The notes under the pieces: model-generated
What the model was told of the DNA's origin: nothing
The model's database searches: none
The model's input: only the letters and a program-made list of their open reading frames with translations
Program-made: the position numbers and the translations under genes
Shown: positions 1 through 64,000 of the stretch, piece by piece
How the letters are laid out: the number at the start of each line of letters is the position of its first letter
How positions within the stretch are numbered: position 1 is the stretch's first letter
From: an uncultured Candidatus Saccharibacteria bacterium
GTDB taxonomy: Bacteria > Patescibacteriota > Doudnabacteria > UBA920
Assembly: GCA_964505635.1 (NCBI GenBank)
Contig: CAZDIP010000003.1
Location: forward strand, 15,313 to 79,312
Direction of reading: 5' to 3'
DNA length: 64,000 bases

Positions 1-582
1 GGTGAAGCAGGATCAAGCGGCACTCCGGAAGAAAGAAAACAAGAGGCCATAGAAGCTGCCAAAATTTCCGGCGTAGCCGATGTTGAATTTTTAAATATGG
101 GCGGCGACTGCCACATAGAAAACACGGCCGAAAACAGAATTCAAATTGCCAAAATAATTCGCGAATTTAAACCTGACGCTGTACTAGCCCCTGAACTTGA
201 AATAAACCAACACCCGGACCACTATATTGTCGCGCAAATCGCCCATGCGGCGTGCCGCTTGGCTCGCTATGGTGGTTTAGCAGAATTAAAAGCTTTAGAT
301 GTTCATAAAGTTGGAGCTTTGTATTTTTACCCTTCACGCGCCGAATGGGGAGAAAAGCCGGACATAATAATAGACGTAAGCGAAAATTACGAAACATGGA
401 TAAAAGCTATGCAGGCTCACAAAAGCCAAATGAAAACCAAATCTTACGTAAATTTGGTTACCACCAAAGCCGCGGCCTGGGGCGCTAGCATAGGCGTAGA
501 ACACGCTATAGGTCTTTGGACAAACGATCCAATTCGAATAGATAATATTTCTGATCTGAATTTATCTTCCCGCAATTACTAA
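1..582 (+). CDS. bshB: PIG-L/LmbE-family N-acetylglucosaminyl deacetylase (BshB-like), 5' partial; the frame is open from base 1
   Basis: The frame is open from base 1 (GEAGSSGTPEERKQEAIEAAK...). It carries the HPDH motif and a SSGTPEERKQEA segment that resemble Bacillus BshB1. It lies directly upstream of a BshA-like gene. Confidence 0.5.
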   Translation, partial: GEAGSSGTPEERKQEAIEAAKISGVADVEFLNMGGDCHIENTAENRIQIAKIIREFKPDAVLAPELEINQHPDHYIVAQIAHAACRLARYGGLAELKALDVHKVGALYFYPSRAEWGEKPDIIIDVSENYETWIKAMQAHKSQMKTKSYVNLVTTKAAAWGASIGVEHAIGLWTNDPIRIDNISDLNLSSRNY

Positions 583-685
583 TAAAATTCGAAATACAAA
601 ATCCTAAATACGAAAAAATTCAAACTTTAAATATTTAAATTTATTAATTTTTCGAATTTCGATATTCGGATTTAGAATCTATTTT

Positions 686-1837
686 ATGAAAAACCTTAAA
701 GTCGGCATTGTCTGTTACCCCTCTGTTGGCGGGAGCGGAATAGTTGCTACTAACTTAGGATTAGAACTTTCTAAACTTGGCCACGAGGTTCATTTTATTT
801 CTTATGAGCCGCCTTTTAGGCTATCTCAAAAACATTCGCGCATTTATTTCCACAAAGTCCATATTAACGAATACAGCCTGTTTAAGTACCCAGACTACAC
901 TCTGCCTTTAGCCGTGGAAATTGGCAATGTCCATGAACAATACGAGCTCGATGTTGTGCACGTCCACTACGCTGTTCCGCACGCCACGGCTGCGCTTTTA
1001 GCCAAAGATATGATACAGCAGTGCAGTCACTGCAAACCCCCCAAAATTATTACCACGCTCCACGGAACGGACATAACCCTTTTAGCACAGGATAAAAGCC
1101 TTGACGAAGTTATTAAATTCTCCATAGAAAAATCAGGCGGGGTAACGGCTGTTTCAAAAAGCTTAAAGTTAGATACTCAAAAAATTTTAAAAACCAAAAA
1201 ACCAATAGAAGTTATTTATAACTTCTATTCCCCGCCGCCACCCACTAAATCCAGAGAAAGCATCCGCCGGAGTTTAAAAATAAAAAGTAGTGATATTTTG
1301 GGTATACATCTTTCCAACCTGCGTCCGGTAAAAAGAATACCGGACTTACTTCATATAGCGGCAAACCTAAAAAAATACCCGGGCTTTAAATTGTTAATTC
1401 TTGCCGGTGTTGACTTTTCTCCTTATAAAGCCTTGGTAAAAAAACTTGGCATTTCAAACAAAATAATTGTTAAGGAAAAAATTAAAGACATAGAAAACTA
1501 TATTAACGCTTCGGACATTGGACTCTTTACGTCCGAAACCGAAAGTTTTGGCATGGGCGCGTTGGAATGTATGGCCTACGGCCTGCCGGTTTTAGCTACA
1601 AATAGCGGGGGCACGCCGGAAGTTATAGAACACAAAAAAACCGGCCTGCTAAGCAAAGTAGGTGATATTAAAAACTTTACCAATAATCTTAAACTGTTAA
1701 TTAGCAACCAAAGCCTAAGAAACCAAATGGGCGAAGCAGCCCAAGAGACGGCAAGTAAAAAATTCTGCAGCTCTATGATTATCCCAAAGTATGTGGGGTA
1801 CTACAAAAAAATCCTCTCGCAAAAAAGCAGCCCTTAA
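686..1837 (+). CDS. bshA: GT4 glycosyltransferase, N-acetyl-alpha-D-glucosaminyl L-malate synthase (BshA-like)
   Basis: N-terminal MKNLKVGIVCYPSVGGSG, ITTLHGTDIT, a VTAVS motif and the C-terminal E-x7-E GT4 motif (ESFGMGALECMAYGLPV). Colinearity with B. subtilis BshA is strong. Confidence 0.7.
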   Translation: MKNLKVGIVCYPSVGGSGIVATNLGLELSKLGHEVHFISYEPPFRLSQKHSRIYFHKVHINEYSLFKYPDYTLPLAVEIGNVHEQYELDVVHVHYAVPHATAALLAKDMIQQCSHCKPPKIITTLHGTDITLLAQDKSLDEVIKFSIEKSGGVTAVSKSLKLDTQKILKTKKPIEVIYNFYSPPPPTKSRESIRRSLKIKSSDILGIHLSNLRPVKRIPDLLHIAANLKKYPGFKLLILAGVDFSPYKALVKKLGISNKIIVKEKIKDIENYINASDIGLFTSETESFGMGALECMAYGLPVLATNSGGTPEVIEHKKTGLLSKVGDIKNFTNNLKLLISNQSLRNQMGEAAQETASKKFCSSMIIPKYVGYYKKILSQKSSP

Positions 1838-2517
1838 CGGCTGCTTTTAAATTCCACCAACTTCCCCGCTTTTATTTCTATTTTATCTGCCTTGCGTAAG
1901 TTTCTAATTTGGGCTGACGATAATATTTGGTAATGTTTTATTTCATCTAATTTCTCCGGTATCTCAAAAAGGTTCTTCTCAGATGTTCTCCAAAATCTAA
2001 AATTAAAAAATCGTAGATCAAAAATTTTTGAATATTCCCTTAAAGTTTTTTTGCCGTTGTCATCAAAATACTCGTGAAAGTACGACAATGCAAGTTCTCG
2101 CAATGTACGGTATATAGGCTCGCGGTATCTTAACACTGCGTGGTTGGTTTTGCTAATTGCGCCATAGCAGCCAAACTGCTTAAACACAGCCACTACATGG
2201 TCAAAGTCGTGGCTTACTGACCTTAAATCCATAACCAATGGCTTTGCGCCGTGAAATTCCAAAACCGCGGCCGCAAACATCGCGCCTTCCATACAATGCG
2301 CGGTTTTATGTTTTAAAACCACACGGGGCGAACAAACAGTTTCGCCTTTTTTTTCAAAATTGATAGTTAGAGAATTTAAAAAATCCTGTATTTTTTTCGG
2401 CGAATTCAGTTTTTTAAATATCTTTATTTCGCTTCTATTATATTGGAAACTTTTCACTTTCTTTTTGTGTGTTGTGGCAATCTTGTCATTCTTGTTCAAT
2501 CTTGTCACTCTTGTCAA
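1834..2517 (-). CDS. hypothetical protein, possibly a transglutaminase-like Cys-His-Asp peptidase fold. The start is uncertain; the listed start is TTG.
   Basis: HCMEGAMFAAAVLEFHG resembles a transglutaminase core Cys followed by His/Asp (DHVVAV). The N-terminus overlaps the gnd 3' end and is encoded by short tandem DNA repeats. Confidence 0.3.
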   Translation of the reverse strand: MTRVTRLNKNDKIATTHKKKVKSFQYNRSEIKIFKKLNSPKKIQDFLNSLTINFEKKGETVCSPRVVLKHKTAHCMEGAMFAAAVLEFHGAKPLVMDLRSVSHDFDHVVAVFKQFGCYGAISKTNHAVLRYREPIYRTLRELALSYFHEYFDDNGKKTLREYSKIFDLRFFNFRFWRTSEKNLFEIPEKLDEIKHYQILSSAQIRNLRKADKIEIKAGKLVEFKSSR

Positions 2518-3442
2518 TCACCCCGTGTCCCCCAAACTGTTTTCTTAAAAGTGCCACAATTTTGTTGGAAAACTTATTTTGATTCTCAGGCAACTTTGAT
2601 TCTTTCCGCACGTTCACAGAATCCTCAATCACCCTTACGTCCACCCCTAATTCTTTGGCAGTTTCCACAGTCCATTCACCTTCCCCAAGCATATTAATTT
2701 CTCCCTTAGTTTTTTCTAAATCTTCCTGCTCAAAAATATTTCTAACCAAGTCAATAAGCCAGCTGCGAATCACCGTGCCTTGTTGATAAATTTTTGTAAC
2801 CTGCAAAAGATCGACTTTTAAATCAGAGGCTTTCAAAACGCCATAGCCCTCGCCTATGGCTTCCATCATCCCATATTCAATCCCATTATGCACCATTTTT
2901 ACAAAATGTCCCGCCCCATTTTTGCCTACCAGGCCATAATTTTGTCCATTTGATAACGCTTTTAAAATTGATTCGATTTTGTTATAGCTTTCTTTTTCCC
3001 CGCCGACCATTAAAGCAAAACCATTTTCCAGTCCCCACACGCCGCCGCTTACTCCAACGTCAAAAAAATCAATGCCCATTTCCTTTAGTTTTTTCGCACG
3101 CTGAATGCTTTTTTTATAATGGCTATTGCCACCGTCTATAACTATGTCGCCTTTTTTCAAATGCCCTCCCAACAAATCCTTATAAAACAAAAAATCCTCT
3201 ACCGTCTCCTGCGGCAACATCAGCCAAAAAATTCTTGGGCTTTCATCCATAGAACTAATCATATCGTCCATACTGGCAAATGCCCGACAGCCCTGCACAT
3301 TGGTTTTAGTACTAATATAGTTGTTAAATTCTTGTCTCGGCTCCTCGCTGCGATTCCAGGCCAGTACCGAAAAACCGCTATTATGAAGCCTTTTGGCAAT
3401 TTGCATACCCATTTTTCCTAAACCAAATACTGCTACTTGCAT
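2486..3442 (-). CDS. gnd: 6-phosphogluconate dehydrogenase (decarboxylating), short GndA/YqeC-like form
   Basis: N-terminal Rossmann motif MQVAVFGLGKMGMQIAKRL, a length of about 318 aa, and 6PGDH-like central motifs. Confidence 0.7.
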   Translation of the reverse strand: MQVAVFGLGKMGMQIAKRLHNSGFSVLAWNRSEEPRQEFNNYISTKTNVQGCRAFASMDDMISSMDESPRIFWLMLPQETVEDFLFYKDLLGGHLKKGDIVIDGGNSHYKKSIQRAKKLKEMGIDFFDVGVSGGVWGLENGFALMVGGEKESYNKIESILKALSNGQNYGLVGKNGAGHFVKMVHNGIEYGMMEAIGEGYGVLKASDLKVDLLQVTKIYQQGTVIRSWLIDLVRNIFEQEDLEKTKGEINMLGEGEWTVETAKELGVDVRVIEDSVNVRKESKLPENQNKFSNKIVALLRKQFGGHGVIDKSDKIEQE

Positions 3443-3488
3443 TATATTTTTGTTAATCTTAATAAAATTATTATATCACGACAATGGG

Positions 3489-3887
3489 TTAAAATATGAA
3501 GTTTATTGCGGCCAATAAACTAAATTCCAAAGCCGACAATACGCACCAGGTACAAAAGGCTTTAAGCACAAAGGCCTGAATATATAAAAAATACATGGAA
3601 AAAGCCCATCCAAAACCAACTAACCATAAAACCGGCCACATAGGAGAAATACCCTGGGCAACTAGGATTAACAAAATAAACAATGCCAAATACATAATAA
3701 ACCCTAAAAACCCATTTGGTATTCCAAAAGTTTTGCTATAACTGCTAAATTGAACCTTTTCACACCACTCTGGTGGAAAAAATAAACAATAAACTTTTGT
3801 CTTTGTAATAGAATGATAGGATAAATACAAAGTATTTAAAATCCCAATCCCTGCTAAAACCAAACTAAATTTAATTTGCCAAAGCAT
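3489..3887 (-). CDS. vitamin K epoxide reductase (VKOR) family membrane protein
   Basis: Multi-TM protein with a CTWC (CxxC) motif in the last helix and conserved loop cysteines. Confidence 0.6.
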   Translation of the reverse strand: MLWQIKFSLVLAGIGILNTLYLSYHSITKTKVYCLFFPPEWCEKVQFSSYSKTFGIPNGFLGFIMYLALFILLILVAQGISPMWPVLWLVGFGWAFSMYFLYIQAFVLKAFCTWCVLSALEFSLLAAINFIF

Positions 3888-3898
3888 ATAATTTTGAC

Positions 3899-4435
3899 TT
3901 AATTATTAATTAAACTTATATAATGTTTTTTAAATTTTTGCAGTTTAGGATTTATAACCACCTGACAGTACGGTTTGTCCTTATTTCTTTCAAAATAATT
4001 ATGGTGGTAGTCTTCGGCTTCGTAAAATTTATCTAAAGGTTTAACTTGGGTGACAATCGGGCTGTTATAAACCTTGTCTAATGTTAATAGCGCAATAAAT
4101 TTTTCCGCTTCTGCCTTTTGCTGTGGTGAAGTATAAAAAATTACGCTCCTATATTGCTCTCCTACGTCGTTCCCCTGCCTGTTTAAAGTAGTTGGGTCGT
4201 GGGTAGAAAAAAATACTTCAAGCAAAACTTTATATTCTATTTGCGCCGGGTCGTACTCAATTTTTATAACTTCCGCATGACCGGTCTTGCCGCCGCATAC
4301 TTCCTCATAAGTTGGGTTTGACTTAGTTCCACCAGCATAGCCCGGCTTAACGCTAATAACTCCCTTTAATTTTTGAAATATTGCCTCCGTGCACCAGAAG
4401 CATCCATTACCAAATATTGCTATCTGTGTACTCAT
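3899..4435 (-). CDS. msrA: peptide methionine sulfoxide reductase MsrA
   Basis: GCFWCTEAIF active-site motif and a length of about 178 aa. Confidence 0.85.
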   Translation of the reverse strand: MSTQIAIFGNGCFWCTEAIFQKLKGVISVKPGYAGGTKSNPTYEEVCGGKTGHAEVIKIEYDPAQIEYKVLLEVFFSTHDPTTLNRQGNDVGEQYRSVIFYTSPQQKAEAEKFIALLTLDKVYNSPIVTQVKPLDKFYEAEDYHHNYFERNKDKPYCQVVINPKLQKFKKHYISLINN

Positions 4436-4437
4436 AT

Positions 4438-4746
4438 TTATATTCTTTTAATACTCTTCTTTATTACACTCTGAAACAAAATTACGCAAGGCCTATTTTC
4501 CTTTTTATAAAAAGACTTTACGCCAAGCCATCTGTCACAACTGGGGCAGATTATCTTTCCGGCTATTTTCAGCTTACCAATATTTAATATTCTATCCAAA
4601 TAAATTCTTTTTAAAGACCCTGGACCGTCTTTTTGATAATCGCAAATATACTTCCCACACCCCTCGCAGCTTAAATTTAGCAACCTTGAATAGCCACCTC
4701 TGGCTTTTCTATATTTATCAGAAATCAATTTTAATGGCTTTTCCAT
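4438..4746 (-). CDS. small zinc-ribbon protein (hypothetical)
   Basis: CEGCG...CPSC cysteine pairs. It is separated from msrA by 2 bp. Confidence 0.3.
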   Translation of the reverse strand: MEKPLKLISDKYRKARGGYSRLLNLSCEGCGKYICDYQKDGPGSLKRIYLDRILNIGKLKIAGKIICPSCDRWLGVKSFYKKENRPCVILFQSVIKKSIKRI

Positions 4747-4747
4747 A

Positions 4748-5359
4748 TTATTTATTTAATTTCTTCATCGCCCTGTCGTGGATTTTATTAAACAACAGCA
4801 ACGCTAAAATTCCGCCTAGTAGAGCGTACCACATATCTGACTGCGTATCCCATATGTAACCTTGGGTGCCTAAAAAGTCTGTGGCGGCATCACCCATTAT
4901 TAACGCGCCTGCCCATTCAATAAGTTCATAAACCGCGCTAATTGCCAAGACTACGCAAATAATTACAAAATTAAGCCACTTACCTTGTTTTAAAGGCGAA
5001 GTCCTTATAAAAATTTCCCTGGCAACAAGCGCGGGGAAAAACCCTTGCGCCAAATGCCCAACTTTGTCGTAGTTATTGCGCGCGAAAAGGCCAATCTCCT
5101 TAAACCAGTTAAAAAACGGCACTTCCGCGTAAGTGTAATGCCCCCCAACCATTAAAATTATGGCGTGAAGGGCAATAAACCCGTACAAAAGCGTACTTAG
5201 CCTAAAGCGGTTATAAGTAAAATACAAAACAAAAAACCCAATTACAGCAGGCGCAACTTCCATAGACCAGGTTAAGTAGTCTTTTGGACCAATTGCCGAC
5301 CAAATAAAAACCAAAGTGGCTAACCCTAAAAATATTTTGTGTTTTGCGGTTTCTTTCAT
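4748..5359 (-). CDS. membrane protein, DUF2238/YjdF-like
   Basis: Six predicted TM segments. The overall pattern resembles the YjdF family. Confidence 0.35.
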   Translation of the reverse strand: MKETAKHKIFLGLATLVFIWSAIGPKDYLTWSMEVAPAVIGFFVLYFTYNRFRLSTLLYGFIALHAIILMVGGHYTYAEVPFFNWFKEIGLFARNNYDKVGHLAQGFFPALVAREIFIRTSPLKQGKWLNFVIICVVLAISAVYELIEWAGALIMGDAATDFLGTQGYIWDTQSDMWYALLGGILALLLFNKIHDRAMKKLNK

Positions 5360-5901
5360 TTTAAAATAATATTTCTTAATTGCTTTCTTAAAAATTTATA
5401 ATCAGGAATAGTACGTCCGACCAACTCCCAAAACCCCGCGCTATGGTTCATTTCTTTTAAATGGCACAACTCGTGGACAATTAGATAGTCTAATAATTCA
5501 GGAGATAAATGGACAATCTTATAATGAAAATTCAAATTTCCTTTCCTGCTGCAGCTGCCCCAGCGAGTTTTTTGATTCTTAATAGATATTCGATTAAAGC
5601 TAAATCCGTAAAACTGATTCCAATAGCTTACTTTTTCCTCTGCCAAAACGCGCGCTTGGAATTTTAGCTGGCGATATTCACTGGCAGATGCTTGCAAACG
5701 CGGACGGTCTTTATATTTAGAAATAAACTTTAATTTTTCTAAAATCCAGCTGCTTTTCTTATAAATAAAGTCCTCGAGTCTGTTCTGCGGCATGAACCAG
5801 GGCACTGTGACTACAACGCCCGCGTCGCACGAAACCGAAATGCGCATAAGCCTCGCTCGTTTACTGCGCCTTAATTTGTAAGTTATATTCTGATCTTTCA
5901 T
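5356..5901 (-). CDS. M48-family metallopeptidase, YgjP/DUF45 (SprT-like) type
   Basis: HELCHLKEMNHS zinc-binding HExxH motif near the C-terminus and a length of about 181 aa. Confidence 0.6.
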   Translation of the reverse strand: MKDQNITYKLRRSKRARLMRISVSCDAGVVVTVPWFMPQNRLEDFIYKKSSWILEKLKFISKYKDRPRLQASASEYRQLKFQARVLAEEKVSYWNQFYGFSFNRISIKNQKTRWGSCSRKGNLNFHYKIVHLSPELLDYLIVHELCHLKEMNHSAGFWELVGRTIPDYKFLRKQLRNIILK

Positions 5902-6446
5902 TTTCCTATTTGATAGTAAATACTACTGCCATTCACCCCTTCTTCCAAAGCTTTATAAACCCCTTGCCCTGCGGAAGGAGTTGCTACTGTTATATTTAAA
6001 TTTACCGGTTCGTCCTGATTTTCAAAATTCGCATAAACAGCGCAGTGCCCATCGGGCGTATAAATATAGCCATAATTTGTTTTACTTTGAGTGCCGGTTT
6101 TTGGATCTTTAGGCAGCATAGAACTAAATTGAGAAAGCTGCGGGTATTTTACAGTTAACTCCGGTACCAAATCTGCTAAATCGTAATCTCCGGCTCCGCC
6201 GTTTGGCGCGTAACAGCTGGACGAATACAAAAACCTGCCCATTTGCACCAGGTCGGTTTTTCTTTTTACGTCCCCGGCTTTTTTCCTGGTATTTGCCGTG
6301 GCAATAATTACAACAGATGATAGTAATCCTATAATCGCAATTACCGCCAAAAGTTCCACCAAACTAAACCCAGCTCCACTTTTCTGTAACGGGCGATAAC
6401 TAACAACATTATTTTGATTATTCAAATTTAATTTATTGTCTATCAT
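5898..6446 (-). CDS. type IV pilin / pseudopilin with prepilin N-terminal cleavage-methylation motif
   Basis: KSGAG|FSLVELLAVIAIIGLL matches the class III signal (G/F cleavage site, Glu at +5, hydrophobic helix). It is preceded by an unusually long leader. Confidence 0.7.
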   Translation of the reverse strand: MIDNKLNLNNQNNVVSYRPLQKSGAGFSLVELLAVIAIIGLLSSVVIIATANTRKKAGDVKRKTDLVQMGRFLYSSSCYAPNGGAGDYDLADLVPELTVKYPQLSQFSSMLPKDPKTGTQSKTNYGYIYTPDGHCAVYANFENQDEPVNLNITVATPSAGQGVYKALEEGVNGSSIYYQIGK

Positions 6447-6479
6447 AAAAAGTGAAAAGTGGAGCGGGGCAAGTCCTTT

Positions 6480-6812
6480 TTATTTTTTCCATCTATATTT
6501 TTCAATTTGAATTTTAAAATCTTTTTCAATTTTAATACCATCGCGAACTAACAAATCTCTCTGCTGCTCTTTTGTAGCTGTCCAATTACCGCGTATTGAA
6601 ATTTCACCTTTATTATTTATAACTCGCCACCAGGGTGTATTGAAATTTCTAATGTCCGACAACTTTAATATCTGTCCCACCTGCCTTGCCGCGCTTGGGT
6701 GCCCACAAGCCGCAGCCACCTGCCCATAGCTCACCACTTTACCTTTAGGAATTTTGTTTATAAACTCAATTACTTGCGATTTAAAATTCATAAAACTTAC
6801 ATCTCCTGCCAA
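6480..6812 (-). CDS. alkyltransferase-like protein (MGMT-family DNA-binding domain, Cys replaced by Trp)
   Basis: HTH of the MGMT C-terminal domain (YGQVAAACG). The PCHRV active site reads PWWRV, as in ATL proteins. Confidence 0.55.
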   Translation of the reverse strand: MAGDVSFMNFKSQVIEFINKIPKGKVVSYGQVAAACGHPSAARQVGQILKLSDIRNFNTPWWRVINNKGEISIRGNWTATKEQQRDLLVRDGIKIEKDFKIQIEKYRWKK

Positions 6813-8260
6813 AGCCTAGAATCTTTTGCCATAAAATCTTCGGCTTCTTTGGGACCAATGCTGCCTTTTTTATAAACAGTTAAAGGTAAATTTTTCCATG
6901 CCGCTGTAATTGAATCTATAAACCTCCAGGCTGCCTCAATCTCATCACTGCGAATAAATAATCTTTGATCCCCTTGAATGAAATCCAAAAGCAATCTTTC
7001 GTAGGCCGATGGTATTTCTCCTTTAAACTTTTGATGATATGAAAATTCCAAACGTGACTGATGCAGGGTAATTCCAAAACCCGGAATTTTGTTGTTAATC
7101 TGCAAATGTACGGATTCGTTAGGTTGAATCCTGAAAGTTAACACATTATGATCGCAGCCTTTAAACAGGCAACGTTTTAACTCCTTAAAGTGCACGGAAA
7201 TTTCCGTAAAGGTTTTTTTAACCGCCTTGCCCGTGCGTATGTATATAGGGACATCCTGTAAACGTTCAATGTCAACAAAAGTCTTTAAGGCGACAAAAGT
7301 TTCAGTTTGACTATCCGCCCCGACTTCCCGCTTATAATTCTGATATTGCCCCTTAACCACATACTCTTTTAGCTCTCGCGGTTTAGCTGGTCTTAAGGCA
7401 TTCAAAATTTTAGCTTTCTCGTCTCTTATATGCTGGGGCGTAAGCTCTTTGGGTTCATCCATTAAAACCAGAGCCAACATCTGCAAAGCATGATTTTGAA
7501 TTATATCTTTTAGGGCTCCTGTCTGATCATAATATTCCACCCGTCCCCTAATTCCATCTTGTTCCAACACCGAAATCTGCACATGGTCAATAAAATTTTT
7601 ATTCCACAGAGGTTCAAAAATAGAATTGGCAAAACGAGCCACAATTAAATTTTGCACGGTTTCCTTTCCTACATAGTGGTCAATACGGTAAATCTGCTCT
7701 TCTGTAAAATATTTTAACAAAAGCTTATTTAGAGCCGCTGCCGATTCTAAGTTAAAGCCAAAAGGCTTTTCCACTAAAACCCTGACTTTTCGCTGGTGCT
7801 TTGCACAAGATCTTAAAAGACCTCCGGTCTTAAGCATCTGCGCTATTTGAGAAAAAAGTTGTGGGCTGGTAGCAAAATAATACAACCTGTTATGACAACT
7901 ATGCTTGCCCTTATCTTCATCCGATAATAATTGCCCCAAATTTTTAAAGCTTTTTGAATCGTTTAAATCCGTCTGGAAATAAACCAAATGCCTTAAAAAA
8001 TGTTTTTTCGCATTTGGAGTGTTTAAAGTTTTTAATTTTGTTGATTTGTTTACAATAAAATCTAAAAAAGTTTTGTTGGTAAACGGCTTTCTTCCCACGC
8101 AAACTAACTTAAAATTATCCGGTAAAAGACCCTTTGAGTCCATGTGATGCAACGCTGGCAATAAATAATCGGCGGATAAAGATCCGGTCGCACCAAAAAT
8201 TGTCAATATTGTTGGTTCTAAAGGTTTAAGAAGTTTATGAAAATTTATTTGCCTTAACAT
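6797..8260 (-). CDS. zwf: glucose-6-phosphate 1-dehydrogenase
   Basis: N-terminal NADP motif IFGATGSLS, the RIDHYVGKE signature, and a length of 487 aa. Confidence 0.85.
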   Translation of the reverse strand: MLRQINFHKLLKPLEPTILTIFGATGSLSADYLLPALHHMDSKGLLPDNFKLVCVGRKPFTNKTFLDFIVNKSTKLKTLNTPNAKKHFLRHLVYFQTDLNDSKSFKNLGQLLSDEDKGKHSCHNRLYYFATSPQLFSQIAQMLKTGGLLRSCAKHQRKVRVLVEKPFGFNLESAAALNKLLLKYFTEEQIYRIDHYVGKETVQNLIVARFANSIFEPLWNKNFIDHVQISVLEQDGIRGRVEYYDQTGALKDIIQNHALQMLALVLMDEPKELTPQHIRDEKAKILNALRPAKPRELKEYVVKGQYQNYKREVGADSQTETFVALKTFVDIERLQDVPIYIRTGKAVKKTFTEISVHFKELKRCLFKGCDHNVLTFRIQPNESVHLQINNKIPGFGITLHQSRLEFSYHQKFKGEIPSAYERLLLDFIQGDQRLFIRSDEIEAAWRFIDSITAAWKNLPLTVYKKGSIGPKEAEDFMAKDSRLWQEM

Positions 8261-8300
8261 GATATAATAATAACATCAATAAACTTCAAAAACAAAAACT

Positions 8301-8846
8301 ATGGAAACAACCCATTTTTATATTGCCCTATTTGTCCATATTATCTCATTAATTATTGGTTTTGGGGCAGTAATAGTCATTGACAGTTTTGGCCTTTTAA
8401 TGCTCTTTAAAAAGGTCCCTCTAAGCATGCCAAAAAAAGTAGCTGATATTACCCAGCCGCTAATTTGGATCGGTTGGACCGGACTTGTTATTTCTGGCAT
8501 TAATTTAATTGTTTTAAAAGGTTATATTGATAACTTAACTACAGTTAAACTCTTTTTTGTCCTACTTTTGGGGCTAAACGGGGTATTCCTTCATTTCATA
8601 AAAAAGGCTTTAGATAAATACTCACAACTTAGTCAGATGCCGGATATTTGGAAATTTAGAATTGCAATGGCTTCTTTAATTTCACAAACCGGTTGGTGGG
8701 GAGCAATCCTAATTGGTTTTGTTCATAGGCATATTGAGCACTATATCCCCTGGCCGCAAAACCCTTTCTATTATATTTTAGGCATAAGCGTATTTTTCCT
8801 GGCAGGCATGGCTTTAGGCGAAATTGTTTTTAAAAAAAATAAATAG
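8301..8846 (+). CDS. integral membrane protein (hypothetical)
   Basis: Five to six hydrophobic segments. No recognisable catalytic motif. Confidence 0.4.
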   Translation: METTHFYIALFVHIISLIIGFGAVIVIDSFGLLMLFKKVPLSMPKKVADITQPLIWIGWTGLVISGINLIVLKGYIDNLTTVKLFFVLLLGLNGVFLHFIKKALDKYSQLSQMPDIWKFRIAMASLISQTGWWGAILIGFVHRHIEHYIPWPQNPFYYILGISVFFLAGMALGEIVFKKNK

Positions 8847-8855
8847 TCTGTAATT

Positions 8856-8890
8856 TAAAAATCCCCCCGCCTCGGGCGGGGGGATTTTTA
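8856..8890. terminator. bidirectional intrinsic terminator between convergent genes
   Basis: Stem CCCCCCGCC-TCG-GGCGGGGGG flanked by an A-run on the left and a T-run on the right. Confidence 0.65.
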
Positions 8891-8897
8891 AATAAAA

Positions 8898-9941
8898 TTA
8901 CATTTCATTAAAAATTTTTGGTTTTAAATCCTTTCTATAAATTTCCAACAAGGTTACAAAAACTGCCATTATAATTGGACCGAACAAAAAACCCAAAAAT
9001 CCGAACAATTTAATCCCTCCTAAAATAGAAAGCAAAACCAACAAAGGATGCATCTGCATTTTTGAACCTACAATCTTAGGACTAACCACATTATCAATTA
9101 ACCCCACGGCCACACTACCCCAAATAGCCATACCTATTGCAGCACCTGTGTGTCCGGTAAACAACAAAAATAAAACAGCGGGAAACCAGGCTAAAGTTGT
9201 GCCTACCGTCGGAACCAAAGCAGCCAAAACAGTAAAAGCTCCCCATAAAATTGGCTGCGGCACACCAAAAATTAAATAACCAAGAGTTGCCACCACCCCT
9301 TGAATTAAGGCTATTAAAAACGAGCCCTTAACTACTCCGGAAACTGCTGTCTCTAGCTTGTCAAACAAAGTTTGGTCGTAAACATCAGAAAGAGGTGAAA
9401 TTTCCCTGAACATTTGTTTTATTTTTTCCCCGTCGCGCAAAAAGAAAAATAAAATAAAAATCAACAAAAACAAGGACAAAAAAAAGCTGGCTAGATTGGA
9501 AAGCAAGCTGGAGACCAAATCAAACGCGCTCCCCGTTAACTTGGAGACTATGGCATTTAAATCATTGCTCAGGCTGGTTAAAATATTTTGCAACAAAACC
9601 GGCAAGCGGGAAAAAATTTCAGCTTTGCTAAAAATTAACTCTCCTAAACGAAACTTGTTGTACACCTCTACTATTTCATTAAACAAAAGTTGACCTACAA
9701 ACCATAAGGGCAAAATACAAATTAAAATTACTAAAAAAATTGTAATAATCGCGGAAAGGTTGGGACCCTTAAACTCACTTTGCATTTTTTTATACAGGGG
9801 GTGAAAAAGTACGGCAAAAATGCCGGCCAAAACCAACATTTGCCAAAACGGCCAAATTATAAGTACGGCGACAATTGAAGCCAAAGTCAAAAAGGCAAAA
9901 AAACCCATTAGTTGTTTATTATTGTTTTTAGCGGTTGTCAT
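8898..9941 (-). CDS. AI-2E family transporter (PerM/UPF0118-like) membrane protein
   Basis: About eight TM segments, a length of 347 aa, and the typical C-terminal GLIDNVVSPKIVG region. Confidence 0.55.
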   Translation of the reverse strand: MTTAKNNNKQLMGFFAFLTLASIVAVLIIWPFWQMLVLAGIFAVLFHPLYKKMQSEFKGPNLSAIITIFLVILICILPLWFVGQLLFNEIVEVYNKFRLGELIFSKAEIFSRLPVLLQNILTSLSNDLNAIVSKLTGSAFDLVSSLLSNLASFFLSLFLLIFILFFFLRDGEKIKQMFREISPLSDVYDQTLFDKLETAVSGVVKGSFLIALIQGVVATLGYLIFGVPQPILWGAFTVLAALVPTVGTTLAWFPAVLFLLFTGHTGAAIGMAIWGSVAVGLIDNVVSPKIVGSKMQMHPLLVLLSILGGIKLFGFLGFLFGPIIMAVFVTLLEIYRKDLKPKIFNEM

Positions 9942-9990
9942 ATTTTATTTCGTTTCACAAATTTTATACCAATTATATTATATCAAATTA

Positions 9991-10019
9991 TTGACTTTTT
10001 TGAAAATTTTATGTATTAT
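9991..10019 (+). promoter_or_regulatory. sigma70-like promoter for typA (TTGACT-N17-TATTAT)
   Basis: TTGACT at 9991-9996, a 17-nt spacer and TATTAT at 10014-10019, lying 45 nt upstream of the typA ATG. Confidence 0.4.
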
Positions 10020-10063
10020 TATCGGGTTGAATTTATAAATGGAATTGTTATTACTTTAAACTT

Positions 10064-11899
10064 ATGACACGCGATAATCTAAGAAATATTGCAATAATTG
10101 CCCATGTTGACCACGGCAAAACCACTTTAGTAGATGCCATGTTGAAAGCTACCCATACTGTTAAAGAAGAACAGGCGGATTTGGTTATGGACAGCATGGA
10201 TTTGGAAAGAGAACGCGGCATTACCATAAAAGCCAAAAATGCTTCCATGATGTGGGAAAATACCAAAATTAATATTGTTGATACCCCTGGTCATGCTGAT
10301 TTTGGGGGCGAAGTGGAGCGCACTCTTAAAATGGCTGACGGAGTTATTTTATTGGTTGACGCCAAAGAAGGACCCATGCCCCAAACCAAATTTGTACTTA
10401 AAAAAGCTCTGGCTTTAGGCCACAAAGCCATAGTAGTTATAAATAAAATTGATAAACCCGGAGCAAATATAGACGAGGCCTTAAACAAAACTTTTGATTT
10501 ATTCGTTAAGCTAAACGCTTCTCATCTTCAATTGGATTTTCCAATTATTTATGCTTCCGGAATACGAGGTTTGGCTTCCGAGTCAGCGGAAGAACTTTTA
10601 CTAAAATTGTCTGATATAAACACTCCTTCAGACTTAACCGCCCTGTTTAACGCAATTATTAAGCATATCCCCGCCCCTACCGTGCAAGAAGGCCAAAGTT
10701 TTGGTATGCAGGTATTTGCTTTAATGTCAGACAACTATAAAGGACGCATGGGGATAGGAAAAATTGTGTCGGGCAAAATAAAAAAAGCGCAAAATGTGCT
10801 TTTGCAAAAACAAAATGGTGAAAAAACAACCGGCAAAATAACTGCACTTTCAATGTACCAAGGTCTTAAGCAGTCTGATGTTGAGGAAGCAGAGGCAGGC
10901 GACATTGTGGCAGTTGCCGGGTTTGACGATATTCACATAGGCGATGTTTTAACCGAAATTGACAATCCAGTAAATTTACCGCCCGTGGAAATTGAACCGC
11001 CCACAATAAAAATGACTTTTGGAGTTAATACATCGCCATTTGCAGGGCGGGAAGGCAAATTTGTCACCTCCCGCAATTTGCGTGAACGATTAATGAAAGA
11101 ACTTGAAACCAACGTTGCTTTAAAAGTGGACGCTTCCGAGGAAGGCGCAGAAAGCTTTTTAGTCAGCGGCCGCGGCGAGCTACACCTGGGAATTTTAATT
11201 GAAACAATGCGCAGAGAAGGTTTTGAACTTCAAGTTTCCCAGCCACAGGTTATTTATCATGAAGTAGGCGGCGTAAAACACGAACCTTACGAAATTTGCA
11301 CTATAGACATTCCTTCTGAATACCAAGGCGTGGTTATAGAAGAAATGGGCAAACGCGGAGGCGAACTTCAGCATATGGATACCACAGCAGGCGGAGAACT
11401 TCACGCGGAATATTTAATCCCCACCCGCGGGCTGATTGGTTTAAAAAATTTACTCCTAACTCGCACCCGCGGCACAGCGGTTGTAAACAATCTGTTTGAT
11501 TCCTACAAGCCAGCCCATGAAATAGACCAGCATGTCAGCGATCACGGTTCATTAATAGCCTCTGAATCCGGTGTTTCCAACGCGTACGGTCTTAACAACG
11601 CCCAAGAAAGAGGTGTCTTATTTATTGGCCCGGCCGTGGAAGTATATGAAGGCATGGTAGTCGGCCAAAACGCTGTTGATACGGACTTAGAACTGAATGT
11701 AACCAAAACCAAAAAGCTGACCAATATGCGTTCTTCAGGAGCGGATGATGCGATTATACTCACTCCCCCTCGCCCTATTACTTTAGACTTTGCTATGGAA
11801 TATATTGGCTCCGACGAACTGTTAGAAGTTACTCCCCAAAGCATACGAATAAGAAAAAAGATTTTAAGCGCTACGGAACGCAAAAGAGCAAAAAGATAG
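10064..11899 (+). CDS. typA: translational GTPase TypA/BipA
   Basis: AIIAHVDHGKTTLVD G1 motif, DTPGHADF, NKIDK, a length of 611 aa and an EF-G-like domain order. Confidence 0.9.
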   Translation: MTRDNLRNIAIIAHVDHGKTTLVDAMLKATHTVKEEQADLVMDSMDLERERGITIKAKNASMMWENTKINIVDTPGHADFGGEVERTLKMADGVILLVDAKEGPMPQTKFVLKKALALGHKAIVVINKIDKPGANIDEALNKTFDLFVKLNASHLQLDFPIIYASGIRGLASESAEELLLKLSDINTPSDLTALFNAIIKHIPAPTVQEGQSFGMQVFALMSDNYKGRMGIGKIVSGKIKKAQNVLLQKQNGEKTTGKITALSMYQGLKQSDVEEAEAGDIVAVAGFDDIHIGDVLTEIDNPVNLPPVEIEPPTIKMTFGVNTSPFAGREGKFVTSRNLRERLMKELETNVALKVDASEEGAESFLVSGRGELHLGILIETMRREGFELQVSQPQVIYHEVGGVKHEPYEICTIDIPSEYQGVVIEEMGKRGGELQHMDTTAGGELHAEYLIPTRGLIGLKNLLLTRTRGTAVVNNLFDSYKPAHEIDQHVSDHGSLIASESGVSNAYGLNNAQERGVLFIGPAVEVYEGMVVGQNAVDTDLELNVTKTKKLTNMRSSGADDAIILTPPRPITLDFAMEYIGSDELLEVTPQSIRIRKKILSATERKRAKR

Positions 11900-11909
11900 T
11901 TTTAAATTT

Positions 11910-11934
11910 AAAGGCTCACATAATGTGAGCCTTT
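11910..11934. terminator. hairpin after typA (weak intrinsic terminator)
   Basis: AGGCTCAC-ATAAT-GTGAGCCT stem. The U-tract is short on both strands. Confidence 0.35.
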
Positions 11935-11943
11935 AAAAAATGC

Positions 11944-12330
11944 CTATTTTATGGGTAATTTATAATATACTTCCCTGCCCCTTTCGTTAACCCGAATAAG
12001 CTTACCTAAATCAGTTAAATATTTTAAATAGCGGGTAGCAGTAGCATCGGAAACTTTTAAACTTTGCTGGACTATGTCGTTAGTTAATTGAGAATGTTGT
12101 AAGGCTAGTTTGATAATTTTATCCAGGTTTTCCCGACATTTTTTTATAGCTTCTGCATTTAAAGGGTTATCGGAAAAATCATCAATTTTACCGTCCCTGT
12201 AAAACAAAGCCGCGAAGCCCGCCAAACCAAAAATTGCCAAAATAAAAGCGGCTTTTAAATTCACCAAGGCTAAAAGCAAAACCCCGAAAGCAAAAAGAAT
12301 CTGCCATTTAACTTGTTGTTTAAATATCAT
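11944..12330 (-). CDS. membrane-anchored winged-helix DNA-binding protein (hypothetical regulator)
   Basis: Two N-terminal TM helices followed by a C-terminal wHTH-like segment (SDATATRYLKYLTDLGKLIRVNERGREVYYKL). Confidence 0.4.
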   Translation of the reverse strand: MIFKQQVKWQILFAFGVLLLALVNLKAAFILAIFGLAGFAALFYRDGKIDDFSDNPLNAEAIKKCRENLDKIIKLALQHSQLTNDIVQQSLKVSDATATRYLKYLTDLGKLIRVNERGREVYYKLPIK

Positions 12331-12416
12331 GCCTTTATTTATATTTACTTAATAAAGTAAGGGGCACTGAACCAAGAATTACCAAGATCCAGTGCCAAAG
12401 ATCTCTGCGAGTATCT

Positions 12417-12914
12417 TTATTTGCCCGCAAGCAAAAGACTCGGTTCAGCGACCAGGCACATAGCCTGGTAGTGTACGGTTACCCTAAGGATACCGCTTTT
12501 GAAAGCTAGACTGTTCCTCTTCTGTTCTCTGACGGGGTTTACGCACTCGTGTTCAATAACCAGCCGGCTAGTAGCCCGGTTAAGAATTCGCAGAAAAACT
12601 CGCCCAACGGCGTTACTTCGTTTTTGGACAACTAAAGTCTGCCGAGTGTCAGGCCGTTCCATAACAAAGTCATACACCGCCAGGGTCTTGTCAGAAACCG
12701 CCCCGAGCGCCCAAAGCGTGCCTAGACTTGACAGCGCGGTCGGGGCAAGCAAAAAGTGCCCAGCCAAAACCTCAAAGCCGTTTTCATCTAGCCTCACAAC
12801 CACCTTGCCGTCAACCTGCGCCTGCCTCGCCAATGGCGGAAATTCCAGATTTTGTACCAAAGCGTCTTGCCCGAAAGCAAGAAAAGTAACCAAGAATACG
12901 CTAAGCAGCCTCAT
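12417..12914 (-). CDS. secreted protein with TonB C-terminal-like motif, in a compositionally foreign (GC-rich) segment
   Basis: Strong SD (AAGGAGG 7 nt from the ATG). Signal peptide MRLLSVFLVTFLAFGQDA. FPPLARQAQVDGKVVVRLDENG resembles the TonB_C YPxxAxxxxxEGxVxV motif. GC is about 50% against about 35% in the flanks. Confidence 0.45.
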   Translation of the reverse strand: MRLLSVFLVTFLAFGQDALVQNLEFPPLARQAQVDGKVVVRLDENGFEVLAGHFLLAPTALSSLGTLWALGAVSDKTLAVYDFVMERPDTRQTLVVQKRSNAVGRVFLRILNRATSRLVIEHECVNPVREQKRNSLAFKSGILRVTVHYQAMCLVAEPSLLLAGK

Positions 12915-12941
12915 TAAGGCCTCCTTACCTACAGTATAACA

Positions 12942-12975
12942 AAAACTCCCCTGCTTTTAACAAGGGAGTTTTAAT
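12942..12975 (-). terminator. intrinsic terminator of the 12983..13948 gene
   Basis: On the minus strand: AAAACTCCC-loop-GGGGAGTTTT followed by TTTTGTT. It lies immediately after the stop codon. Confidence 0.55.
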
Positions 12976-12982
12976 TAACTAA

Positions 12983-13948
12983 CTATTGCGCTCCTGTCGG
13001 GGTTGGGGTTGGAGTTACTGTAGGAGTTGGTGTTGGAGTTGTAGAAGGCGGAGTTGAACTTGCATTTCCAGTTGCCGTACAATTTTTTTGGTTTGCTTTT
13101 CTGGTATCACTCGCGGTTTTGGTTGCTGCTTTATAGGCATCATTTGCGGCCTTAACAGCGGCGTTATACTTTTCGTTAGCTGCTTTTACCGCGGCAACAT
13201 AAGCTTCATTTGCAGCTTTCATTGCTGCTTTGTAAGTGTCTGAACTTGTTCCAGCAGCTGCCTTATAGGCTTCGTTTGCGGCTTTTACTGCTGCCTCATA
13301 TTTTTCGTTTGCGGCTTTTACTGCAGCTTCGTAAGCAGCTTTAGCAGCGGTAATGCTTTCTGGCGTGGAGCTTGCGTTTAAAACATTATTTAGAACAGTT
13401 TTAGCCGCTTCTATTTCTGCTTTTCTGGTATTTTTAGCATTTTCTATGGCTGTATTGCGAGTTGTTTTTAAAGTACTATTAGTAGTGGTGCTGGTGCCTG
13501 TTGCCTGGGAACGAGCAGATTTTCTGGTTTCTAAAGCAGTTTTTAATTCTGTCTGTCTGGTTTCTCTAGCTTTTTTTAAAGCTTCCGAACGAACTTCTTT
13601 GGCGGCTTTGGTAGCTTCCGAATAATTTTCATTCACATCTTTATTTTGTTCTCTGCAGATTTTTAAGGCTTCTTTCTGCTGTTCTGCCTTCTTTTTTGCT
13701 TCTTCTCTTCTGCTTTCGGCTTCTTTTTTCATAGCCTCAGCCTTTTCTTCCATTAAATCCTTCAATTCTTCCCGCTTTTTTTCCATTTCCTTTTTATAGG
13801 TTTCAGACTCACTTTGCATTGAAGTCTTAATTCCTAAAATTCTACCTTCTATTTCCTGCACTGGAGTTGCCATTGCAGAAAACGCCGGCAAAACCAAACC
13901 TGCGGAAACGGCAGCGGCTGCGGCGATCTTGAATATTTTATTACGCAT
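12983..13948 (-). CDS. secreted coiled-coil repeat protein with Pro/Thr-rich C-terminal tail
   Basis: Signal peptide (MRNKIFKIAAAAAVSAGLVLPAFSA). A K/E-rich coiled-coil. Repeated AAVKAANEKYEAAVKAANEAYKAA units. A TPTPTPTVTPTPTPT tail. Confidence 0.55.
   Translation of the reverse strand: MRNKIFKIAAAAAVSAGLVLPAFSAMATPVQEIEGRILGIKTSMQSESETYKKEMEKKREELKDLMEEKAEAMKKEAESRREEAKKKAEQQKEALKICREQNKDVNENYSEATKAAKEVRSEALKKARETRQTELKTALETRKSARSQATGTSTTTNSTLKTTRNTAIENAKNTRKAEIEAAKTVLNNVLNASSTPESITAAKAAYEAAVKAANEKYEAAVKAANEAYKAAAGTSSDTYKAAMKAANEAYVAAVKAANEKYNAAVKAANDAYKAATKTASDTRKANQKNCTATGNASSTPPSTTPTPTPTVTPTPTPTGAQ
13120..13350 (-). repeat. in-frame tandem DNA repeats (about 48-nt units) encoding AAVKAANE(K/A)Y repeats
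   Basis: Repeated GCTGCTTTATAGGC.TC.TTTGCGGC.TT.AC.GC units are visible in the sequence. Confidence 0.5.
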
Positions 13949-14052
13949 TTGTTTTTTATCTCCTTTTTTCCATCCTGTGGAAAAAGTAAATTACTTTATA
14001 AAAGTATAGCAAATCAAAAACCATAACGCTAATTTTTAGACTTTGTTTCATC

Positions 14053-15024
14053 TTAAATCAACAACTGGGTTAAAATTAAGTCCAACATAACTTTGGGAGG
14101 CATGGTAGAGCTTTTAAGCTCAGAATCAAGAGCATTTAGCTTACTTAGCAGATCTAAAACCTGTGCAACCGAAAACCTTTGGGCGATTTTTTTCATAACA
14201 AACAGTCTGCCGCTTTTCCACTTAGTAAGCTCCAAAATTTGAGTTTCGGTTTGGTTGTGGGCGATCAAATCCTGCAGCATGGCCACATTCCTAAATTGCT
14301 CAGCCAAGAGAGCGTTTAACTGAATGACGGCTGATTTTTCGTCACCCCCCGTACCCTGGCTTAAAAATTTTGCCGAAAGCTCAAGGCTCAAAATTTTATT
14401 TTTGTCGGCAATTGCGTTAGTTATACTCAATGCGTCTGTCTCGCCATTTCTAAAAATTAAAAGTTCTACGTCTTGTTTAGTTATTTCCCTGCCGTTTGCC
14501 CAGGCCGCCAATTTTTTTAATTCGCTGTCTGCTTGCCATAAGCTGTATACTTCATCTACGGAGATTATTTTGCCTCCAATCCTATTTTCCTTGGCGTCAT
14601 CGCGACCCAGTCTTATGGCCAGCTCCCTAACCGCTACTGGATTAATTTTTGCATTTAATTCCTTAGCCCGACTAATTATCCATTTATCCAACTCTTCTTT
14701 ATGGGGCAAGAAAAAACTTTTTATAACAACAGCCGGATTTTCCAAAAACTCTTTATTTTCTTTTTTTCGTTTATCTAAAGACTTAACGCTAACAATAATA
14801 TAATTTTTAGACCAGGCTAATTTCTGAATATTTTTAAAACTTCGGGCTTGATTAATCAAAAAAACTTTGGGTTTTAAAAATAAATCAGTTTCAAAAAATA
14901 TGGATTCATCGGGTAATTCCTGATTTTCTTCGTAGACTGACAAAGTCGCCCCTTTTTCCTTAACCAAGGAGTCTATAAAACTTTTTTTAGTATAATCATC
15001 AGACCCTAAAAGCAAATAAATCAT
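14053..15024 (-). CDS. holA: DNA polymerase III subunit delta (HolA-like)
   Basis: N-terminal MIYLLLGSDDY typical of HolA, a length of about 323 aa and a clamp-loader delta-like helical C-terminus. Confidence 0.55.
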   Translation of the reverse strand: MIYLLLGSDDYTKKSFIDSLVKEKGATLSVYEENQELPDESIFFETDLFLKPKVFLINQARSFKNIQKLAWSKNYIIVSVKSLDKRKKENKEFLENPAVVIKSFFLPHKEELDKWIISRAKELNAKINPVAVRELAIRLGRDDAKENRIGGKIISVDEVYSLWQADSELKKLAAWANGREITKQDVELLIFRNGETDALSITNAIADKNKILSLELSAKFLSQGTGGDEKSAVIQLNALLAEQFRNVAMLQDLIAHNQTETQILELTKWKSGRLFVMKKIAQRFSVAQVLDLLSKLNALDSELKSSTMPPKVMLDLILTQLLI

Positions 15025-15176
15025 AAAGGTATAGCCCTTAAAAACCAGCTAATTGATAATACCACCAAAAGAAAAAGGGCTCAAATTGGTGTTTTAGGCT
15101 ATTGAAAAAGCATAAAAAATATTGTAGAATATCAAAGTTAATGTATATTTTGATTGCATGAGCTTAAATGTAGCAT

Positions 15177-15252
15177 GGGTCGGTAGCTCAGTTGGTAGAG
15201 CAGACGCCTCTTAAGCGTAAGCGCGTGGGTTCGATCCCCACCCGACCCACCA
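15177..15252 (+). tRNA. tRNA-Lys (anticodon CTT), CCA encoded
   Basis: Manual cloverleaf: acceptor GGGTCGG/CCGACCC; D arm GCTC-AGTTGGTA-GAGC; anticodon loop CTCTTAA; T arm GTGGG-TTCGATC-CCCAC; terminal ACCA. Confidence 0.85.
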
Positions 15253-15253
15253 T

Positions 15254-15276
15254 AAAAACCCCTACTCGGGGTTTTA
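15254..15276. terminator. hairpin between convergent tRNA genes
   Basis: AAAACCCC-TACTC-GGGGTTTT, which is symmetrical and so works on both strands. Confidence 0.5.
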
Positions 15277-15283
15277 ATTTTAC

Positions 15284-15360
15284 TGGTGACTCCGGCAGGA
15301 GTCGAACCTGCTACCTCCTGGTTCGAAGCCAGGCGCTCTATCCAAATGAGCTACGGAGTC
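15284..15360 (-). tRNA. tRNA-Arg (anticodon TCG), CCA encoded
   Basis: The reverse complement folds as: acceptor GACTCCG/CGGAGTC; D arm GCTC-ATTTGGATA-GAGC; anticodon stem CCTGG/CCAGG with loop CTTCGAA; T arm GCAGG-TTCGACT-CCTGC; terminal ACCA. Confidence 0.85.
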
Positions 15361-15423
15361 TTACAAGTAGTCTATATTATAGCCTAGATAATATCTTAGT
15401 GCCAGTAAAACCCCCCTAAGTTA

Positions 15424-15789
15424 CTAGGGATTTTGTAAAATAATTTCATTGATTTGCAAAGGAGTGTCGGTGGAATTTACTGCTTCTGGAGCCTGGGTTT
15501 TTGGATTAAATGGATTACGAGTAAACCCTTCGCTTGGCCGAAAAGAACCTGCGCTGTTAATTCTATTTACAACCTTATCGTAATCTGAAAAATTAACCCT
15601 GACGCCTTTCGCGGCATTAACCACCGGAACCTGGTCTTCCCAATTTAAAACCTTACTAACTGAGGCTTTTATCACAAAACCCTCAAACACAAGCAAAATT
15701 AAAAAGGCAAGCAAAAATAATAACTTGAAAATTTTCCTTGCAAAATTCCCCTGCCTTAAGTCAATTAAAGTAAATTTGCCAAAATTCAT
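15424..15789 (-). CDS. small membrane-anchored protein at the end of the pilus assembly operon (PilP-like?)
   Basis: A single N-terminal TM helix and a Pro-rich C-terminus. It is contiguous with pilO. Confidence 0.3.
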   Translation of the reverse strand: MNFGKFTLIDLRQGNFARKIFKLLFLLAFLILLVFEGFVIKASVSKVLNWEDQVPVVNAAKGVRVNFSDYDKVVNRINSAGSFRPSEGFTRNPFNPKTQAPEAVNSTDTPLQINEIILQNP

Positions 15790-16344
15790 TTATTTCCTCC
15801 TAACATAAAAATTAGAAGTTAAAGATACATTAATTGTATCACCATTCCCCGAAGACGCTGACATGGAGTTTAGGGTGGTTACAAAATCTAGATTTTCTAA
15901 AGCCTCAATGGCATTGACCACATTCTTAAAACTGCCCTGCAAGCCCACCGAATAAGGTACGTAAACAATATCACTCTGAGTTTTAGCTCTCGGGGCACTA
16001 CTGACTACTCCGGAAATACCAGAGAAGCTTAAATCTACATTATATTTGTCGCCCAAAGTTTCCAAAACCTGAATTTCTTTAACCAAAGTTATATCCTGAC
16101 TGAAAAAGTCCTCCGGCTGCATGGGTTTTTTTGCTAATTCTTCCAAATCTTTTTTTGCTTGCAAATAACTATCCTGCTCGGCCTCCAAAAGTTTAAGCTC
16201 TTTGCTTTGCTTCCAAATCTCATCCAATGTTTTTACGCTCATTTTGTCCTGAAGCCCAAAAAAGTAAAAAAACATGCTAACGCATAAAAATAACCAAATA
16301 AAGGCTGTTATAAAAATTTTAATTTTTGGGGAATTTAACGGCAT
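15790..16344 (-). CDS. pilO: type IV pilus assembly protein PilO-like
   Basis: N-terminal TM helix followed by a coiled-coil (KELKLLEAEQDSYLQAKKDLEEL), positioned after pilN. Confidence 0.5.
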   Translation of the reverse strand: MPLNSPKIKIFITAFIWLFLCVSMFFYFFGLQDKMSVKTLDEIWKQSKELKLLEAEQDSYLQAKKDLEELAKKPMQPEDFFSQDITLVKEIQVLETLGDKYNVDLSFSGISGVVSSAPRAKTQSDIVYVPYSVGLQGSFKNVVNAIEALENLDFVTTLNSMSASSGNGDTINVSLTSNFYVRRK

Positions 16345-16347
16345 AAA

Positions 16348-16908
16348 TTAATTAATAATCCCGTCCTTAAAATTAAAAGAGTAGTGAAAAGAAATATTTG
16401 TTGCTTTGGCCACGTTTTCAAGCGGATAATTCACGTTGTAAAAATGTTCTTTGTCCGCTTTAATATTTTCGTAAAGTTTAATGACCAAGTCCCTAGTAGG
16501 GCTAATTCCATTTATGGTAACCTGTTTCTTGTTTAAATCCACAGCAAAATTTGTAATTCTGACTCCTTCAGGCGGTATAACTGAAAAAACTTTTAGCAAC
16601 TTTGACCATTTAGGAGAGGAATTAACCAGATTATTATAATCAGAAGTTAAATCATTTACCGCTTTAATTTTCTTTTTTAAATCAGCGTTTTCATTCTTGT
16701 CAACCTGACTTTTTATTTCCCCTATTTTATAATTGATTTTAGTCAACTGGGACTGCAAATAAAGCCTTGCGCCGAATTGAACGCCCAAAACAATGACAAA
16801 ACTAAACAGAGATAGCCCAATTAGAGATAGCCAATGTTTAAAATTCAATTCAGATCTTATGGCCTCCTGTCTAAATTTTGGTAATAAATTTATGCTTTTC
16901 ATAAACAA
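16348..16908 (-). CDS. pilN: type IV pilus assembly protein PilN-like
   Basis: INLLP motif near the N-terminus, a single TM helix, and position after pilM. Confidence 0.6.
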   Translation of the reverse strand: MFMKSINLLPKFRQEAIRSELNFKHWLSLIGLSLFSFVIVLGVQFGARLYLQSQLTKINYKIGEIKSQVDKNENADLKKKIKAVNDLTSDYNNLVNSSPKWSKLLKVFSVIPPEGVRITNFAVDLNKKQVTINGISPTRDLVIKLYENIKADKEHFYNVNYPLENVAKATNISFHYSFNFKDGIIN

Positions 16909-17970
16909 TTAAAGTTGAACATTAACCCCGCTTAAAGCCAAGCCTAAAGACGTAGTGTAACTTAAAGAGTCAATTTGATTGATTGGCGGGGTTTTATCTA
17001 AACCCACGTTAACCCAAGGATTGCCAATTTCTATCTTTAAGCCGGGTCTTTCACTAAATTCGGTGACTAAATATTCCGGTAAATTTTTCATTTTTGCCGC
17101 ACCGCCGGTTAAGATAATTTTCTCCACCATATTAGCAGAGTGCTCACTGTGAAATTTTAAAATATTTTTAATTTCTGCCCCTAGATTATTCAAAACCGGG
17201 GCAACCGAAGTTTTAATGTTGGGATATTCTGAAGTATTATCCATACCGACTTTTTGTTTGATGACTTCGGCCTTTACACTTGCTATACCTAAAGATTTAG
17301 CTATGGCCTCGGTAAAACTGTTGCCACCTATCGGGATGGTTGAAGTAAATTGCAAATTGCCATCCTCTACCATAACCAAACCGCTGCGACTCGCCTCCAT
17401 ATCTACTATTAACAGGGCGGATTTTTGCTCTTTAGAAACCAAGGCTCTGGCACAAGCTTGGGATTCCACCTCCAAAGCCACGGGCTTTATTCCACAATGA
17501 TCTAAGACTGACAAATAAGAGTCAACAAATTCTTTTGGGGAAGCAATAATTAAAATATTATATTTTTCACCACTCTCGCCGATTTTTTGCCAATCCATAT
17601 AAACCTGATCCAACGGCAACGGTATAAAACTTTCAGCCTCAAAAGGAATAGCCGACTGAGCTTCCGAGTCACTCATTTTGGGAATTTGAATAACCCTGAC
17701 AAAAGACTTGGATTCAGGCAAACTCACTACAGCATATTCTGCAGAAAATCTTCCAAACTGAGGTTTATTTAAAGCTTGTTTAATCAAATAATCAAAAGTT
17801 TTTTGGTCGGTAATTACGTCATTTACCACCAAACCTTTAGGAACCTGGGTTTCGGTAAAAGCCTGCAACCTGTTACCTTGTTTAAGGCCTAACAGCTGCA
17901 TAAATTTCAAAGAATTAGCGCTAATATCCAATCCATAGGCTATTTTTTTGTCAGAAAAAAAATTAAACAT
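16909..17970 (-). CDS. pilM: type IV pilus assembly ATPase-like protein PilM
   Basis: Actin-like fold pattern (GLDISANSLK...), a length of 353 aa and PilM-like conserved segments. Confidence 0.7.
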   Translation of the reverse strand: MFNFFSDKKIAYGLDISANSLKFMQLLGLKQGNRLQAFTETQVPKGLVVNDVITDQKTFDYLIKQALNKPQFGRFSAEYAVVSLPESKSFVRVIQIPKMSDSEAQSAIPFEAESFIPLPLDQVYMDWQKIGESGEKYNILIIASPKEFVDSYLSVLDHCGIKPVALEVESQACARALVSKEQKSALLIVDMEASRSGLVMVEDGNLQFTSTIPIGGNSFTEAIAKSLGIASVKAEVIKQKVGMDNTSEYPNIKTSVAPVLNNLGAEIKNILKFHSEHSANMVEKIILTGGAAKMKNLPEYLVTEFSERPGLKIEIGNPWVNVGLDKTPPINQIDSLSYTTSLGLALSGVNVQL

Positions 17971-17973
17971 AAT

Positions 17974-19185
17974 TTATTGAATATTTTGACTGATATTATA
18001 AATCGGAGCAATTAATGCCATGGCCAAAAGTCCCACTATGCCGCCAATAAGCAATAAAAGTAATGGTTCAATAACCGAAGAAAGGTTTCTTAAGGTAGTA
18101 TCTACTTCATCTTCGTAATGCAATGCCAACTGTTCTAAAATATTTTCCACGGTTCCGCTTTCCTCCCCTACCTGGAGCATTTGAACGACTAAAATTGGAA
18201 AAAGCTGGTTATTACGGTTTAGACTTTCAGTCAATGGCTTACCAAGTTTGACATCAACAGAAGACTGTGAAACCAACTCTCTGTAAGGAATATTGGACAA
18301 GGAATTACTTGCTACTTCCAAACCCTGCACTATGGGTATTCCGCTTTTTAACAAAGAGCTCAAAATTCTGGAAAATCTTGCCAAATTAATCTTTTTTATT
18401 ATGTTGTTAATTACATAAAAATGCAAAAAAAATATATCAAATGCTTTTTTCCCAGGATAGGTTTTATATATTGATATTATAGCAATAACCAAACCTATTA
18501 TTCCAAAAATAACCAGCGTGCCGTTAGCACTCATAAAATCAGCTACGGCTATAACGGCTTTGGTGGTTGCGGGTAAATCTGTGTTAAATTCCTTGAAAAT
18601 AGAAGTTAATTTAGGCAAAACAAAAATTGACATTAAAATACCTATAATCAACATTGCCCCCACAATTACTGAAGGATAAATCATGGCGCCCTTGGCCTTG
18701 CTTCTAAGTTCATATTCTCTTTGCAGCTGAATGCTTAAATATTCCAAGCTTTTGTCTAAATTGCCCGATATCTCCCCAACTTTTATCATGCTAATAAAAA
18801 TATTTGTAAACACCGAAGGATACTTTTCCATGGCCTCTGACAGACCCTTGCCTGACTGAACCTGCGAATAGATATCTGCAATAATATTTTTAAATCTGGG
18901 GTTTTGGGTCTGCTTTACTAAAATTTGCAAAGCGCGGCTGACAGAAATTCCCGCCTTTAACATAATGCTCAAATTTTCAATAAACCCTATTTTTTCCTGT
19001 AGAGAAATGGTTGAGAAACTTTTCAAAAAAACCATCGCGCTGGATTTGCGGGTTTCCTCAATTTGAGTAGGCAAAAGACCCTGTTCTTTCAAAATATGAC
19101 CGGCTGCTATTGCATTCGGGGCCTGGATGGTAGAAGATTCGTGTTTACCATCTTTTGTTAGCGCTTTGTAAGAAAATTCTGGCAT
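17974..19185 (-). CDS. pilC: type IV pilus platform protein PilC (GspF family)
   Basis: Two GspF-like repeats with three TM segments and a length of about 403 aa. Confidence 0.8.
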   Translation of the reverse strand: MPEFSYKALTKDGKHESSTIQAPNAIAAGHILKEQGLLPTQIEETRKSSAMVFLKSFSTISLQEKIGFIENLSIMLKAGISVSRALQILVKQTQNPRFKNIIADIYSQVQSGKGLSEAMEKYPSVFTNIFISMIKVGEISGNLDKSLEYLSIQLQREYELRSKAKGAMIYPSVIVGAMLIIGILMSIFVLPKLTSIFKEFNTDLPATTKAVIAVADFMSANGTLVIFGIIGLVIAIISIYKTYPGKKAFDIFFLHFYVINNIIKKINLARFSRILSSLLKSGIPIVQGLEVASNSLSNIPYRELVSQSSVDVKLGKPLTESLNRNNQLFPILVVQMLQVGEESGTVENILEQLALHYEDEVDTTLRNLSSVIEPLLLLLIGGIVGLLAMALIAPIYNISQNIQ

Positions 19186-19197
19186 TGTAGTAAAATA

Positions 19198-20949
19198 TTA
19201 TTCCTTACTTACCCTGACAATTTCTTCCAGCGTGGTTATTCCTTTTAAAGCTTTAATAAACCCGTCTTCCCACATAAGTATCATCCCTTCTTTTTCAGCC
19301 TGTTCCTGGATTTCCTGGGCTGATTTATGCTGCATGATCATATCACCAATAAGCGGGGTTACTTCTAAAATTTCATGAATGCCCACCCTTCCCCTATAAC
19401 CTGAATTGTTGCATTTATCACAACCATGGCCTTTAAAAAATTTCAAATCTTTTATGCTCTTAACTTTATTAGCCAACCCTTCCCTGCTTAAAGTAGTATA
19501 AAATTTTTCCAAATGAAATTGTTTACCTAAACTGTCTTCAAAAGCCTGATCAATTTTTACTTCTTCGGAACAATCCTTACAAATAACCCGAACCAATCTC
19601 TGAGCCAAAACCGCGTTAACTGTAGAAGCAATCAAAAAACTCTCCACGCCTATATCAATCAACCTGGGCAAAGCTCCTGCGGCGCTATTGGTGTGTAAGG
19701 TAGAAAATACTATATGGCCGGTCATGGCAGCATGAACCGCTTCTTCAGCCGTTTCCTTGTCGCGAATTTCGCCGATCATTATAACGTTAGGATCCTGTCT
19801 TAAAAGTGCCCTTAAACCCATGGCAAAAGTCAAACCTATTTTTGGATTAACCTGCATTTGATTTGCACCGACAATTCTATACTCCACCGGGTCTTCAATG
19901 GTGGATATATTAACCGATTTGCTGTTTAACATAGACAAAACCGTATATAAAGTGGTGGATTTACCACTACCAGTAGGGCCGGTAACCAAAAGCATGCCGT
20001 GAGGCTTTTTTATACTGCGCATGATTGTATCATATGCCGATTTTTCAAATCCCAAATCTTCCAAACTCTGCGCTTTAGCGGATTCATCTAAAAGCCTCAT
20101 GACTACTTTTTCCCCATCAAAAATCGGGATCGTAGAAACGCGCAAAGAAAACTTGAAACCGTCTTTTTCAATCTTAAAACGCCCGTCTTGCGGCAACCTA
20201 TGTTCGTCTATTTTTAAATTGGAAAGAACTTTAATTCGCGCGACAATAGCGGCTTGAATAACTTTTGGCAAAGTCATAACATCATGCAAGACGCCGTCTA
20301 TACGATATCGAACGCTGACTGAATTTTCCTGCGGTTCTATATGGATGTCGGAAGCTTTTTCAAAAATAGCATATTCCAAAAGCGTATCCACCACCCGGAT
20401 AACAGGCACTTCCTCAGCCATCTTTTTCAAACCATCCTCTATTTCTTCCGCGGTTTCAGGCCCTTTGGTTAAAGCTTTGCTGGGTGCCGCAAATAAGTGT
20501 TTAATTTCCTTTTCCAAGCTGGTATGGTATTTAGATAGGCCGAAATCCAGGCTTGTTTTACCGATTAAAAACGCCTTAATTGCCAAACCGGTTTTCTTGT
20601 GAATAAACTCTTTAGTCTGAATGTCTTCCGGATCTGTCATAGCTAAAGACAACTCGTCTTTGCTTTTAGCATAACTTATTACCTGATGGCGATGAGCTAT
20701 GGGCTCAGGTACTAAATTTAAAACTTCTTGGGGAATTTGCAATTCCCTTAAATCCACAATTGGGACACTTAAAATCTCAGCTTTTGTTTTAAGCAACTGT
20801 TCTTCTGTAACAATCTTTTTTTGAACTAAAAAATCTTCCCAACTAACTGATGCTTTAGTTGAGCTAAGCTCTTTTTCCAGTTGAGAAAGGTTATTTTCTG
20901 TGATTAATTTCTTTTGTTTTAGAGCAGTATTAAGCTGCTTTTTATCCAT
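19198..20949 (-). CDS. pilB: type IV pilus assembly ATPase PilB (GspE family)
   Basis: Walker A GPTGSGKST, a His box (TLHTNSAAG), the Asp box, an N-terminal GSPII domain and a C-terminal CxxC-CxxC zinc site. Confidence 0.85.
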   Translation of the reverse strand: MDKKQLNTALKQKKLITENNLSQLEKELSSTKASVSWEDFLVQKKIVTEEQLLKTKAEILSVPIVDLRELQIPQEVLNLVPEPIAHRHQVISYAKSKDELSLAMTDPEDIQTKEFIHKKTGLAIKAFLIGKTSLDFGLSKYHTSLEKEIKHLFAAPSKALTKGPETAEEIEDGLKKMAEEVPVIRVVDTLLEYAIFEKASDIHIEPQENSVSVRYRIDGVLHDVMTLPKVIQAAIVARIKVLSNLKIDEHRLPQDGRFKIEKDGFKFSLRVSTIPIFDGEKVVMRLLDESAKAQSLEDLGFEKSAYDTIMRSIKKPHGMLLVTGPTGSGKSTTLYTVLSMLNSKSVNISTIEDPVEYRIVGANQMQVNPKIGLTFAMGLRALLRQDPNVIMIGEIRDKETAEEAVHAAMTGHIVFSTLHTNSAAGALPRLIDIGVESFLIASTVNAVLAQRLVRVICKDCSEEVKIDQAFEDSLGKQFHLEKFYTTLSREGLANKVKSIKDLKFFKGHGCDKCNNSGYRGRVGIHEILEVTPLIGDMIMQHKSAQEIQEQAEKEGMILMWEDGFIKALKGITTLEEIVRVSKE

Positions 20950-21049
20950 AAATAAATTTGGCTTATTTTTGTTTCTAATTTAAACCAACTTTACCTTTAT
21001 TATACCAGAAAAAATATTAAAAGCAAAAAAATACCGCGCTGTCATTTAT

Positions 21050-22351
21050 TTAACGTCCCTGCCAAGTAAAAATATAATAAAATGTCTTTAAAATTATTTC
21101 TAAGTCGAAAACTATGCCGCGATTTTTTACGTAGTACAAATCATACTGAAGCTTCTCCATACTTTCTTCCACGGTGGAAGCGTAGACATTCAGTTGCGCC
21201 CAGCCTGTAATTCCCGGTTTGACTAAATGACGTTCATCAAAAAAGGGAATTTTATTCTTCAAATCTTCAACAATTTGCAATTGTTCCGGCCTGGGTCCGA
21301 CCAGGCTCATGTTGCCCAAAACTAGGTTGATAAATTGAGGCAGTTCATCTAAACGACTTTTGCGCAAAAATTTGCCAAAAAAAGTTATACGGGAATCATT
21401 TACCATGGTCCAGGTATCGGTAGACCCGCCTGCCATAGTTCTATACTTATAAACCTTAAAAATCTTACCCTGTTTACCAACGCGTGGCTGAATAAAAAAT
21501 ATTGTCCCTTTGGAATCTAATTTAATTAACAGCGCAATAACCGGTAGAGTTATTAAAAAAAATACGAACCCAACCAAACCAAAAATTAAATCCAATATTC
21601 TTTTTAAAAAATTGTAAAAACGCTTTTCTTTATATGCGATATTTTCCAAAAACCAAACTTCGTTAATTTGGGATAGATAAACTTTTCGCAATAGATTTTC
21701 GTAAAAATACTTGTGGTTATAAAATTCCACACCCAATTTCCTTAGTTCGTAAAACTTTTTCATAACTTTAGGATTGGCGGCCAAAGCTTCCGGCAAAACA
21801 ATGCCCGAACCTTTTAAAAAATCCATTTTCTCCAGAGACTGTTCGTTTAGGTGGCCAATAACCTTATAACCCAAATAGCTCTGCTGCTTTATAGCTTCTT
21901 CCAGCTCGCTAAGTTCGCGGTTAAAAGAAAACAGGTAAATATTTTGAATCAAACGATTTTTTAAATTATATTTGACTATCAGATGCCAAAACAAAATTAA
22001 CATAAAAGCTATGCTGCCGTTTATAAGTAAAAACCTTCTAGGAGTCAAAATTAAATCCGGTTGAAAATAAAAATAAACAACAGCAACCAAAATGTTTATC
22101 AGCATAGCTGTCAGCAAGTTAAGAGCCATAACGGTATAGCGCCTGAATGAAGCTACATCAAAAATTCCATATAAATTAAAAACCGCTAGCCACAAAACAA
22201 ATATAACCGAAAAAGCGTTTAAATGATTCGTCCAAAGCTCCGAATTCAAGGTAGTTTTATACCTTAGAAAGACGGACAACCAGAGACTGATAAATAACAA
22301 AACAGTGTCGGGAATAACCACCAACCAAAAAATTGTAAATTTTCTTGACAT
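21050..22351 (-). CDS. undecaprenyl-phosphate sugar phosphotransferase (WbaP/bacterial sugar transferase family), initiating enzyme
   Basis: N-terminal TM bundle. C-terminal catalytic domain with the LVGPRPE signature. Confidence 0.8.
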   Translation of the reverse strand: MSRKFTIFWLVVIPDTVLLFISLWLSVFLRYKTTLNSELWTNHLNAFSVIFVLWLAVFNLYGIFDVASFRRYTVMALNLLTAMLINILVAVVYFYFQPDLILTPRRFLLINGSIAFMLILFWHLIVKYNLKNRLIQNIYLFSFNRELSELEEAIKQQSYLGYKVIGHLNEQSLEKMDFLKGSGIVLPEALAANPKVMKKFYELRKLGVEFYNHKYFYENLLRKVYLSQINEVWFLENIAYKEKRFYNFLKRILDLIFGLVGFVFFLITLPVIALLIKLDSKGTIFFIQPRVGKQGKIFKVYKYRTMAGGSTDTWTMVNDSRITFFGKFLRKSRLDELPQFINLVLGNMSLVGPRPEQLQIVEDLKNKIPFFDERHLVKPGITGWAQLNVYASTVEESMEKLQYDLYYVKNRGIVFDLEIILKTFYYIFTWQGR

Positions 22352-22362
22352 ATTATTAATCG

Positions 22363-22911
22363 CTAATCAAATAATTCAACATTTTTAAATATGGGAAAAT
22401 TGGCATCCCTTTCGGCTAAAATAGGGTTTGCAATCGGCCAAACAATACCCACTTCAGAGTCATTCCACACTAGTCCCCGTTCCAGTTTGGGAGCGTATTC
22501 CTGAGTGGTTTTATATAAAACCGAAGTATTGTCTTCTAAAGACAAAAAACCATGAGCGCAACCAACCGGCACATAAAGCCCTAAGCCATTTTCACTGTTT
22601 AATTCAACACTCAGCCATTTTTTAAAAGCTGGGGAACTCTTACGCATGTCCACTACTACATCTAAAATTGAACCGCTAAGCACTCTTACAAACTTGCCTT
22701 GGCCTTGGGGTTCTAATTGGTAATGCATGCCTCTTAAAACGTGTCTTTTTGATTTGGAAAAATTATCCTGCTTAAAATTTGCCGTTATACCAACGGCTTC
22801 AAATTCCGAGGCCTTATAACTCTCTAAAAACTCCCCTCTGGCGTCAGAAAATTTTTTCGTCTCAACCTGAAAAACACCGGGTATATTTAATTCTTTAAAA
22901 GAAAAGGGCAT
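22363..22911 (-). CDS. rfbC: dTDP-4-dehydrorhamnose 3,5-epimerase
   Basis: RmlC cupin motifs (FSDARGEF, RGMHYQ, the ...HGF... segment) and a length of 182 aa. Confidence 0.8.
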   Translation of the reverse strand: MPFSFKELNIPGVFQVETKKFSDARGEFLESYKASEFEAVGITANFKQDNFSKSKRHVLRGMHYQLEPQGQGKFVRVLSGSILDVVVDMRKSSPAFKKWLSVELNSENGLGLYVPVGCAHGFLSLEDNTSVLYKTTQEYAPKLERGLVWNDSEVGIVWPIANPILAERDANFPIFKNVELFD

Positions 22912-23647
22912 ATAATTTTATACGAATGTATAGAATAATTCGGGAAAAAAAATAAAAAGGGTAATTGTTCTTTTCCCGACTAATTAACAAAAACTGCTTT
23001 TGCCAAAATTTTAATAATTTATCTGTATTATAACTTGGTTTAAGATAGTTTACAAAAGGCTCTCTAAAATTAAACATCTTGCCCAAAATTCCCATTCTAA
23101 GCCATAAATCATAGTCTTCTGCCAGATCAATTTTATCTTTTATAAACCCTCCGGCTTTTATTGCAACTTCTTTTCTAAACATAACCGTTGAAGTAAAAAA
23201 TGGGTTTTTTAAAAGCATCCGGCGCCGAATTTTCCTGTCACTCTGGGGTCTCATTTTAATCTCCTGTTCTTTAATCTTAGATACAATTTGCATCCCCCCA
23301 CCGGCTAAAACATAATCTGGATTACTGTCTAAAAATTCCACCTGTTTTTTTAACTTATCTGCATTTACCCATTCATCATCGTCATCCAAAATCGCTACGT
23401 ATTTGCCGGTAGAAGACTGCAGTGCTTCTTGCCTGCTTTTTATAATACCTTCCGATACCGAATGCCTAATTATCTTAATATTTAAATGTTTAAAAAATTC
23501 TAAAACCTTATTTATATCTTCAATTGACCCGTCGTCAACCACCACAATTTCATAATCGGTAAAGCTCTGCTTTTCTACCGAAACCAAAGCTTTTTTAAAT
23601 AGCTCACTGCGGTCTCTCGTTAAAATATTAACTGAAACTTTCGGCAT
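22895..23647 (-). CDS. glycosyltransferase family 2
   Basis: VSVNILTRDR...DYEIVVVDDGS DxD-type GT2 N-terminus. Confidence 0.7.
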   Translation of the reverse strand: MPKVSVNILTRDRSELFKKALVSVEKQSFTDYEIVVVDDGSIEDINKVLEFFKHLNIKIIRHSVSEGIIKSRQEALQSSTGKYVAILDDDDEWVNADKLKKQVEFLDSNPDYVLAGGGMQIVSKIKEQEIKMRPQSDRKIRRRMLLKNPFFTSTVMFRKEVAIKAGGFIKDKIDLAEDYDLWLRMGILGKMFNFREPFVNYLKPSYNTDKLLKFWQKQFLLISREKNNYPFYFFSRIILYIRIKLYALFF

Positions 23648-23651
23648 AATT

Positions 23652-24446
23652 TTAGTTTTTTAATTCGGCTAAATAATTACTGGTTATAAAAATTTCCTGT
23701 GTCTCCGAATATTGACTTATGGGGCTTAAGCCGTCTTTTAAAATCAGAAACAAAGAATAATCTGGCGATAATAGCCTAAAAAAATCTTTAAAAAAGACTC
23801 GGGCGTCGATGTCTGTGCCCCCGAATTCAAACTGGATAAAACGAATTTTTTTATTTTTCAGCATGGCAGCCGCGCCTTTTAAAACCGAAAATTCATACCC
23901 TTCTACGTCCAATTTCAAAAAATCAATCTTCTCAATCTGGTTTTTTTCGCAAAAACTGTCTAAAGTTGTAACCATTACTGTTTCCGTAAAATGCAAGCTG
24001 GCTCTCAAGTGGCCTAAATCACGGTTTAACAGCGAGGCCAAACCCGAACCTGGGCTGTCGGAAAATAAAACAGATTCCCCTGTTTTTTCCCCAAAAGCCA
24101 CATTAAAAACTAAAACTGGAAAATTTTTAAACTTATTCATTAAATCTTTAGCCAATGCCTTTGCCGGTTCAAATATTAAAATTTTAAAACTTTTATTCCC
24201 ATTGCGCTCATTTAGCCATAACTCACTATATTCGCCTTTGTTCGCCCCCACATCAAAAACTATTTGAATATCAGGCTGTTTTTTTAAAACGTATTTTATA
24301 ACAAAGGCTTCCCCACTAAAAGCAGGCATTGCTCCCCCGCCAAAATTCATACCTTTTAAAGACAGCAGATGTAAAAAAGCAAAAAATTTATAACTTAATT
24401 TTCTGCCTAAAAAAAAGCTGAGAATGTTTTTAAAAAACTTTTTCAT
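23652..24446 (-). CDS. FkbM-family methyltransferase
   Basis: FDVGANKGEYS SAM-binding motif and an FkbM-like length and order. Confidence 0.65.
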   Translation of the reverse strand: MKKFFKNILSFFLGRKLSYKFFAFLHLLSLKGMNFGGGAMPAFSGEAFVIKYVLKKQPDIQIVFDVGANKGEYSELWLNERNGNKSFKILIFEPAKALAKDLMNKFKNFPVLVFNVAFGEKTGESVLFSDSPGSGLASLLNRDLGHLRASLHFTETVMVTTLDSFCEKNQIEKIDFLKLDVEGYEFSVLKGAAAMLKNKKIRFIQFEFGGTDIDARVFFKDFFRLLSPDYSLFLILKDGLSPISQYSETQEIFITSNYLAELKN

Positions 24447-25183
24447 TGGATTTTGGTAAAAATAAACATGCCACAGGCGTAGTTAGCATTTTCGTAATCG
24501 TTTGGATGAGCATGGGACAAAAACCTACCTTGGTCGTTAACCACCGCAAATTCTAAAAATTTTAAACTTTTAAAATACTCTAAAATCAATTTTGGACTAT
24601 GCACCCTATGCGCGTTAAAGTAAGTGACTGTTTTACCGACAGGCAAAGCAAAATACAGCCTGCCGCCGGGCTTTAAAACACGAGCCAATTCAGCGCAGGC
24701 TTTTTTGGTTCCTAAAGGGTCTAAAGGATCGCCATACCTACCCAGGCCAATATGTTCCGCAACATGTAAGCACGATAAAGAATCAACAAAGTTGTCTTTA
24801 AAAGGCAAACTTAAAATACTACCTTCAATGCAGGTAAAATTATCAAAATCCAAAGTAATAGGGCGAATATCAACAAATTCCAACTTAGTTACTATAGAAA
24901 CCATGGATAAAAAACGAATGGAAGAACCCACGTCCACATGGCTTGGGGGTCTTGCATTAAGCAAATGCTTAAAAGCCCATCTGTCCATATACACATAATG
25001 CTTGTCAAAAGTATGACTTTTGGGATCTTTGTCAAAAACCTGAGGAAATATTTTTAAACTTCCTTCTGGCTTGTTTATATTCCAAACTAAATAATATCTG
25101 AAGTAGTCGCGCGAAAACCAAAAAATTCCGCCCAAAAACACCTTAAACATCCGCCATAATTTTTTTAAAATTTTTTTAAACAT
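24443..25183 (-). CDS. class I SAM-dependent methyltransferase (DUF268-like)
   Basis: VDVGSSIRF glycine-rich SAM motif region and LKPGGRLYF motif. Confidence 0.45.
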   Translation of the reverse strand: MFKKILKKLWRMFKVFLGGIFWFSRDYFRYYLVWNINKPEGSLKIFPQVFDKDPKSHTFDKHYVYMDRWAFKHLLNARPPSHVDVGSSIRFLSMVSIVTKLEFVDIRPITLDFDNFTCIEGSILSLPFKDNFVDSLSCLHVAEHIGLGRYGDPLDPLGTKKACAELARVLKPGGRLYFALPVGKTVTYFNAHRVHSPKLILEYFKSLKFLEFAVVNDQGRFLSHAHPNDYENANYACGMFIFTKIQ

Positions 25184-26087
25184 CTAAAATTTTCAAAAGT
25201 TTGTTAGCACATAATTTGTCTGTAAAATTACTAAGGCTATACTGTCTGGGATTAAAACTCTCTAAACTTTGTAAAAACTTTGTTAGCGTGGAATTTAACT
25301 CTTCGAGGTCATGAAAAAACAAACCACATTCCGAAGACATATAAGGGGCAGAGATTTTTTCTGCTTTCCAAAATAAATCTGCGTTTTTAAAAAACCCCCT
25401 GTCATAAACCAAAGTTGGGATATTTGCCATCCAAGCTTCATTTAAAGCCAATCCCTGGCTTTCACTGTCGGATAAATAAATCATCGCGCGCGCAATACTT
25501 AAAATAGTAAAATATTTTATGTGCGTAAATTTTCCATATTCTAAAAGTTCAAACTTGATTTTTTGCTTGTTCAGTAAATCAGTAACCGGCTTAATAAACT
25601 CCGTGTTCCCTGTTTTGTGATAAATTATTATAGGTCCATTTTTATCCCCCATACTTCCCAGATCCTCAACACCCGCAGCCCAGACTTCCACCCTGCCTAA
25701 AAGCTTTTTTGACAGGTTTTCAAAAAAATTTTTAACCCACACGCTAGGGACTAATATTTTATCTATGGCTTCAGACTCTAAAATTGCGCCCTGGTCTTGC
25801 GGTGAATTAACAATATTTGGCCCAACTACTAAATACCGAATAACGCCTTTTTGTTTTTGATTTATCGCCCACTTTAAGGTTTCAACCCCGCTTAAAACGC
25901 AGGCTGTAACACCCGTTTCTTTTGGCGCCTTATTCCATAAAAAATTATTGTTTAACTCCTTAAGTCCCCTGATTAAAGACATTTCCACGCTCTTGGGTCC
26001 TCCCAAACTTTTTCTAACCAGTCTCTTTATTACCCGTTTTAGCCTAGGCCAGAAAAAAAAATTTTCGGTATAAAGATAAATAGGCAT
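25176..26087 (-). CDS. glycosyltransferase-like protein (GT1/GT4-type C-terminal domain)
   Basis: ESQGLALNEAWMANIPTL resembles the E-x7-E nucleotide-sugar binding motif. Confidence 0.4.
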   Translation of the reverse strand: MPIYLYTENFFFWPRLKRVIKRLVRKSLGGPKSVEMSLIRGLKELNNNFLWNKAPKETGVTACVLSGVETLKWAINQKQKGVIRYLVVGPNIVNSPQDQGAILESEAIDKILVPSVWVKNFFENLSKKLLGRVEVWAAGVEDLGSMGDKNGPIIIYHKTGNTEFIKPVTDLLNKQKIKFELLEYGKFTHIKYFTILSIARAMIYLSDSESQGLALNEAWMANIPTLVYDRGFFKNADLFWKAEKISAPYMSSECGLFFHDLEELNSTLTKFLQSLESFNPRQYSLSNFTDKLCANKLLKILDV

Positions 26088-26090
26088 AAA

Positions 26091-27335
26091 TTATTTTTTA
26101 ATTAAGCATTTTTGCAGCCACTTTTCAAAATCTTTAGAATGCCTCTCTATGGAAACCAATGGAATGGCAGCTTGCCTTGCCTTCTCACCCATCTCCAAAA
26201 GCTTGCCAGCCTGCCACTGCTTAATAAAAAACTCCATAAACTCGGCATACTGTGTGCTATTGTCCACATCCGCCACTCTTGAAAATTCCGGTTTTAAATA
26301 TTCTAAATGAGCATTCCAAATTCTTGATTTATGACTGATTACAGGGCGGCAACACAGCATAACCTGAGCAATATTTAAACCAAAAGATTCTCCGTCAGCG
26401 CGAAAATGGGCTAAAATGTCCATTGCATAATAAAAAGCCCACAAATCTTCCGTTCTTCCTGACCCCGGCAAAAAATGAACGTTTCTAATTTTTTCATCCT
26501 GAACCTTTTGTTGCAAAATTGGAGCGGGCGAAATAATTAAATAATGAATATTTGGATATTTTTTTTGCACTATTTTATACGCTTCAATGCCTATGGGATC
26601 ATATACATCGTCTGAGTTCCTGCCTATTCTTCCAAACACCAAATCACCATCGGGTATGCCCAGCGTTCGCCTTAATTTTATACCTTCTTCGGCTGAACTT
26701 GGCAAAGGTTCTTCGGAGGGCACATATGCTACCTGGATTTTATCTTTTGGTACGAAATTTTTTAGCTTTGCAGCAACTTCCTGCGAAATACACAGATGGC
26801 ACGCTATATTTTTTTGCAAATTTGGCTGGCCAAAAACGTTTACAAAAATTATTGGGATATTTTTTACAGCAGAAAAAGGGAAATTGGCATGGCCAGAACC
26901 CGCTGTCACCAAAACATCTATTTGAAAATCAGAAATAACGCGAAAAATGTCAGGCGTCATAACGCTTAATCCGTATGGCATTCGGTTTTCTATTTTACCA
27001 TAGTCAAACCGAATCGGGTAAACTCCCCCGTCCATAACCCAAGCCAGCCTGGAAGAATAGTCCTGCACCCCGGTTGTCTCAAGCGGCTTGTCTGAAAACA
27101 TAAAATAAACATCGTATTTTGACTTATCAGCATATTTTGCCAAAAGTTGTAAAAAAGTTTCAGTGCCGCCATAAGCCATGCCGGTTAAATGGTAGAATAA
27201 AATTCTGGGTTTGGGTTTTATTCTTTTCTTAAAAATATTTTTAAAGCGCAATAAAAATATGCTTATAATTACATACCATTCTCTCATAAGCCAATAAAAA
27301 TAACTTCGGTTTTTTAATCTTGTATGCAAAGACAT
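26091..27335 (-). CDS. glycosyltransferase-like protein (GT4-like)
   Basis: GESFGLNIAQVMLCCRPVIS E-x7-E-like motif in the C-terminal half. Confidence 0.45.
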   Translation of the reverse strand: MSLHTRLKNRSYFYWLMREWYVIISIFLLRFKNIFKKRIKPKPRILFYHLTGMAYGGTETFLQLLAKYADKSKYDVYFMFSDKPLETTGVQDYSSRLAWVMDGGVYPIRFDYGKIENRMPYGLSVMTPDIFRVISDFQIDVLVTAGSGHANFPFSAVKNIPIIFVNVFGQPNLQKNIACHLCISQEVAAKLKNFVPKDKIQVAYVPSEEPLPSSAEEGIKLRRTLGIPDGDLVFGRIGRNSDDVYDPIGIEAYKIVQKKYPNIHYLIISPAPILQQKVQDEKIRNVHFLPGSGRTEDLWAFYYAMDILAHFRADGESFGLNIAQVMLCCRPVISHKSRIWNAHLEYLKPEFSRVADVDNSTQYAEFMEFFIKQWQAGKLLEMGEKARQAAIPLVSIERHSKDFEKWLQKCLIKK

Positions 27336-27342
27336 GCTAAAT

Positions 27343-28407
27343 CTAAATATAAAAATTTTTATTTAAATATTTAAAGTTTTTTTTATACCATTCTACGGTT
27401 TTTTTTATGCCTGTTTCAAAACCGACTTTTTGTTTATAGCCTAACGAAGCCAGTTTTGAAGAATCTTGGTACTCATCGGGTATTTCAATAAATTTAGGAG
27501 ATTCTTTCATCACCACGGGCTTGTATCTGCTTATTAATTTTTGCAAAACTTCCACTACTTGCTCCACGCTTTTTACATTTTTATTATACTTAAACTTGCT
27601 AATACCAGATCCAATATTAAACACCGGCCAACCTACAGTACCCAGACCCTGTTTTGGTGCATTTTCCAAATTATCACCATAATACCCGGATAGTTTTTCT
27701 GCCAACAAAATATAAGCATCAACCGCGTCGTCAATATAAATATACTCCCTTAAAATATTAGCGTGGCCGGCTTTTATTTGAGGTGGTTTTTTATTCAGCA
27801 AAAGCATGGCGGTCTTAGGTATAAGCCTTGAAAAATTAACATCGCCCGGGCCATAAATATTACAAGAACGCGCCACAGCAGATTTTATTCCATACTGATA
27901 GGTAAAAGCCCTTGTAATAATATCAGCGCAGACTTTTGAAGAACTGTAAATATCCAATCCTCTCAATCCATAAAATTCCTTATACGGTAAAGGTTCGGCT
28001 TCACCTTTTGCATGATGACCGTAAACTTTATCTGAAGATCCCAAAATAAATTCCCTGCAATCACTATGCCGCATGGATTCAAGTAAATTTAAAGTAGATA
28101 AAAAATTATCATTTAAGGTTTTTATTGGGTTCTTAAAAGCCTCGGATACAATAGCAAAGCCGGCAAAATGGAATACTGTTTTTGAGGCAGTTTTGTTTAT
28201 TAAAGATTTAACCTGGCTTAAATTAGCCAAATCACAAGCAATTAGTTTAATTCCCTTAGGGGGGTTGTGTTTTATACGATTCCTTGAAACACCGACTACT
28301 TGTGCCTTCAACTTAACCAGTTTCTTAGCCAAAGCCGTGCCGACAAAACCACCAAAGCCAGTTACCAGGACCTTTCTGTTTTTCCAAAAACTATTTTTAT
28401 TCGGCAT
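27343..28407 (-). CDS. NAD-dependent epimerase/dehydratase (CDP-glucose 4,6-dehydratase-like SDR)
   Basis: VLVTGFGGFVG Rossmann motif. YSSSK (YxxxK) catalytic motif. Length 354 aa. Confidence 0.65.
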   Translation of the reverse strand: MPNKNSFWKNRKVLVTGFGGFVGTALAKKLVKLKAQVVGVSRNRIKHNPPKGIKLIACDLANLSQVKSLINKTASKTVFHFAGFAIVSEAFKNPIKTLNDNFLSTLNLLESMRHSDCREFILGSSDKVYGHHAKGEAEPLPYKEFYGLRGLDIYSSSKVCADIITRAFTYQYGIKSAVARSCNIYGPGDVNFSRLIPKTAMLLLNKKPPQIKAGHANILREYIYIDDAVDAYILLAEKLSGYYGDNLENAPKQGLGTVGWPVFNIGSGISKFKYNKNVKSVEQVVEVLQKLISRYKPVVMKESPKFIEIPDEYQDSSKLASLGYKQKVGFETGIKKTVEWYKKNFKYLNKNFYI

Positions 28408-29290
28408 AATTAAATTCAGTTATTGAATACTTTTGGGGCAAAGCTAAATACATCCAAACTCCATTAGGGATTTTACTTTCTATTGCGGCTTCTATCCTAT
28501 TTTCCCCACAGAAAAAAATTTCATACCCGAGAGATTGTAAAAATTCTTGTGTTTTATGAAAATCTTTATTTTCATAATTGCTTTCGTCTATTCTTTTTGC
28601 CGACTCATACCAAATAATCGGTTGTCTAGTTTTTAAAATGCCGCTTGCACCTTTTAATACAGCAAACTCTGCCCCTTCAACATCTATCTTAATAAAATCC
28701 GGCAAGGTTAAATTATTTTCTTGGGAAAAAGAATCCAAAGTTCGTATGGGGACTTTTCGCACCGGGGATTTTGTATGGCCTAAAAATTCCACTTTCATGG
28801 TTGTACCGCTTCCTGCTAAAAATATTTCTACCTCGCCTTCCGTATCGCCTAAACACAAATTAAAAATTTTTACCTTTTTTTCCAACCTGTTTAAAAACAC
28901 CGTTTCTTTTTCTATTGTATTATACTCTTTAACTGGGTCAAAGGAGACAGTGTTTATTTTTCCTTGCCCTAAAAAAGCAGCCATTATTCCGTAATATCCG
29001 GTATTTGAACCAATATCATAGAAAGAAAGAGGTTCTTTTTGTTTTAAAAGTTGAATTAAAATATTTTTTACCAATTTAGACCCTTCAGGTTCAACCTTTC
29101 CATTTTTAGCAATACCGTAAGCAATATCCTGGCTGTCAAAAACATTCCCCACGTACCAAAAACCAAACTCCGACTTTACCGCTGTCCTTCCGTCCATGCT
29201 TGCCATTTTGGGCAAAGAAAATAGAATAATCCGCTTTTTGATTATTTTTTGTAAAAAGAAAAATATCGCTCTTAAATATTTTTTTATCAT
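28397..29290 (-). CDS. FkbM-family methyltransferase
   Basis: FYDIGSNTGYYG SAM motif and an FkbM-like C-terminal region. Confidence 0.65.
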   Translation of the reverse strand: MIKKYLRAIFFFLQKIIKKRIILFSLPKMASMDGRTAVKSEFGFWYVGNVFDSQDIAYGIAKNGKVEPEGSKLVKNILIQLLKQKEPLSFYDIGSNTGYYGIMAAFLGQGKINTVSFDPVKEYNTIEKETVFLNRLEKKVKIFNLCLGDTEGEVEIFLAGSGTTMKVEFLGHTKSPVRKVPIRTLDSFSQENNLTLPDFIKIDVEGAEFAVLKGASGILKTRQPIIWYESAKRIDESNYENKDFHKTQEFLQSLGYEIFFCGENRIEAAIESKIPNGVWMYLALPQKYSITEFNYAE

Positions 29291-30510
29291 TGAACGCTAT
29301 TTAACATATTTTCAAGCTTTAAATAGGTTTGCTGCGCCAAATGGTTTTTTACCGCCACATTAAAAGCATTTTGTACCATATTGGTATCTTTATTTTTGGA
29401 AGTAAAAGCCTGTCTAATAATTTCTTTTATTTTCTCAATATCATTTGAACCTGTAACATGAGCAAAACCATTACTTTTAGCATATTTATACATAAAAGAT
29501 TCTTTTGGCGAGTTAACTAAAATAGGCCTTCCTGAAATAAGATATTCGCAAAGTTTTCCCGGGCTTGAAGTATTTATAAGTTGGGGAAACTTGGTGTTAA
29601 AACTTAAGGCCACAAGCAACAAGTCACTCTTTGCCATTACGCCCGAAACTTCTTGGGGAGAACAAAAATCAAAAAAAATTTTCCCGCTTTCACGTATTCC
29701 AATGCTATGCATATATTCTTTTGAGTGCGGGGTATATAAAACCAATTTTACGGGAATATCGGTAAGTTTTTCCACTGCCGAAGCCACACTTCTAACCGCG
29801 TCCTCTTGTGCCCAATATATATTGCCTAAAAAAACAATTCTAAATTCTGAGTCCGGCAATGCAGGCAAATTCGCAGCTATTGGCTGAAAATCTATGGAGT
29901 TATGGATAACCTCAACATGCCTGCGGTATTTTTTTTCATAGTGTTCTCTTAATTCCTCGCACATTACGGAGATTTTTGAAGCTTTCTTAAAAAGCCTTGG
30001 CTCAAGCCAGAAGGCGACCCACTTAAAAAGTATGGGCATTTTATTGCCTATATACATATCATAAAAATGCAAGGCAAAGGGCTTGCCAGTAAGTTTATGG
30101 AGCATATACACGGAAAATAAAACCAGTCCCCAATCCGAATAACCTAAAATTACCTCAATCCCCTGTTCCTTAACCGCTCTTTTCCCCAAGATAATTATTC
30201 CAATGGGAATCGTGAACCACAATACAATTTGTGCAAAAAATTTGGTTAACCAAAAATTTTTAATTATCCTCTTAAGTTTTTGTAATTTAGGCTCTTGCCT
30301 ATCGTTAAACTTCACAGCCAAAACTTTATTCCCGTAATAATAATAAGGAATTTTTAATCTGTATTCCTGCAATTTTGGATCCAAATTTTCCTCGCTCGTC
30401 AAAATAGCCAAATCTTTCTGTGGTAAATATTTAAGCAAAAAATACATCATTAGGCCTGAACCACTGCCTGAAGGCGGGGCATATGCGGAAATAACTAAAG
30501 TCTTTTTCAT
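29287..30510 (-). CDS. glycosyltransferase (GT4-like)
   Basis: An N-terminal GT-B domain pattern and a C-terminal nucleotide-sugar binding region. The assignment is weak. Confidence 0.4.
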   Translation of the reverse strand: MKKTLVISAYAPPSGSGSGLMMYFLLKYLPQKDLAILTSEENLDPKLQEYRLKIPYYYYGNKVLAVKFNDRQEPKLQKLKRIIKNFWLTKFFAQIVLWFTIPIGIIILGKRAVKEQGIEVILGYSDWGLVLFSVYMLHKLTGKPFALHFYDMYIGNKMPILFKWVAFWLEPRLFKKASKISVMCEELREHYEKKYRRHVEVIHNSIDFQPIAANLPALPDSEFRIVFLGNIYWAQEDAVRSVASAVEKLTDIPVKLVLYTPHSKEYMHSIGIRESGKIFFDFCSPQEVSGVMAKSDLLLVALSFNTKFPQLINTSSPGKLCEYLISGRPILVNSPKESFMYKYAKSNGFAHVTGSNDIEKIKEIIRQAFTSKNKDTNMVQNAFNVAVKNHLAQQTYLKLENMLNSVQ

Positions 30511-31718
30511 TAAAAAATCCCGTAAGCTTCGTTAATAAATTTATTTGCGGTCAAATTTTTTTTCAATCTTGATTTCTCAAAAAATCCGGAAGAAATTTTT
30601 TCCATCAAGTCTTCAAAAACCAGCTGGCTGGGGCTTTGCTTGCTGGGATTTAATGCGTAACGGTTCCAGTCTCTTTCTAAATCCAGGGCTTTTTTGGCGC
30701 CTTCGTAAATATCGCCGTCCGACAAAATGGTCGCGCCTGCCTGTATGGTTTCCGGCCTTTCCGTTGAAAGCCTGGAAATTAACGCAGGCACGCCTAAAAT
30801 TAAAGCCTCTTCCTGCACTGTTCCGCTGTCGCTGATTATTAACCTGGCTTCCTTCTGGAGTTTTAAAAATTCAAAATACCCCAAAGGCTTGGTAATTTTT
30901 ATGCCTGCATCTTCCGCTTCGGAAAGTAAGTTAATTTTTTCCAAATTACTCCTAACCCTGGGCATAAGCGGCCAAATCACTGTTACTTCTTTGGCAAGTT
31001 TTATAAGCCCCCCGACTTTTTCTTTAAGTTTGTTTAAATCAGACGTATTTTCTTCCCTGTGCAGGGTGACCAGCGCGTAATCTCCTGCTTCTAAGCCATG
31101 TTCTTGAATAATTTTTGTTTTATCCGCCATTGGCAAAAACTCTTCCACCGCGTCGTAAATTATATTCCCTATCACCTTAATCCTAAAATCCTCTATACCC
31201 TCCGACAAAAGCATTTCTTTATACCTGGGCATGTATGCATAAAGCGCGTCCGACATATGATCTATGACAATTCGGCATTTTTCTTCCGGCATGCGCCAGT
31301 CGTAACTGCGGCCGCCGGCCTCCAAATGAATGACCGGAATATTGTTGCGGGCCGCCACAATGCTGGACAACACGCTGTTTGTGTCTCCCAAATACATTAT
31401 GACATCAGGCTTTTCCCGGTTTATGAGTTCCAAAACTTTGGGAAATAAAATTCCTGTCTGATATTCAAAGCTTGTAGGGCCGCCGGCTGACTTAACAGCC
31501 AGTCCAACCCCCAAATTAATTTGCGGCCTTCGTACGCCCAATTGCTCATAAAAAATCCCGTCCAGCTCCTGGTCATAATGCTGGCCGGTATGCGCGTAAA
31601 TATGGGTATATCCGTACTTGTTCTGATTTTCGTCTAACAGCTTAATGAGCTTAAACATCCGAATAATATCGGGACGGATTCCGAGCAGGGTAATTAATTT
31701 AAATTTTTTTTCTGGCAT
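30510..31718 (-). CDS. UDP-N-acetylglucosamine 2-epimerase (non-hydrolysing, WecB/NeuC family); the start is probably Met17 (MPEKKF), whereas the ORF track extends to 31766
   Basis: ITLLGIRPDIIRM, HTGQHYD, and a family-typical length and order. Confidence 0.7.
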   Translation of the reverse strand: MPEKKFKLITLLGIRPDIIRMFKLIKLLDENQNKYGYTHIYAHTGQHYDQELDGIFYEQLGVRRPQINLGVGLAVKSAGGPTSFEYQTGILFPKVLELINREKPDVIMYLGDTNSVLSSIVAARNNIPVIHLEAGGRSYDWRMPEEKCRIVIDHMSDALYAYMPRYKEMLLSEGIEDFRIKVIGNIIYDAVEEFLPMADKTKIIQEHGLEAGDYALVTLHREENTSDLNKLKEKVGGLIKLAKEVTVIWPLMPRVRSNLEKINLLSEAEDAGIKITKPLGYFEFLKLQKEARLIISDSGTVQEEALILGVPALISRLSTERPETIQAGATILSDGDIYEGAKKALDLERDWNRYALNPSKQSPSQLVFEDLMEKISSGFFEKSRLKKNLTANKFINEAYGIF

Positions 31719-31775
31719 TAATAAAGTAATTAAATTACTATACAAGTATAACAAAAACAATACCAATTTATAATA

Positions 31776-31804
31776 TTGACAAAATTGTTAAAATAATGTA
31801 TAAT
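31776..31804 (+). promoter_or_regulatory. exact consensus sigma70 promoter TTGACA-N17-TATAAT facing the GC-rich cassette
   Basis: TTGACA at 31776-31781, a 17-nt spacer and TATAAT at 31799-31804. Confidence 0.45.
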
Positions 31805-31830
31805 ATATATTTAACTAAATATTTGTGCTT

Positions 31831-31864
31831 AAAAAAATAGGCTTATTCATAAGCTTGGTTTTTT
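31831..31864. terminator. A-run/hairpin/U-run element (bidirectional intrinsic terminator or leader attenuator)
   Basis: AAAAAAAT-AGGCTTA-TTCA-TAAGCTT-GG-TTTTTT. It lies between the promoter and the first ORF of the cassette, at the AT-rich/GC-rich boundary. Confidence 0.4.
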
Positions 31865-31986
31865 ACACGCAAAGCCTGTATGGGTGTGTGTAAATGCGGC
31901 AGGGTTAACAGCCCTGACTTAAGAGTTTGTTGTTAAGGAGGATCAGGTTTATGCCTGAATCCACCCTGTAGCAACGGCTCCAGAAA

Positions 31987-32565
31987 ATGTTTGACAGTAT
32001 ACGACGGGAAAATAACCGCCCTCTCGTTCTCCCTAATATGCCCAATTTGCATATCGTGGCGCTCTCAGCACCTCCCCTCATGACTCCTGGCGCGACTGTT
32101 ATGTCGGAATTTACGGCAGACAATGTCGCGAGAATCGTTCATGCGTCTAACCTGCGTGAGCAGGTACAAGACGCTAAACTGGTGTTGAATGGGGAAAGCA
32201 ACCAACTCACCATGATGCTGCACATCGCGCTTAAGTGCGGGGTGCCGGCAAACTTCATTGAGCTGGTAGACTGCAACCCGCGCCCCAACGGAAATACTCG
32301 CACACAGCTCCAAAAGATGGAAAAAGACCTGCGCTTCCCGCAGGATGGCTACTATGTGTTTGTGACCGTTTCGTGGCATATGCCACGGGTTATCGCGACC
32401 GCCCGCAAACAACTCAAGCGGCTTGCCAACCATATGGTCGTCGGCGTACCGTACGCTGATTTCCACGACTTTGACTGGAACGAAAAGGTCGCCGACGAAA
32501 TGTGGCGCATCCCCCAATACATCAACAAGGGAGACATTGCCGACCCGACAATCGGCATGGAGTAG
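31987..32565 (+). CDS. DUF218 (YdcF/ElyC/SanA family) domain protein, GC-rich foreign-like gene
   Basis: Order LHIVALSA, KLVLNGES, CGVPANFIELVDCNPRPNGNTRTQ and YVFVTVSWHMPRV matches the DUF218 core pattern vvvLGG, vvsGG, GVp...ie..S.nT.eNa and vvVTs..HmpRa. GC is about 53%. Confidence 0.5.
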   Translation: MFDSIRRENNRPLVLPNMPNLHIVALSAPPLMTPGATVMSEFTADNVARIVHASNLREQVQDAKLVLNGESNQLTMMLHIALKCGVPANFIELVDCNPRPNGNTRTQLQKMEKDLRFPQDGYYVFVTVSWHMPRVIATARKQLKRLANHMVVGVPYADFHDFDWNEKVADEMWRIPQYINKGDIADPTIGME

Positions 32566-32571
32566 CCACCT

Positions 32572-33237
32572 ATGCTCCCTCCTCGTGATAAGAACGGTTT
32601 TCAAGTCATTGCCTCGAGCGCAGGCGTGAAAGTGGAAACCTGTTTTGCTGAATTCAATGTCCGGCAGCAGACTGCTGCCAACGGACAAACGGAAACGTGG
32701 GGCCGGCTTATAACCCGTCCTGCGTTTGAAGTCGCGTTGCTTGCAAAGGAAGACGGCGAAACCAAAGTTCTCCTTATGCAAAAACAGCGCCTCGCGGGCG
32801 AACCCCCGGTCACTAAATGTCCGGGCGGATACATCTTCTTAAAAGGCAGCGAACTCAACTTGGACAACTTCCTGTCTAAGATCCTTGGCGGCGGATTCGG
32901 CTCTGTTGACCTGTATGACGTTCTGCCTTTCGGTTCGTTCATTGAAGAACGAATGTTGTCCTTAGGGATCTGTACTAACTTTACAAACATGCAGCTCTTT
33001 GGCTGCGTGGTAGGTCACGGCGAAATCATTACCCCCATTCTCCTGCTTGCCACCAACAAATGGCAACAGGTCGCGCCCCCGCCAGAGGGCATATCTTTCC
33101 GCAAAATGCTTCTTTCGGAAGCGGCGCGCCTGGCAGTGCAAACCGTCCAGATAGGCCGACGGATGAAAGATGCGCTTGACAGCGACAGCAGCGTGGAGCT
33201 GCTATTGTCGCTGTACGCCAAAGAACAGCTCCGCTAA
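32572..33237 (+). CDS. hypothetical protein with weak NUDIX-fold-like pattern (degenerate Nudix box), GC-rich foreign-like gene
   Basis: KVLLMQKQR...CPGGYIFLKGSE...ILGGGFG resembles the strand-loop-helix of a Nudix fold but lacks the REx2EE glutamates. SD GGAG sits 9 nt upstream. It lies 6 nt after the upstream gene. Confidence 0.3.
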   Translation: MLPPRDKNGFQVIASSAGVKVETCFAEFNVRQQTAANGQTETWGRLITRPAFEVALLAKEDGETKVLLMQKQRLAGEPPVTKCPGGYIFLKGSELNLDNFLSKILGGGFGSVDLYDVLPFGSFIEERMLSLGICTNFTNMQLFGCVVGHGEIITPILLLATNKWQQVAPPPEGISFRKMLLSEAARLAVQTVQIGRRMKDALDSDSSVELLLSLYAKEQLR

Positions 33238-33242
33238 CTATA

Positions 33243-33288
33243 ACCGCGGCTTGAATGCATCCCACAAGATGACAAACAAGCCGCGGCC
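33243..33288 (+). other. 10-bp perfect inverted repeat with 26-nt loop immediately after cassette gene 2
   Basis: CCGCGGCTTG ... CAAGCCGCGG. Confidence 0.4.
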
Positions 33289-33308
33289 AAACTCTTTACT
33301 AACTTTGC

Positions 33309-33330
33309 CCGGCTTTAAGGCCGGTTTTTT
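33309..33330 (+). terminator. intrinsic terminator of the GC-rich cassette; the hairpin spans the stop codon of the convergent EEP gene
   Basis: CCGGC-TTTAAG-GCCGG followed by TTTTTT. Confidence 0.5.
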
Positions 33331-34100
33331 ATTTCAAACCAAAGCTCCATAGGCAAATGGTCGGAAACCAAGTTATAAGGAACCCTAAAATCCCTTACCT
33401 TAATTTCTTTGGAAACAAAAGTAAAATCCGCAAAATACTGCACGTTTTTATTATTTTGCCACGAAACTTCATTGCGCGTATTTTTTATATTAAATTCTTT
33501 AATTAAGTTTTTACCCACCGACTCTAAAATTTTTATGCTCTTTGTTTTTAATTCCAAATTAAAATCTCCGCATAAAATTTTAGGTCCGGCCATGCTTTGC
33601 CACAAATTTTTTAAATTTTTAGACTGGAGAAGCCTTCTTTTGGTGTCAAATTTATTACCCGGTCTGCTCATGCCATGAAAATTTATTACAGAAAATTTTT
33701 CTTTCGCCTTTTTTAAAACCAAAGTCTGGGCAACAAAATCCCCCTCCGAAGGGTGGTCGGTCTTTGCTCTGCCGGTTATAACGACTGAATTGGAATTTAA
33801 AATTTCCACACTATTTTTTACAAAAACCGCCAAGCCCTGGCAGACCGGAAAATTTAAACGGCTGGAAACATCAAAACCAAAAACCCTAGGTATAAAAATC
33901 CCCGTAAAATTAGCAAGTTTTTTGCTTAGTTCCTGGAATAAAAAAAGTCTGGATTTATGCCAAACCTTAGGAGCGGGTCCATAAGAAGACAACATTTCCT
34001 GAAAGCAAAAAATGTCTGTATTTTTAGCCAAAGGCTTTAAATAATCAAGCAATTGTTTGCCTTGTCTGCCGCCCCAAATATTAAGCGAAACTAATTTCAT
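33315..34100 (-). CDS. endonuclease/exonuclease/phosphatase (EEP) family protein
   Basis: N-terminal MKLVSLNIWGG and conserved EEP-fold motifs (FCFQE, GDFN, a C-terminal SDH). Confidence 0.65.
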   Translation of the reverse strand: MKLVSLNIWGGRQGKQLLDYLKPLAKNTDIFCFQEMLSSYGPAPKVWHKSRLFLFQELSKKLANFTGIFIPRVFGFDVSSRLNFPVCQGLAVFVKNSVEILNSNSVVITGRAKTDHPSEGDFVAQTLVLKKAKEKFSVINFHGMSRPGNKFDTKRRLLQSKNLKNLWQSMAGPKILCGDFNLELKTKSIKILESVGKNLIKEFNIKNTRNEVSWQNNKNVQYFADFTFVSKEIKVRDFRVPYNLVSDHLPMELWFEIKNRP

Positions 34101-34102
34101 AA

Positions 34103-34990
34103 TTAAAGTCCCTCAAGCATTTGCTGAAAACTTGGTATTTCTAATTTCTTACAAACATCAAATTTAGTAGACAATCTTCGATCAACCGCGGCAACTTCTG
34201 CCTTCTCAATTATCGCGTTGATTTTGTATTTTTCCTTAAACGCCAGCAACATATCGTACTTGCTTACGTCATTGCCAAAAATATGGAATAAACCAAAAGA
34301 AGGAAAACTTCCGCGGTCATTAATAATCCTGGCGCAAACCTTCCCAAACTGCCTGGTGGTAATTCCATTCCAAAAATGGTTGGTAAAACCGGTTATGGTT
34401 TGTCCTTCCTGTTTCTTAAACCAGGCTATTAACGAGCTGCCTTCCCCAAGCTCCGGACCAATAATAGAAGTTCTCAATATTAGCGAATTAGCGGACGGTT
34501 CCCCCAAAGCTTTAGACAGGCCGTATAAGTCGTTGGGGCTTTTTGGCGACTCTTCGGAGTACGGCGCGCCGCTAACTCCTGAAAAGGCGCAGTCAGTGGT
34601 AATTTGGATAAGTTTTTCCTTATACTCAGCAGACAGTATGTGCGGCAAACTGCCGTTTATAAACATTGTAATTTCGGGGTTTTTTAAACTGTGGGGTTTT
34701 ATAATACCGGCGCAGTTAACAACCGCGTCAATTTCGCCGATTTCCAAATAAAGCTGCCTGAGTTTTGGCGAAATATGCTCTTTGGGAAAACCGGCAATAT
34801 ATTCTTTATACAAATCCGAAAAATCAAATTGAATTTTTTTATGCTTTTCCAATCCCCCGTAAGTTTGGCTGAGTAAATTTAATTTTGCTTCATCCCGGTA
34901 AACTAAAACCAAATCAAAAACATCTTTCAACTGGTCATAAACCTGGTTTCCCAGCATTCCGGTAGGGGCTAAAATTGCAACTTTTTTCAT
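34103..34990 (-). CDS. SDR-family sugar nucleotide reductase/epimerase (RmlD-like)
   Basis: N-terminal Rossmann fold AILAPTGMLG, a YGLSK (YxxxK) motif and a length of about 295 aa. Confidence 0.5.
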   Translation of the reverse strand: MKKVAILAPTGMLGNQVYDQLKDVFDLVLVYRDEAKLNLLSQTYGGLEKHKKIQFDFSDLYKEYIAGFPKEHISPKLRQLYLEIGEIDAVVNCAGIIKPHSLKNPEITMFINGSLPHILSAEYKEKLIQITTDCAFSGVSGAPYSEESPKSPNDLYGLSKALGEPSANSLILRTSIIGPELGEGSSLIAWFKKQEGQTITGFTNHFWNGITTRQFGKVCARIINDRGSFPSFGLFHIFGNDVSKYDMLLAFKEKYKINAIIEKAEVAAVDRRLSTKFDVCKKLEIPSFQQMLEGL

Positions 34991-35004
34991 AAATTTATAA
35001 TGTG

Positions 35005-35457
35005 TTACCTGGGCTTAACGCTCCAGACGTCCCCGAATTTATACGGATCCGTTCGTTTGTCGTCGGCTATGCTTTCTTCAAAGCTTGAGGTGGATCCGCA
35101 AACCAAAATAGTATTGTCTTCCAAGCTTACCCACCCGTTGGCAAAACCAGGAGGAATGACTACCAAGGTCGGCTTTCGCGCGGAAGAAATGAAAGTAAAT
35201 TGCTCTTTTTCATCGACCGGATTTATCGCAACAAACTTTGCAGAGCCGCTGACAATAATAAAATATTTCCATTCATTTTCATGAAAATGAAAACCGCGTA
35301 TTATTCCTTTGCCATAATTATACACGTAATACATGCGCTTAATTTTTAGCCCATTTGTGCCGGGTAAATCATCGCTGCTGTTTAAAAATGGGATAAAAGT
35401 ACCGCGGTCATCTCCTTTGACGGTAATTTCCATTGCGTAAGGTTTGGTTGATTTCAT
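35005..35457 (-). CDS. sugar 3,4-ketoisomerase cupin (FdtA/QdtA, WxcM-like domain)
   Basis: RGFHFHENEW cupin motif and a length of 150 aa typical of FdtA. Confidence 0.6.
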   Translation of the reverse strand: MKSTKPYAMEITVKGDDRGTFIPFLNSSDDLPGTNGLKIKRMYYVYNYGKGIIRGFHFHENEWKYFIIVSGSAKFVAINPVDEKEQFTFISSARKPTLVVIPPGFANGWVSLEDNTILVCGSTSSFEESIADDKRTDPYKFGDVWSVKPR

Positions 35458-35494
35458 AAAAAATTTAATCCTTCTATTTACTGCTTAATACTCG

Positions 35495-36463
35495 CTATTT
35501 ATTAATGGTATTATTTTCGTAGTCTTTCAGAATCTGGATCATATATTTTGCGTTTGAATAAAAATCGCTGTCCAAATTATTTACGCGCTTCTGGGTAATT
35601 ATGTCTTTTATTTGTATACTCCCGAATAAAACGTCCAACTCGCCTTTTTCAGGCAATATCCCGTCTTTGACTGCTTTTGAAGTATCGGCATTATAATTAC
35701 GGTTATCCTGAAATTTTTGCTCCGTGGTTTTAATTTCGCAATGGGTTATACTTTGGATTTTGTTCGCGACTTCTATAATGGTAAGATTTTCGGTAGCTAA
35801 ATTATAAATGCCTTTTAAATCATTGTCTATATTTTCTACCAAAAACCTGCCTATATCGCGGACATGTATAAACGGCCGCCACTGATTGCCTCCAAAAACT
35901 TCCAGATACCCGCGCCTCAGTGCGTTCATGGTCATATAGTTTACAGCCAAATCCATGCGCAAACGGGAATAAGTGTCAGACACCCCGTAGGCCGTGCCTA
36001 AACGAAAAATTAAGGCATCTTTATCTTTTAAATAGGCTTCTGCGGCAAGTTTTGTCTTAGCGTATTCGGAAAGCGGATTTGTCGCGGAAAGTTCGTTAAC
36101 CGGCTGGTCAGACGCGCCGTACACAGAACAAGTGGAAGTAAACAAAATTCGGCCTTCAAAATTTTTACAAAGCCATTCCACGGTATCCTGGTTTATGGCT
36201 TTTGTTAATTTTGGGTCAATGGCACAGACCGGATCCCCTACCAAAGCCGCCAGCCAAACTACATGGGAATAATCAGACAAAATTTTAGAAAGTTTGCGCG
36301 TGTCGCGTATGTCGCCGTATATAAATTCCACTGGCTTTAAAAAATGGTTTTCGTAAGTCAAATTGTCGTATACCGCAAAAGGAATGTTTTTTTCTAAAAG
36401 CTGGTCGGAAACCCCGCCGCCAATATACCCTGCGCCGCCTACTACCAAAACTTTTTTTATCAT
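35495..36463 (-). CDS. NAD-dependent epimerase/dehydratase (SDR, UDP-sugar 4-epimerase-like)
   Basis: VLVVGGAGYIGG Rossmann motif, STCSVYG, and YAKTK (YxxxK). Confidence 0.65.
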   Translation of the reverse strand: MIKKVLVVGGAGYIGGGVSDQLLEKNIPFAVYDNLTYENHFLKPVEFIYGDIRDTRKLSKILSDYSHVVWLAALVGDPVCAIDPKLTKAINQDTVEWLCKNFEGRILFTSTCSVYGASDQPVNELSATNPLSEYAKTKLAAEAYLKDKDALIFRLGTAYGVSDTYSRLRMDLAVNYMTMNALRRGYLEVFGGNQWRPFIHVRDIGRFLVENIDNDLKGIYNLATENLTIIEVANKIQSITHCEIKTTEQKFQDNRNYNADTSKAVKDGILPEKGELDVLFGSIQIKDIITQKRVNNLDSDFYSNAKYMIQILKDYENNTINK

Positions 36464-36467
36464 AAGA

Positions 36468-39152
36468 TTATTTTTTAAATTTATTTCTTAAACGCCATAA
36501 TTTTAACACAAAATTATACCCCCCGGGAGGCAAAGTTTTTCTTAAATAAACATTCAGGTAATTGCGATTCCTTAAAACCATAATCGTTTTTTTCCATAAA
36601 TTTTTATACTGTGCCTGCTTATGGCTTGCTAAATTTCCGTCAAAACGATAATTTTCTAGCTTTACCCTGGCAATTAAATCCCACCATTTAGATACCATGC
36701 CCTCAAGATGCAAAGATTTTTTTTGCATGACTTGGCGGGGGGTAAATTTCTTTGACAAAATTTCTATCAGACCCTGCTCTAAATCCTCGGTAAACACACC
36801 GCACGAAAGCCTTTCTTCCAAGCTTAAATCTGAAAAAATTCCCACCGGCTTCATTAGCACAGGCACATTGCACAAGCATGCTTCTATGGCTGCCAAACAT
36901 TGAGTTTCAACTTTTGAACCTAAAATAAAAAAATCTGAGCAATTATAAAGCTCGCTTAAAACAGCCTGCTCTAACCTGTTAAACATTAATACGTTTGAGG
37001 CCTGATAAGTAAGTTCGCTTTTTGCAACAACTATAAAAGTAATCTCTGAATGCTTTTCTATTATTGCCTTAACTTCAGGCCAGCCTTTAACCTGGGTCAA
37101 ATCGCCAACAAAAATACCTACCTGTTTACCGGTAATGCCATATTTTTTTCTCAAAGCTTCTTTGTCCTTAGGAATAAATAAATTATCGTCTACCCCTAAT
37201 GGAATAATTTGAAAATAAAATTGCGGGTAAGAAGCTGCTGTCTTAAAACTATTGGCAACCAAGTACTTGGCTTGCTCTAAATTATTTTCTTGTTCAAAAG
37301 ACATTTTCCCCATAGACCGCAAGTCGTCCTGCAAAATTAACGCGGTGGGAACTTGTGGGGTTAACAATCCCATATAACTGGCATTTTGAATAACCAATCT
37401 TGCTTTGGCGAAATTTTCACTAATGTATTTTTCGGCTTTTTGTTCAAAGTCCCTATCGTCGGCATTTACAATTTTTTTATCCAAGCCCGCACTGTGCGGC
37501 AACCCTTCCAATAAAAAATCCCACATTACCTTCTCCCCCATCAAACCGACCAAGGAATTATTCGCAATTACAACCTCCGCGTCCTTAGGAGAATATTTAT
37601 TGTCGGAAATGCTGGTCATCTCCCCTTCCTGAAAATGATAGCTTAAACTGTCATAAACAGTCTGATGTTTAATCCCCAAAGTTTTTAATTTTTCCATTAA
37701 AATAATGTCACCGCTTATGAGTTCCTGGCCTTTTTCGGCTATTTTTGGATTAAAAACATCGCTGCCAACTAAAACATTGCCTTCGGGGTAGCCGCCAACT
37801 TTAAGAAAATGCTCTTTTTTTATTAAAAGCGGCATAAAAGCCCCGCCATCCCTGACCCGATGTGAAGATTTATTTCTTGCGTACTCAACAAATTCCGCTT
37901 CGCGGAATTCCTCAATAAATTTTCCAAAATTTCTCTCAAAGCAAGGATCATCGTTTTCCTCCCTGCCGCTTACAAGCTTACCGCTTTCCACCAACCTGGA
38001 AACAACGCAATTTAAACCATTTTGAGCAGCCAATAAATTTTCAACCCAGTTTGGGGTAAAAGCCATGTCGCTGTTTATAAACAAAACGTAGTCGCCCTTA
38101 GCCATAGATCCCCCGTAATTCCAAGCGCGGTAGACATTGTTAATATACCACTCTTGTTTATGGGTATCGGTATTTTCAAACAAATAATGAGGAATATAGT
38201 TTTCTCTCAAATATTTTTTTACATCTTCCGAGGCGTCATTTGCAACAAAAAAAAATTCTTTATCCGACATTTCTGTATATTTTAAAACTTGTTCATAACA
38301 AAACTTCAACCAATCCGTACTTTTATATATTAAAGCTACAATAGAAACAGCCGGCCGCATAAGCTCGGGCTTTAATTCTTCAGCCAGCCTTAACCATTCT
38401 GCCAATGGTTTTTTTTCCGGTCTAGGGTTTTTTTCAAATAAACCTTTTGGAAATAAATTTTCCTCAACAGGCCTGAGTGTAAGTTCGGATTCGTCTATTA
38501 ATCGGGATAAATTTATGCCTTTTTGCCCGTGCTTTGCGTAAGTTAGATATTTTGCAATTATGCTTTTATCGGTCGCGAAACCAAAATGCAAAAAGCAAAC
38601 AATATCCTGATTCTTTACTTTTTTTATTCCGTCAGGCGCCGGCGACATATGAAGTCCGGACTTTATGCCGCTATACATAATCCCCGGTTTTACTTTCCAA
38701 AAACGAAGAAAATTTGCCTTATCAAAATCATTGTCAGTCCTGGCCCAATTTACAGAACGCCAAAGATTTGCATCTCTCAAATATGCCCCATCCAAACCCT
38801 CTTTTTCCACCCATTCTGCCAATTTCTGTAATTTAGATCCATCGTTGTCAGACAACACTTCGTCGGCATCTATAGACAAGACAAATTCAGCTTTTAACTC
38901 CAAAGCTTTCTCAAGCATTATTTTTTTATGTTCGCGTTCGTTTTTAAAATCATTTTTATTGCCACGTATTACATACGGGGTAAACTGTTGGGCGTATTCC
39001 CAACTTCCATCCGTGCTGGCATCATCATAAATAACTATTTCATCTACATTTTTAGGCAAATACTCAAAAAATCTCTGCAAATGGCCTTTGCGGATTTCGT
39101 TGTGAATTTGGGTTATGGCAATAATTTTATATCTTTTCATAAAATTTCCCAC
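36468..39152 (-). CDS. trimodular glycosyltransferase (two GT2-like domains plus a C-terminal GT4/GT1-like domain), 894 aa
   Basis: N-terminal IIAITQIHNE...IYDDASTDGS (GT2 DxD). A central second GT2-like region (SIVALIYKSTDW...). A C-terminal GT-B-like region. Confidence 0.6.
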   Translation of the reverse strand: MGNFMKRYKIIAITQIHNEIRKGHLQRFFEYLPKNVDEIVIYDDASTDGSWEYAQQFTPYVIRGNKNDFKNEREHKKIMLEKALELKAEFVLSIDADEVLSDNDGSKLQKLAEWVEKEGLDGAYLRDANLWRSVNWARTDNDFDKANFLRFWKVKPGIMYSGIKSGLHMSPAPDGIKKVKNQDIVCFLHFGFATDKSIIAKYLTYAKHGQKGINLSRLIDESELTLRPVEENLFPKGLFEKNPRPEKKPLAEWLRLAEELKPELMRPAVSIVALIYKSTDWLKFCYEQVLKYTEMSDKEFFFVANDASEDVKKYLRENYIPHYLFENTDTHKQEWYINNVYRAWNYGGSMAKGDYVLFINSDMAFTPNWVENLLAAQNGLNCVVSRLVESGKLVSGREENDDPCFERNFGKFIEEFREAEFVEYARNKSSHRVRDGGAFMPLLIKKEHFLKVGGYPEGNVLVGSDVFNPKIAEKGQELISGDIILMEKLKTLGIKHQTVYDSLSYHFQEGEMTSISDNKYSPKDAEVVIANNSLVGLMGEKVMWDFLLEGLPHSAGLDKKIVNADDRDFEQKAEKYISENFAKARLVIQNASYMGLLTPQVPTALILQDDLRSMGKMSFEQENNLEQAKYLVANSFKTAASYPQFYFQIIPLGVDDNLFIPKDKEALRKKYGITGKQVGIFVGDLTQVKGWPEVKAIIEKHSEITFIVVAKSELTYQASNVLMFNRLEQAVLSELYNCSDFFILGSKVETQCLAAIEACLCNVPVLMKPVGIFSDLSLEERLSCGVFTEDLEQGLIEILSKKFTPRQVMQKKSLHLEGMVSKWWDLIARVKLENYRFDGNLASHKQAQYKNLWKKTIMVLRNRNYLNVYLRKTLPPGGYNFVLKLWRLRNKFKK

Positions 39153-39763
39153 GGAACCTGCTTATTTCTTTTACGGCAAATAGCCAACCCCGGATGCAAG
39201 GGCAAGGTAACCAATTCGTGTTCTTGCGTCTGCTTGCTTAACTCAAAAATAGCTTTATAGCCATCGCCACAATAACCGCTTTCGGCAAAATGTTGGTTTT
39301 TTGGGTAAGCATCATGCAATAAAATAATCCCGTCTTGCTTGACTAAAGGAAAAAATGATTCAAAATCTTTTCTTACCGCCTGCTGACTATGATCCGCATC
39401 TATAAACAACATGTCAATAATTAAATTTCTTTCTTTTGCTTCCTTAGCAAAATTTTCGGTACTTCCGCAATAAAATTCGGTTTTTGGAGAATCTTGCATA
39501 TAATCACCCGATTTCTTAACAACATCTACTCCAATTAATTTTTCAGAAACTAAAGGCACCATACGGTTAAAGAGCCGGCACTTGTAAAGCCCAAGCTCAA
39601 CGTAAACTTTAGGCTTTAATGCTTTGGCTAAACTGGCAATAATGTCTTCGTGCACTAAATCTTGTTGACTTTTACCCAAATTCCTTACTTTAGATAAAAT
39701 CTCCTGAAGCCTAAGAATAATAATTTCTTTTTTCATATAACAGAAGCGGTTTGTTTTTGCCAC
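39137..39763 (-). CDS. class I SAM-dependent O-methyltransferase (TylF/MycF or CmcI-like)
   Basis: IGVDV...LFIDADHS...GIILLHD motifs. Confidence 0.5.
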   Translation of the reverse strand: MAKTNRFCYMKKEIIILRLQEILSKVRNLGKSQQDLVHEDIIASLAKALKPKVYVELGLYKCRLFNRMVPLVSEKLIGVDVVKKSGDYMQDSPKTEFYCGSTENFAKEAKERNLIIDMLFIDADHSQQAVRKDFESFFPLVKQDGIILLHDAYPKNQHFAESGYCGDGYKAIFELSKQTQEHELVTLPLHPGLAICRKRNKQVPWEIL

Positions 39764-41097
39764 AAGGCTTTATAAACCTCTCGTCTTATTTTTTTAAAAC
39801 ATATTGCCGCCACAAGCGGAATGCAATAAGAAATTACAGTCGCCCAAGCGCTGCCGACAATGCCAAATTTTGGTATAAAAAACAAGTTCAAGGCAATATT
39901 TACAAAAGCCCCTAATACCGTGGATACAAAATATACTTTTGAATACCCTTCTGTAATTAAATATTGCATCAGTGCGGCAGTTAAAAAAACCGGCACGCCC
40001 GCCCATGCGTAAATTTGCAAAGGTTTTACCGCATGCAAATAAGCCTGTCCGTAAATAATCAAAATAATAGTTTTTGAAAACAAAAAAATAAAAACCGCTA
40101 TGCCTAAAGAAAGCCAAAACATCAACTTATATAAATAACCAAGTCGTTTAAAATAAAAATTTTCTCCGGTTTTTTTGGCATTTACTATGGCCGGAAAAAG
40201 GGACGCGCAAATAATATTGGGGATAAAATACCATATTTCAGAAAGTTTGACCGCGACGGCATATATTCCTACCTGGAGATCGCTTAAAATAAGCTTGATC
40301 ATGGTTTGGTCAATTTTCATATAAATACTGGTCGCTACTGTGACAAACATTAAAGGCCAGGAGTTTTTTAACAATAAAATTATCAACGGCTTGTCAAAAC
40401 TCCAACTAATTTTATTTTCTTGTCTCTTATAGAAATACCATAATATAAACCCCGAGACTATAGCGTCTAAAACATAATTCAAAGTCAACCAAATTACTCC
40501 TTTATTGAAATAAATTACCAAGAGTTTAAAAATCGTGGATACTAAAGTAACTATAACCTGCATTTGAAAAAGCTTTTTTGCCAGAACCTGAGACTGAAAA
40601 TAAATGCTCAAAACTCCGGACACCTGAAAAAGAAAAGTCAGGGAAAAAAGAAAAATTAAAATCCTTGCCAAATAAGAATTTGGGATAAAAAAAGCAGAAA
40701 TGTTTATAGCCGCCACAGCGAAAATTCCACCAATAAACTTTATCCAAAAGCCATTCCCTATAAGAATGTCGCGTCTTTCCGGAAATTTTATCAGTTCCCT
40801 ATTTAAAATAGCGTCAATACCAAAACCTGACAAAAAAGCAAACAGACCCGAAAAACTGACGGCGTAATTTAAAATACCGTATTTTTCCGGGCCCAAATAC
40901 CGAGCTACCATTGCGCCTATAAAAAACGCGACCCCCATATTAAGCATTTGGCCAACAAACATCCAGCCGGTATTTTTCAAATAACGCTTAAAACCTTCAT
41001 GGTTTTTTAGTCTATTGTAAAAATCCGCAAACCAAAAAATAACATTATTATATTGGTTAGAGATGAACGATTGATTATTTTCCATAAAATTTACCAA
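39733..41097 (-). CDS. wzx: oligosaccharide flippase (Wzx, MOP superfamily)
   Basis: About 12-14 TM segments, a length of 454 aa, and a position within the polysaccharide locus. Confidence 0.65.
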   Translation of the reverse strand: MVNFMENNQSFISNQYNNVIFWFADFYNRLKNHEGFKRYLKNTGWMFVGQMLNMGVAFFIGAMVARYLGPEKYGILNYAVSFSGLFAFLSGFGIDAILNRELIKFPERRDILIGNGFWIKFIGGIFAVAAINISAFFIPNSYLARILIFLFSLTFLFQVSGVLSIYFQSQVLAKKLFQMQVIVTLVSTIFKLLVIYFNKGVIWLTLNYVLDAIVSGFILWYFYKRQENKISWSFDKPLIILLLKNSWPLMFVTVATSIYMKIDQTMIKLILSDLQVGIYAVAVKLSEIWYFIPNIICASLFPAIVNAKKTGENFYFKRLGYLYKLMFWLSLGIAVFIFLFSKTIILIIYGQAYLHAVKPLQIYAWAGVPVFLTAALMQYLITEGYSKVYFVSTVLGAFVNIALNLFFIPKFGIVGSAWATVISYCIPLVAAICFKKIRREVYKALWQKQTASVI

Positions 41098-41336
41098 TCT
41101 TTTACTTTATCCTTTGTTTTACTTTTAATTCTCTGGTAAGTTTCTACTGCCCTTTGTTCAAACACCGGCGAAACTAAACGCAAAATCTCATGTCCCATTA
41201 TTCGGTACTGCTTGCCAATTTTATTTGCCCTTAATAAGCCATTCTTAAGCATGCGTTTAATGGTGCTGTTGCTTATTTTTAAAAGCGCCTGGGTTTCTTT
41301 TGGCGTATATACTTGATTGGGTTTTATTTCAGACAT
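41091..41336 (-). CDS. excisionase-family (Xis/MerR-like) helix-turn-helix DNA-binding protein
   Basis: VYTPKETQALLKISNSTIKRMLKNGLLRANKIGKQYRI matches the HTH_17/excisionase-family consensus. It overlaps the wzx start by 7 nt. Confidence 0.55.
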   Translation of the reverse strand: MSEIKPNQVYTPKETQALLKISNSTIKRMLKNGLLRANKIGKQYRIMGHEILRLVSPVFEQRAVETYQRIKSKTKDKVKDW

Positions 41337-41421
41337 AACAAATAATACACCTTAATAGTATCACCAGGTGTCATTGGGTGTCAATTGTTGTTAACATTTT
41401 ATTCTCCGAATCTAACCTTGG

Positions 41422-42396
41422 CTACTGGCACAATTCCTTAAAAATATCTTCCAAAGAGTATTTGTAATCCCACTTTGGGTAGTCTTTGCGAAATTTAGTT
41501 GAATCGTGAACGTCCCATTGCCTATCGCCTTTTCTAGCTGGTTCAAAATATTCCACCTTTGCTTTTTTGCCGGTTTGTTTTTCTATAAAATCTATTGATT
41601 CTTTAACTGAAACGCTCCGCTCTGGGCCTCCCCCTATATTATAAACCGCTGCAATTTTTGGCTGCTGAATAAAATGGTAAAAAGCGTTTATTAAATCGTG
41701 CGCGTGGATTTGGTCGCGCACTTGTTTGCCCTTAAAACCATATAAATTAAAAGTCTCGCCGTTTTTTATGCATTTTGTAAGCTGAGCCAAAAAACCATGA
41801 TATTCGGACCCTTCATGCTGTCTTCCGGTAATGCAGCCCGGCCTGAAACAAGCTGTTTTCATGCCAAAATAGTAGCCATATTCCTGTACATACAAATCCG
41901 CCGCAGTTTTAGAACAGCCGAACAAGCTTCTCATTGTCGTGTCTAAAGGTAAAGACTCGTCATACGGGCTATCGTGATGCCACCTGGTGTCGGTCTCTGC
42001 CAAATTTTCCCGCTTCATATGCTCGCCATACACTTTGTCAGTGGAAACATGGACAAATACCACATCAGGGCAATGTTTTCTTGCTGCTTCCAATAAAATT
42101 AACGTACCCCGGGCATTGACGTCAAAATCCGTTAGGGGCTCATTTTTTGCCCAATCATGGCTAGGCTGGGCAGCGGCATGGATGATTGCGTCAAACTTTA
42201 CCTTGGAAAAAAGCTCGTTTATAGCCTTTTCATCGCGAATATCTATTTCATACTGCGGACTTTTTTTGGGCGTGCCAAAAAAATATGAACGCATGTTGGC
42301 ATCCAGCCCATGAACTTCCCACCCTTTGTCGGTAAAAAATTTTACGGCTTCAGACCCGACAAGCCCGGTACTGCCGGTAATAAGTATTTTTTGCAT
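41422..42396 (-). CDS. NAD-dependent epimerase/dehydratase (SDR); the start is probably MQKILITG, whereas the ORF track begins 15 codons upstream at a GTG
   Basis: ILITGSTGLVGS Rossmann motif, VSTDKVYGE, and YVQEYGYYFGMK (YxxxK). Confidence 0.65.
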   Translation of the reverse strand: MQKILITGSTGLVGSEAVKFFTDKGWEVHGLDANMRSYFFGTPKKSPQYEIDIRDEKAINELFSKVKFDAIIHAAAQPSHDWAKNEPLTDFDVNARGTLILLEAARKHCPDVVFVHVSTDKVYGEHMKRENLAETDTRWHHDSPYDESLPLDTTMRSLFGCSKTAADLYVQEYGYYFGMKTACFRPGCITGRQHEGSEYHGFLAQLTKCIKNGETFNLYGFKGKQVRDQIHAHDLINAFYHFIQQPKIAAVYNIGGGPERSVSVKESIDFIEKQTGKKAKVEYFEPARKGDRQWDVHDSTKFRKDYPKWDYKYSLEDIFKELCQ

Positions 42397-42460
42397 TTTT
42401 TGCTTATTTTTTAGATTAAAATATCTACTAAATAATATCACTTTCTAAAAAATTCTACTA

Positions 42461-42489
42461 TTGACAAATGTTGTAATTTTTGATATAAT
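42461..42489 (+). promoter_or_regulatory. exact consensus sigma70 promoter with extended -10 (TTGACA-N17-TGaTATAAT)
   Basis: TTGACA at 42461-42466, a 17-nt spacer ending in TGA, and TATAAT at 42484-42489. Confidence 0.45.
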
Positions 42490-42539
42490 ATGTAGTTTTC
42501 AGTTGAAATTCCAATATTATATTAGAGGAGGATGCAATT

Positions 42540-43160
42540 GTGGAGTTGAGAAGAAGGTTGGAGAGGGTTATCCTTGAAAACCCGATGTTTGAGTGGGACT
42601 GGAGAAAGTCTCGTGAGCAGCGGCGAGCTGTACACGAACTTTTTTCCACGCCAATACCTCCCAGCGCAAACCCCAAAGGTGGAGTGAGCCGAGAGGTCTA
42701 CTACGGCTTCAAGGAAGGCTGCGCTACAGCAAACGCGGACATGGTCGTCTGCACCCGCCTTGAAACCGGTGAGTGCGCTGTCCTGGCACTTCATAGGGAC
42801 CCAGGCACACCGTTTGGCGGGGTATGGGATATGGGCGGCGGGGCAATCCTCGCCTACCAGGCAATCGCTGATTGCCTAAAAGCCAAATCCCAAAAAGAAA
42901 CCGGTCTCACCCTAGAGCCCGAGGCGCTGTTAGGCTGCTACCGCAACGACGCGCCCGACATGGCGTCAAGCGTCATCGCGCTGTGCTACGTTGCCACAGC
43001 ACCAGTGCAGCAGCTTCAATCAGTGGTTGCCGGGGACGGCAACCACAAGTGGCAATTTTTCACTTTGGCAGACCTGGAGAATCTGCCAGCGAACCAGACC
43101 TACTGGTATGCCATGTATGTCTGGCGCAAGGTCTTAGAGGCCGCGCCACGCGTCCTCTAA
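42540..43160 (+). CDS. NUDIX-fold-like protein with degenerate Nudix box, GTG start, GC-rich foreign-like gene
   Basis: SD GAGGAGG lies 7 nt before the GTG. AVLALHRD...FGGVWDMGGGAILAYQAIADCLKAKSQKETGL follows the Nudix pattern vLLvqR..G.W.lPGG.vE.GE...A.REl.EEtGl, but with the REx2EE glutamates replaced. HKWQFF sits at the usual C-terminal Trp position. GC is about 57%. Confidence 0.4.
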   Translation: MELRRRLERVILENPMFEWDWRKSREQRRAVHELFSTPIPPSANPKGGVSREVYYGFKEGCATANADMVVCTRLETGECAVLALHRDPGTPFGGVWDMGGGAILAYQAIADCLKAKSQKETGLTLEPEALLGCYRNDAPDMASSVIALCYVATAPVQQLQSVVAGDGNHKWQFFTLADLENLPANQTYWYAMYVWRKVLEAAPRVL

Positions 43161-43183
43161 ATCAACAACCCCAAGCAACAAAA

Positions 43184-43218
43184 GGCCGACGCTTTCAGCG
43201 CCGGCCTTTCTCATTTTT
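43184..43218. terminator. GC-rich intrinsic terminator after cassette 2, likely bidirectional (it also follows fcl)
   Basis: GGCCGACGC-TTTCA-GCGCCGGCC followed by TTTCTCATTTTT. Confidence 0.5.
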
Positions 43219-43225
43219 AAAATTT

Positions 43226-44164
43226 TTATACCTGATTTTTTATATACCAGTCTATAGTCTTTTTTAGGCCTTCGGCCAAACCAGTTTTAGCTCTAAACCC
43301 AAAACCTTTTGCTGCGCGCGAGACATCGGAAACCCTTCTCAAAGCCCCCTCAGGCTTGGTTTTATCCCACACCAATTTTCCTAAAAAGCCAACATGTCTG
43401 GCAATAGTTTCCGCCAAAATTTTTATTTTTTCTTCTTTGCCGCTGCCTATATTTACAGGCTCGGGGTCTTCATATTTTTCAGCGGCGAGTACAGTAGCCC
43501 TAGCCGCGTCTTCCACATACAAAAATTCCCTGGTTGCCTTGCCGCTGCCATACATGACTATTTCCTCTGTGCCGCTGTTTTTTGCCTCAATAAATTTCCT
43601 TATAAGCGAGGCTACCACATTGGCATGGGCTAAATCAAATTCATCGCCCGGACCGTACATATTAGTGTACAGCAAATTTATACCCGTAAACTTATGCTGA
43701 AGCCTATAGGCTAAAATTTGGGCGGCTAATAATTTTTTGGAAAGCCCGTAAGAAGCATTGCCCGCTTCGGGCAGTCCATTCCAAAAATTTTCTTCCTTAA
43801 ATGGGATACTGGTATGCTCGGGGTAACTGCTGACGGTACCGCCGATTAAAATTTTCTTTACCCCTTCCTTATATGCGCTATCTATAAGGTGCAGACCCAT
43901 AACCGCGTTGTCGTAAAAAACTTCAGCCGCGTGCTCTAAATTATACTTAACGCCGTCAAAATTGGCAGCCAGATGAATAACCAAGTCCTGGCCTTTTACT
44001 GCATAGCGGCAATTAGCCGGAACCCTTAAATCCAGCTGAGAAGACCTTGGACGGTCAATATTTTTTTTTGGCACGCCGCGCCTAAGCAATTCCTGATATA
44101 CATGAGAGCCTAAAAACCCATGGCCGCCGGTTAAAAGTATTTTTGATTTTTTTAAATTTATCAT
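43226..44164 (-). CDS. fcl: GDP-L-fucose synthase (GDP-4-keto-6-deoxymannose 3,5-epimerase/4-reductase)
   Basis: KILLTGGHGFLGSHV, YGLSKK (YxxxK), and Fcl-like length and motif order. Confidence 0.7.
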   Translation of the reverse strand: MINLKKSKILLTGGHGFLGSHVYQELLRRGVPKKNIDRPRSSQLDLRVPANCRYAVKGQDLVIHLAANFDGVKYNLEHAAEVFYDNAVMGLHLIDSAYKEGVKKILIGGTVSSYPEHTSIPFKEENFWNGLPEAGNASYGLSKKLLAAQILAYRLQHKFTGINLLYTNMYGPGDEFDLAHANVVASLIRKFIEAKNSGTEEIVMYGSGKATREFLYVEDAARATVLAAEKYEDPEPVNIGSGKEEKIKILAETIARHVGFLGKLVWDKTKPEGALRRVSDVSRAAKGFGFRAKTGLAEGLKKTIDWYIKNQV

Positions 44165-44207
44165 TCTATAATCTGCTTGAAAATTAACAGATTAATTTTA
44201 TAAAACT

Positions 44208-45281
44208 TTAAGCTAAGTGTAAAGCTTTAAAAATCTGATGAAATCTGTGCGAATAAGTATGATCCCGGATGGTGCGTTCATATCCTGCCTTTGCAATTGC
44301 TTTACGTTCGGTTTCGTGCTCTAAATAATACTTGCATTTATCAACAAGATCGTCTATTCCTTTAAACTCAACCACCTCTTTTCCCAGCTGGTAATATTCC
44401 CCTAAATCATCGTCGCATTTGCCGGTGAGTAAAAATCCGCCGCAGGCCAGTACTTCAAACACCCGGCCTTTTATGGTCAGCCTTTGGGTTCCAATAAGCG
44501 CCTTAATATTAGAAATAGGGTGGTGAATGTTGAGTTTGTATCTTCCAAGTTCTTTTTTTATAAACAGCTTGGCAAACAAATTCAATTTCTTTTTAAACCC
44601 GTAATAGGGCGTCTCGCTAAAATTTAAATTAATTTTAGAATGCGCGTACAAACTTCTAATATCTTTAGGATCAAAAACCCCTCCGGTTGGCCACCCGGTC
44701 CCCCACCCTTCCGCAGGCAACCCCTCTGCTTTAAGCGCGTCTATGTAAGCCAGCCGTTTGCCGTATTTCTGCCCTAAAAAAGTTATATTAAATTTTCCCG
44801 CATCCGCATTCAAGTCTTCGGGCTTATATAAAAACGGATTTGCGCCCCACTGAGTTTTAATTACATTACTTATGCCTAAAGATTTATAAGCTTCCATTGC
44901 CTTTGAATCAGTAGTTGAAACAATGGTAAACAAAGGCGCCCAAAAACGAGAGTATACCGGAACCCGCCAGTGGTCATCGCCAAACCAATTAAATGTTTTT
45001 GTGGTTGTATTCCGGGTAATATACCTTATGGTCTCTTTTTTAATTTCTTCGGTGAACAAAAAACAAAACAGCAAGTCCGGTTTTTTTTCCCGGACTTCCC
45101 GCAAAAGCCTGCTGTTCATTTCATCGCGACCCACCTGGCGCATTATTTCATCCATGGGAAAATGCTCAGCTTCAACTCCATGCATGTTTGAAAGCGTGTC
45201 AAAAAAAGTTTTTGACTCCCACGACCTGCCTCTTTTTGGGTCGCCATATTCATTTTTAAGAGCGCAAAAAAGTACTTTCAT
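44208..45281 (-). CDS. CgeB-family glycosyltransferase-like protein
   Basis: A C-terminal Glyco_trans_1_2-like region (FEVLACGGFLLT) and an N-terminal DUF3880-like region. Confidence 0.45.
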   Translation of the reverse strand: MKVLFCALKNEYGDPKRGRSWESKTFFDTLSNMHGVEAEHFPMDEIMRQVGRDEMNSRLLREVREKKPDLLFCFLFTEEIKKETIRYITRNTTTKTFNWFGDDHWRVPVYSRFWAPLFTIVSTTDSKAMEAYKSLGISNVIKTQWGANPFLYKPEDLNADAGKFNITFLGQKYGKRLAYIDALKAEGLPAEGWGTGWPTGGVFDPKDIRSLYAHSKINLNFSETPYYGFKKKLNLFAKLFIKKELGRYKLNIHHPISNIKALIGTQRLTIKGRVFEVLACGGFLLTGKCDDDLGEYYQLGKEVVEFKGIDDLVDKCKYYLEHETERKAIAKAGYERTIRDHTYSHRFHQIFKALHLA

Positions 45282-45352
45282 TATGGATTTAAGTTATCAT
45301 AAACCCGGCTTTCTATCAATGCTTTTTTCCGCTATACTGGTCTTATAAATCC

Positions 45353-46450
45353 ATGAAAATACTTTATATTATTACCCAGGCCGAGGAAGGCGGGGCACAA
45401 CAATACGTATTAACTCTGGCCAAATATTTTAAAGGCATTATTGCCGCAGGTCAGGAAGCGGACAGACTTTTTACCCAAGCCGAAAGCCTTGGCATTAAAA
45501 CCTGCGGATTAAGGCACCTTAAGCGCGAAATTAAACCTTACCATGACTTAATGGCTGTTTGGGAAATCCGCCAATTAATTAATCAGCTTAAGCCCGATAT
45601 TGTTCATTTAAATTCAACAAAAACCGGTATACTCGGGAGTTTCGCCGCCATGGGGCTTAAAACCAAAGTAGTATATACAGCCCACGGTTTTGTATTTAAC
45701 GAGGACTTACCGTTTTGGATTAAAAATTTTTATATTGCCTTGGAAAAAATTGCTTCTGACTTCAGAGACTGTATTATTTCGGTGTCTGAGTATGACAGAA
45801 ATTCAGCAATCAAACATAAAATAATTAATCCCGAAAAGTTAAAGGTGGTTTATAATGGCTTGCCGGACTTGAAATTTTACGAGGCAAAAGAAGCAAAAAA
45901 TAAATTAAGGCTGCCTTTAGATAAAATCACCGTAGGTTGCATTGCCAATTTTTACAAAACAAAAGGCTTGGACATTCTTATAAAAGCTGTTGGACAATTG
46001 CCGTCTGATGCAAAGAGCCGATGCCAAGTAATAATTTGCGGCAGCGGCCCTGAATTAGAAAATTGCAAAAACTTGATTAAAAATTTAAACTTAGAAAATA
46101 TCGTTTCTTTGCCAGGACAAATCTCCAAAGCTTATAAATACCTAAAAGCGTTTGATATTTTTGCTTTTCCTTCCCGAAAAGAGGGCATGCCTTTTGCTCT
46201 GCTAGAAGCCATGCAGGCTGCCTCGGCGATTATTACCACCAATGCAGGCGGCATCCCGGAAACTGTAAGTAACGGCGCGATAATAGTTGAAAAAGAAAAC
46301 ATCCGCGCTTTAAGCCTGGCGCTTTTGGAACTTATAAACAACCCAGCAAAACGGGAAAATTTATCCTTTGAGGCATTAAAAAGGTCAAAAATATTTTCTG
46401 AAAAAAACATGCTAGAAAGCACCTACCAAACCTATCTACACCTCTTATAA
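45353..46450 (+). CDS. glycosyltransferase family 4
   Basis: MKILYIITQAEEGGAQQYV N-terminus and the E-x7-E motif (EGMPFALLEAMQAASAII). Confidence 0.7.
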   Translation: MKILYIITQAEEGGAQQYVLTLAKYFKGIIAAGQEADRLFTQAESLGIKTCGLRHLKREIKPYHDLMAVWEIRQLINQLKPDIVHLNSTKTGILGSFAAMGLKTKVVYTAHGFVFNEDLPFWIKNFYIALEKIASDFRDCIISVSEYDRNSAIKHKIINPEKLKVVYNGLPDLKFYEAKEAKNKLRLPLDKITVGCIANFYKTKGLDILIKAVGQLPSDAKSRCQVIICGSGPELENCKNLIKNLNLENIVSLPGQISKAYKYLKAFDIFAFPSRKEGMPFALLEAMQAASAIITTNAGGIPETVSNGAIIVEKENIRALSLALLELINNPAKRENLSFEALKRSKIFSEKNMLESTYQTYLHLL

Positions 46451-46457
46451 AAATAAT

Positions 46458-48734
46458 TTATTTTTGATTTAACAAAATTTTAAGCTCAGCTTCCAAAGAC
46501 GGATTTTGTTTAATTAAAACATTTGCCATAGCTTCTGCTTGCAGTTTTTTTCCGGTTATAACGTAAAGCTGAATTAAATTTTTATAAGCTCCGGTATCCA
46601 ATAAATTAAGCTTAGCGGCACGCTCGTAAACCGCTATTGCGGCAATATAATCTTTATTACTTACATAATAATCCGCAAGCCAACCTAATAAACCAATAGA
46701 TTTTGGGTTATGGTCTTCGCTTAATAACTTATTGACTCTAGCTATGGCGGAATTGGTTTGACCATAAGCATTTTCAGCCACAGCCAAAGTCCACTGGGCG
46801 TCAAAATTGGTTGGGTCTGTATCAACAATATCTTTTAAAATTACCATAGCCTCTCCCGGCCTGTTTTGCCAAAGCCTGACTTCAGCTAAAAAGCTTTTTG
46901 CCTCAACTCTTTTTGGAGACAGTTCAATGGCTTTTTGCAAAGCCGATTCGACCTTGGGGCTTAATGAACCAGATTCAAAAACTTTGCTGTCCAATAAATA
47001 AACCTGTGCTAATTTTTGCCAAAAAATTGGATTATTCCCAGCTCGGCTTTCAGTTACCCTTTCTAAAGCTTTTGTCGCTTTTTCGACTACCCCACCGGCA
47101 AAGCCTGGTTTTAGTCCCGGTGTGTTTTGCCGGCCAACGGTCATAGCAAAATCAGAATACTTCATGACCGTCTCAGGAAAATCAAAGTTAGCCGAATTTT
47201 CTAAAGCCTTATTGAAATATTCACTTGCCTTAACGGGATCCACCGAAATATAAGCGTAGCCGTAATTGGTATTTTTTGAAGCGGCAGCGCCTTGTATATT
47301 ACCCACCACTACGGCATACACTGTCAGCAAGCTGCTGGCAATAAAAACAGGCATGCCGTAAACCGGCTTAAAAGACTTTTGATTCTTTTTATTTACCGGC
47401 GCTGAAAATGCAAAATCATAAACATGAGCGGAAAAAGCCAAAAGAATATAAAAAGTAAGGCTGGCGGCGATATTATCAAAAACAAATAAATTTTGAATCT
47501 GATAAACAATCAGGGCTGCAAATAAAATACAAAATTCAAACAAATTAAGATTACCGGATTTAAAAACTTGATAAATTGACCGGATAGAAAACCAAGCCAT
47601 AGCCAGGTAAGCGCCAAAGCCAAAAATTCCGGTTGTAACTAAAATTTCTAACAAATAATTATGCGGCTTGTCAAACCAGCTGCGGTCATACTGGTAAATT
47701 TCCGGGTTATGGTATTTGCTGGAAACAACCTGGTAATTTTCCGGGCCTGTTCCAAAAACCGGTCTGTCTGTGTAGCCTTTTATGGCTATTTCCCACTGAA
47801 TCAAGCGAGCGGCGCTATTGCCGTCCTTTAACCTAATAACCCGGGCAAGATTTATATTATGAGGCAGCGAACTGCCGAAAATAAATAATAAAAACCCTAA
47901 GCTCAAAAAGGCAGACAAACCCAATGAGGCAATTAATTTTTGTTTATGCCTGTGTTCAAAAATCAAATAAACAACGCCGGTTAAAAATAATCCTAAGGCC
48001 AACCCTACTACAGCGCCTCTGGTGCCGCTAAAGTATATGCCGAGTAATTGTAGGAAAGCCGCTATTAGCCACCATGCCTGTCCAAATCTTTTTCTTGATT
48101 TAACCGCGAGCAAAACGGCTAAAAACATAGGTATAATTAAAAAGCTTCCCACATAAATCGGGTTGCCAAAAGTAATGGAGGACCTGGTCGGCAAAGAAGG
48201 ATCAGGTACGACTAAAAAGTCCAAGCCTAAATTCCTCAAACCAGCAATAAATGCTTCCAACCAACCGTTGGCTGATAAATACCGCATCAGCATCCCGTAT
48301 AAAACCAAAATTACGCTTAAATTTACTAAAGACTTTAAAAATTTTGCTAAAAAATTCCCGGAAATTCTGCCAAGCATTAATAAATAAAAATAAAATAAGG
48401 TTAAATGCGCTAAATAAAATACGCCTCCCATGCGCTCAAAATTACCCCAAAGGCTTTTTATATAGTCCACCCCAAAAACTGCCGAGATTAAATTTACCAA
48501 TAAAAAAATTATAATACTGGCATTTAAAGGTTGCTTAAAATTAGGCCTTAATTCTTTTCTTATATAAAATAAGTAGGCGTAAAAAGGCAGTGCCAACTCG
48601 ACCATAACCCTAAAATAAAACGCCTTGGTGGTTACAAATGGAAAAAGCAAGTCTTTACTGACTAAAAAGGGTGTTAACAAACTCATTAACACCAATATTT
48701 TTAGCACCCAGGCACTAAATTTTTCAAACCTCAT
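46458..48734 (-). CDS. O-antigen ligase-like (Wzy_C) membrane protein fused to C-terminal TPR repeats
   Basis: Multi-TM N-terminal half with the GTRGAVVGLALGLFL Wzy_C signature. The C-terminal about 250 aa contain TPR-like repeats. Confidence 0.6.
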   Translation of the reverse strand: MRFEKFSAWVLKILVLMSLLTPFLVSKDLLFPFVTTKAFYFRVMVELALPFYAYLFYIRKELRPNFKQPLNASIIIFLLVNLISAVFGVDYIKSLWGNFERMGGVFYLAHLTLFYFYLLMLGRISGNFLAKFLKSLVNLSVILVLYGMLMRYLSANGWLEAFIAGLRNLGLDFLVVPDPSLPTRSSITFGNPIYVGSFLIIPMFLAVLLAVKSRKRFGQAWWLIAAFLQLLGIYFSGTRGAVVGLALGLFLTGVVYLIFEHRHKQKLIASLGLSAFLSLGFLLFIFGSSLPHNINLARVIRLKDGNSAARLIQWEIAIKGYTDRPVFGTGPENYQVVSSKYHNPEIYQYDRSWFDKPHNYLLEILVTTGIFGFGAYLAMAWFSIRSIYQVFKSGNLNLFEFCILFAALIVYQIQNLFVFDNIAASLTFYILLAFSAHVYDFAFSAPVNKKNQKSFKPVYGMPVFIASSLLTVYAVVVGNIQGAAASKNTNYGYAYISVDPVKASEYFNKALENSANFDFPETVMKYSDFAMTVGRQNTPGLKPGFAGGVVEKATKALERVTESRAGNNPIFWQKLAQVYLLDSKVFESGSLSPKVESALQKAIELSPKRVEAKSFLAEVRLWQNRPGEAMVILKDIVDTDPTNFDAQWTLAVAENAYGQTNSAIARVNKLLSEDHNPKSIGLLGWLADYYVSNKDYIAAIAVYERAAKLNLLDTGAYKNLIQLYVITGKKLQAEAMANVLIKQNPSLEAELKILLNQK

Positions 48735-48841
48735 AATTTTTATTTTGGCTTTAATCTTCTTTACTTATGGATTATAGCCTAACAAAAAAGTTATAACAAG
48801 CAAAACAGCCCCGCTTTGCGGGGCTGTTTGAATAACTTAAA

Positions 48842-50365
48842 TTACTGCTTTATGTAAGTTACGATTTCTTGTCCTTCGTTGACTCCTTCCAAAACTTCTA
48901 CCAAACCACCATCTGCTTCCATTCCAGTAGTCACCAAAATTTCATCGTAAGTTTTTTTCTTTGAATCTTTAATTATTCTTAAATATTTAGCATTTCCTTT
49001 TACAATCACTGCCCTTAAAGGAACAGTTAGCACAGCCTGTTTACTACCCGTTAAAATACTAATATTCGCAGTCATACCTGGCTTAATTTCACTTAATTTA
49101 TCGAGTGAAATAGTTACTTTATAATTCACAACCCCGGAAACTAGCGTAGAAGCAGGATCAACGGCCTGAACCTTGCCTACAAATTTCCTATCCACGCCAA
49201 GGGCATCAAAAGTCAATTCTACTTCCTGATCTGGCTTAATGTATGCAATATTAGCTTCGCTAATATTAGCTTCAACATGAAGATTGCCTATATCTTGCAA
49301 AACAACCAAAGCTGCCAGCGCGGTGGCTAATTGACCGGGTTTGGCGTCAACTTTGGTAATGGTGCCTTCTGCTGGCGCTCGCATTATGGTATTTTCCAAA
49401 TCAGCGGAGGCAGCCAAAACCTGGCCTTCTGCAGTTAAAATTTGAGCCTTAGCAGATTCAAGCTCAGCCGGCCTTGCTTTGGCTAACTTTAATTCTAAAT
49501 TAGCCTGGGCTGACAAAACATTGTTTTCAGCCGAGGTTATCTGTGCTTTTTGGGTCTGCAATGCCGACTCGTAAGCATTTAAATTTGTCACATAACCAGA
49601 GGCTTTAGTGTTGGGAATTTTAACAGTCCAGCTATCGTTACTGGCTGTAATAGTAGACGGAAACTGAACATATAAACCTCTGGTGCCCAAAGGCAATGGA
49701 ACAGACACGCTTGTATTAATTGTCTGATTTCCCCGATTCTCCAAACCCAAAACATAAAAACTCAAGCCTTCCTGCATTATCGTATATGTTCCTTGCTCAG
49801 TTCCGGTATAAGTTCCCGATATGGTCAGCGTGATATTATTTAAGTTGGAAGAATTAGGAATTGCTTCCAAACTGGAATTGAGCAAAGCTTTATAAGCATT
49901 ATCAACCAAAACCTGTTGTTGCCTCCTTACGTCTTCCAGGGTTTTTTGCGCATTTTCCAAAGTAACCCTGGCCACCGCCACCTCTTCGTTAGAAGAACCG
50001 TCTAACACCTTCTGGTAATTAGCCTCAGCCTGTTTTAGCGCCCCTTTAGCTTGAGTTAACCTTGCCACCTGGTCTTTTTGATCCAAAAAAGCCAAAACCG
50101 CTCCTGCCTTTACTTTATCGCCAACCTGAGCGTTAACCCGGCTGATAATTCCGCTGGTTTTAAATGCCAGAGCCAAGTCAGTCTGGCTGGTAACCTGGCC
50201 GGTCGCTAAAACTGTTTGTTTTATGTCCTGTTTCTTTACCGATTCAGACTGAATGTCGGCTATATTGCTGCCTTTGCCTTTAAAAACAAAGAACAAAATT
50301 AAAGCAAGTATTGCTATTCCAGCAATAACTTTTTTCTTTTTAAAAAAACTAAATATTTTTTGCAT
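48842..50365 (-). CDS. HlyD-family membrane fusion / efflux periplasmic adaptor protein
   Basis: N-terminal TM helix, biotinyl-lipoyl-like and coiled-coil segments (ARLTQAKGALKQAEANYQKV), and a beta-barrel C-terminus. Confidence 0.6.
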   Translation of the reverse strand: MQKIFSFFKKKKVIAGIAILALILFFVFKGKGSNIADIQSESVKKQDIKQTVLATGQVTSQTDLALAFKTSGIISRVNAQVGDKVKAGAVLAFLDQKDQVARLTQAKGALKQAEANYQKVLDGSSNEEVAVARVTLENAQKTLEDVRRQQQVLVDNAYKALLNSSLEAIPNSSNLNNITLTISGTYTGTEQGTYTIMQEGLSFYVLGLENRGNQTINTSVSVPLPLGTRGLYVQFPSTITASNDSWTVKIPNTKASGYVTNLNAYESALQTQKAQITSAENNVLSAQANLELKLAKARPAELESAKAQILTAEGQVLAASADLENTIMRAPAEGTITKVDAKPGQLATALAALVVLQDIGNLHVEANISEANIAYIKPDQEVELTFDALGVDRKFVGKVQAVDPASTLVSGVVNYKVTISLDKLSEIKPGMTANISILTGSKQAVLTVPLRAVIVKGNAKYLRIIKDSKKKTYDEILVTTGMEADGGLVEVLEGVNEGQEIVTYIKQ

Positions 50366-50406
50366 AGATTATATTATAGCCCATTTTTCAATAAATTTCA
50401 AGTCCT

Positions 50407-52644
50407 TTATTTTTTAAGCCACTTGGCCAGATCTTCCCTCAAAGTCGGATCAACCGCGATAATTTCTTCAGCTAATTGCCTTGCCTCTAGTAACTGCCCA
50501 TTAAGACCATAAGCTCTTACCAAACCAAGATAAGTATTTTTATTATTTGGCTGGGCGGTAATGGCTTCTTCATAAAGCTTTATCGCTTCGCCAAAATTAT
50601 TTCTTTGAGTGTGGTAATCAATTAACAGCTGAAATTCGTTTAAGGTTTCCAGTTTATAGCCTAAATCCAAGGCCTTAGAAGCATATGTATAAGCTTCTTC
50701 AAGCCTGTTTAGCCTGTAATTTACCCAAGCCACCTGCCAAGCGCTCTGAGAGTAATTAGGATAAATTTTATTATACTCTTCTGCTAAAACCAAAGCCTGC
50801 TCAAGTTCGTTTATTGCCACCTTAAACTGGATGTTTAAGTAATAAATTTCCGGCCTGTTTGGAGCTAAAAATCCCGCTCTTTCCAAATCTGACAAAGCAG
50901 CCAAGTCTAACTTTTGCCCCAAAGTGACGGATTGAAAATATCGCAAAGCCGCTAAATAATACCAATTAACCGGATTGGTGGGGTTTTGCTCGGCAGTCTT
51001 TTTGCCAAAATCAATTGCCGCGGTTTGGATATCTTTAACTAATTGCAAAGACTGGGGCTCTTGGGTTTGAGAAATACTTAATGCCATAGAACTGAACTTT
51101 AAAAATAATTCGGAATTGTCATAATTTAAATCCATGGCGATGGCCTTTTTAAAAAAATCAAACGAAAGCTTAAAGTCAGAACCGGTTTTGCTTGTATAGG
51201 CGGTTAGTCCAAAATTAATATTTTTAGCCAAAACCATTGGTAAAATATTGGTCAGATAAATTAAGTAAAAAACAGCGGCCAAGCCGGAATAAAACACTAC
51301 GCCCGGCTTGACTGAAACAAGCTTTGCTTTATTCGGCTGCTTTTCAACATTCTCGCGGCTTTCTAAAAAATACGCGGTGAAAGCTAAGAAAACAAAACTG
51401 CTTATGCTGGCTGAAACCGTGTCAAACACAAAAAAGTTTTGAACCTGATACGCGGCCCAGGCAAAAACAAACACCGCTGCGCCGCCTAAGGATAGAAAGT
51501 TTTTTTTGTAAGCCGCTATCAACGCCCAAAAAGCCGTCCCAATAAAAAATAAAAACGCCAAAAGCCCCAAAACACCCCCTGTAACCAGGATTTCCAAAAA
51601 ATAATTATGCGGCTTGTCAAACCAGCTTTTATCAAACGAATGTTGCTGTGGGTTATAGTACTTGTTGGCAACAAAGTAATAATTTTCCGAACCAATCCCT
51701 AAAAACGGCCGGTCTAAAAAACCCTGTAACGCCGCCTGCCACTGCACAAGCCTGGCTTTGGCATTACTGTCGGAAAAATTAAACAATCTGCCTGACCCAA
51801 AACCGCCTGAAGAAAAATTTTGAACCGCTAATCCCCCGGCCGTCACCGCCACAATTACCACCAAACCCAGAGCGCCAATTCTTTTTTTTATATCCCAATT
51901 TGCATTGAACAAATAAAGTATCAATCCTAAAAACAGGCCGGCCAAAAGCCCTAAAAAGGCTCCCCGCGTGCCGGTTAAAAATATTACAGTCAGTATTAAA
52001 AAGGAGGCTGTATAATACCAATATCTGCTTCTTAAAATTTTAGAGGTAATAGCAAAATATAAAGCAAACCCTAAAGGCAATACAAGATAGCTGGCCAAAA
52101 AAATGGGATTACCCAAAGTAGATGAAACCCGGCTTGGCAAAGACATGTCGGGCGACAGTGTTACCCAGCCAAGCTTGCCAAAAATACCGTTGATACTAAC
52201 CCCCACGGCAACCCAAACTAAAAACTTTAAAAACCTTGTAAAGTAAAAAGGGTCTTTTTTGCTAATTAAAAGTAAATAAAAATATAAAAGCAATAAATGG
52301 GCTAAATAATATATACCGCCCATTCTTTCCAAATTACCCCAAAAACTTCTGTGTGCGTTTACTCCAACTAACATAGAAACCAAGCTCAAACAAAAAAAGG
52401 CCAGCAAGGAAGCGGTTAAAGGGTTGGTTATTTTTGGACGAAATTGCTTTTCTGTAAATAAAAAAAATATATAAAAAGGCAGCGCCAGCTCTATGGCAAT
52501 CCTGAATAAAAAAGCCTTGCTGGTTACAAACGGAAACAGTAAATCTTTAAAATTAACCAAAGGAACCAACAAAGACAGGCAAACCAAAAAAAAGAAAATT
52601 TTAAATAGCCAAGAATTATTTTTGTCAAAAAAAGTTGCCGTCAT
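50407..52644 (-). CDS. O-antigen ligase-like (Wzy_C) membrane protein fused to C-terminal TPR repeats (paralog of 46458..48734)
   Basis: LTGTRGAFLGLLAGLFLGL Wzy_C signature plus a C-terminal TPR region. The architecture is colinear with the 758-aa paralog. Confidence 0.6.
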   Translation of the reverse strand: MTATFFDKNNSWLFKIFFFLVCLSLLVPLVNFKDLLFPFVTSKAFLFRIAIELALPFYIFFLFTEKQFRPKITNPLTASLLAFFCLSLVSMLVGVNAHRSFWGNLERMGGIYYLAHLLLLYFYLLLISKKDPFYFTRFLKFLVWVAVGVSINGIFGKLGWVTLSPDMSLPSRVSSTLGNPIFLASYLVLPLGFALYFAITSKILRSRYWYYTASFLILTVIFLTGTRGAFLGLLAGLFLGLILYLFNANWDIKKRIGALGLVVIVAVTAGGLAVQNFSSGGFGSGRLFNFSDSNAKARLVQWQAALQGFLDRPFLGIGSENYYFVANKYYNPQQHSFDKSWFDKPHNYFLEILVTGGVLGLLAFLFFIGTAFWALIAAYKKNFLSLGGAAVFVFAWAAYQVQNFFVFDTVSASISSFVFLAFTAYFLESRENVEKQPNKAKLVSVKPGVVFYSGLAAVFYLIYLTNILPMVLAKNINFGLTAYTSKTGSDFKLSFDFFKKAIAMDLNYDNSELFLKFSSMALSISQTQEPQSLQLVKDIQTAAIDFGKKTAEQNPTNPVNWYYLAALRYFQSVTLGQKLDLAALSDLERAGFLAPNRPEIYYLNIQFKVAINELEQALVLAEEYNKIYPNYSQSAWQVAWVNYRLNRLEEAYTYASKALDLGYKLETLNEFQLLIDYHTQRNNFGEAIKLYEEAITAQPNNKNTYLGLVRAYGLNGQLLEARQLAEEIIAVDPTLREDLAKWLKK

Positions 52645-53219
52645 TACAGCTTGCCCTCCCGATTAATCCTCTCCAAAGCTTCCTTTAGTCCCCCGCTCTC
52701 AGTTTTTAAAATTCCCTGGCTTAAAATATATTTTGCGTCTTCTATGTTTCCGGCAAAGCCTTGGGAATACATTTCCGCTAAAGACAAATAAGCGGAGACA
52801 TCCGTTGGGTCTACTTCCAAAAGCTTTAAAAATGAGCCTTCTGCCTGGTCATATTTTTTCTGCGATAAATACAGATGTCCTAAATTATTCCAAATCACGG
52901 TATTTATGGGGCTGATTTCTCCGGCTTTTTTGTAAGCTTCTTCGGCCTTTATATAGTCCCCCAAAGCCTGGTAAGCCACTGCCAAGTTTTTGTAGGCTTC
53001 AAAATTATTTTTGTCATTCTTAACAATTTCCAAATCCCTTTTTATCCCGTTTTCCAACTTTTCTAAAAGACCTGGGTTATTCTGCTTTAAGTCCTCTGTC
53101 CGCTGACTTTTAGTCTGGTTGTTTAGCTGCTGGATTTTATATTCCGGAATGTATAAAAATACTCCTAAAAACAATACCAATAAAACAACAGTAATTATAC
53201 TATAAATTTTTTTATTCAT
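52644..53219 (-). CDS. TPR-repeat protein with N-terminal membrane anchor
   Basis: A single TM helix followed by AYKNLAVAYQALGDY-type TPR repeats. Confidence 0.55.
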   Translation of the reverse strand: MNKKIYSIITVVLLVLFLGVFLYIPEYKIQQLNNQTKSQRTEDLKQNNPGLLEKLENGIKRDLEIVKNDKNNFEAYKNLAVAYQALGDYIKAEEAYKKAGEISPINTVIWNNLGHLYLSQKKYDQAEGSFLKLLEVDPTDVSAYLSLAEMYSQGFAGNIEDAKYILSQGILKTESGGLKEALERINREGKL

Positions 53220-53253
53220 ATTGTAATTTTACAAAAACCGGGGGTTAAAAGCA

Positions 53254-53287
53254 AACCCCTTCCCTTTGAAAACAAAGGGAAGGGGTT
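53254..53287 (-). terminator. strong hairpin downstream of the large surface protein gene
   Basis: AACCCCTTCCCTTT-GAAAAC-AAAGGGAAGGGGTT (14-bp stem). Confidence 0.5.
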
Positions 53288-53342
53288 GCTTGTTTGATTT
53301 TTGCTAAACGCTCAAAACTAAGCGCTGAAGCACTCTTAAAGA

Positions 53343-56300
53343 CTAATTCAAGGAAAGACCCTGAGAGTCAGTAGGAATAGTTCTTACATAGCGGCCATTG
53401 GTCCAGTCATCCGAGCTGCTTGACCCAGCGGTGTCGCTGTGAGAAGTAGCGGACATATCGGACCAAATGAAGTTATAAGCTGCGGTGGCGGCTTCCATGT
53501 CGTTACCAACGTTGTTGGTATCGTCCTGGTCACGCAATTGCTGCGCGGCAGCCAAAGTGCTTAAGTCACCGGTAACCGCGGCGGTGTCAGTCGTGGCAAT
53601 AGAAGTCGTGACCGAATCGCCGGTATCAGCGCCAGCGACCGTGGCTTTGAAGTCATAGGTCTTGGAGCTGCCGGAAGTAATAAGTTCTTCCGAGTTAAAG
53701 GTGATATCAACAGTAACCGAGCCTGCAGCATAAGTAGCTGAGCTGGTTACGGTTAAGTTGCTTCCGCCCTGCGGGGCAATGGCAAAGGAAGACAAAGACA
53801 CGCCGGTAGTGGAAGAGCTGGTGAAGGTAATATGCTTAAGAGCAATATCATTATCAACAGCAGTCACTTTAAAGCGGTACAAAGTCTGGGTGCCGTTACC
53901 CAAAGAGCTGGTCATAGCCACGGTTTCTACTTTCGGCTGGCTCTTTCTTAAGACAACATAGCTGCCTACATAAGAACCGCTGGAAGGAGCAGTCAAAGTG
54001 GTAGAACCGGAAGTGCCGCGAACCTCAAAGTTGTTGCTGCCGTCAAGCCAGACAGCGAATTCATCGCCGCTGTCAGCACCATTGGAAATAGTGTTAAGGT
54101 CAGCTTTAACAGTTAAGTTCTTGCTGGCATCCTTGCCGATTATAAAGTCGGCGGTCATGCCGGTAAAGTCAGCATAGCCTTCAATGGTGCCGGACGGAGT
54201 CAAAGACACCGGACCTGCGACCAAGGTGCTGCCGTCATACAAGTAGAGGGCAGTAATGTCGTCGGCTATATTGGCTGCCGAAGCGGCTGTGGAGCTGGCT
54301 GTGGCAACCGCAATGCGGGCTTTGGTCAGCTTAAGCTCTTCGTTAACCGCGGTAAAGCGGATTTTGCCCAAAGTTACACCGGTTTTACCAGCAGTAACAA
54401 TGCGGGCGTCAGTAACATCCTGTTCGTTGTTACCAGCTGTGGCGACCGTAATGGTGCCGGCGCCGGTAATGGTAATGGCGGTACCAACCGTAGTGGTGGT
54501 GCTGCCGTTAACCGGATAGCTGGTGCTATCGGTTACGCTGTTACCGTCAGGATCAACCGCAGTAATGCTGGAAGAAGCAATTTTCCATTTGATAACATTG
54601 CTGGAGTTGGCGGAGTTTGAAATGGTCATTTTAACCACCAAAGTCTTGCTGCTACCTTTCGGAACTACCCAGTTAAGACCGTTGAAGGTCATAGTACCGG
54701 CAGTGGAAGGAGATTTAGTCTGGCCGATTTTGGTCGCGCCGTCGTAAAGCTCAACAGTTACCACGTTGTCAGACACATAAATTGTGCTGGCAGAGGCGTT
54801 GGTAGTGCTGCCATCAGCCATGGTGGCTGCGGCCGCGGAAGCTATCATACCGGTTAAGGTAAGGTCGGTGACTTTTACGTCAGCCGCGGTAGAAGCGGTA
54901 AAGACATAGCCAGCTGCTTCAACCATGGTGCTGCCTTTGACAAAGGACTTGGAAGTCGGAGTAGCGGCCAAAGCAACAGTCAAAGAAGGAACCCTAACTG
55001 TCATTTGGTTACCTGAAATGTCAGAGGTAGGCACTATGTCAGTGGAGGTTAAGAAGGTGTTGTTGTCAGTGTTCTTAACGTCGTTGGAAGTTAAGCTGTC
55101 AACATCCAAAGTGGCGCCAATTACGTCGCCGGAAGTAACATCGGAATTGTTGGCAACATCCAAAGTAACCTTATAGGTTTTGGAAGTACCGGCGGCCAAA
55201 AAGACGTCTTCCGTAAAGGTAAGAGTCTGAGAGGTGGCGCTGCCTGTGCCGGACAAATCCTGAGGCCCGAAAACTACGGCGCCGGTTGTGGCGTCTACGA
55301 CTTTTACGTCGGTGTAGTTAGGGGTGGTATTGTCGTTAAAATCAGCAGTACCGCTGCCGCCGTTGTTGAACACAAAGGCCAACTGGCGGATTTCCAAGTT
55401 GTTCTGGGCAGCCATGGTGAAGTTGAAAACTTCAACATCTTTGCCGTTCTTGGCAATATCCTTGGCAGACGGACCGTTAAAGGTAATGGTCAACTGACCA
55501 CCTTCAACGTAGCTGTAAGAACAGTCGCCGGAAGAAGAAGTACAGCTGTCGCCGTCATAATCCGTAGAGGTAACAGCAGTGCCAAAACCATAGGTCTGGC
55601 CTACCGCGAACAAGTCGGTAGATTCTTCTAAGTAGAATTTGACGGTTTCGGAAGAACCCGTGCGGGAACCGCCGGAAACGTTGGCGTAGACTTCAAAAGT
55701 CTTGGTATCGCCCTTGGCTAAGGCAAAGTTAACTTCAAAGTTAGCTTTGTCTTCGCTGTCTAAGGCAGCTACGGTGGCTAAGGTGTTGCCGGCCTGCTTT
55801 AAGACCAAATTGGTCAAGTTAGAGCTGGCAACAGCGCCGCCCTGGTAAAGAGAAATTCTCTTAACCACGACGTCTTCGGAAGAGCTGGCGGCCAAGGTAA
55901 AGGAACCTACTCTGACATTCTGCTCACCAACTTTAGGGTTGGTAATGCTGCCGGTTTTGGCAATAGTGACAGTACCGGATGAAACACCGGCGAGAGTCAT
56001 GCTGTTGCCGCTGGCAGTGCCGCTGGCCTGGGTTGAACCAAGCATAACGGAAGTCACCATTAACTGGTGAACATTGCCCGCTGTGGCGGAAGAATAAATA
56101 TCAGCCAATACGTCCATGGTAATGGATCCGCCGGCCGGAACATTCACGTTAAGGCCGGAGAACACCGCTTCGTTGGTGGAAGAGTTAACACTGCGTCCAG
56201 AGGTTAATCTGGAAGCGCCCTGGTAAAGGTAAACGTTGGTCAGGTCCGAAGTGGAACCCGCGCCGGTGCGTTTAACTGTAACCTGGTTAACTGTGGCAGC

Positions 56301-57137
56301 TGAAGTGCCGCCGTTGTAAACCACAAACTTAAGGAAGTTAACATTGGTGGCTCCTTTGGGAACAGTGGAAGGCGGAGTCTGGTTAGAGGCCGCGCCGACG
56401 GTGACTGAACCCGGAGTCGGAGAAGGATTCTGGGGGTTAGAAGTCCAAGAAGGAGAAAGTTGTCCTAATTGGCGGGCGACCATTACGCCGGAAACCGGCC
56501 AGGTCTGAGTGGCGGCGTTAGCCGGCACTGCCTTGCTAAAGGAATAGCCCCAGGAATTGAAAACTTCGTTGCTCGGAATGCCAAGCAAGCTGTTGGCGCC
56601 TACTAAGAAATAGGTTTTATTACCGTTATAGTTGAAATAGGTAATAACACCGGTTCTTAAGGCAGCAGTGGTGTTTTCAATGTTGGAATCGGCCGACAAG
56701 AAGGAAACATCGCCGCTCATGGCGTTAGCAAAGCTAAAACCAAGCCCGGTGAAAACTTCTTGGGACACGAAACCGGCTTTTTTGCCGTTGGTTATAAGGT
56801 AGCAAGTACCTTGGTCAGGGGATCTATCGGAACAAATGATAGAACCATCCTGAGGGGGAATAAAGCCAGCCGGGTCAACCGGTAAGGCTAAATCGTCGGC
56901 GTTAGCAGTCTGTACGGTGGCAAACGAGTTGAAACCGTAAGACAAGAAAGCGCCGCCGGAAGTGTAGGCGCGGCGGGTATTGCTGGAAGTAATCATCCAG
57001 ACAGTACCGTCAGAAGTAATGACATTGGTTCCGGCCGGGTGGGCAGCAGCTTGTGCTACCAACGGAGCAGCCAAAGACATGGTCATTGCAACCGCAGATC
57101 CTACAGCAAAGAGTTTCTTTGCAACAGAATTTTGCAT
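53343..57137 (-). CDS. giant secreted Ser/Thr/Gly-rich cell-surface protein (S-layer or adhesin-like), 1264 aa
   Basis: Signal peptide MQNSVAKKLFAVGSAVAMTMSLAAPLVAQAAA. Very high T/S/G/A/V content with repeated beta-rich (Ig-like) segments. It is preceded by a long AT-rich leader of about 580 nt. Confidence 0.6.
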   Translation of the reverse strand: MQNSVAKKLFAVGSAVAMTMSLAAPLVAQAAAHPAGTNVITSDGTVWMITSSNTRRAYTSGGAFLSYGFNSFATVQTANADDLALPVDPAGFIPPQDGSIICSDRSPDQGTCYLITNGKKAGFVSQEVFTGLGFSFANAMSGDVSFLSADSNIENTTAALRTGVITYFNYNGNKTYFLVGANSLLGIPSNEVFNSWGYSFSKAVPANAATQTWPVSGVMVARQLGQLSPSWTSNPQNPSPTPGSVTVGAASNQTPPSTVPKGATNVNFLKFVVYNGGTSAATVNQVTVKRTGAGSTSDLTNVYLYQGASRLTSGRSVNSSTNEAVFSGLNVNVPAGGSITMDVLADIYSSATAGNVHQLMVTSVMLGSTQASGTASGNSMTLAGVSSGTVTIAKTGSITNPKVGEQNVRVGSFTLAASSSEDVVVKRISLYQGGAVASSNLTNLVLKQAGNTLATVAALDSEDKANFEVNFALAKGDTKTFEVYANVSGGSRTGSSETVKFYLEESTDLFAVGQTYGFGTAVTSTDYDGDSCTSSSGDCSYSYVEGGQLTITFNGPSAKDIAKNGKDVEVFNFTMAAQNNLEIRQLAFVFNNGGSGTADFNDNTTPNYTDVKVVDATTGAVVFGPQDLSGTGSATSQTLTFTEDVFLAAGTSKTYKVTLDVANNSDVTSGDVIGATLDVDSLTSNDVKNTDNNTFLTSTDIVPTSDISGNQMTVRVPSLTVALAATPTSKSFVKGSTMVEAAGYVFTASTAADVKVTDLTLTGMIASAAAATMADGSTTNASASTIYVSDNVVTVELYDGATKIGQTKSPSTAGTMTFNGLNWVVPKGSSKTLVVKMTISNSANSSNVIKWKIASSSITAVDPDGNSVTDSTSYPVNGSTTTTVGTAITITGAGTITVATAGNNEQDVTDARIVTAGKTGVTLGKIRFTAVNEELKLTKARIAVATASSTAASAANIADDITALYLYDGSTLVAGPVSLTPSGTIEGYADFTGMTADFIIGKDASKNLTVKADLNTISNGADSGDEFAVWLDGSNNFEVRGTSGSTTLTAPSSGSYVGSYVVLRKSQPKVETVAMTSSLGNGTQTLYRFKVTAVDNDIALKHITFTSSSTTGVSLSSFAIAPQGGSNLTVTSSATYAAGSVTVDITFNSEELITSGSSKTYDFKATVAGADTGDSVTTSIATTDTAAVTGDLSTLAAAQQLRDQDDTNNVGNDMEAATAAYNFIWSDMSATSHSDTAGSSSSDDWTNGRYVRTIPTDSQGLSLN

Positions 57138-57719
57138 TTGTTAAATTTTACTCCATTTAAGCAATTGATTATTCAATTGAGACAATCAATTTTGTGCTTA
57201 AATTTTTAATTAATTTTACATCTGATTTTAATACCAACACTTAAGGCTCTAGAGATCTCTTAAATATGGTTTTAAAAAGGATGATTATTGAAATCCTATA
57301 TTAAGACTAAAACGCTAACCTATCGACCAAAAACATTACATGCGTTCCTGAAACAGGAAAACAAACATAATATTTTAAGCTAGCTGGCCTATAAAATAGG
57401 CTCAATAATTAATATTAGACATATTGCCTATGCGTTTTCCTGAGTTTGCAATATGTATGAGGTAAGACGTCTTAATTTTAAGTCTGTTACAACAAAAAAT
57501 TAAGCGACCAGGCTTTTTTGTAAAATACAAAAAGCCAGGGAATATTTATATTTTTTACCTTAAATAAGACAAAAAATAACAATAAACATTCCCTGACTTT
57601 TAACTTTACTGAAAAAAGTAAAATTTATACATGTGTGAGTATTTCAGAATTATATCAGTAATTTTTAATATTATAAAATAAGATATCAATTTTGTCAAAT
57701 GCTAATATTTACATTCTAC

Positions 57720-57793
57720 TGGTCGGGATGCTGGGAATTGAACCCAGTCTACCTGCTCCCAAAGCAGGCGTACTACCGGTATACTACATCCCG
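57720..57793 (-). tRNA. tRNA-Pro (anticodon TGG), CCA encoded
   Basis: The reverse complement folds as: acceptor CGGGATG/CATCCCG; D arm GTAT-ACCGGTA-GTAC; anticodon stem CCTGC/GCAGG with loop TTTGGGA; T arm CTGGG-TTCAATT-CCCAG; terminal ACCA. Confidence 0.8.
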
Positions 57794-57864
57794 TAATTAA
57801 CCATAACGCTACAAAAGACAGGCTTTACCTGTCCTTGTGATTTTACCTAATAAACTGCAAAATT

Positions 57865-58701
57865 TCAATGCAAAATTAAGTTATTCCAGTCACCGGCAAA
57901 TTTTTCTATTCCCCTATCGGTCAATTCATGCTCAATATTATACTCTTGCCAGGGATTTTTTAAACTTATTTCCTCAAATTCTATTGGTTTCAACTTTCCG
58001 CTTTCAGTCTTCAACTGACTAACTAAAGTCGGCATCCCGGCTTGTTTCCACTCAGCCAAAACCTTTACTGGCACGGTAACAATATCGCTCCCCATTTCTA
58101 AACACTGGACCAAATGGTTTAAATTTCTTATACTTGCAGACAAAACCTCAACATGTCCGTCGCCTGTTTTATACATTTTCAAGACATTCTTTATAAAATC
58201 CACCCCCCTTTCTCCCTTGTCATCCAAACGTCCTATGAAGGGCGATAAAAACACATCACCTTTTTTAGCGCCTAAACTTGCTGCGTAAACAGCCGCGGCC
58301 TGACTTTGGCTAAAAACCAAAGTCATATTAACTTTAATGCCTTGTTTTAGGCTTAACTCCGCGGCTTTTAAACCCTCAATGGTCGTCGGGTATTTAATAT
58401 GGGCGTTAGGAATCCAGGCGTTAAATTCTTTTGCCTGTCTAAACATTTCGTCGGCCAAAGTTTCCCTGTCCGCGTAAACCTCCACTGAAACCGATCCGTC
58501 TGGAATTAAAACAGATACTTCTTGTACGACTTTTTTATAAAAATCTAGGAGTTCGCTGTGAGTAAATTTTTTTCCGGTGGTCTGGGGGTTTTTGGCAATC
58601 AGCGAAGGATTAGTGGTCTGCCCGTCTAAAAAACCTAAAATATCCAAAGCTTCTTTGGTTTCTTTCGGATCTCCGCTGTCTAAAAAAATTTTAGTTTTCA
58701 T
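57865..58701 (-). CDS. transaldolase / fructose-6-phosphate aldolase family protein
   Basis: IFLDSGDPKE and TTNPSLIAK motifs typical of the Tal/Fsa family. The 278-aa length implies a C-terminal extension. Confidence 0.65.
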   Translation of the reverse strand: MKTKIFLDSGDPKETKEALDILGFLDGQTTNPSLIAKNPQTTGKKFTHSELLDFYKKVVQEVSVLIPDGSVSVEVYADRETLADEMFRQAKEFNAWIPNAHIKYPTTIEGLKAAELSLKQGIKVNMTLVFSQSQAAAVYAASLGAKKGDVFLSPFIGRLDDKGERGVDFIKNVLKMYKTGDGHVEVLSASIRNLNHLVQCLEMGSDIVTVPVKVLAEWKQAGMPTLVSQLKTESGKLKPIEFEEISLKNPWQEYNIEHELTDRGIEKFAGDWNNLILH

Positions 58702-59117
58702 AAATCAATATGATAATATCTTAAAAACTCCTGATATTTTTTTAAAGCGCTATTCCAAAAGTCTTTTTTTAAAGGCTCATGGGGCGATGTGGTGTCTATC
58801 TGCTGCAAAATCAAACCTTTTAATTCTTTATATAAATTTTTCCAGTCATTGGAATAATAAAGCGGCAGTTTGTCAAACTTATTTAAAAAAATCCTTTGCT
58901 GGGCAACTAAGCTGCTGGGAAATAGATCAAAAAACAAGCCTAAATCTCTCCTTAAATATTGAAAGGTACTACCTTTGTCCGTAGAGCGGCCAAATTCAAA
59001 AACTTTAAGCTTATTTTTTAAACTTTCATACTGCTGTTCTGTAGGCTCTATATTAGCCTTAATTGTGGCAATCTCTATTGAACTTAAAACCGAGTTTATT
59101 TCTTCTTTTGAAGGCAT
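58698..59117 (-). CDS. hypothetical protein
   Basis: The ORF is embedded in a same-strand run and overlaps its neighbour by 4 nt. There are no recognisable motifs. Confidence 0.3.
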   Translation of the reverse strand: MPSKEEINSVLSSIEIATIKANIEPTEQQYESLKNKLKVFEFGRSTDKGSTFQYLRRDLGLFFDLFPSSLVAQQRIFLNKFDKLPLYYSNDWKNLYKELKGLILQQIDTTSPHEPLKKDFWNSALKKYQEFLRYYHIDL

Positions 59118-59140
59118 AATTATGGCTGTTTACAAAAAAT

Positions 59141-59902
59141 TTAATTGAAAAGATGTTTATTCTTTGACAATTTTTTTATTACCTCAAAAGCCTCTTCCGC
59201 ATCATCCACCAAATGGTATATATCCATATCTTCTTTATTAATGGCTTTATTGCGTTTGTAAATATATTCTTCTATCCATGAAAGCAAAGGTCCCCAAAAT
59301 TCCTTATTAACCAGTATAACCGGCACCGGGCGTATTTTTTTGGTCTGGATTAAGGTTACCATTTCAAACAATTCGTCCAAAGTTCCAAAGCCGCCGGGAA
59401 AAAATATATAAACCGCGGACGCGGTTTCCAGCATGACTTTACGGGTAAAAAAGAAAGCAAAACTTTCCGACTCTTTAACATACTGATTGGTGCGCTGTTC
59501 AAAAGGAAGCTTGATGTTTATGCCTACGCTTCTGCCGCCGGCCTCAAAAGCGCCCTTGTTGGCAGCCTCCATAATCCCAGGTCCCCCGCCGGTAATAACC
59601 GTAAAGCCTGATTTAGAGAGCTTGAAAGCCAAATCTTCGGCGTCTTTATATACCCCATTCTGCAGACTTACCCGGGCACTGCCCATAACACTGACCGATT
59701 TTTTAAATTTTTTTAAAAAATCAAAACCGGAAATAAACTCAGCCAGAATTTTCATAATGGTCCAGCTGGAGACTTCCCGAGTTTTGCCTTTTTTAAAAAT
59801 ATGCTCCAGTTCAGCCGCGGGTATGCATATTTCCCTTCCCTGGGAAGTAAAACATACTACGTCGTCGTTTTGTTTTTGGTTTTTATTTTGGCGAAAAATC
59901 AT
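59141..59902 (-). CDS. LOG-family protein (cytokinin riboside 5'-monophosphate phosphoribohydrolase-like, TIGR00730)
   Basis: GGGPGIMEA and [12 protein letters not shown] signature motifs. Confidence 0.8.
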
Positions 59903-59904
59903 AT

Positions 59905-60819
59905 TTATTTTTTATTAAAAACTTTATAAAAATGCAAGTAATTTTTAGCTATCCGGCTAACCGCTTCTTCTCTGTTTATTTGCCCTTCTTTTAAAGCCAT
60001 TAAGGCTTCATGGAAAATGCTTCTGCCTATGGCAAAACCTACCATACCTTCGGCTTTAGCGGCTGCCAAAAGCCACTTTTCCACCTGCGCGTTGTCCGCA
60101 CCGCGCCCTAATATTACAGCCACCACATGCTCTCTCCCCTGGCTTTTAGCCTGCTTTATAACTGCTTCGTACTCAGCTGTTTCTTCCAAACCCTCTATTT
60201 TCCACACATCAGGCTCCACCCCGCCTTCTTGCATTTGTTTTACCATTTCAACCATAAGACCCGGGCGCAGTTCCAGATCATAGCGTTTTTGGTCGCCGGA
60301 AACTTTTTCCAATTGGGAAGGAGTGGCCGGAATTAAGGGTTCAATCAAAAACCCCAAATTATTTGCATGGCAGTAATCGCTCAATTTTTTTAAAGTCTGT
60401 AATTGCCTTTGGTTCATTTCTGAGTCCGGATCTTCCGGATTGTAACGCACCAGGGCTTTGGCAAAAGTGGGCTGAAGGCCTTGCAAATGCTTGCCAAAAT
60501 CTTCCCCGTGCTCAAACATGAATTCCTTTTGCCCGCTTTTTTCCGTACACACCGCAAAAATATAACCGCCGTCTTTCGCGTCTGTTAATACCCTGCCGCC
60601 AAACTGTTCGTCAGTCAAAATTGCCGCGGTTTCTTTAGGCACGCCCAAATTTATGCCGAGCTTAAAACCTTCAAATATTACATGTTTAAAATCCTGGATC
60701 TGCCTTGTTTGCTGCTCGTCTGGCTCTCCGCTAAGTCCTAAAATATTTTTACTAAAGCTGGATCTGTGGTCAAAAGCTAAAATAAACAAAGGCTTATTAT
60801 ATCCTATTTGATTTTTCAT
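59905..60819 (-). CDS. class I aldolase-like TIM-barrel protein (LacD/tagatose-bisphosphate aldolase or DUF2090-like; possible FBP aldolase role)
   Basis: [14 protein letters not shown] resembles the LacD-family N-terminal AiDQRGS region. The length of about 304 aa fits. It sits among gluconeogenic and PPP genes. Confidence 0.35.
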
Positions 60820-60828
60820 AATTTTTAA

Positions 60829-61032
60829 TTACTTGCTTTCTTCTTGTTTAATGATATTTATGCCTGGTTTTTGTTCAAATTTTTTCCTATGTTTTATCAA
60901 CTTTAAAACCTGCTCAAATGTAGGGTTTTCGTCAATATCTCCCCCGCTTTCCGCGTACCTTTTTCTTGGATGTGGATCTCTTTTAAAATGTTTATAATTT
61001 TCTCTTATTTTATTTTTCTTGATGGTGAGCAA
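60829..61032 (-). CDS. small basic hypothetical protein
   Basis: A 67-aa ORF overlapping the glpX 3' end by 23 nt. There is no motif support. Confidence 0.2.
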   Translation of the reverse strand: MLTIKKNKIRENYKHFKRDPHPRKRYAESGGDIDENPTFEQVLKLIKHRKKFEQKPGINIIKQEESK

Positions 61033-61951
61033 TTATATATCTTATTGTTCCGCTTTGGGCGCGAATGACCAAAGAATGGGTAGTAATTTTACCTTCTTGA
61101 TATTTAACCCCTTCTAAAAGTGGGCCGTCTATTATTCCTGTGGCGGTAAAAGTCAAAATTTTCCCCTTGACCAAATCTTGGACGTCATAAACCTTTATAA
61201 GGTTGTAGCCTGCATCTTTTATAAGTTTAACATGTTTTTCCTTATGGTCGGAAAACTTAACCAAAATTTGTCCGCCCAAGGGTTTAATGGCCGCAGCGGC
61301 CAAAACTGCTTCAGCAGAAGCGCCTATGCCTAAAAGCATGTCTATACCGCTTTGTGGCAAACACGGCGCAATAGCGCCTGACACATCCCCGTCAGAAATA
61401 AGCCTGACCCTGGCTTTACTTTGCCTAATTTGGGCAATTAAATCCTTATGCCTTTCTCTGTCTAACACACAAACGGTTATATCCTTAACTTTCTTGTTTA
61501 AAGCTTTAGCGGTATTTTGGATATTGGTTTTAACGGACGCCGAAAATTTTACAACTTTTTTAGCTTTTGGCCCTACGGCAATTTTTTCCATATACACATC
61601 TGGGGCAGAAAACATACTACCTTTACTTCCCGAAGCTATAACTGACATAGCATTATACCTGCCAAAAGCTACGCTGTCAGTACATTCAAGCGGGTCAACC
61701 GCCAAATCCATATATGGCCCTTTTTTAGACTTACCTAACTTTTCGCCCTGGTATAATTCCGGGGCTTCGTCTTTGCTGCCTTCGCCTATTACTACGGTGC
61801 CGGAAAAATCTATTTGATTAAAACGGCTCCGCATTTCCTTAACTGCAGCAGCGTCTGCCTTTTTAGCCTCGCCCTTGCCAACCCATTTAGAAGCTGCGAT
61901 AGCCGCGGCTTCGGTCACGCGCACAAATTCTAATGCTAAATTCCTGTCCAT
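61010..61951 (-). CDS. glpX: fructose-1,6-bisphosphatase class II
   Basis: N-terminal LALEFVRVTEAAAIAASKWVGKGEAKKADAAAVKEMR is highly GlpX-like. Length 313 aa. Confidence 0.85.
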   Translation of the reverse strand: MDRNLALEFVRVTEAAAIAASKWVGKGEAKKADAAAVKEMRSRFNQIDFSGTVVIGEGSKDEAPELYQGEKLGKSKKGPYMDLAVDPLECTDSVAFGRYNAMSVIASGSKGSMFSAPDVYMEKIAVGPKAKKVVKFSASVKTNIQNTAKALNKKVKDITVCVLDRERHKDLIAQIRQSKARVRLISDGDVSGAIAPCLPQSGIDMLLGIGASAEAVLAAAAIKPLGGQILVKFSDHKEKHVKLIKDAGYNLIKVYDVQDLVKGKILTFTATGIIDGPLLEGVKYQEGKITTHSLVIRAQSGTIRYIIAHHQEK

Positions 61952-61954
61952 AAA

Positions 61955-63859
61955 CTATAAAATTGCCTTTATTTTCTTAGCGATTGCTTCCCCGTTTATT
62001 TCTTCATAAGCCAAAAGTTCCTCCGGCTTGCCGCTCTTGGGCATTTTGGTTACCGCCAAGCTTTCTAAAATATGGTGGACTTCATAAGTACATAAAGCCG
62101 CGGCTACGGCTTCGCCTAATCCCCCTTCTTTAAAATGGTCTTCCACGGTTAAAATAACTCCGGTTTCTTTGGCGGCTTTTTGCAAAGTTTCCACATCAAG
62201 GGGCTTAATGGAATATAAATCTATTACCCGAATATTAATACCTTCTTTCTTTAATTCCTCGTACGCCGCCAAAGCCTCGTGCAGCGTAACCCCCGCTCCC
62301 ACCACCGTTGCCTTATCATCGGCCGATGATCTTAATGTGCACGAACCCCCAATTTTAAATTGATGATTAACCCCCCCTTCCTGCTTACTACCTGCTACTT
62401 GATACTCACTACTGTATAATATTGCCGTTTCTTTACGCGTAGTGCGTATATATACATTGCCATGATGTTTGGCGGCCTCGGCAACAAGTTTTTCCGTTGA
62501 AACCGCATCGCTTGGATAAAGCACCACTCCGCCTAAAACCGTTCTAAACATGGCGATGTCTTCTAAGGCCATTTGACTTGCTCCGTCCTCGCCAATACTT
62601 ACCCCGGCGTGCGAGCCACAAAATTTAATATTCGCGTCAGCATACTGAGACATTCTAATTTGGTCAAACGCCCGGCTAAAAAACGCGGCAAAGGTGGAAA
62701 CAAAAGGAATTTTTCCGCGTCTAGAAAAACCCAAGGCCGTAGAAACCATATTCTGCTCGGCTATATACATTTCAAAAAAACGTTCGGGATGAGTCTTTTT
62801 TACCATTTCCGAATAAGTGGAATTACTGGTTTCCGCGTCTAAAACCACGGCATTAGGATAACTTTCTAAAATATTTACCAATGCGTTACCATAAGCTTTT
62901 CTTGTGGCTACTGCTTTTTCTCTCGGATATTCTGTAATTTTGATATTTGGATTTGAAATTTGTTTCGAATTTAGAATTTCGAATTTCGAATTTATTTCTG
63001 GCTTTGCCACTACTCCGATCAAGCTTTTATCTATATTACCCAATTCGCTTAATGCCTTCGTTAGTTCGTCCTTCGTCAAAGCCTTGCCATGCCAGCCGTC
63101 CTTGTCCTCCATAAAACTCACACCTTTGCCTTTAAGGGTTTTTGCAATAATCATTAAAGGCTTTTCCCTTGTAGGGAAAGGTTTAAAACCGTTCCCTACA
63201 GCGACCGTATGAGATTTCTCAATTTCACTAAAATTATGCCCATCTATTACCACAGTTTCCCACCCAAACGCTTCAGCCTTTCTTTGATAATTCTCCACAT
63301 CGTGCCCAAACATAGTTTCTCCGCGCTGGCCAAGGCGATTGCAGTCTAAAATCGCGATTAAATTGTTTAGTTTATAATGCGTGGCCAAATTCATAGCTTC
63401 CCAAACGCTGCCCTCAGCCATTTCACTGTCGCCCAACAAAACAAAAGTTCTATAACCTAATTTGTCTAACTTAGCATTCAAAGCCATCCCAACCCCTACA
63501 CTTAAACCCTGACCCAAAGAGCCGGTGGGTACCTCGGTGTATTTAAATTCTAAAGTTGGATGCCCCTCAAGCCGGCTTCCAAACTTGCGTAAAGATAGCA
63601 TTTCCTTTTCGCTTACTTTGCCCGCGGCAGCATATAGACTATAAAACAATGGCGAAGCATGTCCTTTGCTAAAAATTAACCGGTCGTTATTAGGATTCTG
63701 GGGATTTTCCAAATCTGCCTTAAAATGCCCTCCAAACATTAAAGCCACCATTAAATCCGCAGCAGATAAAGAAGAAGACGGATGCCCACTCCCCGCCTCC
63801 GTAGTAGAAACCAAGCTATAATACCTAACCAATTTTGCTAATTCTTTTAAATTGTTCAT
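61955..63859 (-). CDS. tkt: transketolase (single-chain, with a low-complexity linker between the TPP and Pyr domains)
   Basis: The GSGHPSSSLSAAD TPP motif, GDSEMAEG, a C-terminal transketolase pyrimidine domain and a C-terminal domain. Length 634 aa. Confidence 0.85.
   Translation of the reverse strand: MNNLKELAKLVRYYSLVSTTEAGSGHPSSSLSAADLMVALMFGGHFKADLENPQNPNNDRLIFSKGHASPLFYSLYAAAGKVSEKEMLSLRKFGSRLEGHPTLEFKYTEVPTGSLGQGLSVGVGMALNAKLDKLGYRTFVLLGDSEMAEGSVWEAMNLATHYKLNNLIAILDCNRLGQRGETMFGHDVENYQRKAEAFGWETVVIDGHNFSEIEKSHTVAVGNGFKPFPTREKPLMIIAKTLKGKGVSFMEDKDGWHGKALTKDELTKALSELGNIDKSLIGVVAKPEINSKFEILNSKQISNPNIKITEYPREKAVATRKAYGNALVNILESYPNAVVLDAETSNSTYSEMVKKTHPERFFEMYIAEQNMVSTALGFSRRGKIPFVSTFAAFFSRAFDQIRMSQYADANIKFCGSHAGVSIGEDGASQMALEDIAMFRTVLGGVVLYPSDAVSTEKLVAEAAKHHGNVYIRTTRKETAILYSSEYQVAGSKQEGGVNHQFKIGGSCTLRSSADDKATVVGAGVTLHEALAAYEELKKEGINIRVIDLYSIKPLDVETLQKAAKETGVILTVEDHFKEGGLGEAVAAALCTYEVHHILESLAVTKMPKSGKPEELLAYEEINGEAIAKKIKAIL
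62941..63000 (-). repeat. short tandem repeat (TTCGAATTT-like units) inside the tkt linker coding region
   Basis: GATTTGAAATTTGTTTCGAATTTAGAATTTCGAATTTCGAATTTATTTC is visible directly in the sequence. Confidence 0.5.
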
Positions 63860-63887
63860 AAACTGATTATAACTAATTTTTGCTTAC

Positions 63888-63924
63888 AAACAAAACAAAA
63901 CCCCTAAAAAGGGGTTTTGTTTTG
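63888..63924 (-). terminator. intrinsic terminator after the upstream (partial) minus-strand gene, upstream of tkt
   Basis: AAAACAAAACCCC-TAAAAA-GGGGTTTTGTTTT (symmetrical, 13-bp stem). Confidence 0.6.
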
Positions 63925-63929
63925 CTACT

Positions 63930-64000
63930 AACTACTTGCTACTTTTTATCCCCGCTCTCAAACGCGGCCATAAACTGCTTCATAAGATCTGTAGTTTTAC
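63930..64000 (-). CDS. 3' end of an unidentified gene that extends beyond the window
   Basis: The open frame reads ...KTTDLMKQFMAAFESGDKK-stop and is followed by a terminator hairpin. Confidence 0.25.

Follow-up and report, generated by a model that had tools for sequence, protein, structure and literature searches.

A GC-rich, probably horizontally acquired gene for a small exported protein with a TonB C-terminal-like domain in an AT-rich Patescibacteria genome

The window analysed here is a 64,000-nucleotide stretch of DNA from an uncultured Patescibacteria (CPR) bacterium. It contains an intact open reading frame of 165 codons, ORF165, which runs on the minus strand from an ATG start to a TAA stop (12417-12914) and is preceded by the Shine-Dalgarno sequence AAGGAGG (12920-12926, minus strand), 5 nt before the ATG; the earlier note on this DNA had described a 165-aa product with a perfect Shine-Dalgarno site. 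The orthologue in the closest relative genome, L003, carries the Shine-Dalgarno region AAGGAGGG at the same distance from its start. The neighbours of ORF165 are genes for an AI-2E transporter, TypA, an HTH protein, a coiled-coil protein, holA and a type IV pilus PilM/C/B cluster; no integrase, transposase or recombinase was found among its neighbours in the window. The closest tRNAs lie at 15177-15360, and inspection of the flanks for target-site duplications or mobile-element ends gave nothing beyond short internal chance matches.

ORF165 had been described as bracketed by hairpins, and both hairpins exist. The first (12942-12972, minus strand) consists of a 14-bp stem with the U-run UUUUUGUU, begins 10 nt past the stop codon of the coiled-coil gene (12983-13948) and folds with -22.2 kcal/mol (z -5.9), a stability equalled by 0 of 200 shuffles. 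Its assignment as the upstream terminator was upheld by this stability, by the U-run and by orthologous sequences in two relatives, the hairpin following the coiled-coil gene in L004, a genome that lacks ORF165, and both terminator arms being present, about 235 bp apart, in L003. A simple terminator scanner missed it, since the stem extends into A/U pairs that take up the tail. Conserved in the insert-free L004 locus, this hairpin is the native intrinsic terminator of the coiled-coil gene and not a cassette boundary. The second hairpin (12363-12396, minus strand) is a 3' stem-loop past the ORF165 stop, with an 11-bp stem and a folding energy of -24.2 kcal/mol over a 72-nt stretch (z -3.9). The sequence after this stem-loop, CCUUACUUUAUU, is no clean U-run, and the equivalent of the stem-loop in L003 is a different GC-rich hairpin with U7; the 12363-12396 hairpin is probably ORF165's own weak terminator. 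To call ORF165 bracketed by hairpins is misleading: the 3' hairpin alone is part of the GC island described below, and the upstream hairpin is native to the coiled-coil gene. A promoter-like site (TTAAAA, 16 nt spacer, TG-n-TATACT; 12933-12960, minus strand) overlaps the upstream terminator and agrees with the consensus at 9 of 12 positions plus the extended -10 TG, a candidate identified by consensus match alone; its L003 counterpart is TGGTATAAT.

The base composition of ORF165 departs strongly from that of its surroundings, and the stretch of about 50% GC and foreign composition reported earlier was borne out by both composition and codon statistics. The gene has a GC content of 51.8%, against 39.4% for the whole window, and GC1/2/3 values of 0.62/0.39/0.55 (GC3 0.548), compared with a GC3 of about 0.36-0.40 in ordinary genes. 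In a 60-nt profile the GC island extends over about 12360-12930, with a sharp step at either end of the gene. Synonymous codon usage differs from that of 22 background genes with z = -6.0, G3 is 0.325 against a background of 0.211, and the encoded protein is rich in Arg, Val and Ala and poor in Lys and Ile. The L003 orthologue has a GC content of 46.3% in a locus of 41.7%. A second GC-rich gene for a secreted protein occurs in the window (53343-57137, 1264 aa, GC 51%, GC3 0.55); it is C3-rich (0.41) and lies at z -2.1 from the background, whereas ORF165 is G3-rich, so the two patterns differ.

The ORF165 product looks like a small exported protein. Its signal-peptide-like N-terminus, residues 1-15, MRLLSVFLVTFLAFG, followed by QD (12870-12914, minus strand), starts with a charged n-region, continues with a hydrophobic core of 12 residues and has A-F-G in positions -3 to -1, then Q. 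The signal peptide claimed previously is thus recognisable by eye in the sequence, and the AlphaFold2 model of the protein (pLDDT 92.7) places a helix over residues 3-21. No second hydrophobic helix follows this segment. A hydrophobic N-terminal segment, with the consensus end A-x-A-Q, was present in 54 of 63 members of the protein family to which ORF165 belongs.

This family was not apparent from a word-indexed homologue search with ORF165 alone, which returned only the self-match; the resulting impression of an ORFan was shown to be wrong by an exhaustive phmmer search and by tblastn on the relatives' loci. The phmmer search gave 53 matches at E<1e-3, mostly small secreted proteins of about 170 aa, which matched ORF165 with E-values of 6e-13 to 1e-3 and identities of 23-45%. 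Members of the family (e.g. P0006, P0047 and P0056; loci L083, L086 and L089-L126) come from soil-type metagenomes, are annotated as 'hypothetical protein' and share with ORF165 an architecture of signal peptide, TonB_C-like domain and an extension containing GDAFDRFFLR and two cysteines. The 38 metagenome loci all lie at 52-62% GC and have ordinary bacterial genes around them; GC3 in the family genes is 0.50-0.68. No members other than ORF165 and the L003 orthologue were seen in an AT-rich CPR background, and these two diverge from the rest of the family, with F in place of Y in the YP motif and AGHF in place of SGHP. Of the two sources of homologues suggested earlier, high-GC bacteria were corroborated, the non-CPR members examined all lying on contigs of 52-62% GC, and phages were not, as the family was not found in viral contigs and PHROGs gave no match. 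The nearest non-CPR member (L090) is 35.6% identical and has a phage-integrase-family gene about 430 bp downstream. No gene neighbourhood was conserved across 17 family loci, and hence no partner can be deduced from it; a search of metagenome contigs with alignment A1 gave no match.

The TonB_C-like half of the protein, residues ~23-87 (12654-12848, minus strand), includes the FPPLARQAQVDGKVVV segment (residues 25-40) in which a resemblance to the TonB C-terminal domain had first been suspected. When the direct profile search proposed for this resemblance was carried out with the single ORF165 protein, it failed: zero families were matched in Pfam and NCBIfam even at E<=10, and neither a PDB sequence search at E<=10 nor a PHROGs search gave a match. 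Through the family, however, the similarity proved real. PF03544 was matched by 20 of 50 family members (best 1.5e-9) and TIGR01352 by 3 of 63 family sequences, and comparison by hhalign of the family profile (A3) with canonical TonB C-termini (A4) gave a probability of 98.9% and an E-value of 1.7e-17 over residues 23-72. The family profile also retrieves TonB-annotated PF03544 proteins, down to 1.9e-26, and phmmer with ORF165 itself reaches multi-repeat canonical TonB_C proteins. Against the PDB TonB chains 8rd6, 1u07 and 2gsk the profile gave weak matches (E 0.2-0.6), the weak 8rd6 alignment covering residues 13-85 of 90, a near-complete C-terminal-domain chain. A Foldseek search of PDB and BFVD with the full model returned nothing significant. 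In the model, this half comprises a short helix (FPPLARQ), strands at residues 36-43 and 46-51, a helix at 57-69 and a strand at 78-86. Taken together, the profile comparison, the PF03544 matches of the family and the order of secondary-structure elements show, at the level of sequence relationships, that residues ~23-87 are homologous to the TonB C-terminal domain.

The remaining ~78 residues (88-165; 12420-12653, minus strand) form an extension of one strand, a helix and three strands that is conserved in the family. Arg105 and Cys124 are nearly invariant in the 63-sequence family alignment, and in 26 full-length C-terminal halves Arg105, Cys124 and Cys153 show no variation. At least two cysteines follow residue 90 in 50 of 51 full-length members, and an FxR..LR helix is also conserved; a Cys124-Cys153 disulfide is presumed from this pattern. 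The extension matched no Pfam or NCBIfam model, a PDB sequence search gave no meaningful match, and Foldseek with the C-terminal half against PDB returned nothing significant. An internal duplication was considered and rejected, since hhalign found the C-terminal half to be unlike both the N-terminal half and TonB.

The distribution of ORF165 among related genomes was informative as to its origin. L003, whose TypA is 92% identical to that of the window organism, carries the orthologue at the corresponding place (L003:15457-15951). The two proteins are 50% identical and of equal length, and the signal peptide, FPPLARQA, the TonB_C motif, Arg105, LRVTV and both cysteines are kept; dN is 0.43 and dS 2.46 (saturated), giving a dN/dS of about 0.18. 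Maintenance of the open frame by purifying selection is strongly supported by this comparison. Of the neighbouring genes, the coiled-coil gene is 81% identical between the two genomes and the HTH gene 55% (dN 0.35); a genome-contig search with the HTH neighbour gave no match. In L004, the next relative (TypA 86%), 73 bp separate the coiled-coil gene from the HTH gene, and this interval contains nothing but the terminator. A tblastn search within +/-8 kb of TypA in 80 TypA-anchored relatives found ORF165 in L003 only. The check proposed earlier, whether relatives lack this gene between the HTH and coiled-coil genes, found it absent in L004 and present in L003. The region is plastic, with cargo that varies between relatives.

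Horizontal acquisition of ORF165 from GC-richer bacteria (52-62% GC) is strongly supported and probable, because the family resides on contigs of 52-62% GC and the flanking genes are adjacent in L004 without ORF165. A foreign origin had been proposed from composition, and it is strengthened by the empty L004 site, by the GC content of the non-CPR members, by the phage-integrase-family gene beside the nearest of these and by the L003 copy, which is still GC-elevated relative to its locus and so does not have the native composition that would have spoken for a resident gene. The gene would have been gained by an ancestor shared by the window organism and L003, once L004 had split off, through insertion directly after the native terminator of the coiled-coil surface-protein gene. 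The motif subtype hints at the Acidobacteriota as a candidate source phylum. The lack of an integrase, transposase or target-site duplication at the insert speaks against transfer. The GC3 of ORF165 has not drifted to the host value, yet synonymous divergence (dS) of the two CPR copies has reached saturation; for this reason, a simple 'single old acquisition' leaves the GC3 unexplained.

An acquired gene might also be a passenger that is functionless in its host and not yet degraded, and the fast evolution of ORF165 (50% identity, compared with 92% for TypA and 81% for the coiled-coil neighbour), its location in a plastic region in which the cargo of relatives differs, and its want of partner genes would all suit such an origin. 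This is considered unlikely, however, as the frame is intact in both species despite saturated dS, with the dN/dS given above, and the signal peptide, TonB_C motif, Arg105 and both cysteines have been retained in L003. In addition, a strong Shine-Dalgarno sequence and a -10 element are present in both species, and the native HTH neighbour is similarly divergent.

It was considered very unlikely that ORF165 is native to the CPR lineage and owes its GC content to amino-acid composition or expression-linked codon choice. The 1264-aa gene has a similar GC content and GC3, and the retention of high GC3 despite saturated divergence is what selection rather than history might give. The bias of the larger gene is nevertheless of another kind (C3 0.41 and z -2.1, against G3 0.325 and z -6.0 for ORF165), and neither the syntenic site of L004 nor the TypA loci of 78 other relatives contain ORF165. 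Furthermore, searches of 5.8 billion and 1.84 billion proteins and of JGI contigs yielded no further AT-rich CPR-type homologue.

Homology to the TonB C-terminal domain is the sole support for the view that ORF165 functions as a TonB-type energy transducer or belongs to a Ton-like system that has escaped recognition, which is considered extremely improbable. A cleavable-type signal peptide replaces the N-terminal anchor helix, and the proline-rich spacer is absent, the protein containing 3.6% Pro without a Pro-rich run. In the mature protein the TonB_C-like domain comes first, starting 8 residues past the predicted cleavage site, with the 78 residues of the unrelated extension behind it. No ExbB, ExbD or TolQR was found in the Pfam scan of genes up to about 9 kb from ORF165, and the host belongs to the CPR/Patescibacteria, which are not known to possess an outer membrane. 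We infer from the missing membrane anchor, proline-rich linker and ExbBD neighbours that ORF165 is not an energy-transducing TonB.

That the GC-rich stretch might be a structured non-coding RNA, or filler with chance ORFs, was raised by the frequent identity of GC-rich islands in AT-rich genomes with RNA genes, by long ORFs open on either strand (165 aa minus, 146 aa plus) and by folding z-scores of -3.65 (minus) and -2.18 (plus) for the 646-nt region, obtained with 20 shuffles and with the terminator hairpins included. With the terminators taken into account, the folding of this region is unremarkable. This possibility is effectively refuted: Rfam gave nothing relevant for the whole window at gathering score or, bar a 19-bit chance match, for 12200-13100 at E<=10, and ARAGORN found neither tRNA nor tmRNA in the GC island. 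The 146-aa plus-strand ORF has no homologue or Pfam match and a counterpart of just 77 aa in L003. By contrast, the minus-strand product has kept 50% protein identity, frame, length, signal peptide and cysteines while synonymous sites became saturated, and the 53 protein homologues and the pLDDT of 92.7 likewise argue against an RNA or chance ORF. ORF165 is a genuine protein-coding gene. An assembly chimera, in which a fragment from a GC-richer organism was mis-joined into a CPR contig, would account for the sharp GC step at both ends of ORF165 but can be dismissed, since Logan contigs from runs SRR16481186 and SRR16481182 are 100% identical over 12015-13871 and 12420-13763, covering both junctions, and the orthologue stands beside the same coiled-coil gene in L003, an independent MAG.

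The earlier observation of ORF165 was thus confirmed and its interpretation as a foreign TonB_C-like gene supported, with three corrections. The preferred reading as a whole, a real, exported TonB_C-like gene that was gained horizontally and encodes a putative binding module, is regarded as moderately likely. The most likely role for the product, as a best guess by pure inference, would be that of a soluble binding module, stabilised by a disulfide and located outside the cytoplasmic membrane, in which the edge of the TonB_C sheet (by beta-strand augmentation of a partner peptide) or its surface would hold an envelope protein or peptidoglycan. More speculatively, and with quite low probability, a CPR cell that is probably attached to or living among GC-richer soil bacteria may have captured one of these bacteria's periplasmic TonB_C-type binding modules and now export it, onto the cell's own surface or into the surroundings, as an interaction factor. 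Such a module could attach to TonB-box-like strands, envelope proteins or peptidoglycan on a host or neighbouring cell; alternatively, it could serve as a decoy for bacteriocins or phage proteins that carry a TonB box, sequestering them.

As things stand, ORF165 is an accessory gene and an only moderately surprising one. It offers a clean, datable case of gene gain in Patescibacteria, with two species that have the gene, an empty site in the next relative and an identified donor-type family. It further draws attention to an uncharacterised family of small exported proteins, distributed across soil-type metagenomes, that combine a TonB_C-like domain with a conserved, presumably Cys-bridged extension, and it illustrates that true domain kinship can be overlooked by a single-sequence Pfam search and recovered by exhaustive search and profile-profile comparison. 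A surface role in a cell without an outer membrane, if true, would widen the range of uses for the TonB_C fold and could bear on the dealings of CPR cells with their neighbours. If the capture of a periplasmic module were true, this would be a first case of the TonB C-terminal fold being put to a new use in a cell that has no outer membrane, and the ~170-aa family would represent a new class of soluble envelope proteins, 'TonB_C plus Cys-extension'.

Literature searches on TonB-like proteins in Patescibacteria and on stand-alone secreted TonB C-terminal domains returned nothing pertinent. Among the closest known systems are the established TonB_C proteins (PF03544; TIGR01352; E. coli TonB, 1U07 and 2GSK). 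These share with ORF165 the motif [YF]P-x-x-A-R-x-A-x-[IV]-x-G-x-V and the order helix-strand-strand-helix-strand, and their 'SGHP-LL' before the second helix has its equivalent in AGHFLL, although the single ORF165 sequence scores below every curated TonB_C threshold. Unlike in E. coli TonB, the domain in ORF165 is not C-terminal, its beta-hairpin leading straight into the ~78-residue extension; the protein lacks the anchor and the Pro-rich spacer and is predicted to be soluble and exported by a signal peptide, in a host without a known outer membrane or TonB-dependent receptors. Multi-repeat and accessory TonB_C proteins such as P0016, P0034 and P0038 share the 'YPPLARQARIQG...SGHPLL' motif subtype. 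Proteins of this type differ from ORF165 in having a complete canonical domain that ends in W-x-Y-x-P...V-x-F, in being larger or membrane-attached and in lacking the Cys-containing extension. Further multi-repeat or accessory TonB_C-domain proteins are the M56-peptidase-TonB_C fusions and GltG and GltJ of Myxococcus. This group as a whole provides precedents for TonB_C as a binding module outside the ExbBD-TonB transducer.

ORF165 (12417-12914, minus strand, 165 codons) is located between the genes for a small HTH protein (PF08220-like; 11944-12330, minus) and a secreted coiled-coil protein (12983-13948, minus), on the strand which carries most genes of the window. A Shine-Dalgarno sequence, AAGGAGG (12920-12926, minus), was found with the ATG 5 nt further on, and the N-terminus (MRLLSVFLVTFLAFG/QD), read by eye, is built like a Sec signal peptide; both the GC-rich frame and the signal peptide described in an earlier note on this DNA were recovered. 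The window has a GC content of 39.4%; that of ORF165 is 51.8%, and a 60-nt profile placed the GC island at about 12360-12930. The compositional anomaly was borne out by a GC3 of 0.548, versus about 0.36-0.40 in ordinary genes, and by synonymous codon usage 6.0 SD from the background (n = 22 genes), with enrichment of G-ending codons. The protein is high in Arg, Val, Ala and Leu and low in Lys and Ile.

Two other GC-rich cassettes are present in the window, one encoding a DUF218 protein (192 aa) and a 221-aa protein with no Pfam match (31987-33237, plus; 53% GC), the other a NUDIX hydrolase (206 aa; 42540-43160, plus; 57% GC). Encoded on the minority strand, both cassettes deviate more in codon usage (z -9.5 to -11.3) than ORF165 does. 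A further GC-rich block (53343-57137, minus) encodes a 1264-aa signal-peptide protein in which Thr, Ser, Ala, Gly and Val are very abundant (51% GC, C3 0.41, mildly atypical codon usage with z -2.1). No Pfam match was obtained for this protein and no rRNA was found in the block with Rfam; the block seems not to be foreign DNA but a native gene for a surface or S-layer-type protein, probably an abundant one.

As a GC-rich block of about 500 bp with open frames on both strands in an AT-rich genome, the region could encode a structured RNA instead of a protein. Rfam at E <= 10 on 12200-13100, however, gave only one 19-bit chance match, and in L003, the locus of the closest relative, whose TypA is 92% identical, an orthologue of 165 aa and 50% identity (15457-15951) adjoins the same coiled-coil gene. 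The two copies share the start, the length, the FPPLARQA and LRVTV segments and both cysteines. Their dN is 0.43 and their dS, at 2.46, is saturated; the native HTH gene next door has diverged from its L003 counterpart to a similar degree (dN 0.35). Across the window, only three tRNAs were detected with Rfam, in agreement with ARAGORN. An antisense ORF of 146 aa (12499-12939, plus), with no homologue or Pfam match and a non-conserved L003 counterpart of only 77 aa, was rejected as a second gene, being a shadow ORF of the GC-rich ORF165. An assembly chimera was excluded, as contigs from two separate sequencing runs were 100% identical to the window over both junctions. ORF165 is a real protein-coding gene. 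Since the relatives at TypA-anchored loci are labelled Doudnabacteria, 'Saccharibacteria' or Patescibacteria group, its host is a Patescibacteria/CPR bacterium.

The similarity to TonB_C (PF03544) claimed in the earlier note held for the family but not for a direct search, as the ORF165 protein alone had no match in Pfam, NCBIfam, PHROGs or PDB sequences, and among 5.8 billion proteins a word-indexed search recovered nothing but ORF165 itself. When 1.84 billion cluster representatives were scanned exhaustively with phmmer (E <= 1e-3), 53 proteins were returned, nearly all of 140-180 aa and matching end to end, together with a few longer ones with repeated canonical TonB C-terminal domains. PF03544 was matched by 20 of 50 family members (best 1.5e-9) and TIGR01352 by 3 of 63, and the family profile retrieved proteins with a TonB annotation and a PF03544 domain. 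With hhalign, this profile aligned to 25 canonical TonB proteins (probability 98.9%, E 1.7e-17), residues 23-72 (LEFPPLARQAQVDGKVVVRL...AGHFLLAPTALSSL) being matched to the TonB core YPPLARxARIQGDV...SGHPMLVPAA. The TonB PDB chains 8rd6, 1u07 and 2gsk were touched weakly (E 0.2-0.6), the 8rd6 alignment covering residues 13-85 of 90, nearly the whole C-terminal-domain chain. In a confident AlphaFold2 model built on 63 sequences (pLDDT 92.7), the elements predicted after the signal helix (H27-31, E36-43, E46-51, H57-69, E78-86) follow the TonB_C order, with E89-98, H102-110, E116-125, E135-139 and E142-150 predicted for the remainder. By homology, the ORF165 protein belongs to the TonB_C superfamily, but it is no TonB.

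The C-terminal extension (residues 88-165) is covered by no Pfam model and resembles neither TonB nor the N-terminal half. Arg105 and Cys124 are nearly invariant in the 63-sequence alignment, none of Arg105, Cys124 and Cys153 varies among 26 full-length C-halves, and two late cysteines occur in 50 of 51 full-length members. Fold searches with the whole model (PDB, viral) or with the extension modelled alone (pLDDT 80) gave no significant match. Most family members are named simply 'hypothetical protein' in the data sources, one short member being labelled a TonB-type protein, and literature searches on TonB-like proteins in Patescibacteria or stand-alone secreted TonB C-terminal domains yielded nothing pertinent. 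The ORF165 family combines a soluble TonB_C-like domain with a presumably cysteine-bridged extension, an architecture not described before.

In relatives, ORF165 was shared with L003 but absent from L004, the locus of the next relative (TypA 86%), where the HTH gene (14225-14536) comes 73 bp after the coiled-coil gene (14610-15329) and its terminator hairpin. It was not found within +/-8 kb of TypA in the loci of the other 78 relatives. The two hairpins said to bracket ORF165 are both present, and each is more stable than its shuffles. The upstream one (12942-12972) belongs to the coiled-coil gene, since it is orthologous to the L004 terminator (AAAAACTCTCTTG...CAAGGGAGTTTTT), present there without ORF165; this places the start of the insert just downstream of a native terminator. 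In L003, the orthologous terminator (16020-16284) is split, with its arms (AAAAACTCCCTTGCT on the left, AGCAGGGGAGTTTTT on the right) separated by an insert of about 235 bp in the loop. This insert bears its own inverted repeats (ctgcccgccaaag/cttggcaggcag; cccagcacc/ggtgctggg) and could be a miniature mobile element or small RNA gene.

The region around ORF165 is plastic. In the window, 44 bp separate TypA from the HTH gene (11900-11943); the gap widens to about 4.2-4.4 kb, with different cargo, in L003 and L004, and an EamA transporter gene separates the orthologue from the HTH gene in L003. The L003 gap (9837-14078, about 4.2 kb) contains a PspC/DUF2807 protein of 616 aa, a PadR-like protein of 118 aa and a stretch of 48-53% GC at 10.0-10.8 kb; that of L004 (9837-14224, about 4.4 kb) contains unrelated ORFs of 524, 178 and 366 aa. 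The coiled-coil protein, which has no Pfam family, is Ala/Lys/Glu-rich and ends in a C-terminal tail rich in Pro and Thr (…TPTPTPTVTPTPTPTGAQ). Its L003 counterpart (16295-17347) shares 81% identity with it; in L004 (14610-15329), its place is taken by a protein of similar style that is shorter and diverged. Divergent tRNA genes, Lys-CTT (plus) and Arg-TCG (minus), lie at 15177-15360 between holA and a type IV pilus cluster (PilM 16909-17970, PilC 17974-19185, PilB 19198-20949) that includes two further ORFs with no Pfam match.

Homologues were found in GC-rich contigs: all 38 metagenome loci with full-length members have a GC content of 52-62% (median 57%), three further family contigs have 59-60%, and the family genes (GC 0.50-0.59, GC3 0.50-0.68) resemble ORF165. 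The nearest non-CPR member (35.6% identity over 160 aa; contigs of 52-53% GC) adjoins a phage-integrase-family gene, with an ATP-dependent DNA ligase domain gene also on the contig. On contig L090, where this locus is recorded at 2816-3424 (minus) and 43-651 (plus), the integrase-family gene (PF00589, 1.7e-23) lies about 430 bp downstream of the family gene and runs off the contig end, which hints that the family is able to travel on integrative elements. The viral contigs searched contained no family member, and neither a recombinase among the neighbouring genes of the window nor a target-site duplication at the insert was detected. The simplest history is a single acquisition from a GC-richer bacterium after the L004 split, in the lineage ancestral to L003 and the window organism. 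The GC3 values do not fit this history neatly: the window copy (0.55) is on a level with the nearest donor-type genes and the L003 copy has 0.49, with the host at about 0.38, so that ORF165 has not drifted to the host level despite saturated dS. Slow or biased amelioration, codon or mRNA selection, or later replacement are possible explanations. Taken jointly, it is very likely that ORF165 is real, exported, TonB_C-related and horizontally acquired. The original reading was upheld overall, with corrections to the route of the TonB_C evidence, the native upstream hairpin and the sharing with one sister species; ORF165 is a tidy case of horizontal transfer with an uncharacterised family.

A strand of a partner can be bound at the edge of the sheet in TonB_C domains, for which peptidoglycan affinity has also been reported. 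By analogy, the favoured though tentative and rather doubtful proposal is that the ORF165 protein is exported and may serve, in the envelope or beyond the cell, as a binding module stabilised by a disulfide, for which the conserved helix of the extension with Arg105 and Arg109 would be a candidate ligand site. As no conserved neighbour gene is common to the family members, no partner can be proposed. A role as a TonB energy transducer was rejected because of the anatomy of the protein, because no ExbB/ExbD was present among the scanned neighbours (AI-2E transporter, TypA, HTH, coiled-coil, holA, PilM/PilC/PilB), and because neither an outer membrane nor TonB-dependent receptors are known from CPR bacteria. 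Unlike a TonB transducer, the ORF165 protein lacks both an uncleaved membrane anchor and a proline-rich spacer, and its TonB_C-like domain is located at the N-terminus of the mature protein.

What the first reader, a model, noticed from the sequence alone, without database searches (positions are those of the whole stretch)
31776..33335. Compositionally foreign two-gene plus-strand cassette (DUF218-like plus degenerate NUDIX-like) with exact consensus promoter, inserted between wecB-like and EEP genes
GC jumps from about 35% to about 53% at roughly 31865-33300, and codon choice shifts to CTG, GCG and CGC-rich usage. In this stretch every flanking gene is on the minus strand. The segment carries a perfect TTGACA-N17-TATAAT promoter, a leader hairpin with a 7-codon mini-ORF behind a strong SD, two tightly spaced ORFs, a 10-bp inverted repeat and its own GC-rich terminator. 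That terminator hairpin spans the stop codon of the native EEP gene. The layout is that of a self-contained expression unit of foreign origin, whether a moron-like horizontally acquired cassette or host-derived DNA. Its gene products have no obvious role in the surrounding glycan pathway.
Basis: seen in the sequence. Interest (0 to 1): 0.8.

Follow-up and report, generated by a model that had tools for sequence, protein, structure and literature searches.

The report
Foreign two-gene insert behind native promoter
A 1.4-kb piece of foreign, GC-rich DNA carrying two sugar-metabolism accessory genes has landed between a pre-existing strong promoter and terminator in a cell-surface glycan locus; a sister strain still has the empty site, so this is an ordinary but very cleanly resolved case of recent horizontal gene gain.

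Summary
Window 31831-33234 has 53% GC against 39% elsewhere. GC3 is 0.60-0.65 against 0.38±0.06, and Leu and Arg codon use switches completely. A perfect TTGACA-N17-TATAAT sits upstream and a hairpin terminator overlaps the EEP stop codon.

- **Empty site.** A sister-strain contig (L015) joins window 31830 directly to 33235. The 1404-bp insertion is therefore real and precisely bounded.
- **Native signals.** The promoter, the 10-bp inverted repeat, the terminator and even ORF2's TAA stop are all present in the empty site. They are native, not cassette-borne. The foreign genes landed inside a ~115-nt promoter-hairpin-terminator unit, possibly a small RNA gene.
- **The "mini-ORF".** It is the original start of ORF1, cut off by an in-frame TAG at codon 7.
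- **Gene families.** ORF1 is a DUF218/YdcF-like protein. ORF2 has a Nudix NDP-sugar pyrophosphatase fold with a degenerate Nudix box.
- **Link to the glycan pathway.** Both families, known so far mostly from Patescibacteria, normally sit beside orthologues of this window's wecB-like and RmlD-like genes. They do belong to this pathway.
- **No mobile-element link.** I found no phage, plasmid, integron or transposon signal.

Verdict: a new member of a known kind, of moderate interest.

The parts
31776..31804 (+). Native sigma-70-type consensus promoter, TTGACA-N17-TATAAT. It is not part of the inserted DNA.
   Evidence: It scores 12/12. There are 3 exact matches in the window against 0.01 expected. 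It is present in the empty-site contig L015 with one spacer substitution.
31805..31830 (+). Native 5' segment of the small plus-strand transcription unit. The inferred start site is near 31811. The left insertion junction lies after 31830.
   Evidence: blastn aligns L015 2153-2793 to window 31830-31190 at 96.3%. The start-site position is an inference from the -10 box.
31831..33234 (+). Inserted foreign DNA, 1404 bp, absent from the sister strain. It has no target-site duplication and no terminal inverted repeats.
   Evidence: L015 joins window 33235 directly to 31830.
31838..31864 (+). AT-rich terminator-like hairpin (AGGCTTAT-TC-ATAAGCTT) followed by GGTTTTTT at the left end of the insert. 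It is probably the terminator of the upstream gene in the donor and may attenuate read-through from the native promoter.
   Evidence: It appears as inverted repeat I1 and as an 8-bp stem in the MFE fold of the leader. Its function is inferred.
31936..31971 (+). SD AAGGAGG (31936-31942) plus ATG 31951 and a 6-codon ORF (MPESTL) that ends at TAG 31969-31971. This is the original start of ORF1, now cut off by an in-frame nonsense codon.
   Evidence: It is in the same frame as ORF1. With read-through, the N-terminus has the same length as in homologues L008, L009, P0006 and P0008, and the downstream helix aligns. ATG 31987 has no SD. The TAG is also present in the independent Logan contig L006.
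31987..32565 (+). ORF1, 192 aa from the first downstream ATG. It is a cytoplasmic DUF218/YdcF-like protein of a subfamily found in Patescibacteria glycan loci.
   Evidence: Pfam DUF218 scores 30.3 bits, E 4.3e-7. Homologues are 35-40% identical. The AF2 model has pLDDT 84; its best real PDB match is E. coli YdcF 3ca8, prob 1.0, TM 0.56.
32572..33237 (+). ORF2, 221 aa. It has a Nudix fold of the NDP-sugar/ADP-ribose pyrophosphatase type, a degenerate Nudix box and a ~25-aa insertion inside it. The last sense codon is foreign and the TAA stop (33235-33237) is native DNA.
   Evidence: There are no Pfam, NCBIfam, PHROG or PADLOC hits. Exhaustive HMMER finds 20 representatives at E<=1e-3 (the query's own sequence plus 19 relatives), ~35-46% identical over the matched stretches. 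The alignment is A3. The AF2 model has pLDDT 88.5. Foldseek finds Rv1700, NudK/YffH and NudF at E~1e-9, TM 0.6-0.7. The box alignment is and the junction.
33235..33335 (+). Native 3' segment of the small unit. It holds a hairpin (10-bp perfect stem 33244-33253 / 33277-33286) and an intrinsic terminator (33309-33324 plus a T-run). The terminator overlaps the EEP stop codon at 33315-33317.
   Evidence: It is present at 99.9% identity in empty-site contig L015. The empty-site RNA folds at -42.8 kcal/mol, z -6.0. There is no Rfam family match; the only hit, RgsA, scores 16.6 bits against a gathering score of 88.4.
30510..31766 (-). Native wecB-like UDP-GlcNAc 2-epimerase, transcribed divergently from the promoter. 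Its probable true start is the ATG at 31718.
   Evidence: Pfam Epimerase_2, E 3.6e-76. It is 51% identical to the wecB-like genes that neighbour ORF1- and ORF2-family genes in L008 and L011.
33315..34100 (-). Native endonuclease/exonuclease/phosphatase-family gene, convergent with the insert.
   Evidence: Pfam Exo_endo_phos, E 5.7e-8. It is conserved in sister strain L015.

Best explanation
Window 31831-33234 is a recently acquired 1404-bp fragment from a GC-richer donor, probably another Patescibacteria-like bacterium. It integrated by illegitimate recombination, with no duplication, no terminal repeats and no recombinase nearby.

**Where it landed.** The target was a native ~115-nt plus-strand unit between the EEP gene and the wecB-like gene. 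That unit consists of a consensus promoter, a strong hairpin and an intrinsic terminator, and is possibly a small RNA gene. The two foreign genes are therefore most likely expressed from a captured host promoter and terminated by host hairpins.

**Inferred expression.**
1. Transcription starts near 31811 and passes a weak terminator-like hairpin that came in with the insert.
2. Ribosomes load at the strong SD and ATG 31951 and stop at the TAG in codon 7.
3. They can re-initiate 15 nt downstream at ATG 31987 to make a DUF218/YdcF-like protein that lacks 12 N-terminal residues.
4. ORF2 is translationally coupled: the ORF1 stop and the ORF2 ATG are 6 nt apart, with a GGAG upstream.

**Inferred function.** In other genomes both protein families sit directly beside orthologues of this locus's RmlD-like reductase and wecB-like 2-epimerase. 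The cassette most likely adds two accessory activities that act on, or sense, the nucleotide-sugar or lipid-linked precursors of the surface glycan made by this locus. ORF1 would be a YdcF-like enzyme. ORF2 would be a Nudix-fold NDP-sugar binding or hydrolysing protein without the canonical catalytic glutamates.

**Shown:** the insertion, its boundaries, the native origin of the promoter and terminator, the folds, and the gene-neighbourhood link.
**Inferred:** donor identity, promoter use, re-initiation, and biochemical role.
For: **Insertion and native signals**
- Empty-site contig: L015 1-2152 matches window 35386-33235 at 99.9%, and L015 2153-2793 matches window 31830-31190 at 96.3%.
- The junction sequences show that the promoter, TAA, inverted repeat and terminator are in the empty site.
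- Composition and codon shift.
- Amino-acid bias: F+Y+I+K+N is 22% in the island against 31% in native genes.
- The empty-site RNA folds strongly, z -6.0.

**The two proteins**
- ORF1 matches DUF218 and the YdcF fold.
- ORF2 has a Nudix fold with a degenerate box.
- ORF1's start is aligned. SD presence and absence are listed.

**Gene neighbourhoods**
- L001-L005: epimerase, FdtA-like, RmlD-like, then ORF1 family.
- L007: wecB, epimerase, RmlD-like, then two ORF1-family genes.
- L008: RmlD-like, wecB, two methyltransferases, then ORF1 family.
- L011: RmlD-like, wecB, then ORF2 family.
- Kazan-type contigs: ORF2 family next to a Glycos_transf_4 (MraY/WecA-type) gene.
- The native genes are 47-58% identical to their orthologues in those loci.

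**Origin**
- Named members of both families are Patescibacteria or Kazan.
- No phage, plasmid or E. coli match.
- No integrase or transposase among the ~47 of the 59 long ORFs scanned against Pfam.

**Literature.** DUF218 proteins SanA and ElyC balance peptidoglycan and ECA glycopolymer synthesis and may be enzymes (PMC12176290).
Against: - The junctions rest on one assembled contig for each allele. I could not map reads.
- The only other assembly of the insert (L006) lies wholly inside it and spans no junction.
- The direction of the event, gain here or precise loss in the sister strain, is inferred from composition and not proven.
- No donor was found. The best homologues are only 35-46% identical, and no other locus carries both families together.
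- The premature TAG in ORF1 suggests the genes may be decaying or poorly expressed. So do the missing ~20-aa loop in ORF1, the 25-aa low-confidence insertion in ORF2 and the loss of the family's conserved Asp in ORF2's Nudix box.
- A terminator-like hairpin lies between the promoter and ORF1.
- There are no expression data.
- The host's taxonomy was not determined directly.
Confidence: 0.75

Rival explanations
1. The island was acquired before the two strains split, and the sister strain (L015) lost it by a precise deletion. The 'empty site' would then be derived, not ancestral. The promoter-hairpin-terminator unit would be a deletion product, not a pre-existing small gene.
For: Only two alleles are known. 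The two flanks differ sharply in divergence (99.9% against 96.3%), which shows recombination at this spot. A second GC-rich island (42540-43160) is shared by both strains, so foreign genes can persist here.
Against: A deletion would have to remove exactly the foreign DNA and leave a well-folding hairpin-terminator unit (z -6.0). No direct repeats flank the segment that could drive such a deletion. The 16-nt similarity D3 (31850-31865 and 33316-33331) would give a different product from the one observed.
Confidence: 0.12
2. The insertion is real, but the cassette is non-functional passenger DNA in decay. ORF1 is a pseudogene because of the nonsense codon at position 7. ORF2 is an inactivated Nudix relic. 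Neither contributes to glycan synthesis.
For: There is an in-frame TAG after the only SD-linked start. ORF1 lacks the ~20-aa segment present in nearly all homologues. ORF2 carries a unique 25-aa insertion inside the Nudix box with pLDDT ~65 and lacks the family's conserved Asp. A terminator-like hairpin lies upstream.
Against: Apart from the one TAG, both frames are intact over 192 and 221 codons. All family-invariant residues are kept. The AF2 models are confident (pLDDT 84 and 88). An ATG lies 15 nt after the TAG, and ORF2's start coincides with the starts of its homologues. The whole ORF2 family, not only this copy, has the degenerate box, so degeneracy is not a sign of decay.
Confidence: 0.25
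3. Assembly chimera. The 1.4-kb GC-rich piece belongs to another organism in the metagenome and was wrongly joined into this contig. The L015 arrangement is the only real one.
For: The source is a metagenome-assembled contig. The independent Logan contig with the island (L006) contains no junction. No read data were available.
Against: There is no shared sequence at either junction that a graph assembler could have used to mis-join. The fragment sits in the sense orientation behind a promoter. ORF2's frame closes exactly on the flank's TAA. The fragment's genes belong to families that normally neighbour wecB-like and RmlD-like genes. A random chimera would not show these coincidences.
Confidence: 0.04
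4. One reading: a self-contained, moron-like mobile expression cassette that arrived with its own consensus promoter, leader peptide, inverted repeat and terminator.
For: The filled locus, seen alone, looks like a complete promoter-to-terminator unit on the opposite strand from all its neighbours.
Against: The promoter, inverted repeat and terminator are present in the strain that lacks the genes. There are no phage or IMG/VR relatives. No prophage or mobility genes were found among the window ORFs scanned. The 'leader peptide' is ORF1's own start.
Confidence: 0.03
5. The genes are native and their high GC reflects expression-linked codon bias. All three perfect promoters in the window precede GC-rich genes, so the pattern would mark strongly expressed genes, not foreign DNA.
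For: The three exact consensus promoters (31776, 42461, 57698) each precede a GC-rich gene. GC-rich genes have strong SDs while most native genes have none.
Against: The genes are absent from a 96-99.9% identical strain. GC1 and amino-acid composition are shifted as well as GC3. A conserved translation-factor gene in the window (BipA/TypA-type GTPase) has ordinary composition (GC 0.428, GC3 0.379), though its expression level is unknown.
Confidence: 0.03

Closest known systems
Horizontally acquired gene islands in surface-polysaccharide (O-antigen, capsule, S-layer glycan) loci
   Same: The island has atypical GC and codon use inside a long co-directional glycan gene cluster. It is present in one strain and absent in a very close relative. 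Its cargo consists of accessory sugar-pathway genes.
   Different: The island is GC-richer than the host, whereas the classic cases are AT-richer. It has no IS elements or flanking homology blocks. It was inserted on the opposite strand, exactly between a pre-existing promoter and terminator, so the expression signals are captured rather than imported.
DUF218 family (PF02698): E. coli YdcF, SanA, ElyC, YgjQ
   Same: ORF1 passes the Pfam gathering score. Its predicted fold matches YdcF (3ca8). It keeps the H-x-P-R-V and N-T motifs. SanA and ElyC are tied to envelope glycopolymer precursor balance (PMC12176290, PMC3879167), which fits a glycan-locus role.
   Different: ORF1 has no membrane anchor or signal peptide, unlike SanA and ElyC. 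Its subfamily is very divergent: a profile search of PDB sequences does not find YdcF. The subfamily is known so far from Patescibacteria-type contigs and has its own LNGE-x-x-QL and GNT-x-TQ motifs. No biochemical activity is known for any member.
Nudix NDP-sugar / ADP-ribose pyrophosphatases (M. tuberculosis Rv1700, E. coli NudK/YffH GDP-mannose hydrolase, NudF, human NUDT5)
   Same: ORF2 has the same two-part fold, an N-terminal beta domain plus a Nudix domain (Foldseek E~1e-9, TM 0.6-0.7). Nudix enzymes also occur in polysaccharide clusters; E. coli WcaH/Gmm in the colanic acid cluster is an example from my own knowledge.
   Different: The Nudix box GX5EX7REUXEEXGU is not conserved. The family has K-x-PGGY ... 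K-I-x-x-D-T-G-I, and the window copy lacks even the Asp and carries a 25-aa insertion. The Pfam NUDIX model does not hit it. Canonical metal-dependent pyrophosphatase chemistry is therefore doubtful. It may bind NDP-sugars or use other residues, such as the invariant His149.
Phage morons and integron gene cassettes
   Same: It is a small foreign gene unit on the opposite strand from its neighbours, bracketed by a promoter and a terminator.
   Different: There is no prophage context and there are no phage homologues. The promoter and terminator are host DNA. I saw no attC-like site, no core-site match at the junctions by eye, and no integrase in the ORFs scanned.

Membership tests
DUF218 / YdcF-like (PF02698), ORF1 | Match to the Pfam DUF218 model above the gathering score | tested here: met
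   30.3 bits against a cut-off of 27.6, E 4.3e-7, residues 46-161. Homologues L008, L009 and P0006 also pass.
DUF218 / YdcF-like (PF02698), ORF1 | Rossmann-like alpha/beta fold of E. coli YdcF (PDB 3ca8) | tested here: met
   The AF2 model has pLDDT 84.4. Foldseek against 3ca8_A gives prob 1.00, TMq 0.56, but E is only 5e-3.
DUF218 / YdcF-like (PF02698), ORF1 | Conserved Thr/His/Glu putative catalytic triad reported for SanA (PMC12176290) | tested here: inconclusive
   The family keeps invariant T104, H131, E70 and E171 in ORF1 numbering. I did not align these residue by residue to SanA or check their proximity in the model.
SanA/ElyC-type DUF218 (membrane-anchored, periplasmic) | N-terminal membrane anchor with the DUF218 domain outside the cytoplasm | tested here: not met
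   The ORF1 sequence and its homologues show no hydrophobic N-terminal segment, so it is YdcF-like and cytoplasmic. This was judged by eye; no topology predictor was run.
Nudix hydrolase superfamily (PF00293), ORF2 | Nudix alpha/beta/alpha sandwich fold | tested here: met
   The AF2 model has pLDDT 88.5 and pTM 0.83. All 50 listed PDB matches are Nudix enzymes, E down to 9e-10, TM 0.5-0.7.
Nudix hydrolase superfamily (PF00293), ORF2 | Nudix box GX5EX7REUXEEXGU with catalytic glutamates | tested here: not met
   Family consensus PGGY...K-I-x-x-D-T-G-I aligns to PGGF...R-E-x-x-E-E-T-G-V of Nudix proteins. The window copy reads E-R-M-L-S-L-G-I after a 25-aa insertion.
Nudix hydrolase superfamily (PF00293), ORF2 | Match to the Pfam NUDIX model | tested here: not met
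   No Pfam family at E<=0.1. A profile search of PDB sequences gives only weak Nudix hits, E 0.08-1.6.
Horizontally acquired genomic island | Composition and codon use deviate from the host genome | tested here: met
   GC3 z of +3.7 to +4.6 and tetranucleotide z of +2.9.
Horizontally acquired genomic island | Absent from the orthologous site of a close relative | tested here: met
   L015 from SRR11567540 joins 31830 to 33235.
Horizontally acquired genomic island | Mobility signatures: integrase or transposase, tRNA target, direct repeats | tested here: not met
   There is no target duplication or terminal repeat. No recombinase appears among the Pfam-scanned ORFs. The nearest tRNA genes are more than 16 kb away.
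Phage moron | Located in a prophage, carrying its own promoter and terminator | tested here: not met
   The promoter and terminator are native. There is no significant PHROG hit (best E 0.28) and no phage or IMG/VR hit. The neighbours are glycan genes.
Integron gene cassette | attC recombination site at the cassette end and an IntI integrase with attI nearby | tested here: not met
   The hairpin next to the junction is native and is a perfect 10-bp stem, unlike attC. The junction sequences GCTT|AAAA and CCGC|TAAC do not match the G|TTRRRY core; this was checked by eye. No integrase was found.
Small non-coding RNA gene (the native unit in the empty site) | Own promoter and intrinsic terminator bracketing a short, structured, non-coding transcript | tested here: met
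   A perfect promoter, about 115 nt, and a terminator. The fold is -42.8 kcal/mol, z -6.0. I saw no SD-linked ORF on reading the sequence.
Small non-coding RNA gene (the native unit in the empty site) | Membership of a described RNA family, conservation with covariation, and expression | tested here: not met
   Rfam finds nothing at gathering score. The only weak hit, RgsA, scores 16.6 against 88.4 bits. Only two near-identical copies are known, so covariation is untestable and expression is unknown.

The most novel reading that the evidence does not exclude
In this lineage, orphan consensus promoters with a downstream hairpin and terminator may act as recurrent, recombinase-independent landing pads and expression platforms for foreign genes. 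All three exact TTGACA-N17-TATAAT sites in 64 kb precede GC-rich genes of atypical composition. Two of those genes are degenerate-Nudix genes inside the same glycan locus. One site has been caught in both the empty and the filled state.
Probability: 0.1. Interest if true: 0.7.

Novelty: new member of a known kind. Interest (0 to 1): 0.35.

Why it matters
- **A clean example of gene gain.** Both alleles are known to the base pair. The case shows that a newly arrived gene pair can become expressible by landing inside an existing promoter-terminator unit, without bringing its own signals. The organism is a small-genome, probably Patescibacteria-type bacterium, a group in which gene gain is poorly documented.
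- **A functional lead for two uncharacterised families.** One is a cytoplasmic DUF218 subfamily and the other a Nudix-fold family with a degenerate box. Both are tied to wecB-like/RmlD-like nucleotide-sugar pathways, which gives a concrete biochemical hypothesis for proteins that have none.
- **A caution for annotation.** A strong promoter next to foreign DNA need not be foreign. A "leader mini-ORF" can be a decapitated gene start.

Tried and rejected
- **Contamination or vector origin.** E. coli-like codon use suggested it, but blastn of the island against all complete E. coli genomes and PLSDB plasmids found nothing.
- **Phage origin.** tblastn against phages, PHROGs and three IMG/VR scans gave no significant match; the best PHROG hit had E 0.28.
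- **Defence system.** PADLOC found nothing.
- **Large structured RNA instead of genes.** High GC in an AT-rich genome made this worth checking. Rfam found only tRNAs in the window, and both ORFs have real protein homologues.
- **ORF2 as an orphan.** The word-indexed search found only the query itself, but the exhaustive search found a family.
- **TAG recoding.** The mini-ORF, ORF1 and ORF2 share one frame separated only by TAGs. However, TAG ends 12 of 59 ORFs in the window. ORF2's ATG coincides with its homologues' starts. ORF1's homologues are stand-alone proteins that end at the same place.
- **A mobile promoter module.** The three perfect promoters share nothing beyond the consensus.
- **Relation between ORF2 and the second Nudix gene (42540-43160).** None is detectable.
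- **The 230-aa gene upstream of the ORF1 homologue in L007 as an ORF2 relative.** It is not; it is a DUF218 paralogue.
- **Same-site comparison in JGI metagenomes through the EEP protein.** Only distant relatives turned up (<=54% identity), and none carries either family.
- **Source organism and sample.** Neither could be named. The cluster look-ups carry no names. The GTDB representative scan did not return this genome. The SRA run numbers appear in no paper.

Full report
**1.

In 300-nt windows GC climbs from about 0.29-0.35 to 0.52-0.56 between about 31950 and 33300, then falls back to 0.33. At 1-kb resolution, 32001-33000 is one of only four stretches above 0.49; the others lie in 54001-57000.

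| Measure | ORF1 (31987-32565) | ORF2 (32572-33237) | Other 56 long ORFs |
|---|---|---|---|
| GC | 0.534 | 0.532 | 0.388±0.043 |
| GC3 | 0.653 | 0.599 | 0.383±0.058 |

| Codons | Native genes | Island |
|---|---|---|
| Leu TTA+TTG | 70% | 17% |
| Arg AGA+AGG | 57% | 4% |
| Arg CGC | 18% | 43% |
| Ala GCG | 19% | 42% |

Amino-acid composition is shifted too: F+Y+I+K+N is 22% in the island against 31% in native genes. The tetranucleotide distance from the window mean is z=+2.9.

- The exact TTGACA-N17-TATAAT lies at 31776-31804. The window has three exact matches where shuffles give 0.01.
- The terminator at 33309-33324 plus its T-run overlaps the EEP stop codon.
- The 10-bp perfect inverted repeat lies at 33244/33277.
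- Pfam confirms wecB-like (Epimerase_2), EEP (Exo_endo_phos) and DUF218 for ORF1.

**2. A sister strain holds the empty site**

The EEP protein's 90% cluster has a second member on a 2793-nt Logan contig from run SRR11567540 (L015). blastn aligns the contig to the window in two blocks:
- L015 1-2152 matches window 35386-33235 at 99.9%.
- L015 2153-2793 matches window 31830-31190 at 96.3%.

In that strain, bases 31830 and 33235 are adjacent and window 31831-33234 (1404 bp) is missing.

The junction is exact: GTGCTT|TAACTATAACC in L015, against GTGCTT|AAAAAAATAGG ... CTCCGC|TAACTATAACC in the window. There is no target duplication and there are no terminal inverted repeats.

**3. The expression signals are native**

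The empty-site contig contains all of the following:
- the consensus promoter, with one spacer substitution;
- about 20 nt downstream of the inferred start site;
- TAACTATAA;
- the CCGCGGCTTG...CAAGCCGCGG hairpin;
- the CCGGCTTTAAGGCCGG-T6 terminator.

The promoter, the inverted repeat, the terminator and ORF2's TAA stop codon therefore belong to the host. In the empty strain they form a ~115-nt plus-strand unit that folds far better than shuffles (-42.8 kcal/mol, z -6.0). It matches no Rfam family. I read it as a probable small RNA gene, or at least an orphan promoter-terminator pair.

The foreign DNA landed inside this unit in the sense orientation. It is thus placed to be transcribed from a captured promoter. 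The cassette is not self-contained.

**4. What the insert carries**

Its first 34 nt are AT-rich and form a terminator-like hairpin followed by GGTTTTTT (31838-31864). This is probably the terminator of the donor's upstream gene, and it could attenuate transcription.

Next comes a structured leader with AAGGAGG (31936-31942) and ATG 31951. The "7-codon mini-ORF" (MPESTL-TAG) is in the same frame as ORF1. When the TAG is read through:
- the N-terminus has exactly the length of four homologues (L008, L009, P0006, P0008);
- the following helix aligns, QKMFDSIRR against HKLIEEFRK.

ATG 31987 has no Shine-Dalgarno sequence. The mini-ORF is therefore ORF1's original start, cut off by a nonsense codon at position 7. 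Re-initiation at ATG 31987, 15 nt downstream, is the likely way ORF1 is still made; this is an inference. The TAG is also present in an independent Logan contig (L006, 100% identical to window 31943-33102).

TAG is a normal stop in this window (12 of 59 ORFs). ORF1, ORF2 and the mini-ORF share one frame, but I attribute that to chance plus translational coupling. ORF2's ATG coincides with its homologues' start codons, and ORF1's homologues end where ORF1 ends.

**5. ORF1**

- It passes the Pfam DUF218 gathering score (30.3 against 27.6 bits).
- Seven homologues at 35-40% identity share the invariant motifs LNGE-x-x-QL, GNT-x-TQ, H-x-PRV and GDIA.
- The AF2 model has pLDDT 84. Its best real structural match is E. 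coli YdcF, the DUF218 archetype (3ca8, prob 1.0, TM 0.56).
- It has no membrane anchor, so it resembles cytoplasmic YdcF more than SanA or ElyC.
- In GTDB species representatives the subfamily was found only in two Patescibacteria MAGs: UBA2105 and a Woesebacteria bacterium.
- In the literature, SanA and ElyC balance peptidoglycan and enterobacterial common antigen synthesis and may be enzymes with a Thr/His/Glu triad (PMC12176290; also PMC3879167).

**6. ORF2**

- Curated libraries and the word-indexed search found nothing beyond the query itself.
- The exhaustive HMMER search found 20 representatives at E<=1e-3 — ORF2's own sequence plus 19 relatives that are ~35-46% identical over the matched stretches. 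Conserved motifs are TRPAFEVA, K-x-PGGY, GH-x-EI-x-TPI and ENDSSF.
- The AF2 model is confident (pLDDT 88.5). All 50 listed PDB matches are Nudix NDP-sugar or ADP-ribose pyrophosphatases: Rv1700, E. coli NudK/YffH GDP-mannose hydrolase, NudF and NUDT5, with E~1e-9 and TM 0.6-0.7.
- The Nudix box is degenerate. The family's PGGY...K-I-x-x-D-T-G-I aligns to PGGF...R-E-x-x-E-E-T-G-V. The window copy also has a 25-aa insertion and lacks the Asp.
Canonical pyrophosphatase chemistry is doubtful.
- Named members come from candidate division Kazan and Patescibacteria.

**7. The genes belong to this kind of glycan pathway**

ORF1-family genes lie directly after orthologues of the window's own genes:
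- L001-L005: epimerase, FdtA-like cupin, RmlD-like, then ORF1 family.
- L007: wecB, epimerase, RmlD-like, then two tandem ORF1-family genes.
- L008: RmlD-like, wecB, two methyltransferases, then ORF1 family, with a GT4 gene opposite.

An ORF2-family gene directly follows RmlD-like and wecB in L011. In Kazan-type contigs the family sits next to a Glycos_transf_4 (MraY/WecA-type) gene.

The window's RmlD-like, wecB-like, FdtA-like and epimerase proteins are 47-58% identical to their counterparts in those loci. The statement that the products have no obvious role in the surrounding pathway is therefore not supported.

The most economical reading is this. A strain that lacked these accessory genes at this locus acquired both from a GC-richer relative, and they act on nucleotide-sugar or lipid-linked precursors of the glycan. 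No other locus in my sample carries both families together, and no donor was identified.

**8. Context and other origins**

The window is ordinary chromosome:
- pentose-phosphate genes;
- a type IV pilus operon;
- a roughly 30-kb glycan locus with an initiating transferase, RmlC, many glycosyltransferases and methyltransferases, a flippase and two Wzy_C/TPR proteins.

I saw no integrase, transposase or phage gene. The island DNA matches nothing in E. coli genomes or plasmids. Neither protein has phage or IMG/VR relatives. Moron, integron-cassette, contamination and defence-system readings are rejected.

**9. Rivals**

- **Precise loss in the sister strain** cannot be excluded with two alleles. 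It would have to remove exactly the foreign DNA without flanking repeats.
- **A chimeric assembly** is unlikely. No sequence is shared at the junctions, the orientation and frame closure fit, and the cargo is functionally matched to its neighbours.
- **Decay of the cassette** is a serious possibility for its current function. The evidence is the nonsense codon, the missing loop in ORF1, and the insertion in ORF2's box.

**10. A wider pattern**

All three exact consensus promoters in the window precede GC-rich genes:
- this island;
- a second plus-strand unit at 42461-43215, encoding a 206-aa NUDIX-domain protein (GC 0.573) between two minus-strand epimerases;
- a 1264-aa secreted protein at 53343-57137.

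The second island is present in the sister strain (L060), so it is older. The promoters are not copies of one another.

Whether such orphan strong promoters act as recurrent landing pads for foreign genes is the most novel reading still open. I give it about 10%.

**11. Verdict**

The island is a genuine, recent, precisely bounded horizontal acquisition in a glycan locus. It carries a DUF218/YdcF-like gene and a degenerate Nudix-fold gene that fit the local pathway, and it is expressed, if at all, from captured host signals. This is a new member of a known kind. The interest is moderate (0.35), mainly because both alleles are resolved, because of the promoter capture, and because of the functional lead for two uncharacterised families.

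Noticed in passing
window 42461-43215 (+): A second plus-strand GC-rich unit with the same outward layout. It has an exact TTGACA-N17-TATAAT (42461-42489), a strong SD (AGGAGG), a 206-aa NUDIX-domain ORF (42540-43160; GC 0.573, GC3 0.652; Pfam 27.7 bits) whose Nudix box also looks degenerate, and its own GC-rich terminator. It is wedged between two minus-strand epimerase genes. It shows no detectable similarity to ORF2. It is present in the sister strain (L060, 97.3% identity).
   Followed up: partly
window 53343-57698 (-): The third exact consensus promoter (57698-57670, just downstream of tRNA-Pro) precedes a ~530-nt AT-rich leader. A 1264-aa ORF follows, with a signal-peptide-like N-terminus, 51% GC, Thr/Ser/Ala/Gly-rich composition and no Pfam or NCBIfam hit. 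It is the most compositionally deviant region of the window and may be a major surface or S-layer-type protein.
   Followed up: partly
window 12417-12914 (-): Another GC-rich gene (165 aa, GC 0.518) has a strong SD and a signal-peptide-like start but no family hit. It sits after the terminator of the preceding gene and is also compositionally atypical.
   Followed up: no
whole window: Most native genes have no recognisable Shine-Dalgarno motif in the 18 nt upstream, whereas the GC-rich genes do. At 50365-50401 a near-consensus -10 box ends only 7 nt before the ATG of the HlyD-like gene, which suggests a leaderless mRNA.
   Followed up: no
L015 against window 31190-35386: Divergence between the two strains is very uneven across the insertion point: 99.9% on the EEP/RmlD side and 96.3% on the wecB side. 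Another region (L060) is 97.3% identical. The 2.1-kb near-identical tract ends exactly at the junction, which hints at a recent homologous-recombination tract bounded by the insertion site.
   Followed up: partly
window 31951-33237 (+): The mini-ORF, ORF1 and ORF2 are all in one reading frame, separated only by two TAG codons (plus 6 nt), and the frame ends on a TAA. I judged this a coincidence plus translational coupling, not recoding, but it is an unusual arrangement.
   Followed up: yes
window 31850-31865 and 33316-33331: The 3' half of the terminator-like hairpin at the insert's left end (TAAGCTTGGTTTTTTA) is 13/16 identical to the 3' half of the native terminator (TAAGGCCGGTTTTTTA). This may be chance similarity between two terminators or a trace of how the fragment was joined.
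   Followed up: no
window 30450-31650 (-): The native wecB-like gene is itself somewhat GC-elevated (GC 0.419, GC3 0.473; local windows up to 0.48) compared with its neighbours (0.32-0.39). It may be an older acquisition or a mosaic.
   Followed up: no
L007 3402-4773: In one metagenomic contig the ORF1-type DUF218 gene is tandemly duplicated. The two copies are 48% identical and their gene calls overlap.
   Followed up: partly
window 33235-33335 / L015 2052-2190: The native ~115-nt promoter-hairpin-terminator unit is convergent with EEP and overlaps its last codons. It could be an unannotated small RNA or an antisense regulator of EEP. It has no Rfam match.
   Followed up: partly

Follow-up and report, generated by a model that had tools for sequence, protein, structure and literature searches.

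The window, by which we mean the whole stretch of 64,000 nucleotides analysed here, contains two genes encoding proteins of 221 and 206 amino acids that resemble Nudix hydrolases without the usual catalytic glutamates. The question raised by the locus is what such proteins do there. An earlier note on this DNA had suggested dead nucleotide binders or sensors, present as two independent copies brought in on separate foreign cassettes. The relevant features are collected in Table 1.

Table 1. Features of the two islands and their surroundings (positions in the window)
Feature	Position	Strand	Basis
WecB-type UDP-GlcNAc 2-epimerase, divergent neighbour of island 1	30510..31766	-	TIGR00236, 217 bits (cut-off 210)
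Perfect sigma-70 consensus promoter (TTGACA-17-TATAAT), AT-rich spacer, upstream of island 1	31776..31804	+	
Structured 5' leader, island 1	31812..31986	+	Sequence, folding energy
DUF218 (YdcF/SanA/ElyC-type) protein, 192 aa, first gene of island-1 operon	31987..32565	+	
221-aa divergent two-domain Nudix-fold protein	32572..33237	+	AlphaFold, Foldseek, hhalign, family alignment
Terminator-like hairpin CCGGCTTTAAGGCCGG and T-run, end of island-1 operon	33309..33332	+	
RmlD-like reductase	34103-34990	-	
Cupin 3,5-epimerase/FdtA-like protein	35005-35457	-	
SDR epimerase/dehydratase	35495-36463	-	
SDR NDP-sugar epimerase/dehydratase, divergent neighbour of island 2	41422..42441	-	
Perfect sigma-70 consensus promoter, extended -10 (TGATATAAT), upstream of island 2	42461..42489	+	
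206-aa Nudix-domain protein, GTG start	42540..43160	+	ORF list, Pfam, box alignment
GC-rich hairpin GGCCGACGC / GCGCCGGCC, A/T runs on either side	43181..43218	.	Sequence
GDP-L-fucose-synthase (Fcl) homologue, convergent neighbour of island 2	43226..44164	-	

The 206-aa protein consists of an N-terminal extension of ~65 residues followed by a Nudix domain (residues ~66-190), and it passes the threshold of the Pfam NUDIX family PF00293 (27.7 bits, cut-off 21.1; E = 3e-6; residues 72-186). Its Nudix box retains the canonical 23-residue spacing, G101-AILAY-Q107-AIADCLK-A115-K116-S117-Q118-K119-E120-T-G122-L123, giving the pattern G-x5-Q-x7-A-K-S-Q-K-E-T-G-L; the string KAKSQKETG had been read correctly in the earlier note, although one Glu (E120) survives. 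The sole close homologue is 57% identical, has G-K-S-A-K-E-C-S-I at the box position and shares the His at H169; with only this one homologue, residue conservation is poorly sampled. The reading frame is intact, the start codon is conserved in the homologue and dN/dS for the pair is ~0.26, indicating purifying selection; this is a real gene.

No match to the 221-aa protein was found in Pfam or NCBIfam. An AlphaFold model built from an alignment with 19 distant homologues is confident (pLDDT 89.6, pTM 0.84), and a Foldseek search with this model returned 207 PDB matches at E <= 1e-3. Two-domain ADP-ribose and NDP-sugar pyrophosphatases match over nearly the full length, covering both domains (E = 2.7e-9, probability 1.00; TM 0.6-0.7). 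The best matches all come from this subfamily, with E. coli NudF and NudK/YffH, M. tuberculosis ADPRase, human NUDT5 and a Bdellovibrio NDP-sugar hydrolase as members (E ~3e-9 for ADPRase, YffH and NUDT5). In a profile search of the family against the PDB, nine of the ten top matches, all weak, were Nudix proteins aligned at the box. The family also aligns in register with NudF and NudK using hhalign (probability 50% and E = 1.6e-4 for NudK), such that TRPAFEVALL corresponds to (E/D)RG..A..LL, DTGI to EE(T/A)G and, in NudF, ENDSSF to IDNAAS.

The family comprises 20 representative clusters, across which several motifs and the N-terminus are conserved, and its named members are from Patescibacteria throughout. 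Inspection of the box residues bears out the claim that the canonical box is absent. The family box is instead x-K-[IV]-x-x-[DE]-T-G, with Lys in 16/20 members, a non-acidic middle position and Asp or Glu at the last position in 18/20. Unlike in the pyrophosphatases, the loop Glu/Asp catalytic base is not conserved: the candidate base of NudF/NudK (E162/D152 region) aligns with a variable position which is acidic in 11 of the 20. The family has features of its own, namely an invariant His (His149, motif GHxEIxTP) and conserved Lys and Tyr residues. The window copy is its most aberrant member; the box region reads EERMLSLGI, without any acidic box residue and with the conserved Asp lost, and a unique 25-residue insertion lies in the box loop at residues ~92-120. 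Because of these departures its behaviour may differ from that of the rest of the family. Its reading frame is nevertheless intact and shares its start codon with the homologues, and it too is a real gene.

The proposal that both proteins have a Nudix fold without the REx2EE glutamates therefore stands, on the Pfam match for one and the model with its Foldseek matches for the other. In both, the first metal-binding Glu of the Nudix helix is replaced by Lys and the middle one by a non-acidic residue, with the last acidic residue usually kept, which makes canonical Mg-dependent diphosphatase chemistry unlikely. The supposed kinship between the proteins fared less well. Weak mutual similarity was an overstatement, since BLASTP found no match and hhalign gave a probability of 1%; no relatedness beyond the Nudix superfamily was detected by either program. 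Nor are they two copies of one thing, coming as they do from separate branches of the superfamily: the 221-aa protein is two-domain and ADPRase/NudK-like, whereas the 206-aa protein has just one Nudix domain, preceded by a different extension. The Trp thought to be shared (NKWQQ/HKWQF) probably occupies different structural positions: when the proteins are aligned, with low confidence, to Gmm and NudF, the strand preceding the C-terminal helix contains W171 of the 206-aa protein, while W164 of the 221-aa protein comes ~12 residues before that strand.

Both genes lie inside sharply bounded GC-rich stretches (island 1 at ~31900-33300 and island 2 at ~42500-43200), with a GC content of 0.53-0.57 compared with ~0.38 around them, a GC3 of 0.60-0.65 compared with 0.37, and codon usage uncorrelated with that of the host (r = -0.11). 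Antisense open reading frames at 32065-32781 in island 1 and 42522-42794 in island 2 are examples of long spurious ORFs in such DNA. The two Nudix genes belong to separate transcription units, both on the opposite strand, and each unit has a consensus promoter and a terminator-like hairpin as well as a strong ribosome-binding site; perfect sigma-70 promoter matches number three in the 64 kb, against 0.05 expected. The island-1 leader folds with an MFE of -56.8 kcal/mol (z = -3.2) and contains a terminator-like hairpin with a U-run (~31838-31865), followed by a strong Shine-Dalgarno (SD) sequence, AAGGAGGAT, at ~31935 and a six-codon mini-ORF (MPESTL, then stop) with its ATG at 31951; no family was found for it in Rfam. 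The DUF218 protein (PF02698, 30.3 bits, cut-off 27.6; GC3 0.65) has an alternative start at 32038 that gives 175 residues, as in the Logan gene call. The hairpin closing the operon overlaps the stop of a convergent gene at 33315. In island 2 the SD sequence AGAGGAGGA lies 7 nt upstream of the GTG at 42540, and a promoter just as perfect precedes the orthologue in L001, a locus of a related genome, at a similar distance. The GC-rich hairpin downstream separates the convergent 206-aa and Fcl-like genes and is probably a bidirectional terminator, with a minus-strand terminator-like site at 43199-43185 within it.

The neighbourhoods point to sugar-nucleotide metabolism. In L001 the 206-aa gene is likewise found, in the same orientation, between the same two SDR genes, which are saturated at synonymous sites relative to the window; the divergent SDR protein is 84% identical there. 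The convergent Fcl homologue has GDPFucSynFcl as its best NCBIfam match (222.8 bits, below the equivalog cut-off of 500) and is 31% identical to E. coli Fcl over its full length (E = 1e-49). The NDP-6-deoxy-sugar gene set at 34103..36463 co-occurs with a 221-family gene in other genomes: in loci L020, L021 and L022 that gene lies within a set encoding WecB, RmlD-like, cupin, SDR, glycosyltransferase and methyltransferase proteins, and in three Kazan-type loci it is near a Glycos_transf_4 gene. Three others (L006, L007 and L008) have no obvious link to sugar-nucleotide enzymes. All surveyed neighbourhoods of both genes consist of glycan-biosynthesis or housekeeping genes.

In our view, at a probability of about 0.45, both proteins are standing accessory components of a surface-glycan locus of the Patescibacteria type and bind the NDP-sugars of its pathways without canonical hydrolysis. 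The results above establish the fold, the degenerate box, purifying selection and a conserved gene order with NDP-sugar enzymes, whereas the class of ligand and the lack of turnover are what we infer. The Nudix fold would still bind the nucleoside-diphosphate part of the pathway sugar nucleotide, lysines might partly stand in for the Mg2+ ions, and neither protein would carry out canonical diphosphate hydrolysis. We note that in L021 the neighbours of the 221-family gene (including WecB at 63%) are 60-68% identical to those in the window while the 221-family protein itself is only 31% identical; this very fast divergence and the recurrent GC excess described below are left unexplained by the model.

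The main rival, which we consider less likely, is that both are active enzymes of the GDP-mannose mannosyl hydrolase kind, trimming or editing the NDP-sugar pools of the pathway by non-canonical chemistry. In Gmm/NudD most Nudix-box residues are lost, and cleavage of the sugar-phosphate bond, yielding NDP and sugar, relies on one Mg2+ and a His as the base. The step from a missing REx2EE to a dead protein is accordingly unsafe, since E. coli Gmm is active (PMC5389931) with the box R-L-T-M-A-E-L-G-L; of the claim for dead binders or sensors, it is the ligand-binding role that remains reasonable. Gmm (NudD/WcaH, from the colanic-acid and O-antigen clusters of E. coli) is also the nearest functional analogue of the 206-aa protein, being a Nudix-fold protein encoded in a surface-polysaccharide locus beside the GDP-fucose synthase gene (gmd-fcl-gmm), just as the 206-aa gene adjoins that of the Fcl homologue. 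It keeps only the last Glu of its box, and the 206-aa protein keeps exactly this residue (E120) together with the first Gly; in a low-confidence alignment, H169 falls within one residue of the catalytic-base His of Gmm, His124 in the literature numbering. The 221 family has a conserved Asp or Glu at the last box position, and its invariant His149 could equally well form a non-canonical active site with the conserved Lys and Tyr residues. Among GDP-sugar glycosyl hydrolases, loss of Nudix-motif residues goes with a change of mechanism and not with loss of activity (PMC5389931). However, hhalign gives no significant match to Gmm for either family (probability 0.4-0.6%), the spacing from the His to the following Trp is unlike that in Gmm, and the window 221-aa copy has no acidic residue in its box. 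Gmm moreover retains the box Arg and the G-x5-E Glu, which are Ala/Gly and Gln in the 206 family, has 159 residues with no N-terminal extension, and is encoded co-directionally in its operon, whereas the 206-aa gene forms a unit of its own on the other strand.

Nudix domains that bind without catalysis are known elsewhere. Among PDB sequences the 206 family best matches, though weakly, the Shewanella oneidensis NrtR structures 3GZ5 and 3GZ8 and the related 2FML (E 0.045-0.11). 3GZ8 is identified as the NrtR Nudix domain (PMC5389931), which is non-enzymatic and listed as a transcription factor (PMC5389931; PMC2330246). In NrtR, as in the 206-aa protein, the first Glu position is taken by Lys (R-K-L-A-E-K-T-A-V). 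NrtR differs in having a C-terminal winged-helix DNA-binding domain, which would not fit in the 206-aa protein, whose Nudix domain extends to about residue 190 of 206, and in lying with NAD metabolism genes and not glycan genes. DBC1, TRPM2 NUDT9-H and CFIm25 are described (PMC5389931; PMC6461439) as keeping the Nudix fold, losing box residues and binding a ligand or partner; these are eukaryotic and usually multidomain, in contrast to the stand-alone bacterial proteins encoded in metabolic operons here.

A further idea, which follows the earlier note and which we think improbable, is that both proteins are dead sensors of a second messenger or NAD-derived signal such as ADP-ribose, carried by mobile cassettes and serving defence or signalling and not glycan synthesis. 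The alien composition and codon usage fit this idea, as do the autonomy of each unit, divergence much faster than that of the neighbours, and closest structural or sequence neighbours that include ADP-ribose-binding proteins (ADPRases and the NrtR Nudix domain). PADLOC, however, gave only weak matches to PDC-S07 (16 and 14 bits) and no significant membership, PHROG gave no significant match, no viral-contig relatives were found, and there is no integrase, no transposase, no convincing flanking repeats and no partner effector gene. The survey of homologues revealed no link to defence islands, phage or plasmids. Foreign cassettes are only partly supported: the composition and codon usage are alien, but positions kept in related genomes speak against recent delivery, and the GC excess recurs in six of the nine loci of the 221 family and both loci of the 206 family, so that it looks like a property of the genes and not the mark of a recent insertion. 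Least probable of all are decaying remnants of acquired hydrolase genes, or ORFs over-called in GC-rich DNA: despite the degenerate 221-aa copy and the spurious antisense frames, the frames, starts, dN/dS, confident model, promoters, SD sites and hairpins all argue otherwise, and conservation of K ... D-T-G across the family indicates a selected alternative state and not decay.

Returning to nucleotide-sugar binding, the most likely interpretation is that both genes are long-standing parts of sugar-nucleotide pathways and not freshly inserted signalling or defence modules. Two unrelated and highly divergent Nudix-fold proteins would then serve the nucleotide-sugar branches of the surface-glycan locus, as binders or sensors which may tune or channel the flux of NDP-sugars.

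The Nudix fold is an α/β/α arrangement of about 130 residues, and in the diphosphatases its canonical box, G-x5-E-x7-R-E-U-x-E-E-x-G-U, supplies glutamates that bind metal. The 206-aa protein encoded in island 2 matches the Pfam NUDIX model (PF00293) over residues 72–186 with 27.7 bits (gathering threshold 21.1, E = 3e-6) and on this sequence match is assigned to the Nudix homology clan (CL0261). Its box keeps the canonical spacing exactly and reads G101-x5-Q107-x7-A-K-S-Q-K-E120-T-G-L; the canonical box with its metal-binding glutamates is absent. A search of 5.8 billion proteins returned a single relative besides the protein itself, P0003 (57% identity), and since the box region of the latter is G-K-S-A-K-E-C-S-I the K-S-x-K-E pattern is conserved in this 206 family. 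The closest PDB sequence matches to the two-sequence profile, 3GZ8/3GZ5 and 2FML, are weak (E = 0.045–0.11). According to PMC5389931 and PMC2330246, 3GZ8 is the Nudix-type transcription factor of Shewanella oneidensis, i.e. NrtR. The degenerate Nudix domain of NrtR is fused to a C-terminal winged-helix DNA-binding domain, whereas in the 206-aa protein the Nudix match extends to around residue 186 and no second domain was detected.

The 221-aa protein of island 1 has no family in Pfam or NCBIfam, and a word-indexed homologue search with it found only itself. Exhaustive phmmer comparison with 1.84 billion representatives recovered 19 relatives of 120–250 aa (E = 3e-21 to 1e-6). None of the 20 members of this 221 family matches a Pfam family; one of them bears the UniRef name 'Nudix hydrolase domain-containing protein', and all of the named members come from the Patescibacteria group. 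The motifs conserved in the 20-sequence alignment are TRPAFEV, K-x-PGGY, DTG(I/L), GHxEIxTPI, a Trp, P-x-x-G and ENDSSF. A single-sequence AlphaFold prediction was not usable (pLDDT 36), and the final model was built from the alignment (pLDDT 89.6, pTM 0.84). Superposition of this model on the PDB with Foldseek gave 207 matches at E ≤ 1e-3. The top ones are all Nudix proteins, namely two-domain ADP-ribose/NDP-sugar pyrophosphatases (E = 3e-9 to 4e-8, probability 1.00, TM 0.5–0.7), including the M. tuberculosis ADPRase (5I8U/1MQW), the E. coli GDP-mannose hydrolase YffH/NudK (3O61/1VIU), NudF from E. coli and Klebsiella, human NUDT5 and the Bdellovibrio NDP-sugar hydrolase (5C7Q), with alignments covering 212–238 columns (221-residue query; targets of 170–203 residues). 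The model thereby predicts a Nudix fold (clan CL0261) and the two-domain layout of the ADPRases and NDP-sugar pyrophosphatases, an N-terminal β domain followed by the Nudix domain. Matches to viral protein structures (BFVD) were generic Nudix folds. Profile comparison with hhalign gave a probability of 50% and E = 1.6e-4 against NudK and E = 0.014 against NudF, both in register: DTGI of the family pairs with EE(T/A)G, and the C-terminal ENDSSF with IDNAAS of NudF. A profile search of PDB sequences gave weak matches, nine of the top ten being Nudix proteins aligned at the box.

The box consensus of the 20 members is x-K-[IV]-x-x-[DE]-T-G. Compared with R-E-U-x-E-E-x-G-U, the Arg position is variable, the first Glu is Lys in 16 of 20 and U is Ile or Val; the middle Glu is acidic in none, the last is Asp or Glu in 18 of 20 and is followed by Thr in 16, and the Gly is invariant. 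Among the members the window copy stands apart, with 48 residues between G86 and the closing G-U of the box as opposed to 19–25 in all others. A 25-residue insertion, modelled at pLDDT 63–68, expands its box loop; its box helix reads EERMLSLGI, in which the last position is non-acidic, and there is no match to the canonical box. The position corresponding to the catalytic base of NudF (E162/E164) and NudK (D152), P-r-e-G in the family, is acidic in only 11 of 20, and a loop Glu/Asp base of the NudF/NudK type is not conserved in the family.

The earlier note had described both proteins as Nudix folds without the catalytic glutamates. The fold is borne out by the above-threshold Pfam match for one protein and by the confident model and its Foldseek matches for the other, and the loss of the glutamates by the box residues read directly, together with the family counts for the 221 family. 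The note's suggestion of a common origin does not hold: BLASTP finds no match between the two proteins, and hhalign aligns the two families at a probability of 1%, over a short stretch in register at the box, which led us to reject shared ancestry beyond the superfamily. Comparison of the 206 family with NudF and NudK was likewise insignificant. The two families represent separate lineages of the Nudix superfamily. The Trp thought to be conserved in both probably occupies non-equivalent positions, as judged from low-confidence alignments. A trait that the two families do share, with each other and with NrtR, is Lys at the first Glu position with the last position still acidic. Degenerate-box Nudix domains are themselves well known, examples listed in PMC5389931 being NrtR, DBC1, TRPM2 NUDT9-H, CFIm25 and Gmm.

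The window, with a GC content of about 39%, is chromosomal DNA, as shown by its genes for G6PD, BipA, transketolase and a type IV pilus ATPase; relatives and gene content point to a host among the Patescibacteria. Its very long glycan locus lies mostly on the minus strand and is interrupted by the two sharply bounded, GC-rich plus-strand islands. One flank of island 1 is a WecB-type UDP-GlcNAc 2-epimerase gene (TIGR00236, above cut-off); the other carries Exo_endo_phos, RmlD-like reductase, cupin 3,5-epimerase/FdtA-like and SDR epimerase genes, as well as genes for an 894-aa GT2/GT1 protein, a methyltransferase and a flippase. The neighbours of island 2 are an SDR epimerase/dehydratase gene and a full-length GDP-L-fucose synthase homologue (best NCBIfam match GDP-L-fucose synthase; 31% identity to E. 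coli Fcl, E = 1e-49). In L001, a 34.8-kb contig from another organism, the sole 206-family relative occupies the identical slot on the opposite strand, and the flanking SDR and Fcl-like proteins are 84 and 77% identical to those of the window. Three further genomes (L020, L021 and L022) have the 221-family gene within the gene set that surrounds island 1. The order in L021 is WecB, the family gene on the opposite strand, then RmlD-like, methyltransferase, cupin, SDR, GT and flippase genes. Here the Nudix-like protein is only 31% identical to that of the window, as against 60–68% for four flanking enzymes, a contrast that reflects either very fast divergence or replacement in place. In L020 the gene is co-directional, between the cupin and RmlD-like genes, with WecB, a 913-aa GT (50% identity) and a Methyltransf_24 gene (57%) also nearby; in L022 it follows WecB, SDR and RmlD-like genes. 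Association with NDP-sugar enzymes is thus conserved. In Kazan-type genomes the gene sits in the conserved housekeeping order Glycos_transf_4–RNHCP–gene–ComEC, and other members adjoin genes for an RRM protein and a class II aaRS-like protein. The genome-locus search, made with a six-sequence subset of the family, yielded two genome loci and three metagenome loci. DUF218 was not found next to family members in other loci and may therefore be the only gene that was added locally.

Features of the window and of loci in other genomes (L numbers). GC3 excess, third-position GC above that of neighbouring genes.
Feature	Locus	Coordinates	Strand	Remarks
Perfect sigma-70 promoter	Window	31776–31804	+	Consensus match
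Island-1 leader	Window	31812–31986	+	
Terminator-like hairpin, U-run	Window	~31838–31865		In island-1 leader
Direct repeat, first copy	Window	31850–31865		TAAGCTTGGTTTTTTA
Island 1	Window	~31900–33300	+	DUF218 ORF and 221-aa ORF
DUF218 ORF	Window	31987–32565	+	PF02698, 30.3 bits, above cut-off
221-aa ORF	Window	32572–33237	+	Starts 6 nt after DUF218 ORF; GC3 excess
Exo_endo_phos gene	Window	33315–34100	−	261 aa
Direct repeat, second copy	Window	33316–33331		TAAGGCCGGTTTTTTA
HTH_17 gene	Window	41091–41336	−	81 aa
Perfect sigma-70 promoter	Window	42461–42489	+	Consensus match
Island 2	Window	~42500–43200	+	206-aa ORF
206-aa ORF	Window	42540–43160	+	GC3 excess
Wzy_C/TPR paralogue	Window	46458–48734	−	~750 aa
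Wzy_C/TPR paralogue	Window	50407–52644	−	~750 aa
Secreted-protein gene	Window	53343–57137	−	1264 aa; signal peptide; Thr/Ser/Ala/Gly-rich; GC ~0.5
Perfect sigma-70 promoter	Window	57670–57698	−	Consensus match
tRNA-Pro	Window	57720–57793	−	
HTH_17 gene	L001	7737–7982		65% identity to window copy
206-family gene	L001	10001–10612		GC3 excess
Wzy_C/TPR paralogue pair	L001	15429–19856		
221-family gene	L011	8001–8726		GC3 excess
221-family gene	L012	4823–5551		GC3 excess
221-family gene	L014	2930–3670		GC3 excess
221-family gene	L020	6001–6588		GC3 excess
221-family gene	L021	6001–6594		
221-family gene	L022	6001–6645		GC3 excess

Three other features of the locus may be mentioned. The Exo_endo_phos gene, between the Nudix-like and RmlD-like genes, is AT-rich and is missing at the equivalent position in L021. 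Situated between the genes for the flippase and the SDR protein, the HTH_17 (excisionase/MerR-like) gene is conserved in L001 and may therefore regulate the glycan locus rather than be a remnant of a mobile element. The paralogue pair, also present in L001, combines Wzy_C (O-antigen ligase/polymerase) with TPR domains.

Perfect TTGACA-N17-TATAAT promoters occur three times in the 64 kb, against 0.05 expected. The window has three GC-rich stretches, and each is immediately preceded by an AT-rich spacer with one of these promoters; all start TTGACAAA; two are just 5' of islands 1 and 2, and the third faces the gene for the 1264-aa secreted protein. A consensus promoter precedes the 206-aa gene in both genomes that carry it; the one in L001 is just as perfect, with an extended −10 and an unchanged distance to the gene. 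Strong SD sites are present in both islands, with terminator-like hairpins at their ends, and their genes are probably expressed autonomously and strongly. The island-1 leader folds considerably better than shuffled sequence (z = −3.2) and contains a terminator-like hairpin with a U-run, a strong SD site and a six-codon mini-ORF (MPESTL*) before the DUF218 start. An Rfam scan of this leader gave no match, and it may act as an attenuator or as some unknown riboregulator. The secreted-protein gene has a 5' leader of about 530 nt (up to ~57670) behind its promoter; its product, which has no Pfam match, resembles an S-layer protein or a major surface (glyco)protein and is encoded beside the glycan locus.

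The islands had been taken for inserted foreign cassettes, and their composition is indeed anomalous: GC3 is 0.60–0.65 compared with a neighbour mean of 0.37 (z = 5–6.6), and codon usage is uncorrelated with that of the host bulk (r = −0.11). Expression-linked codon bias was rejected as the cause, the S-layer-like gene preferring C/T-ending codons and avoiding G-ending ones while codons with either C or G in third position are used by the island genes. Several observations, on the other hand, speak against recent independent insertion. The syntenic counterpart of the 206-aa gene in L001 is no less GC-rich (GC3 0.65), and in the orthologues on either side of it synonymous sites have reached saturation. 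The 206 pair itself is near saturation, with 0.527 of identical-residue codons differing against 0.638 expected (z = −2.6); the small excess of shared codons hints at later exchange or synonymous constraint. GC3 exceeds that of the neighbours at six of the nine 221-family loci (z = 2.3–6.1; hosts of 0.38–0.51 GC) and at both 206-family loci. A search for flanking repeats found no convincing insertion scars, and there is no integrase. Assembly chimerism at the right junction of island 2 was rejected, an independent Logan contig being 100% identical over 42451–43832 of the window, and synteny in other genomes argues against it for both islands. In our view, the GC-rich orthologues, the recurrence of the excess, the missing scars and the independent junction indicate that the GC excess is a recurrent trait of these genes.

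We also note that the GC3 excess of the Nudix-like genes roughly tracks host GC, at about +0.1. A 16-nt imperfect direct repeat (13/16 identical) brackets island 1 almost exactly; the copy at 33316–33331 overlaps the end of the convergent gene, and the repeat may well be due to chance. In independent read-level assemblies of two sibling samples (Logan SRR16481187 and SRR16481186), contigs of only 1.2–1.4 kb carry the two islands at 100% identity, and these assemblies appear to break near the island edges.

Both proteins would bind a sugar nucleotide of the pathway through its nucleoside-diphosphate moiety. Since Lys or neutral residues have taken the place of the Glu triad, the most likely reading, to which we assign a probability of about 0.45, is that they would bind it independently of metal and without canonical hydrolysis, as a sensor, chaperone or regulator of NDP-sugar flux. 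The main rival, distinctly less probable, is that they are non-canonical hydrolases resembling Gmm, the E. coli GDP-mannose mannosyl hydrolase (PMC5389931). The 206-aa gene adjoins, convergently, an Fcl homologue in a polysaccharide locus, recalling the E. coli order gmd-fcl-gmm; Nudix genes in such loci are already known from gmm. The Gmm box, R-L-T-M-A-E-L-G-L, retains a single Glu, and it is this one with which E120 aligns. A His conserved in the 206 family (H169 in both members) lies near the catalytic His of Gmm, one residue away in a low-confidence alignment, and the 221 family has an invariant His. Neither family is specifically related to Gmm in sequence, as indicated by hhalign probabilities of 0.43% (206) and 0.59% (221).

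The defence or second-messenger role raised in the earlier note has little in its favour and is improbable: no relatives of either family were found on viral contigs, PADLOC matches were obtained for the 206 family alone, all of them to the candidate family PDC-S07 and, at 16 and 14 bits, below significance, PHROGs gave nothing significant, and the neighbourhoods surveyed consist of glycan or housekeeping genes with no defence island among them. Decay of the genes also finds little support and is the least probable reading, the dN/dS of about 0.26 between the 206-aa protein and P0003 pointing to a real gene under purifying selection.

Our literature search found no paper on either family. New here are a family derived from the ADPRases, so far recorded only in Patescibacteria and without a Pfam model, which has a conserved alternative box and GHxEIxTP and is found in NDP-6-deoxy-sugar modules, and a near-orphan degenerate Nudix protein beside an Fcl homologue. 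In several genomes genes of both families form autonomous units, diverge far more than their neighbours and exceed the host GC3 by about 0.15–0.25. It is conceivable, if rather unlikely, that the 221 family, an undescribed ADP-sugar-pyrophosphatase derivative which exchanged its glutamates for K...D-T-G and gained the invariant GHxEIxTP, performs a new enzymatic or regulatory step in 6-deoxy-hexose/HexNAc nucleotide-sugar pathways and shares with the 206 family an unusual evolutionary regime. If so, the combination of traits would point to a regime such as frequent allele replacement, or recombination accompanied by GC-biased conversion, or to an arms race over the cell-surface glycan.

That both genes diverge rapidly and show a recurrent excess of GC is a caution that sharp compositional islands are not always recent insertions. 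Defining the 221 family would improve the annotation of these genomes, because no Pfam or NCBIfam model covers it. The epibiotic or host-attached lifestyle of Patescibacteria depends on the cell surface, and to our knowledge their glycan pathways are almost entirely uncharacterised. A conserved Nudix-fold component of their NDP-sugar modules that is unable to act as a normal hydrolase would represent a new regulator of sugar-nucleotide flux or, as with Gmm, a further case of box loss accompanied by a change of chemistry.
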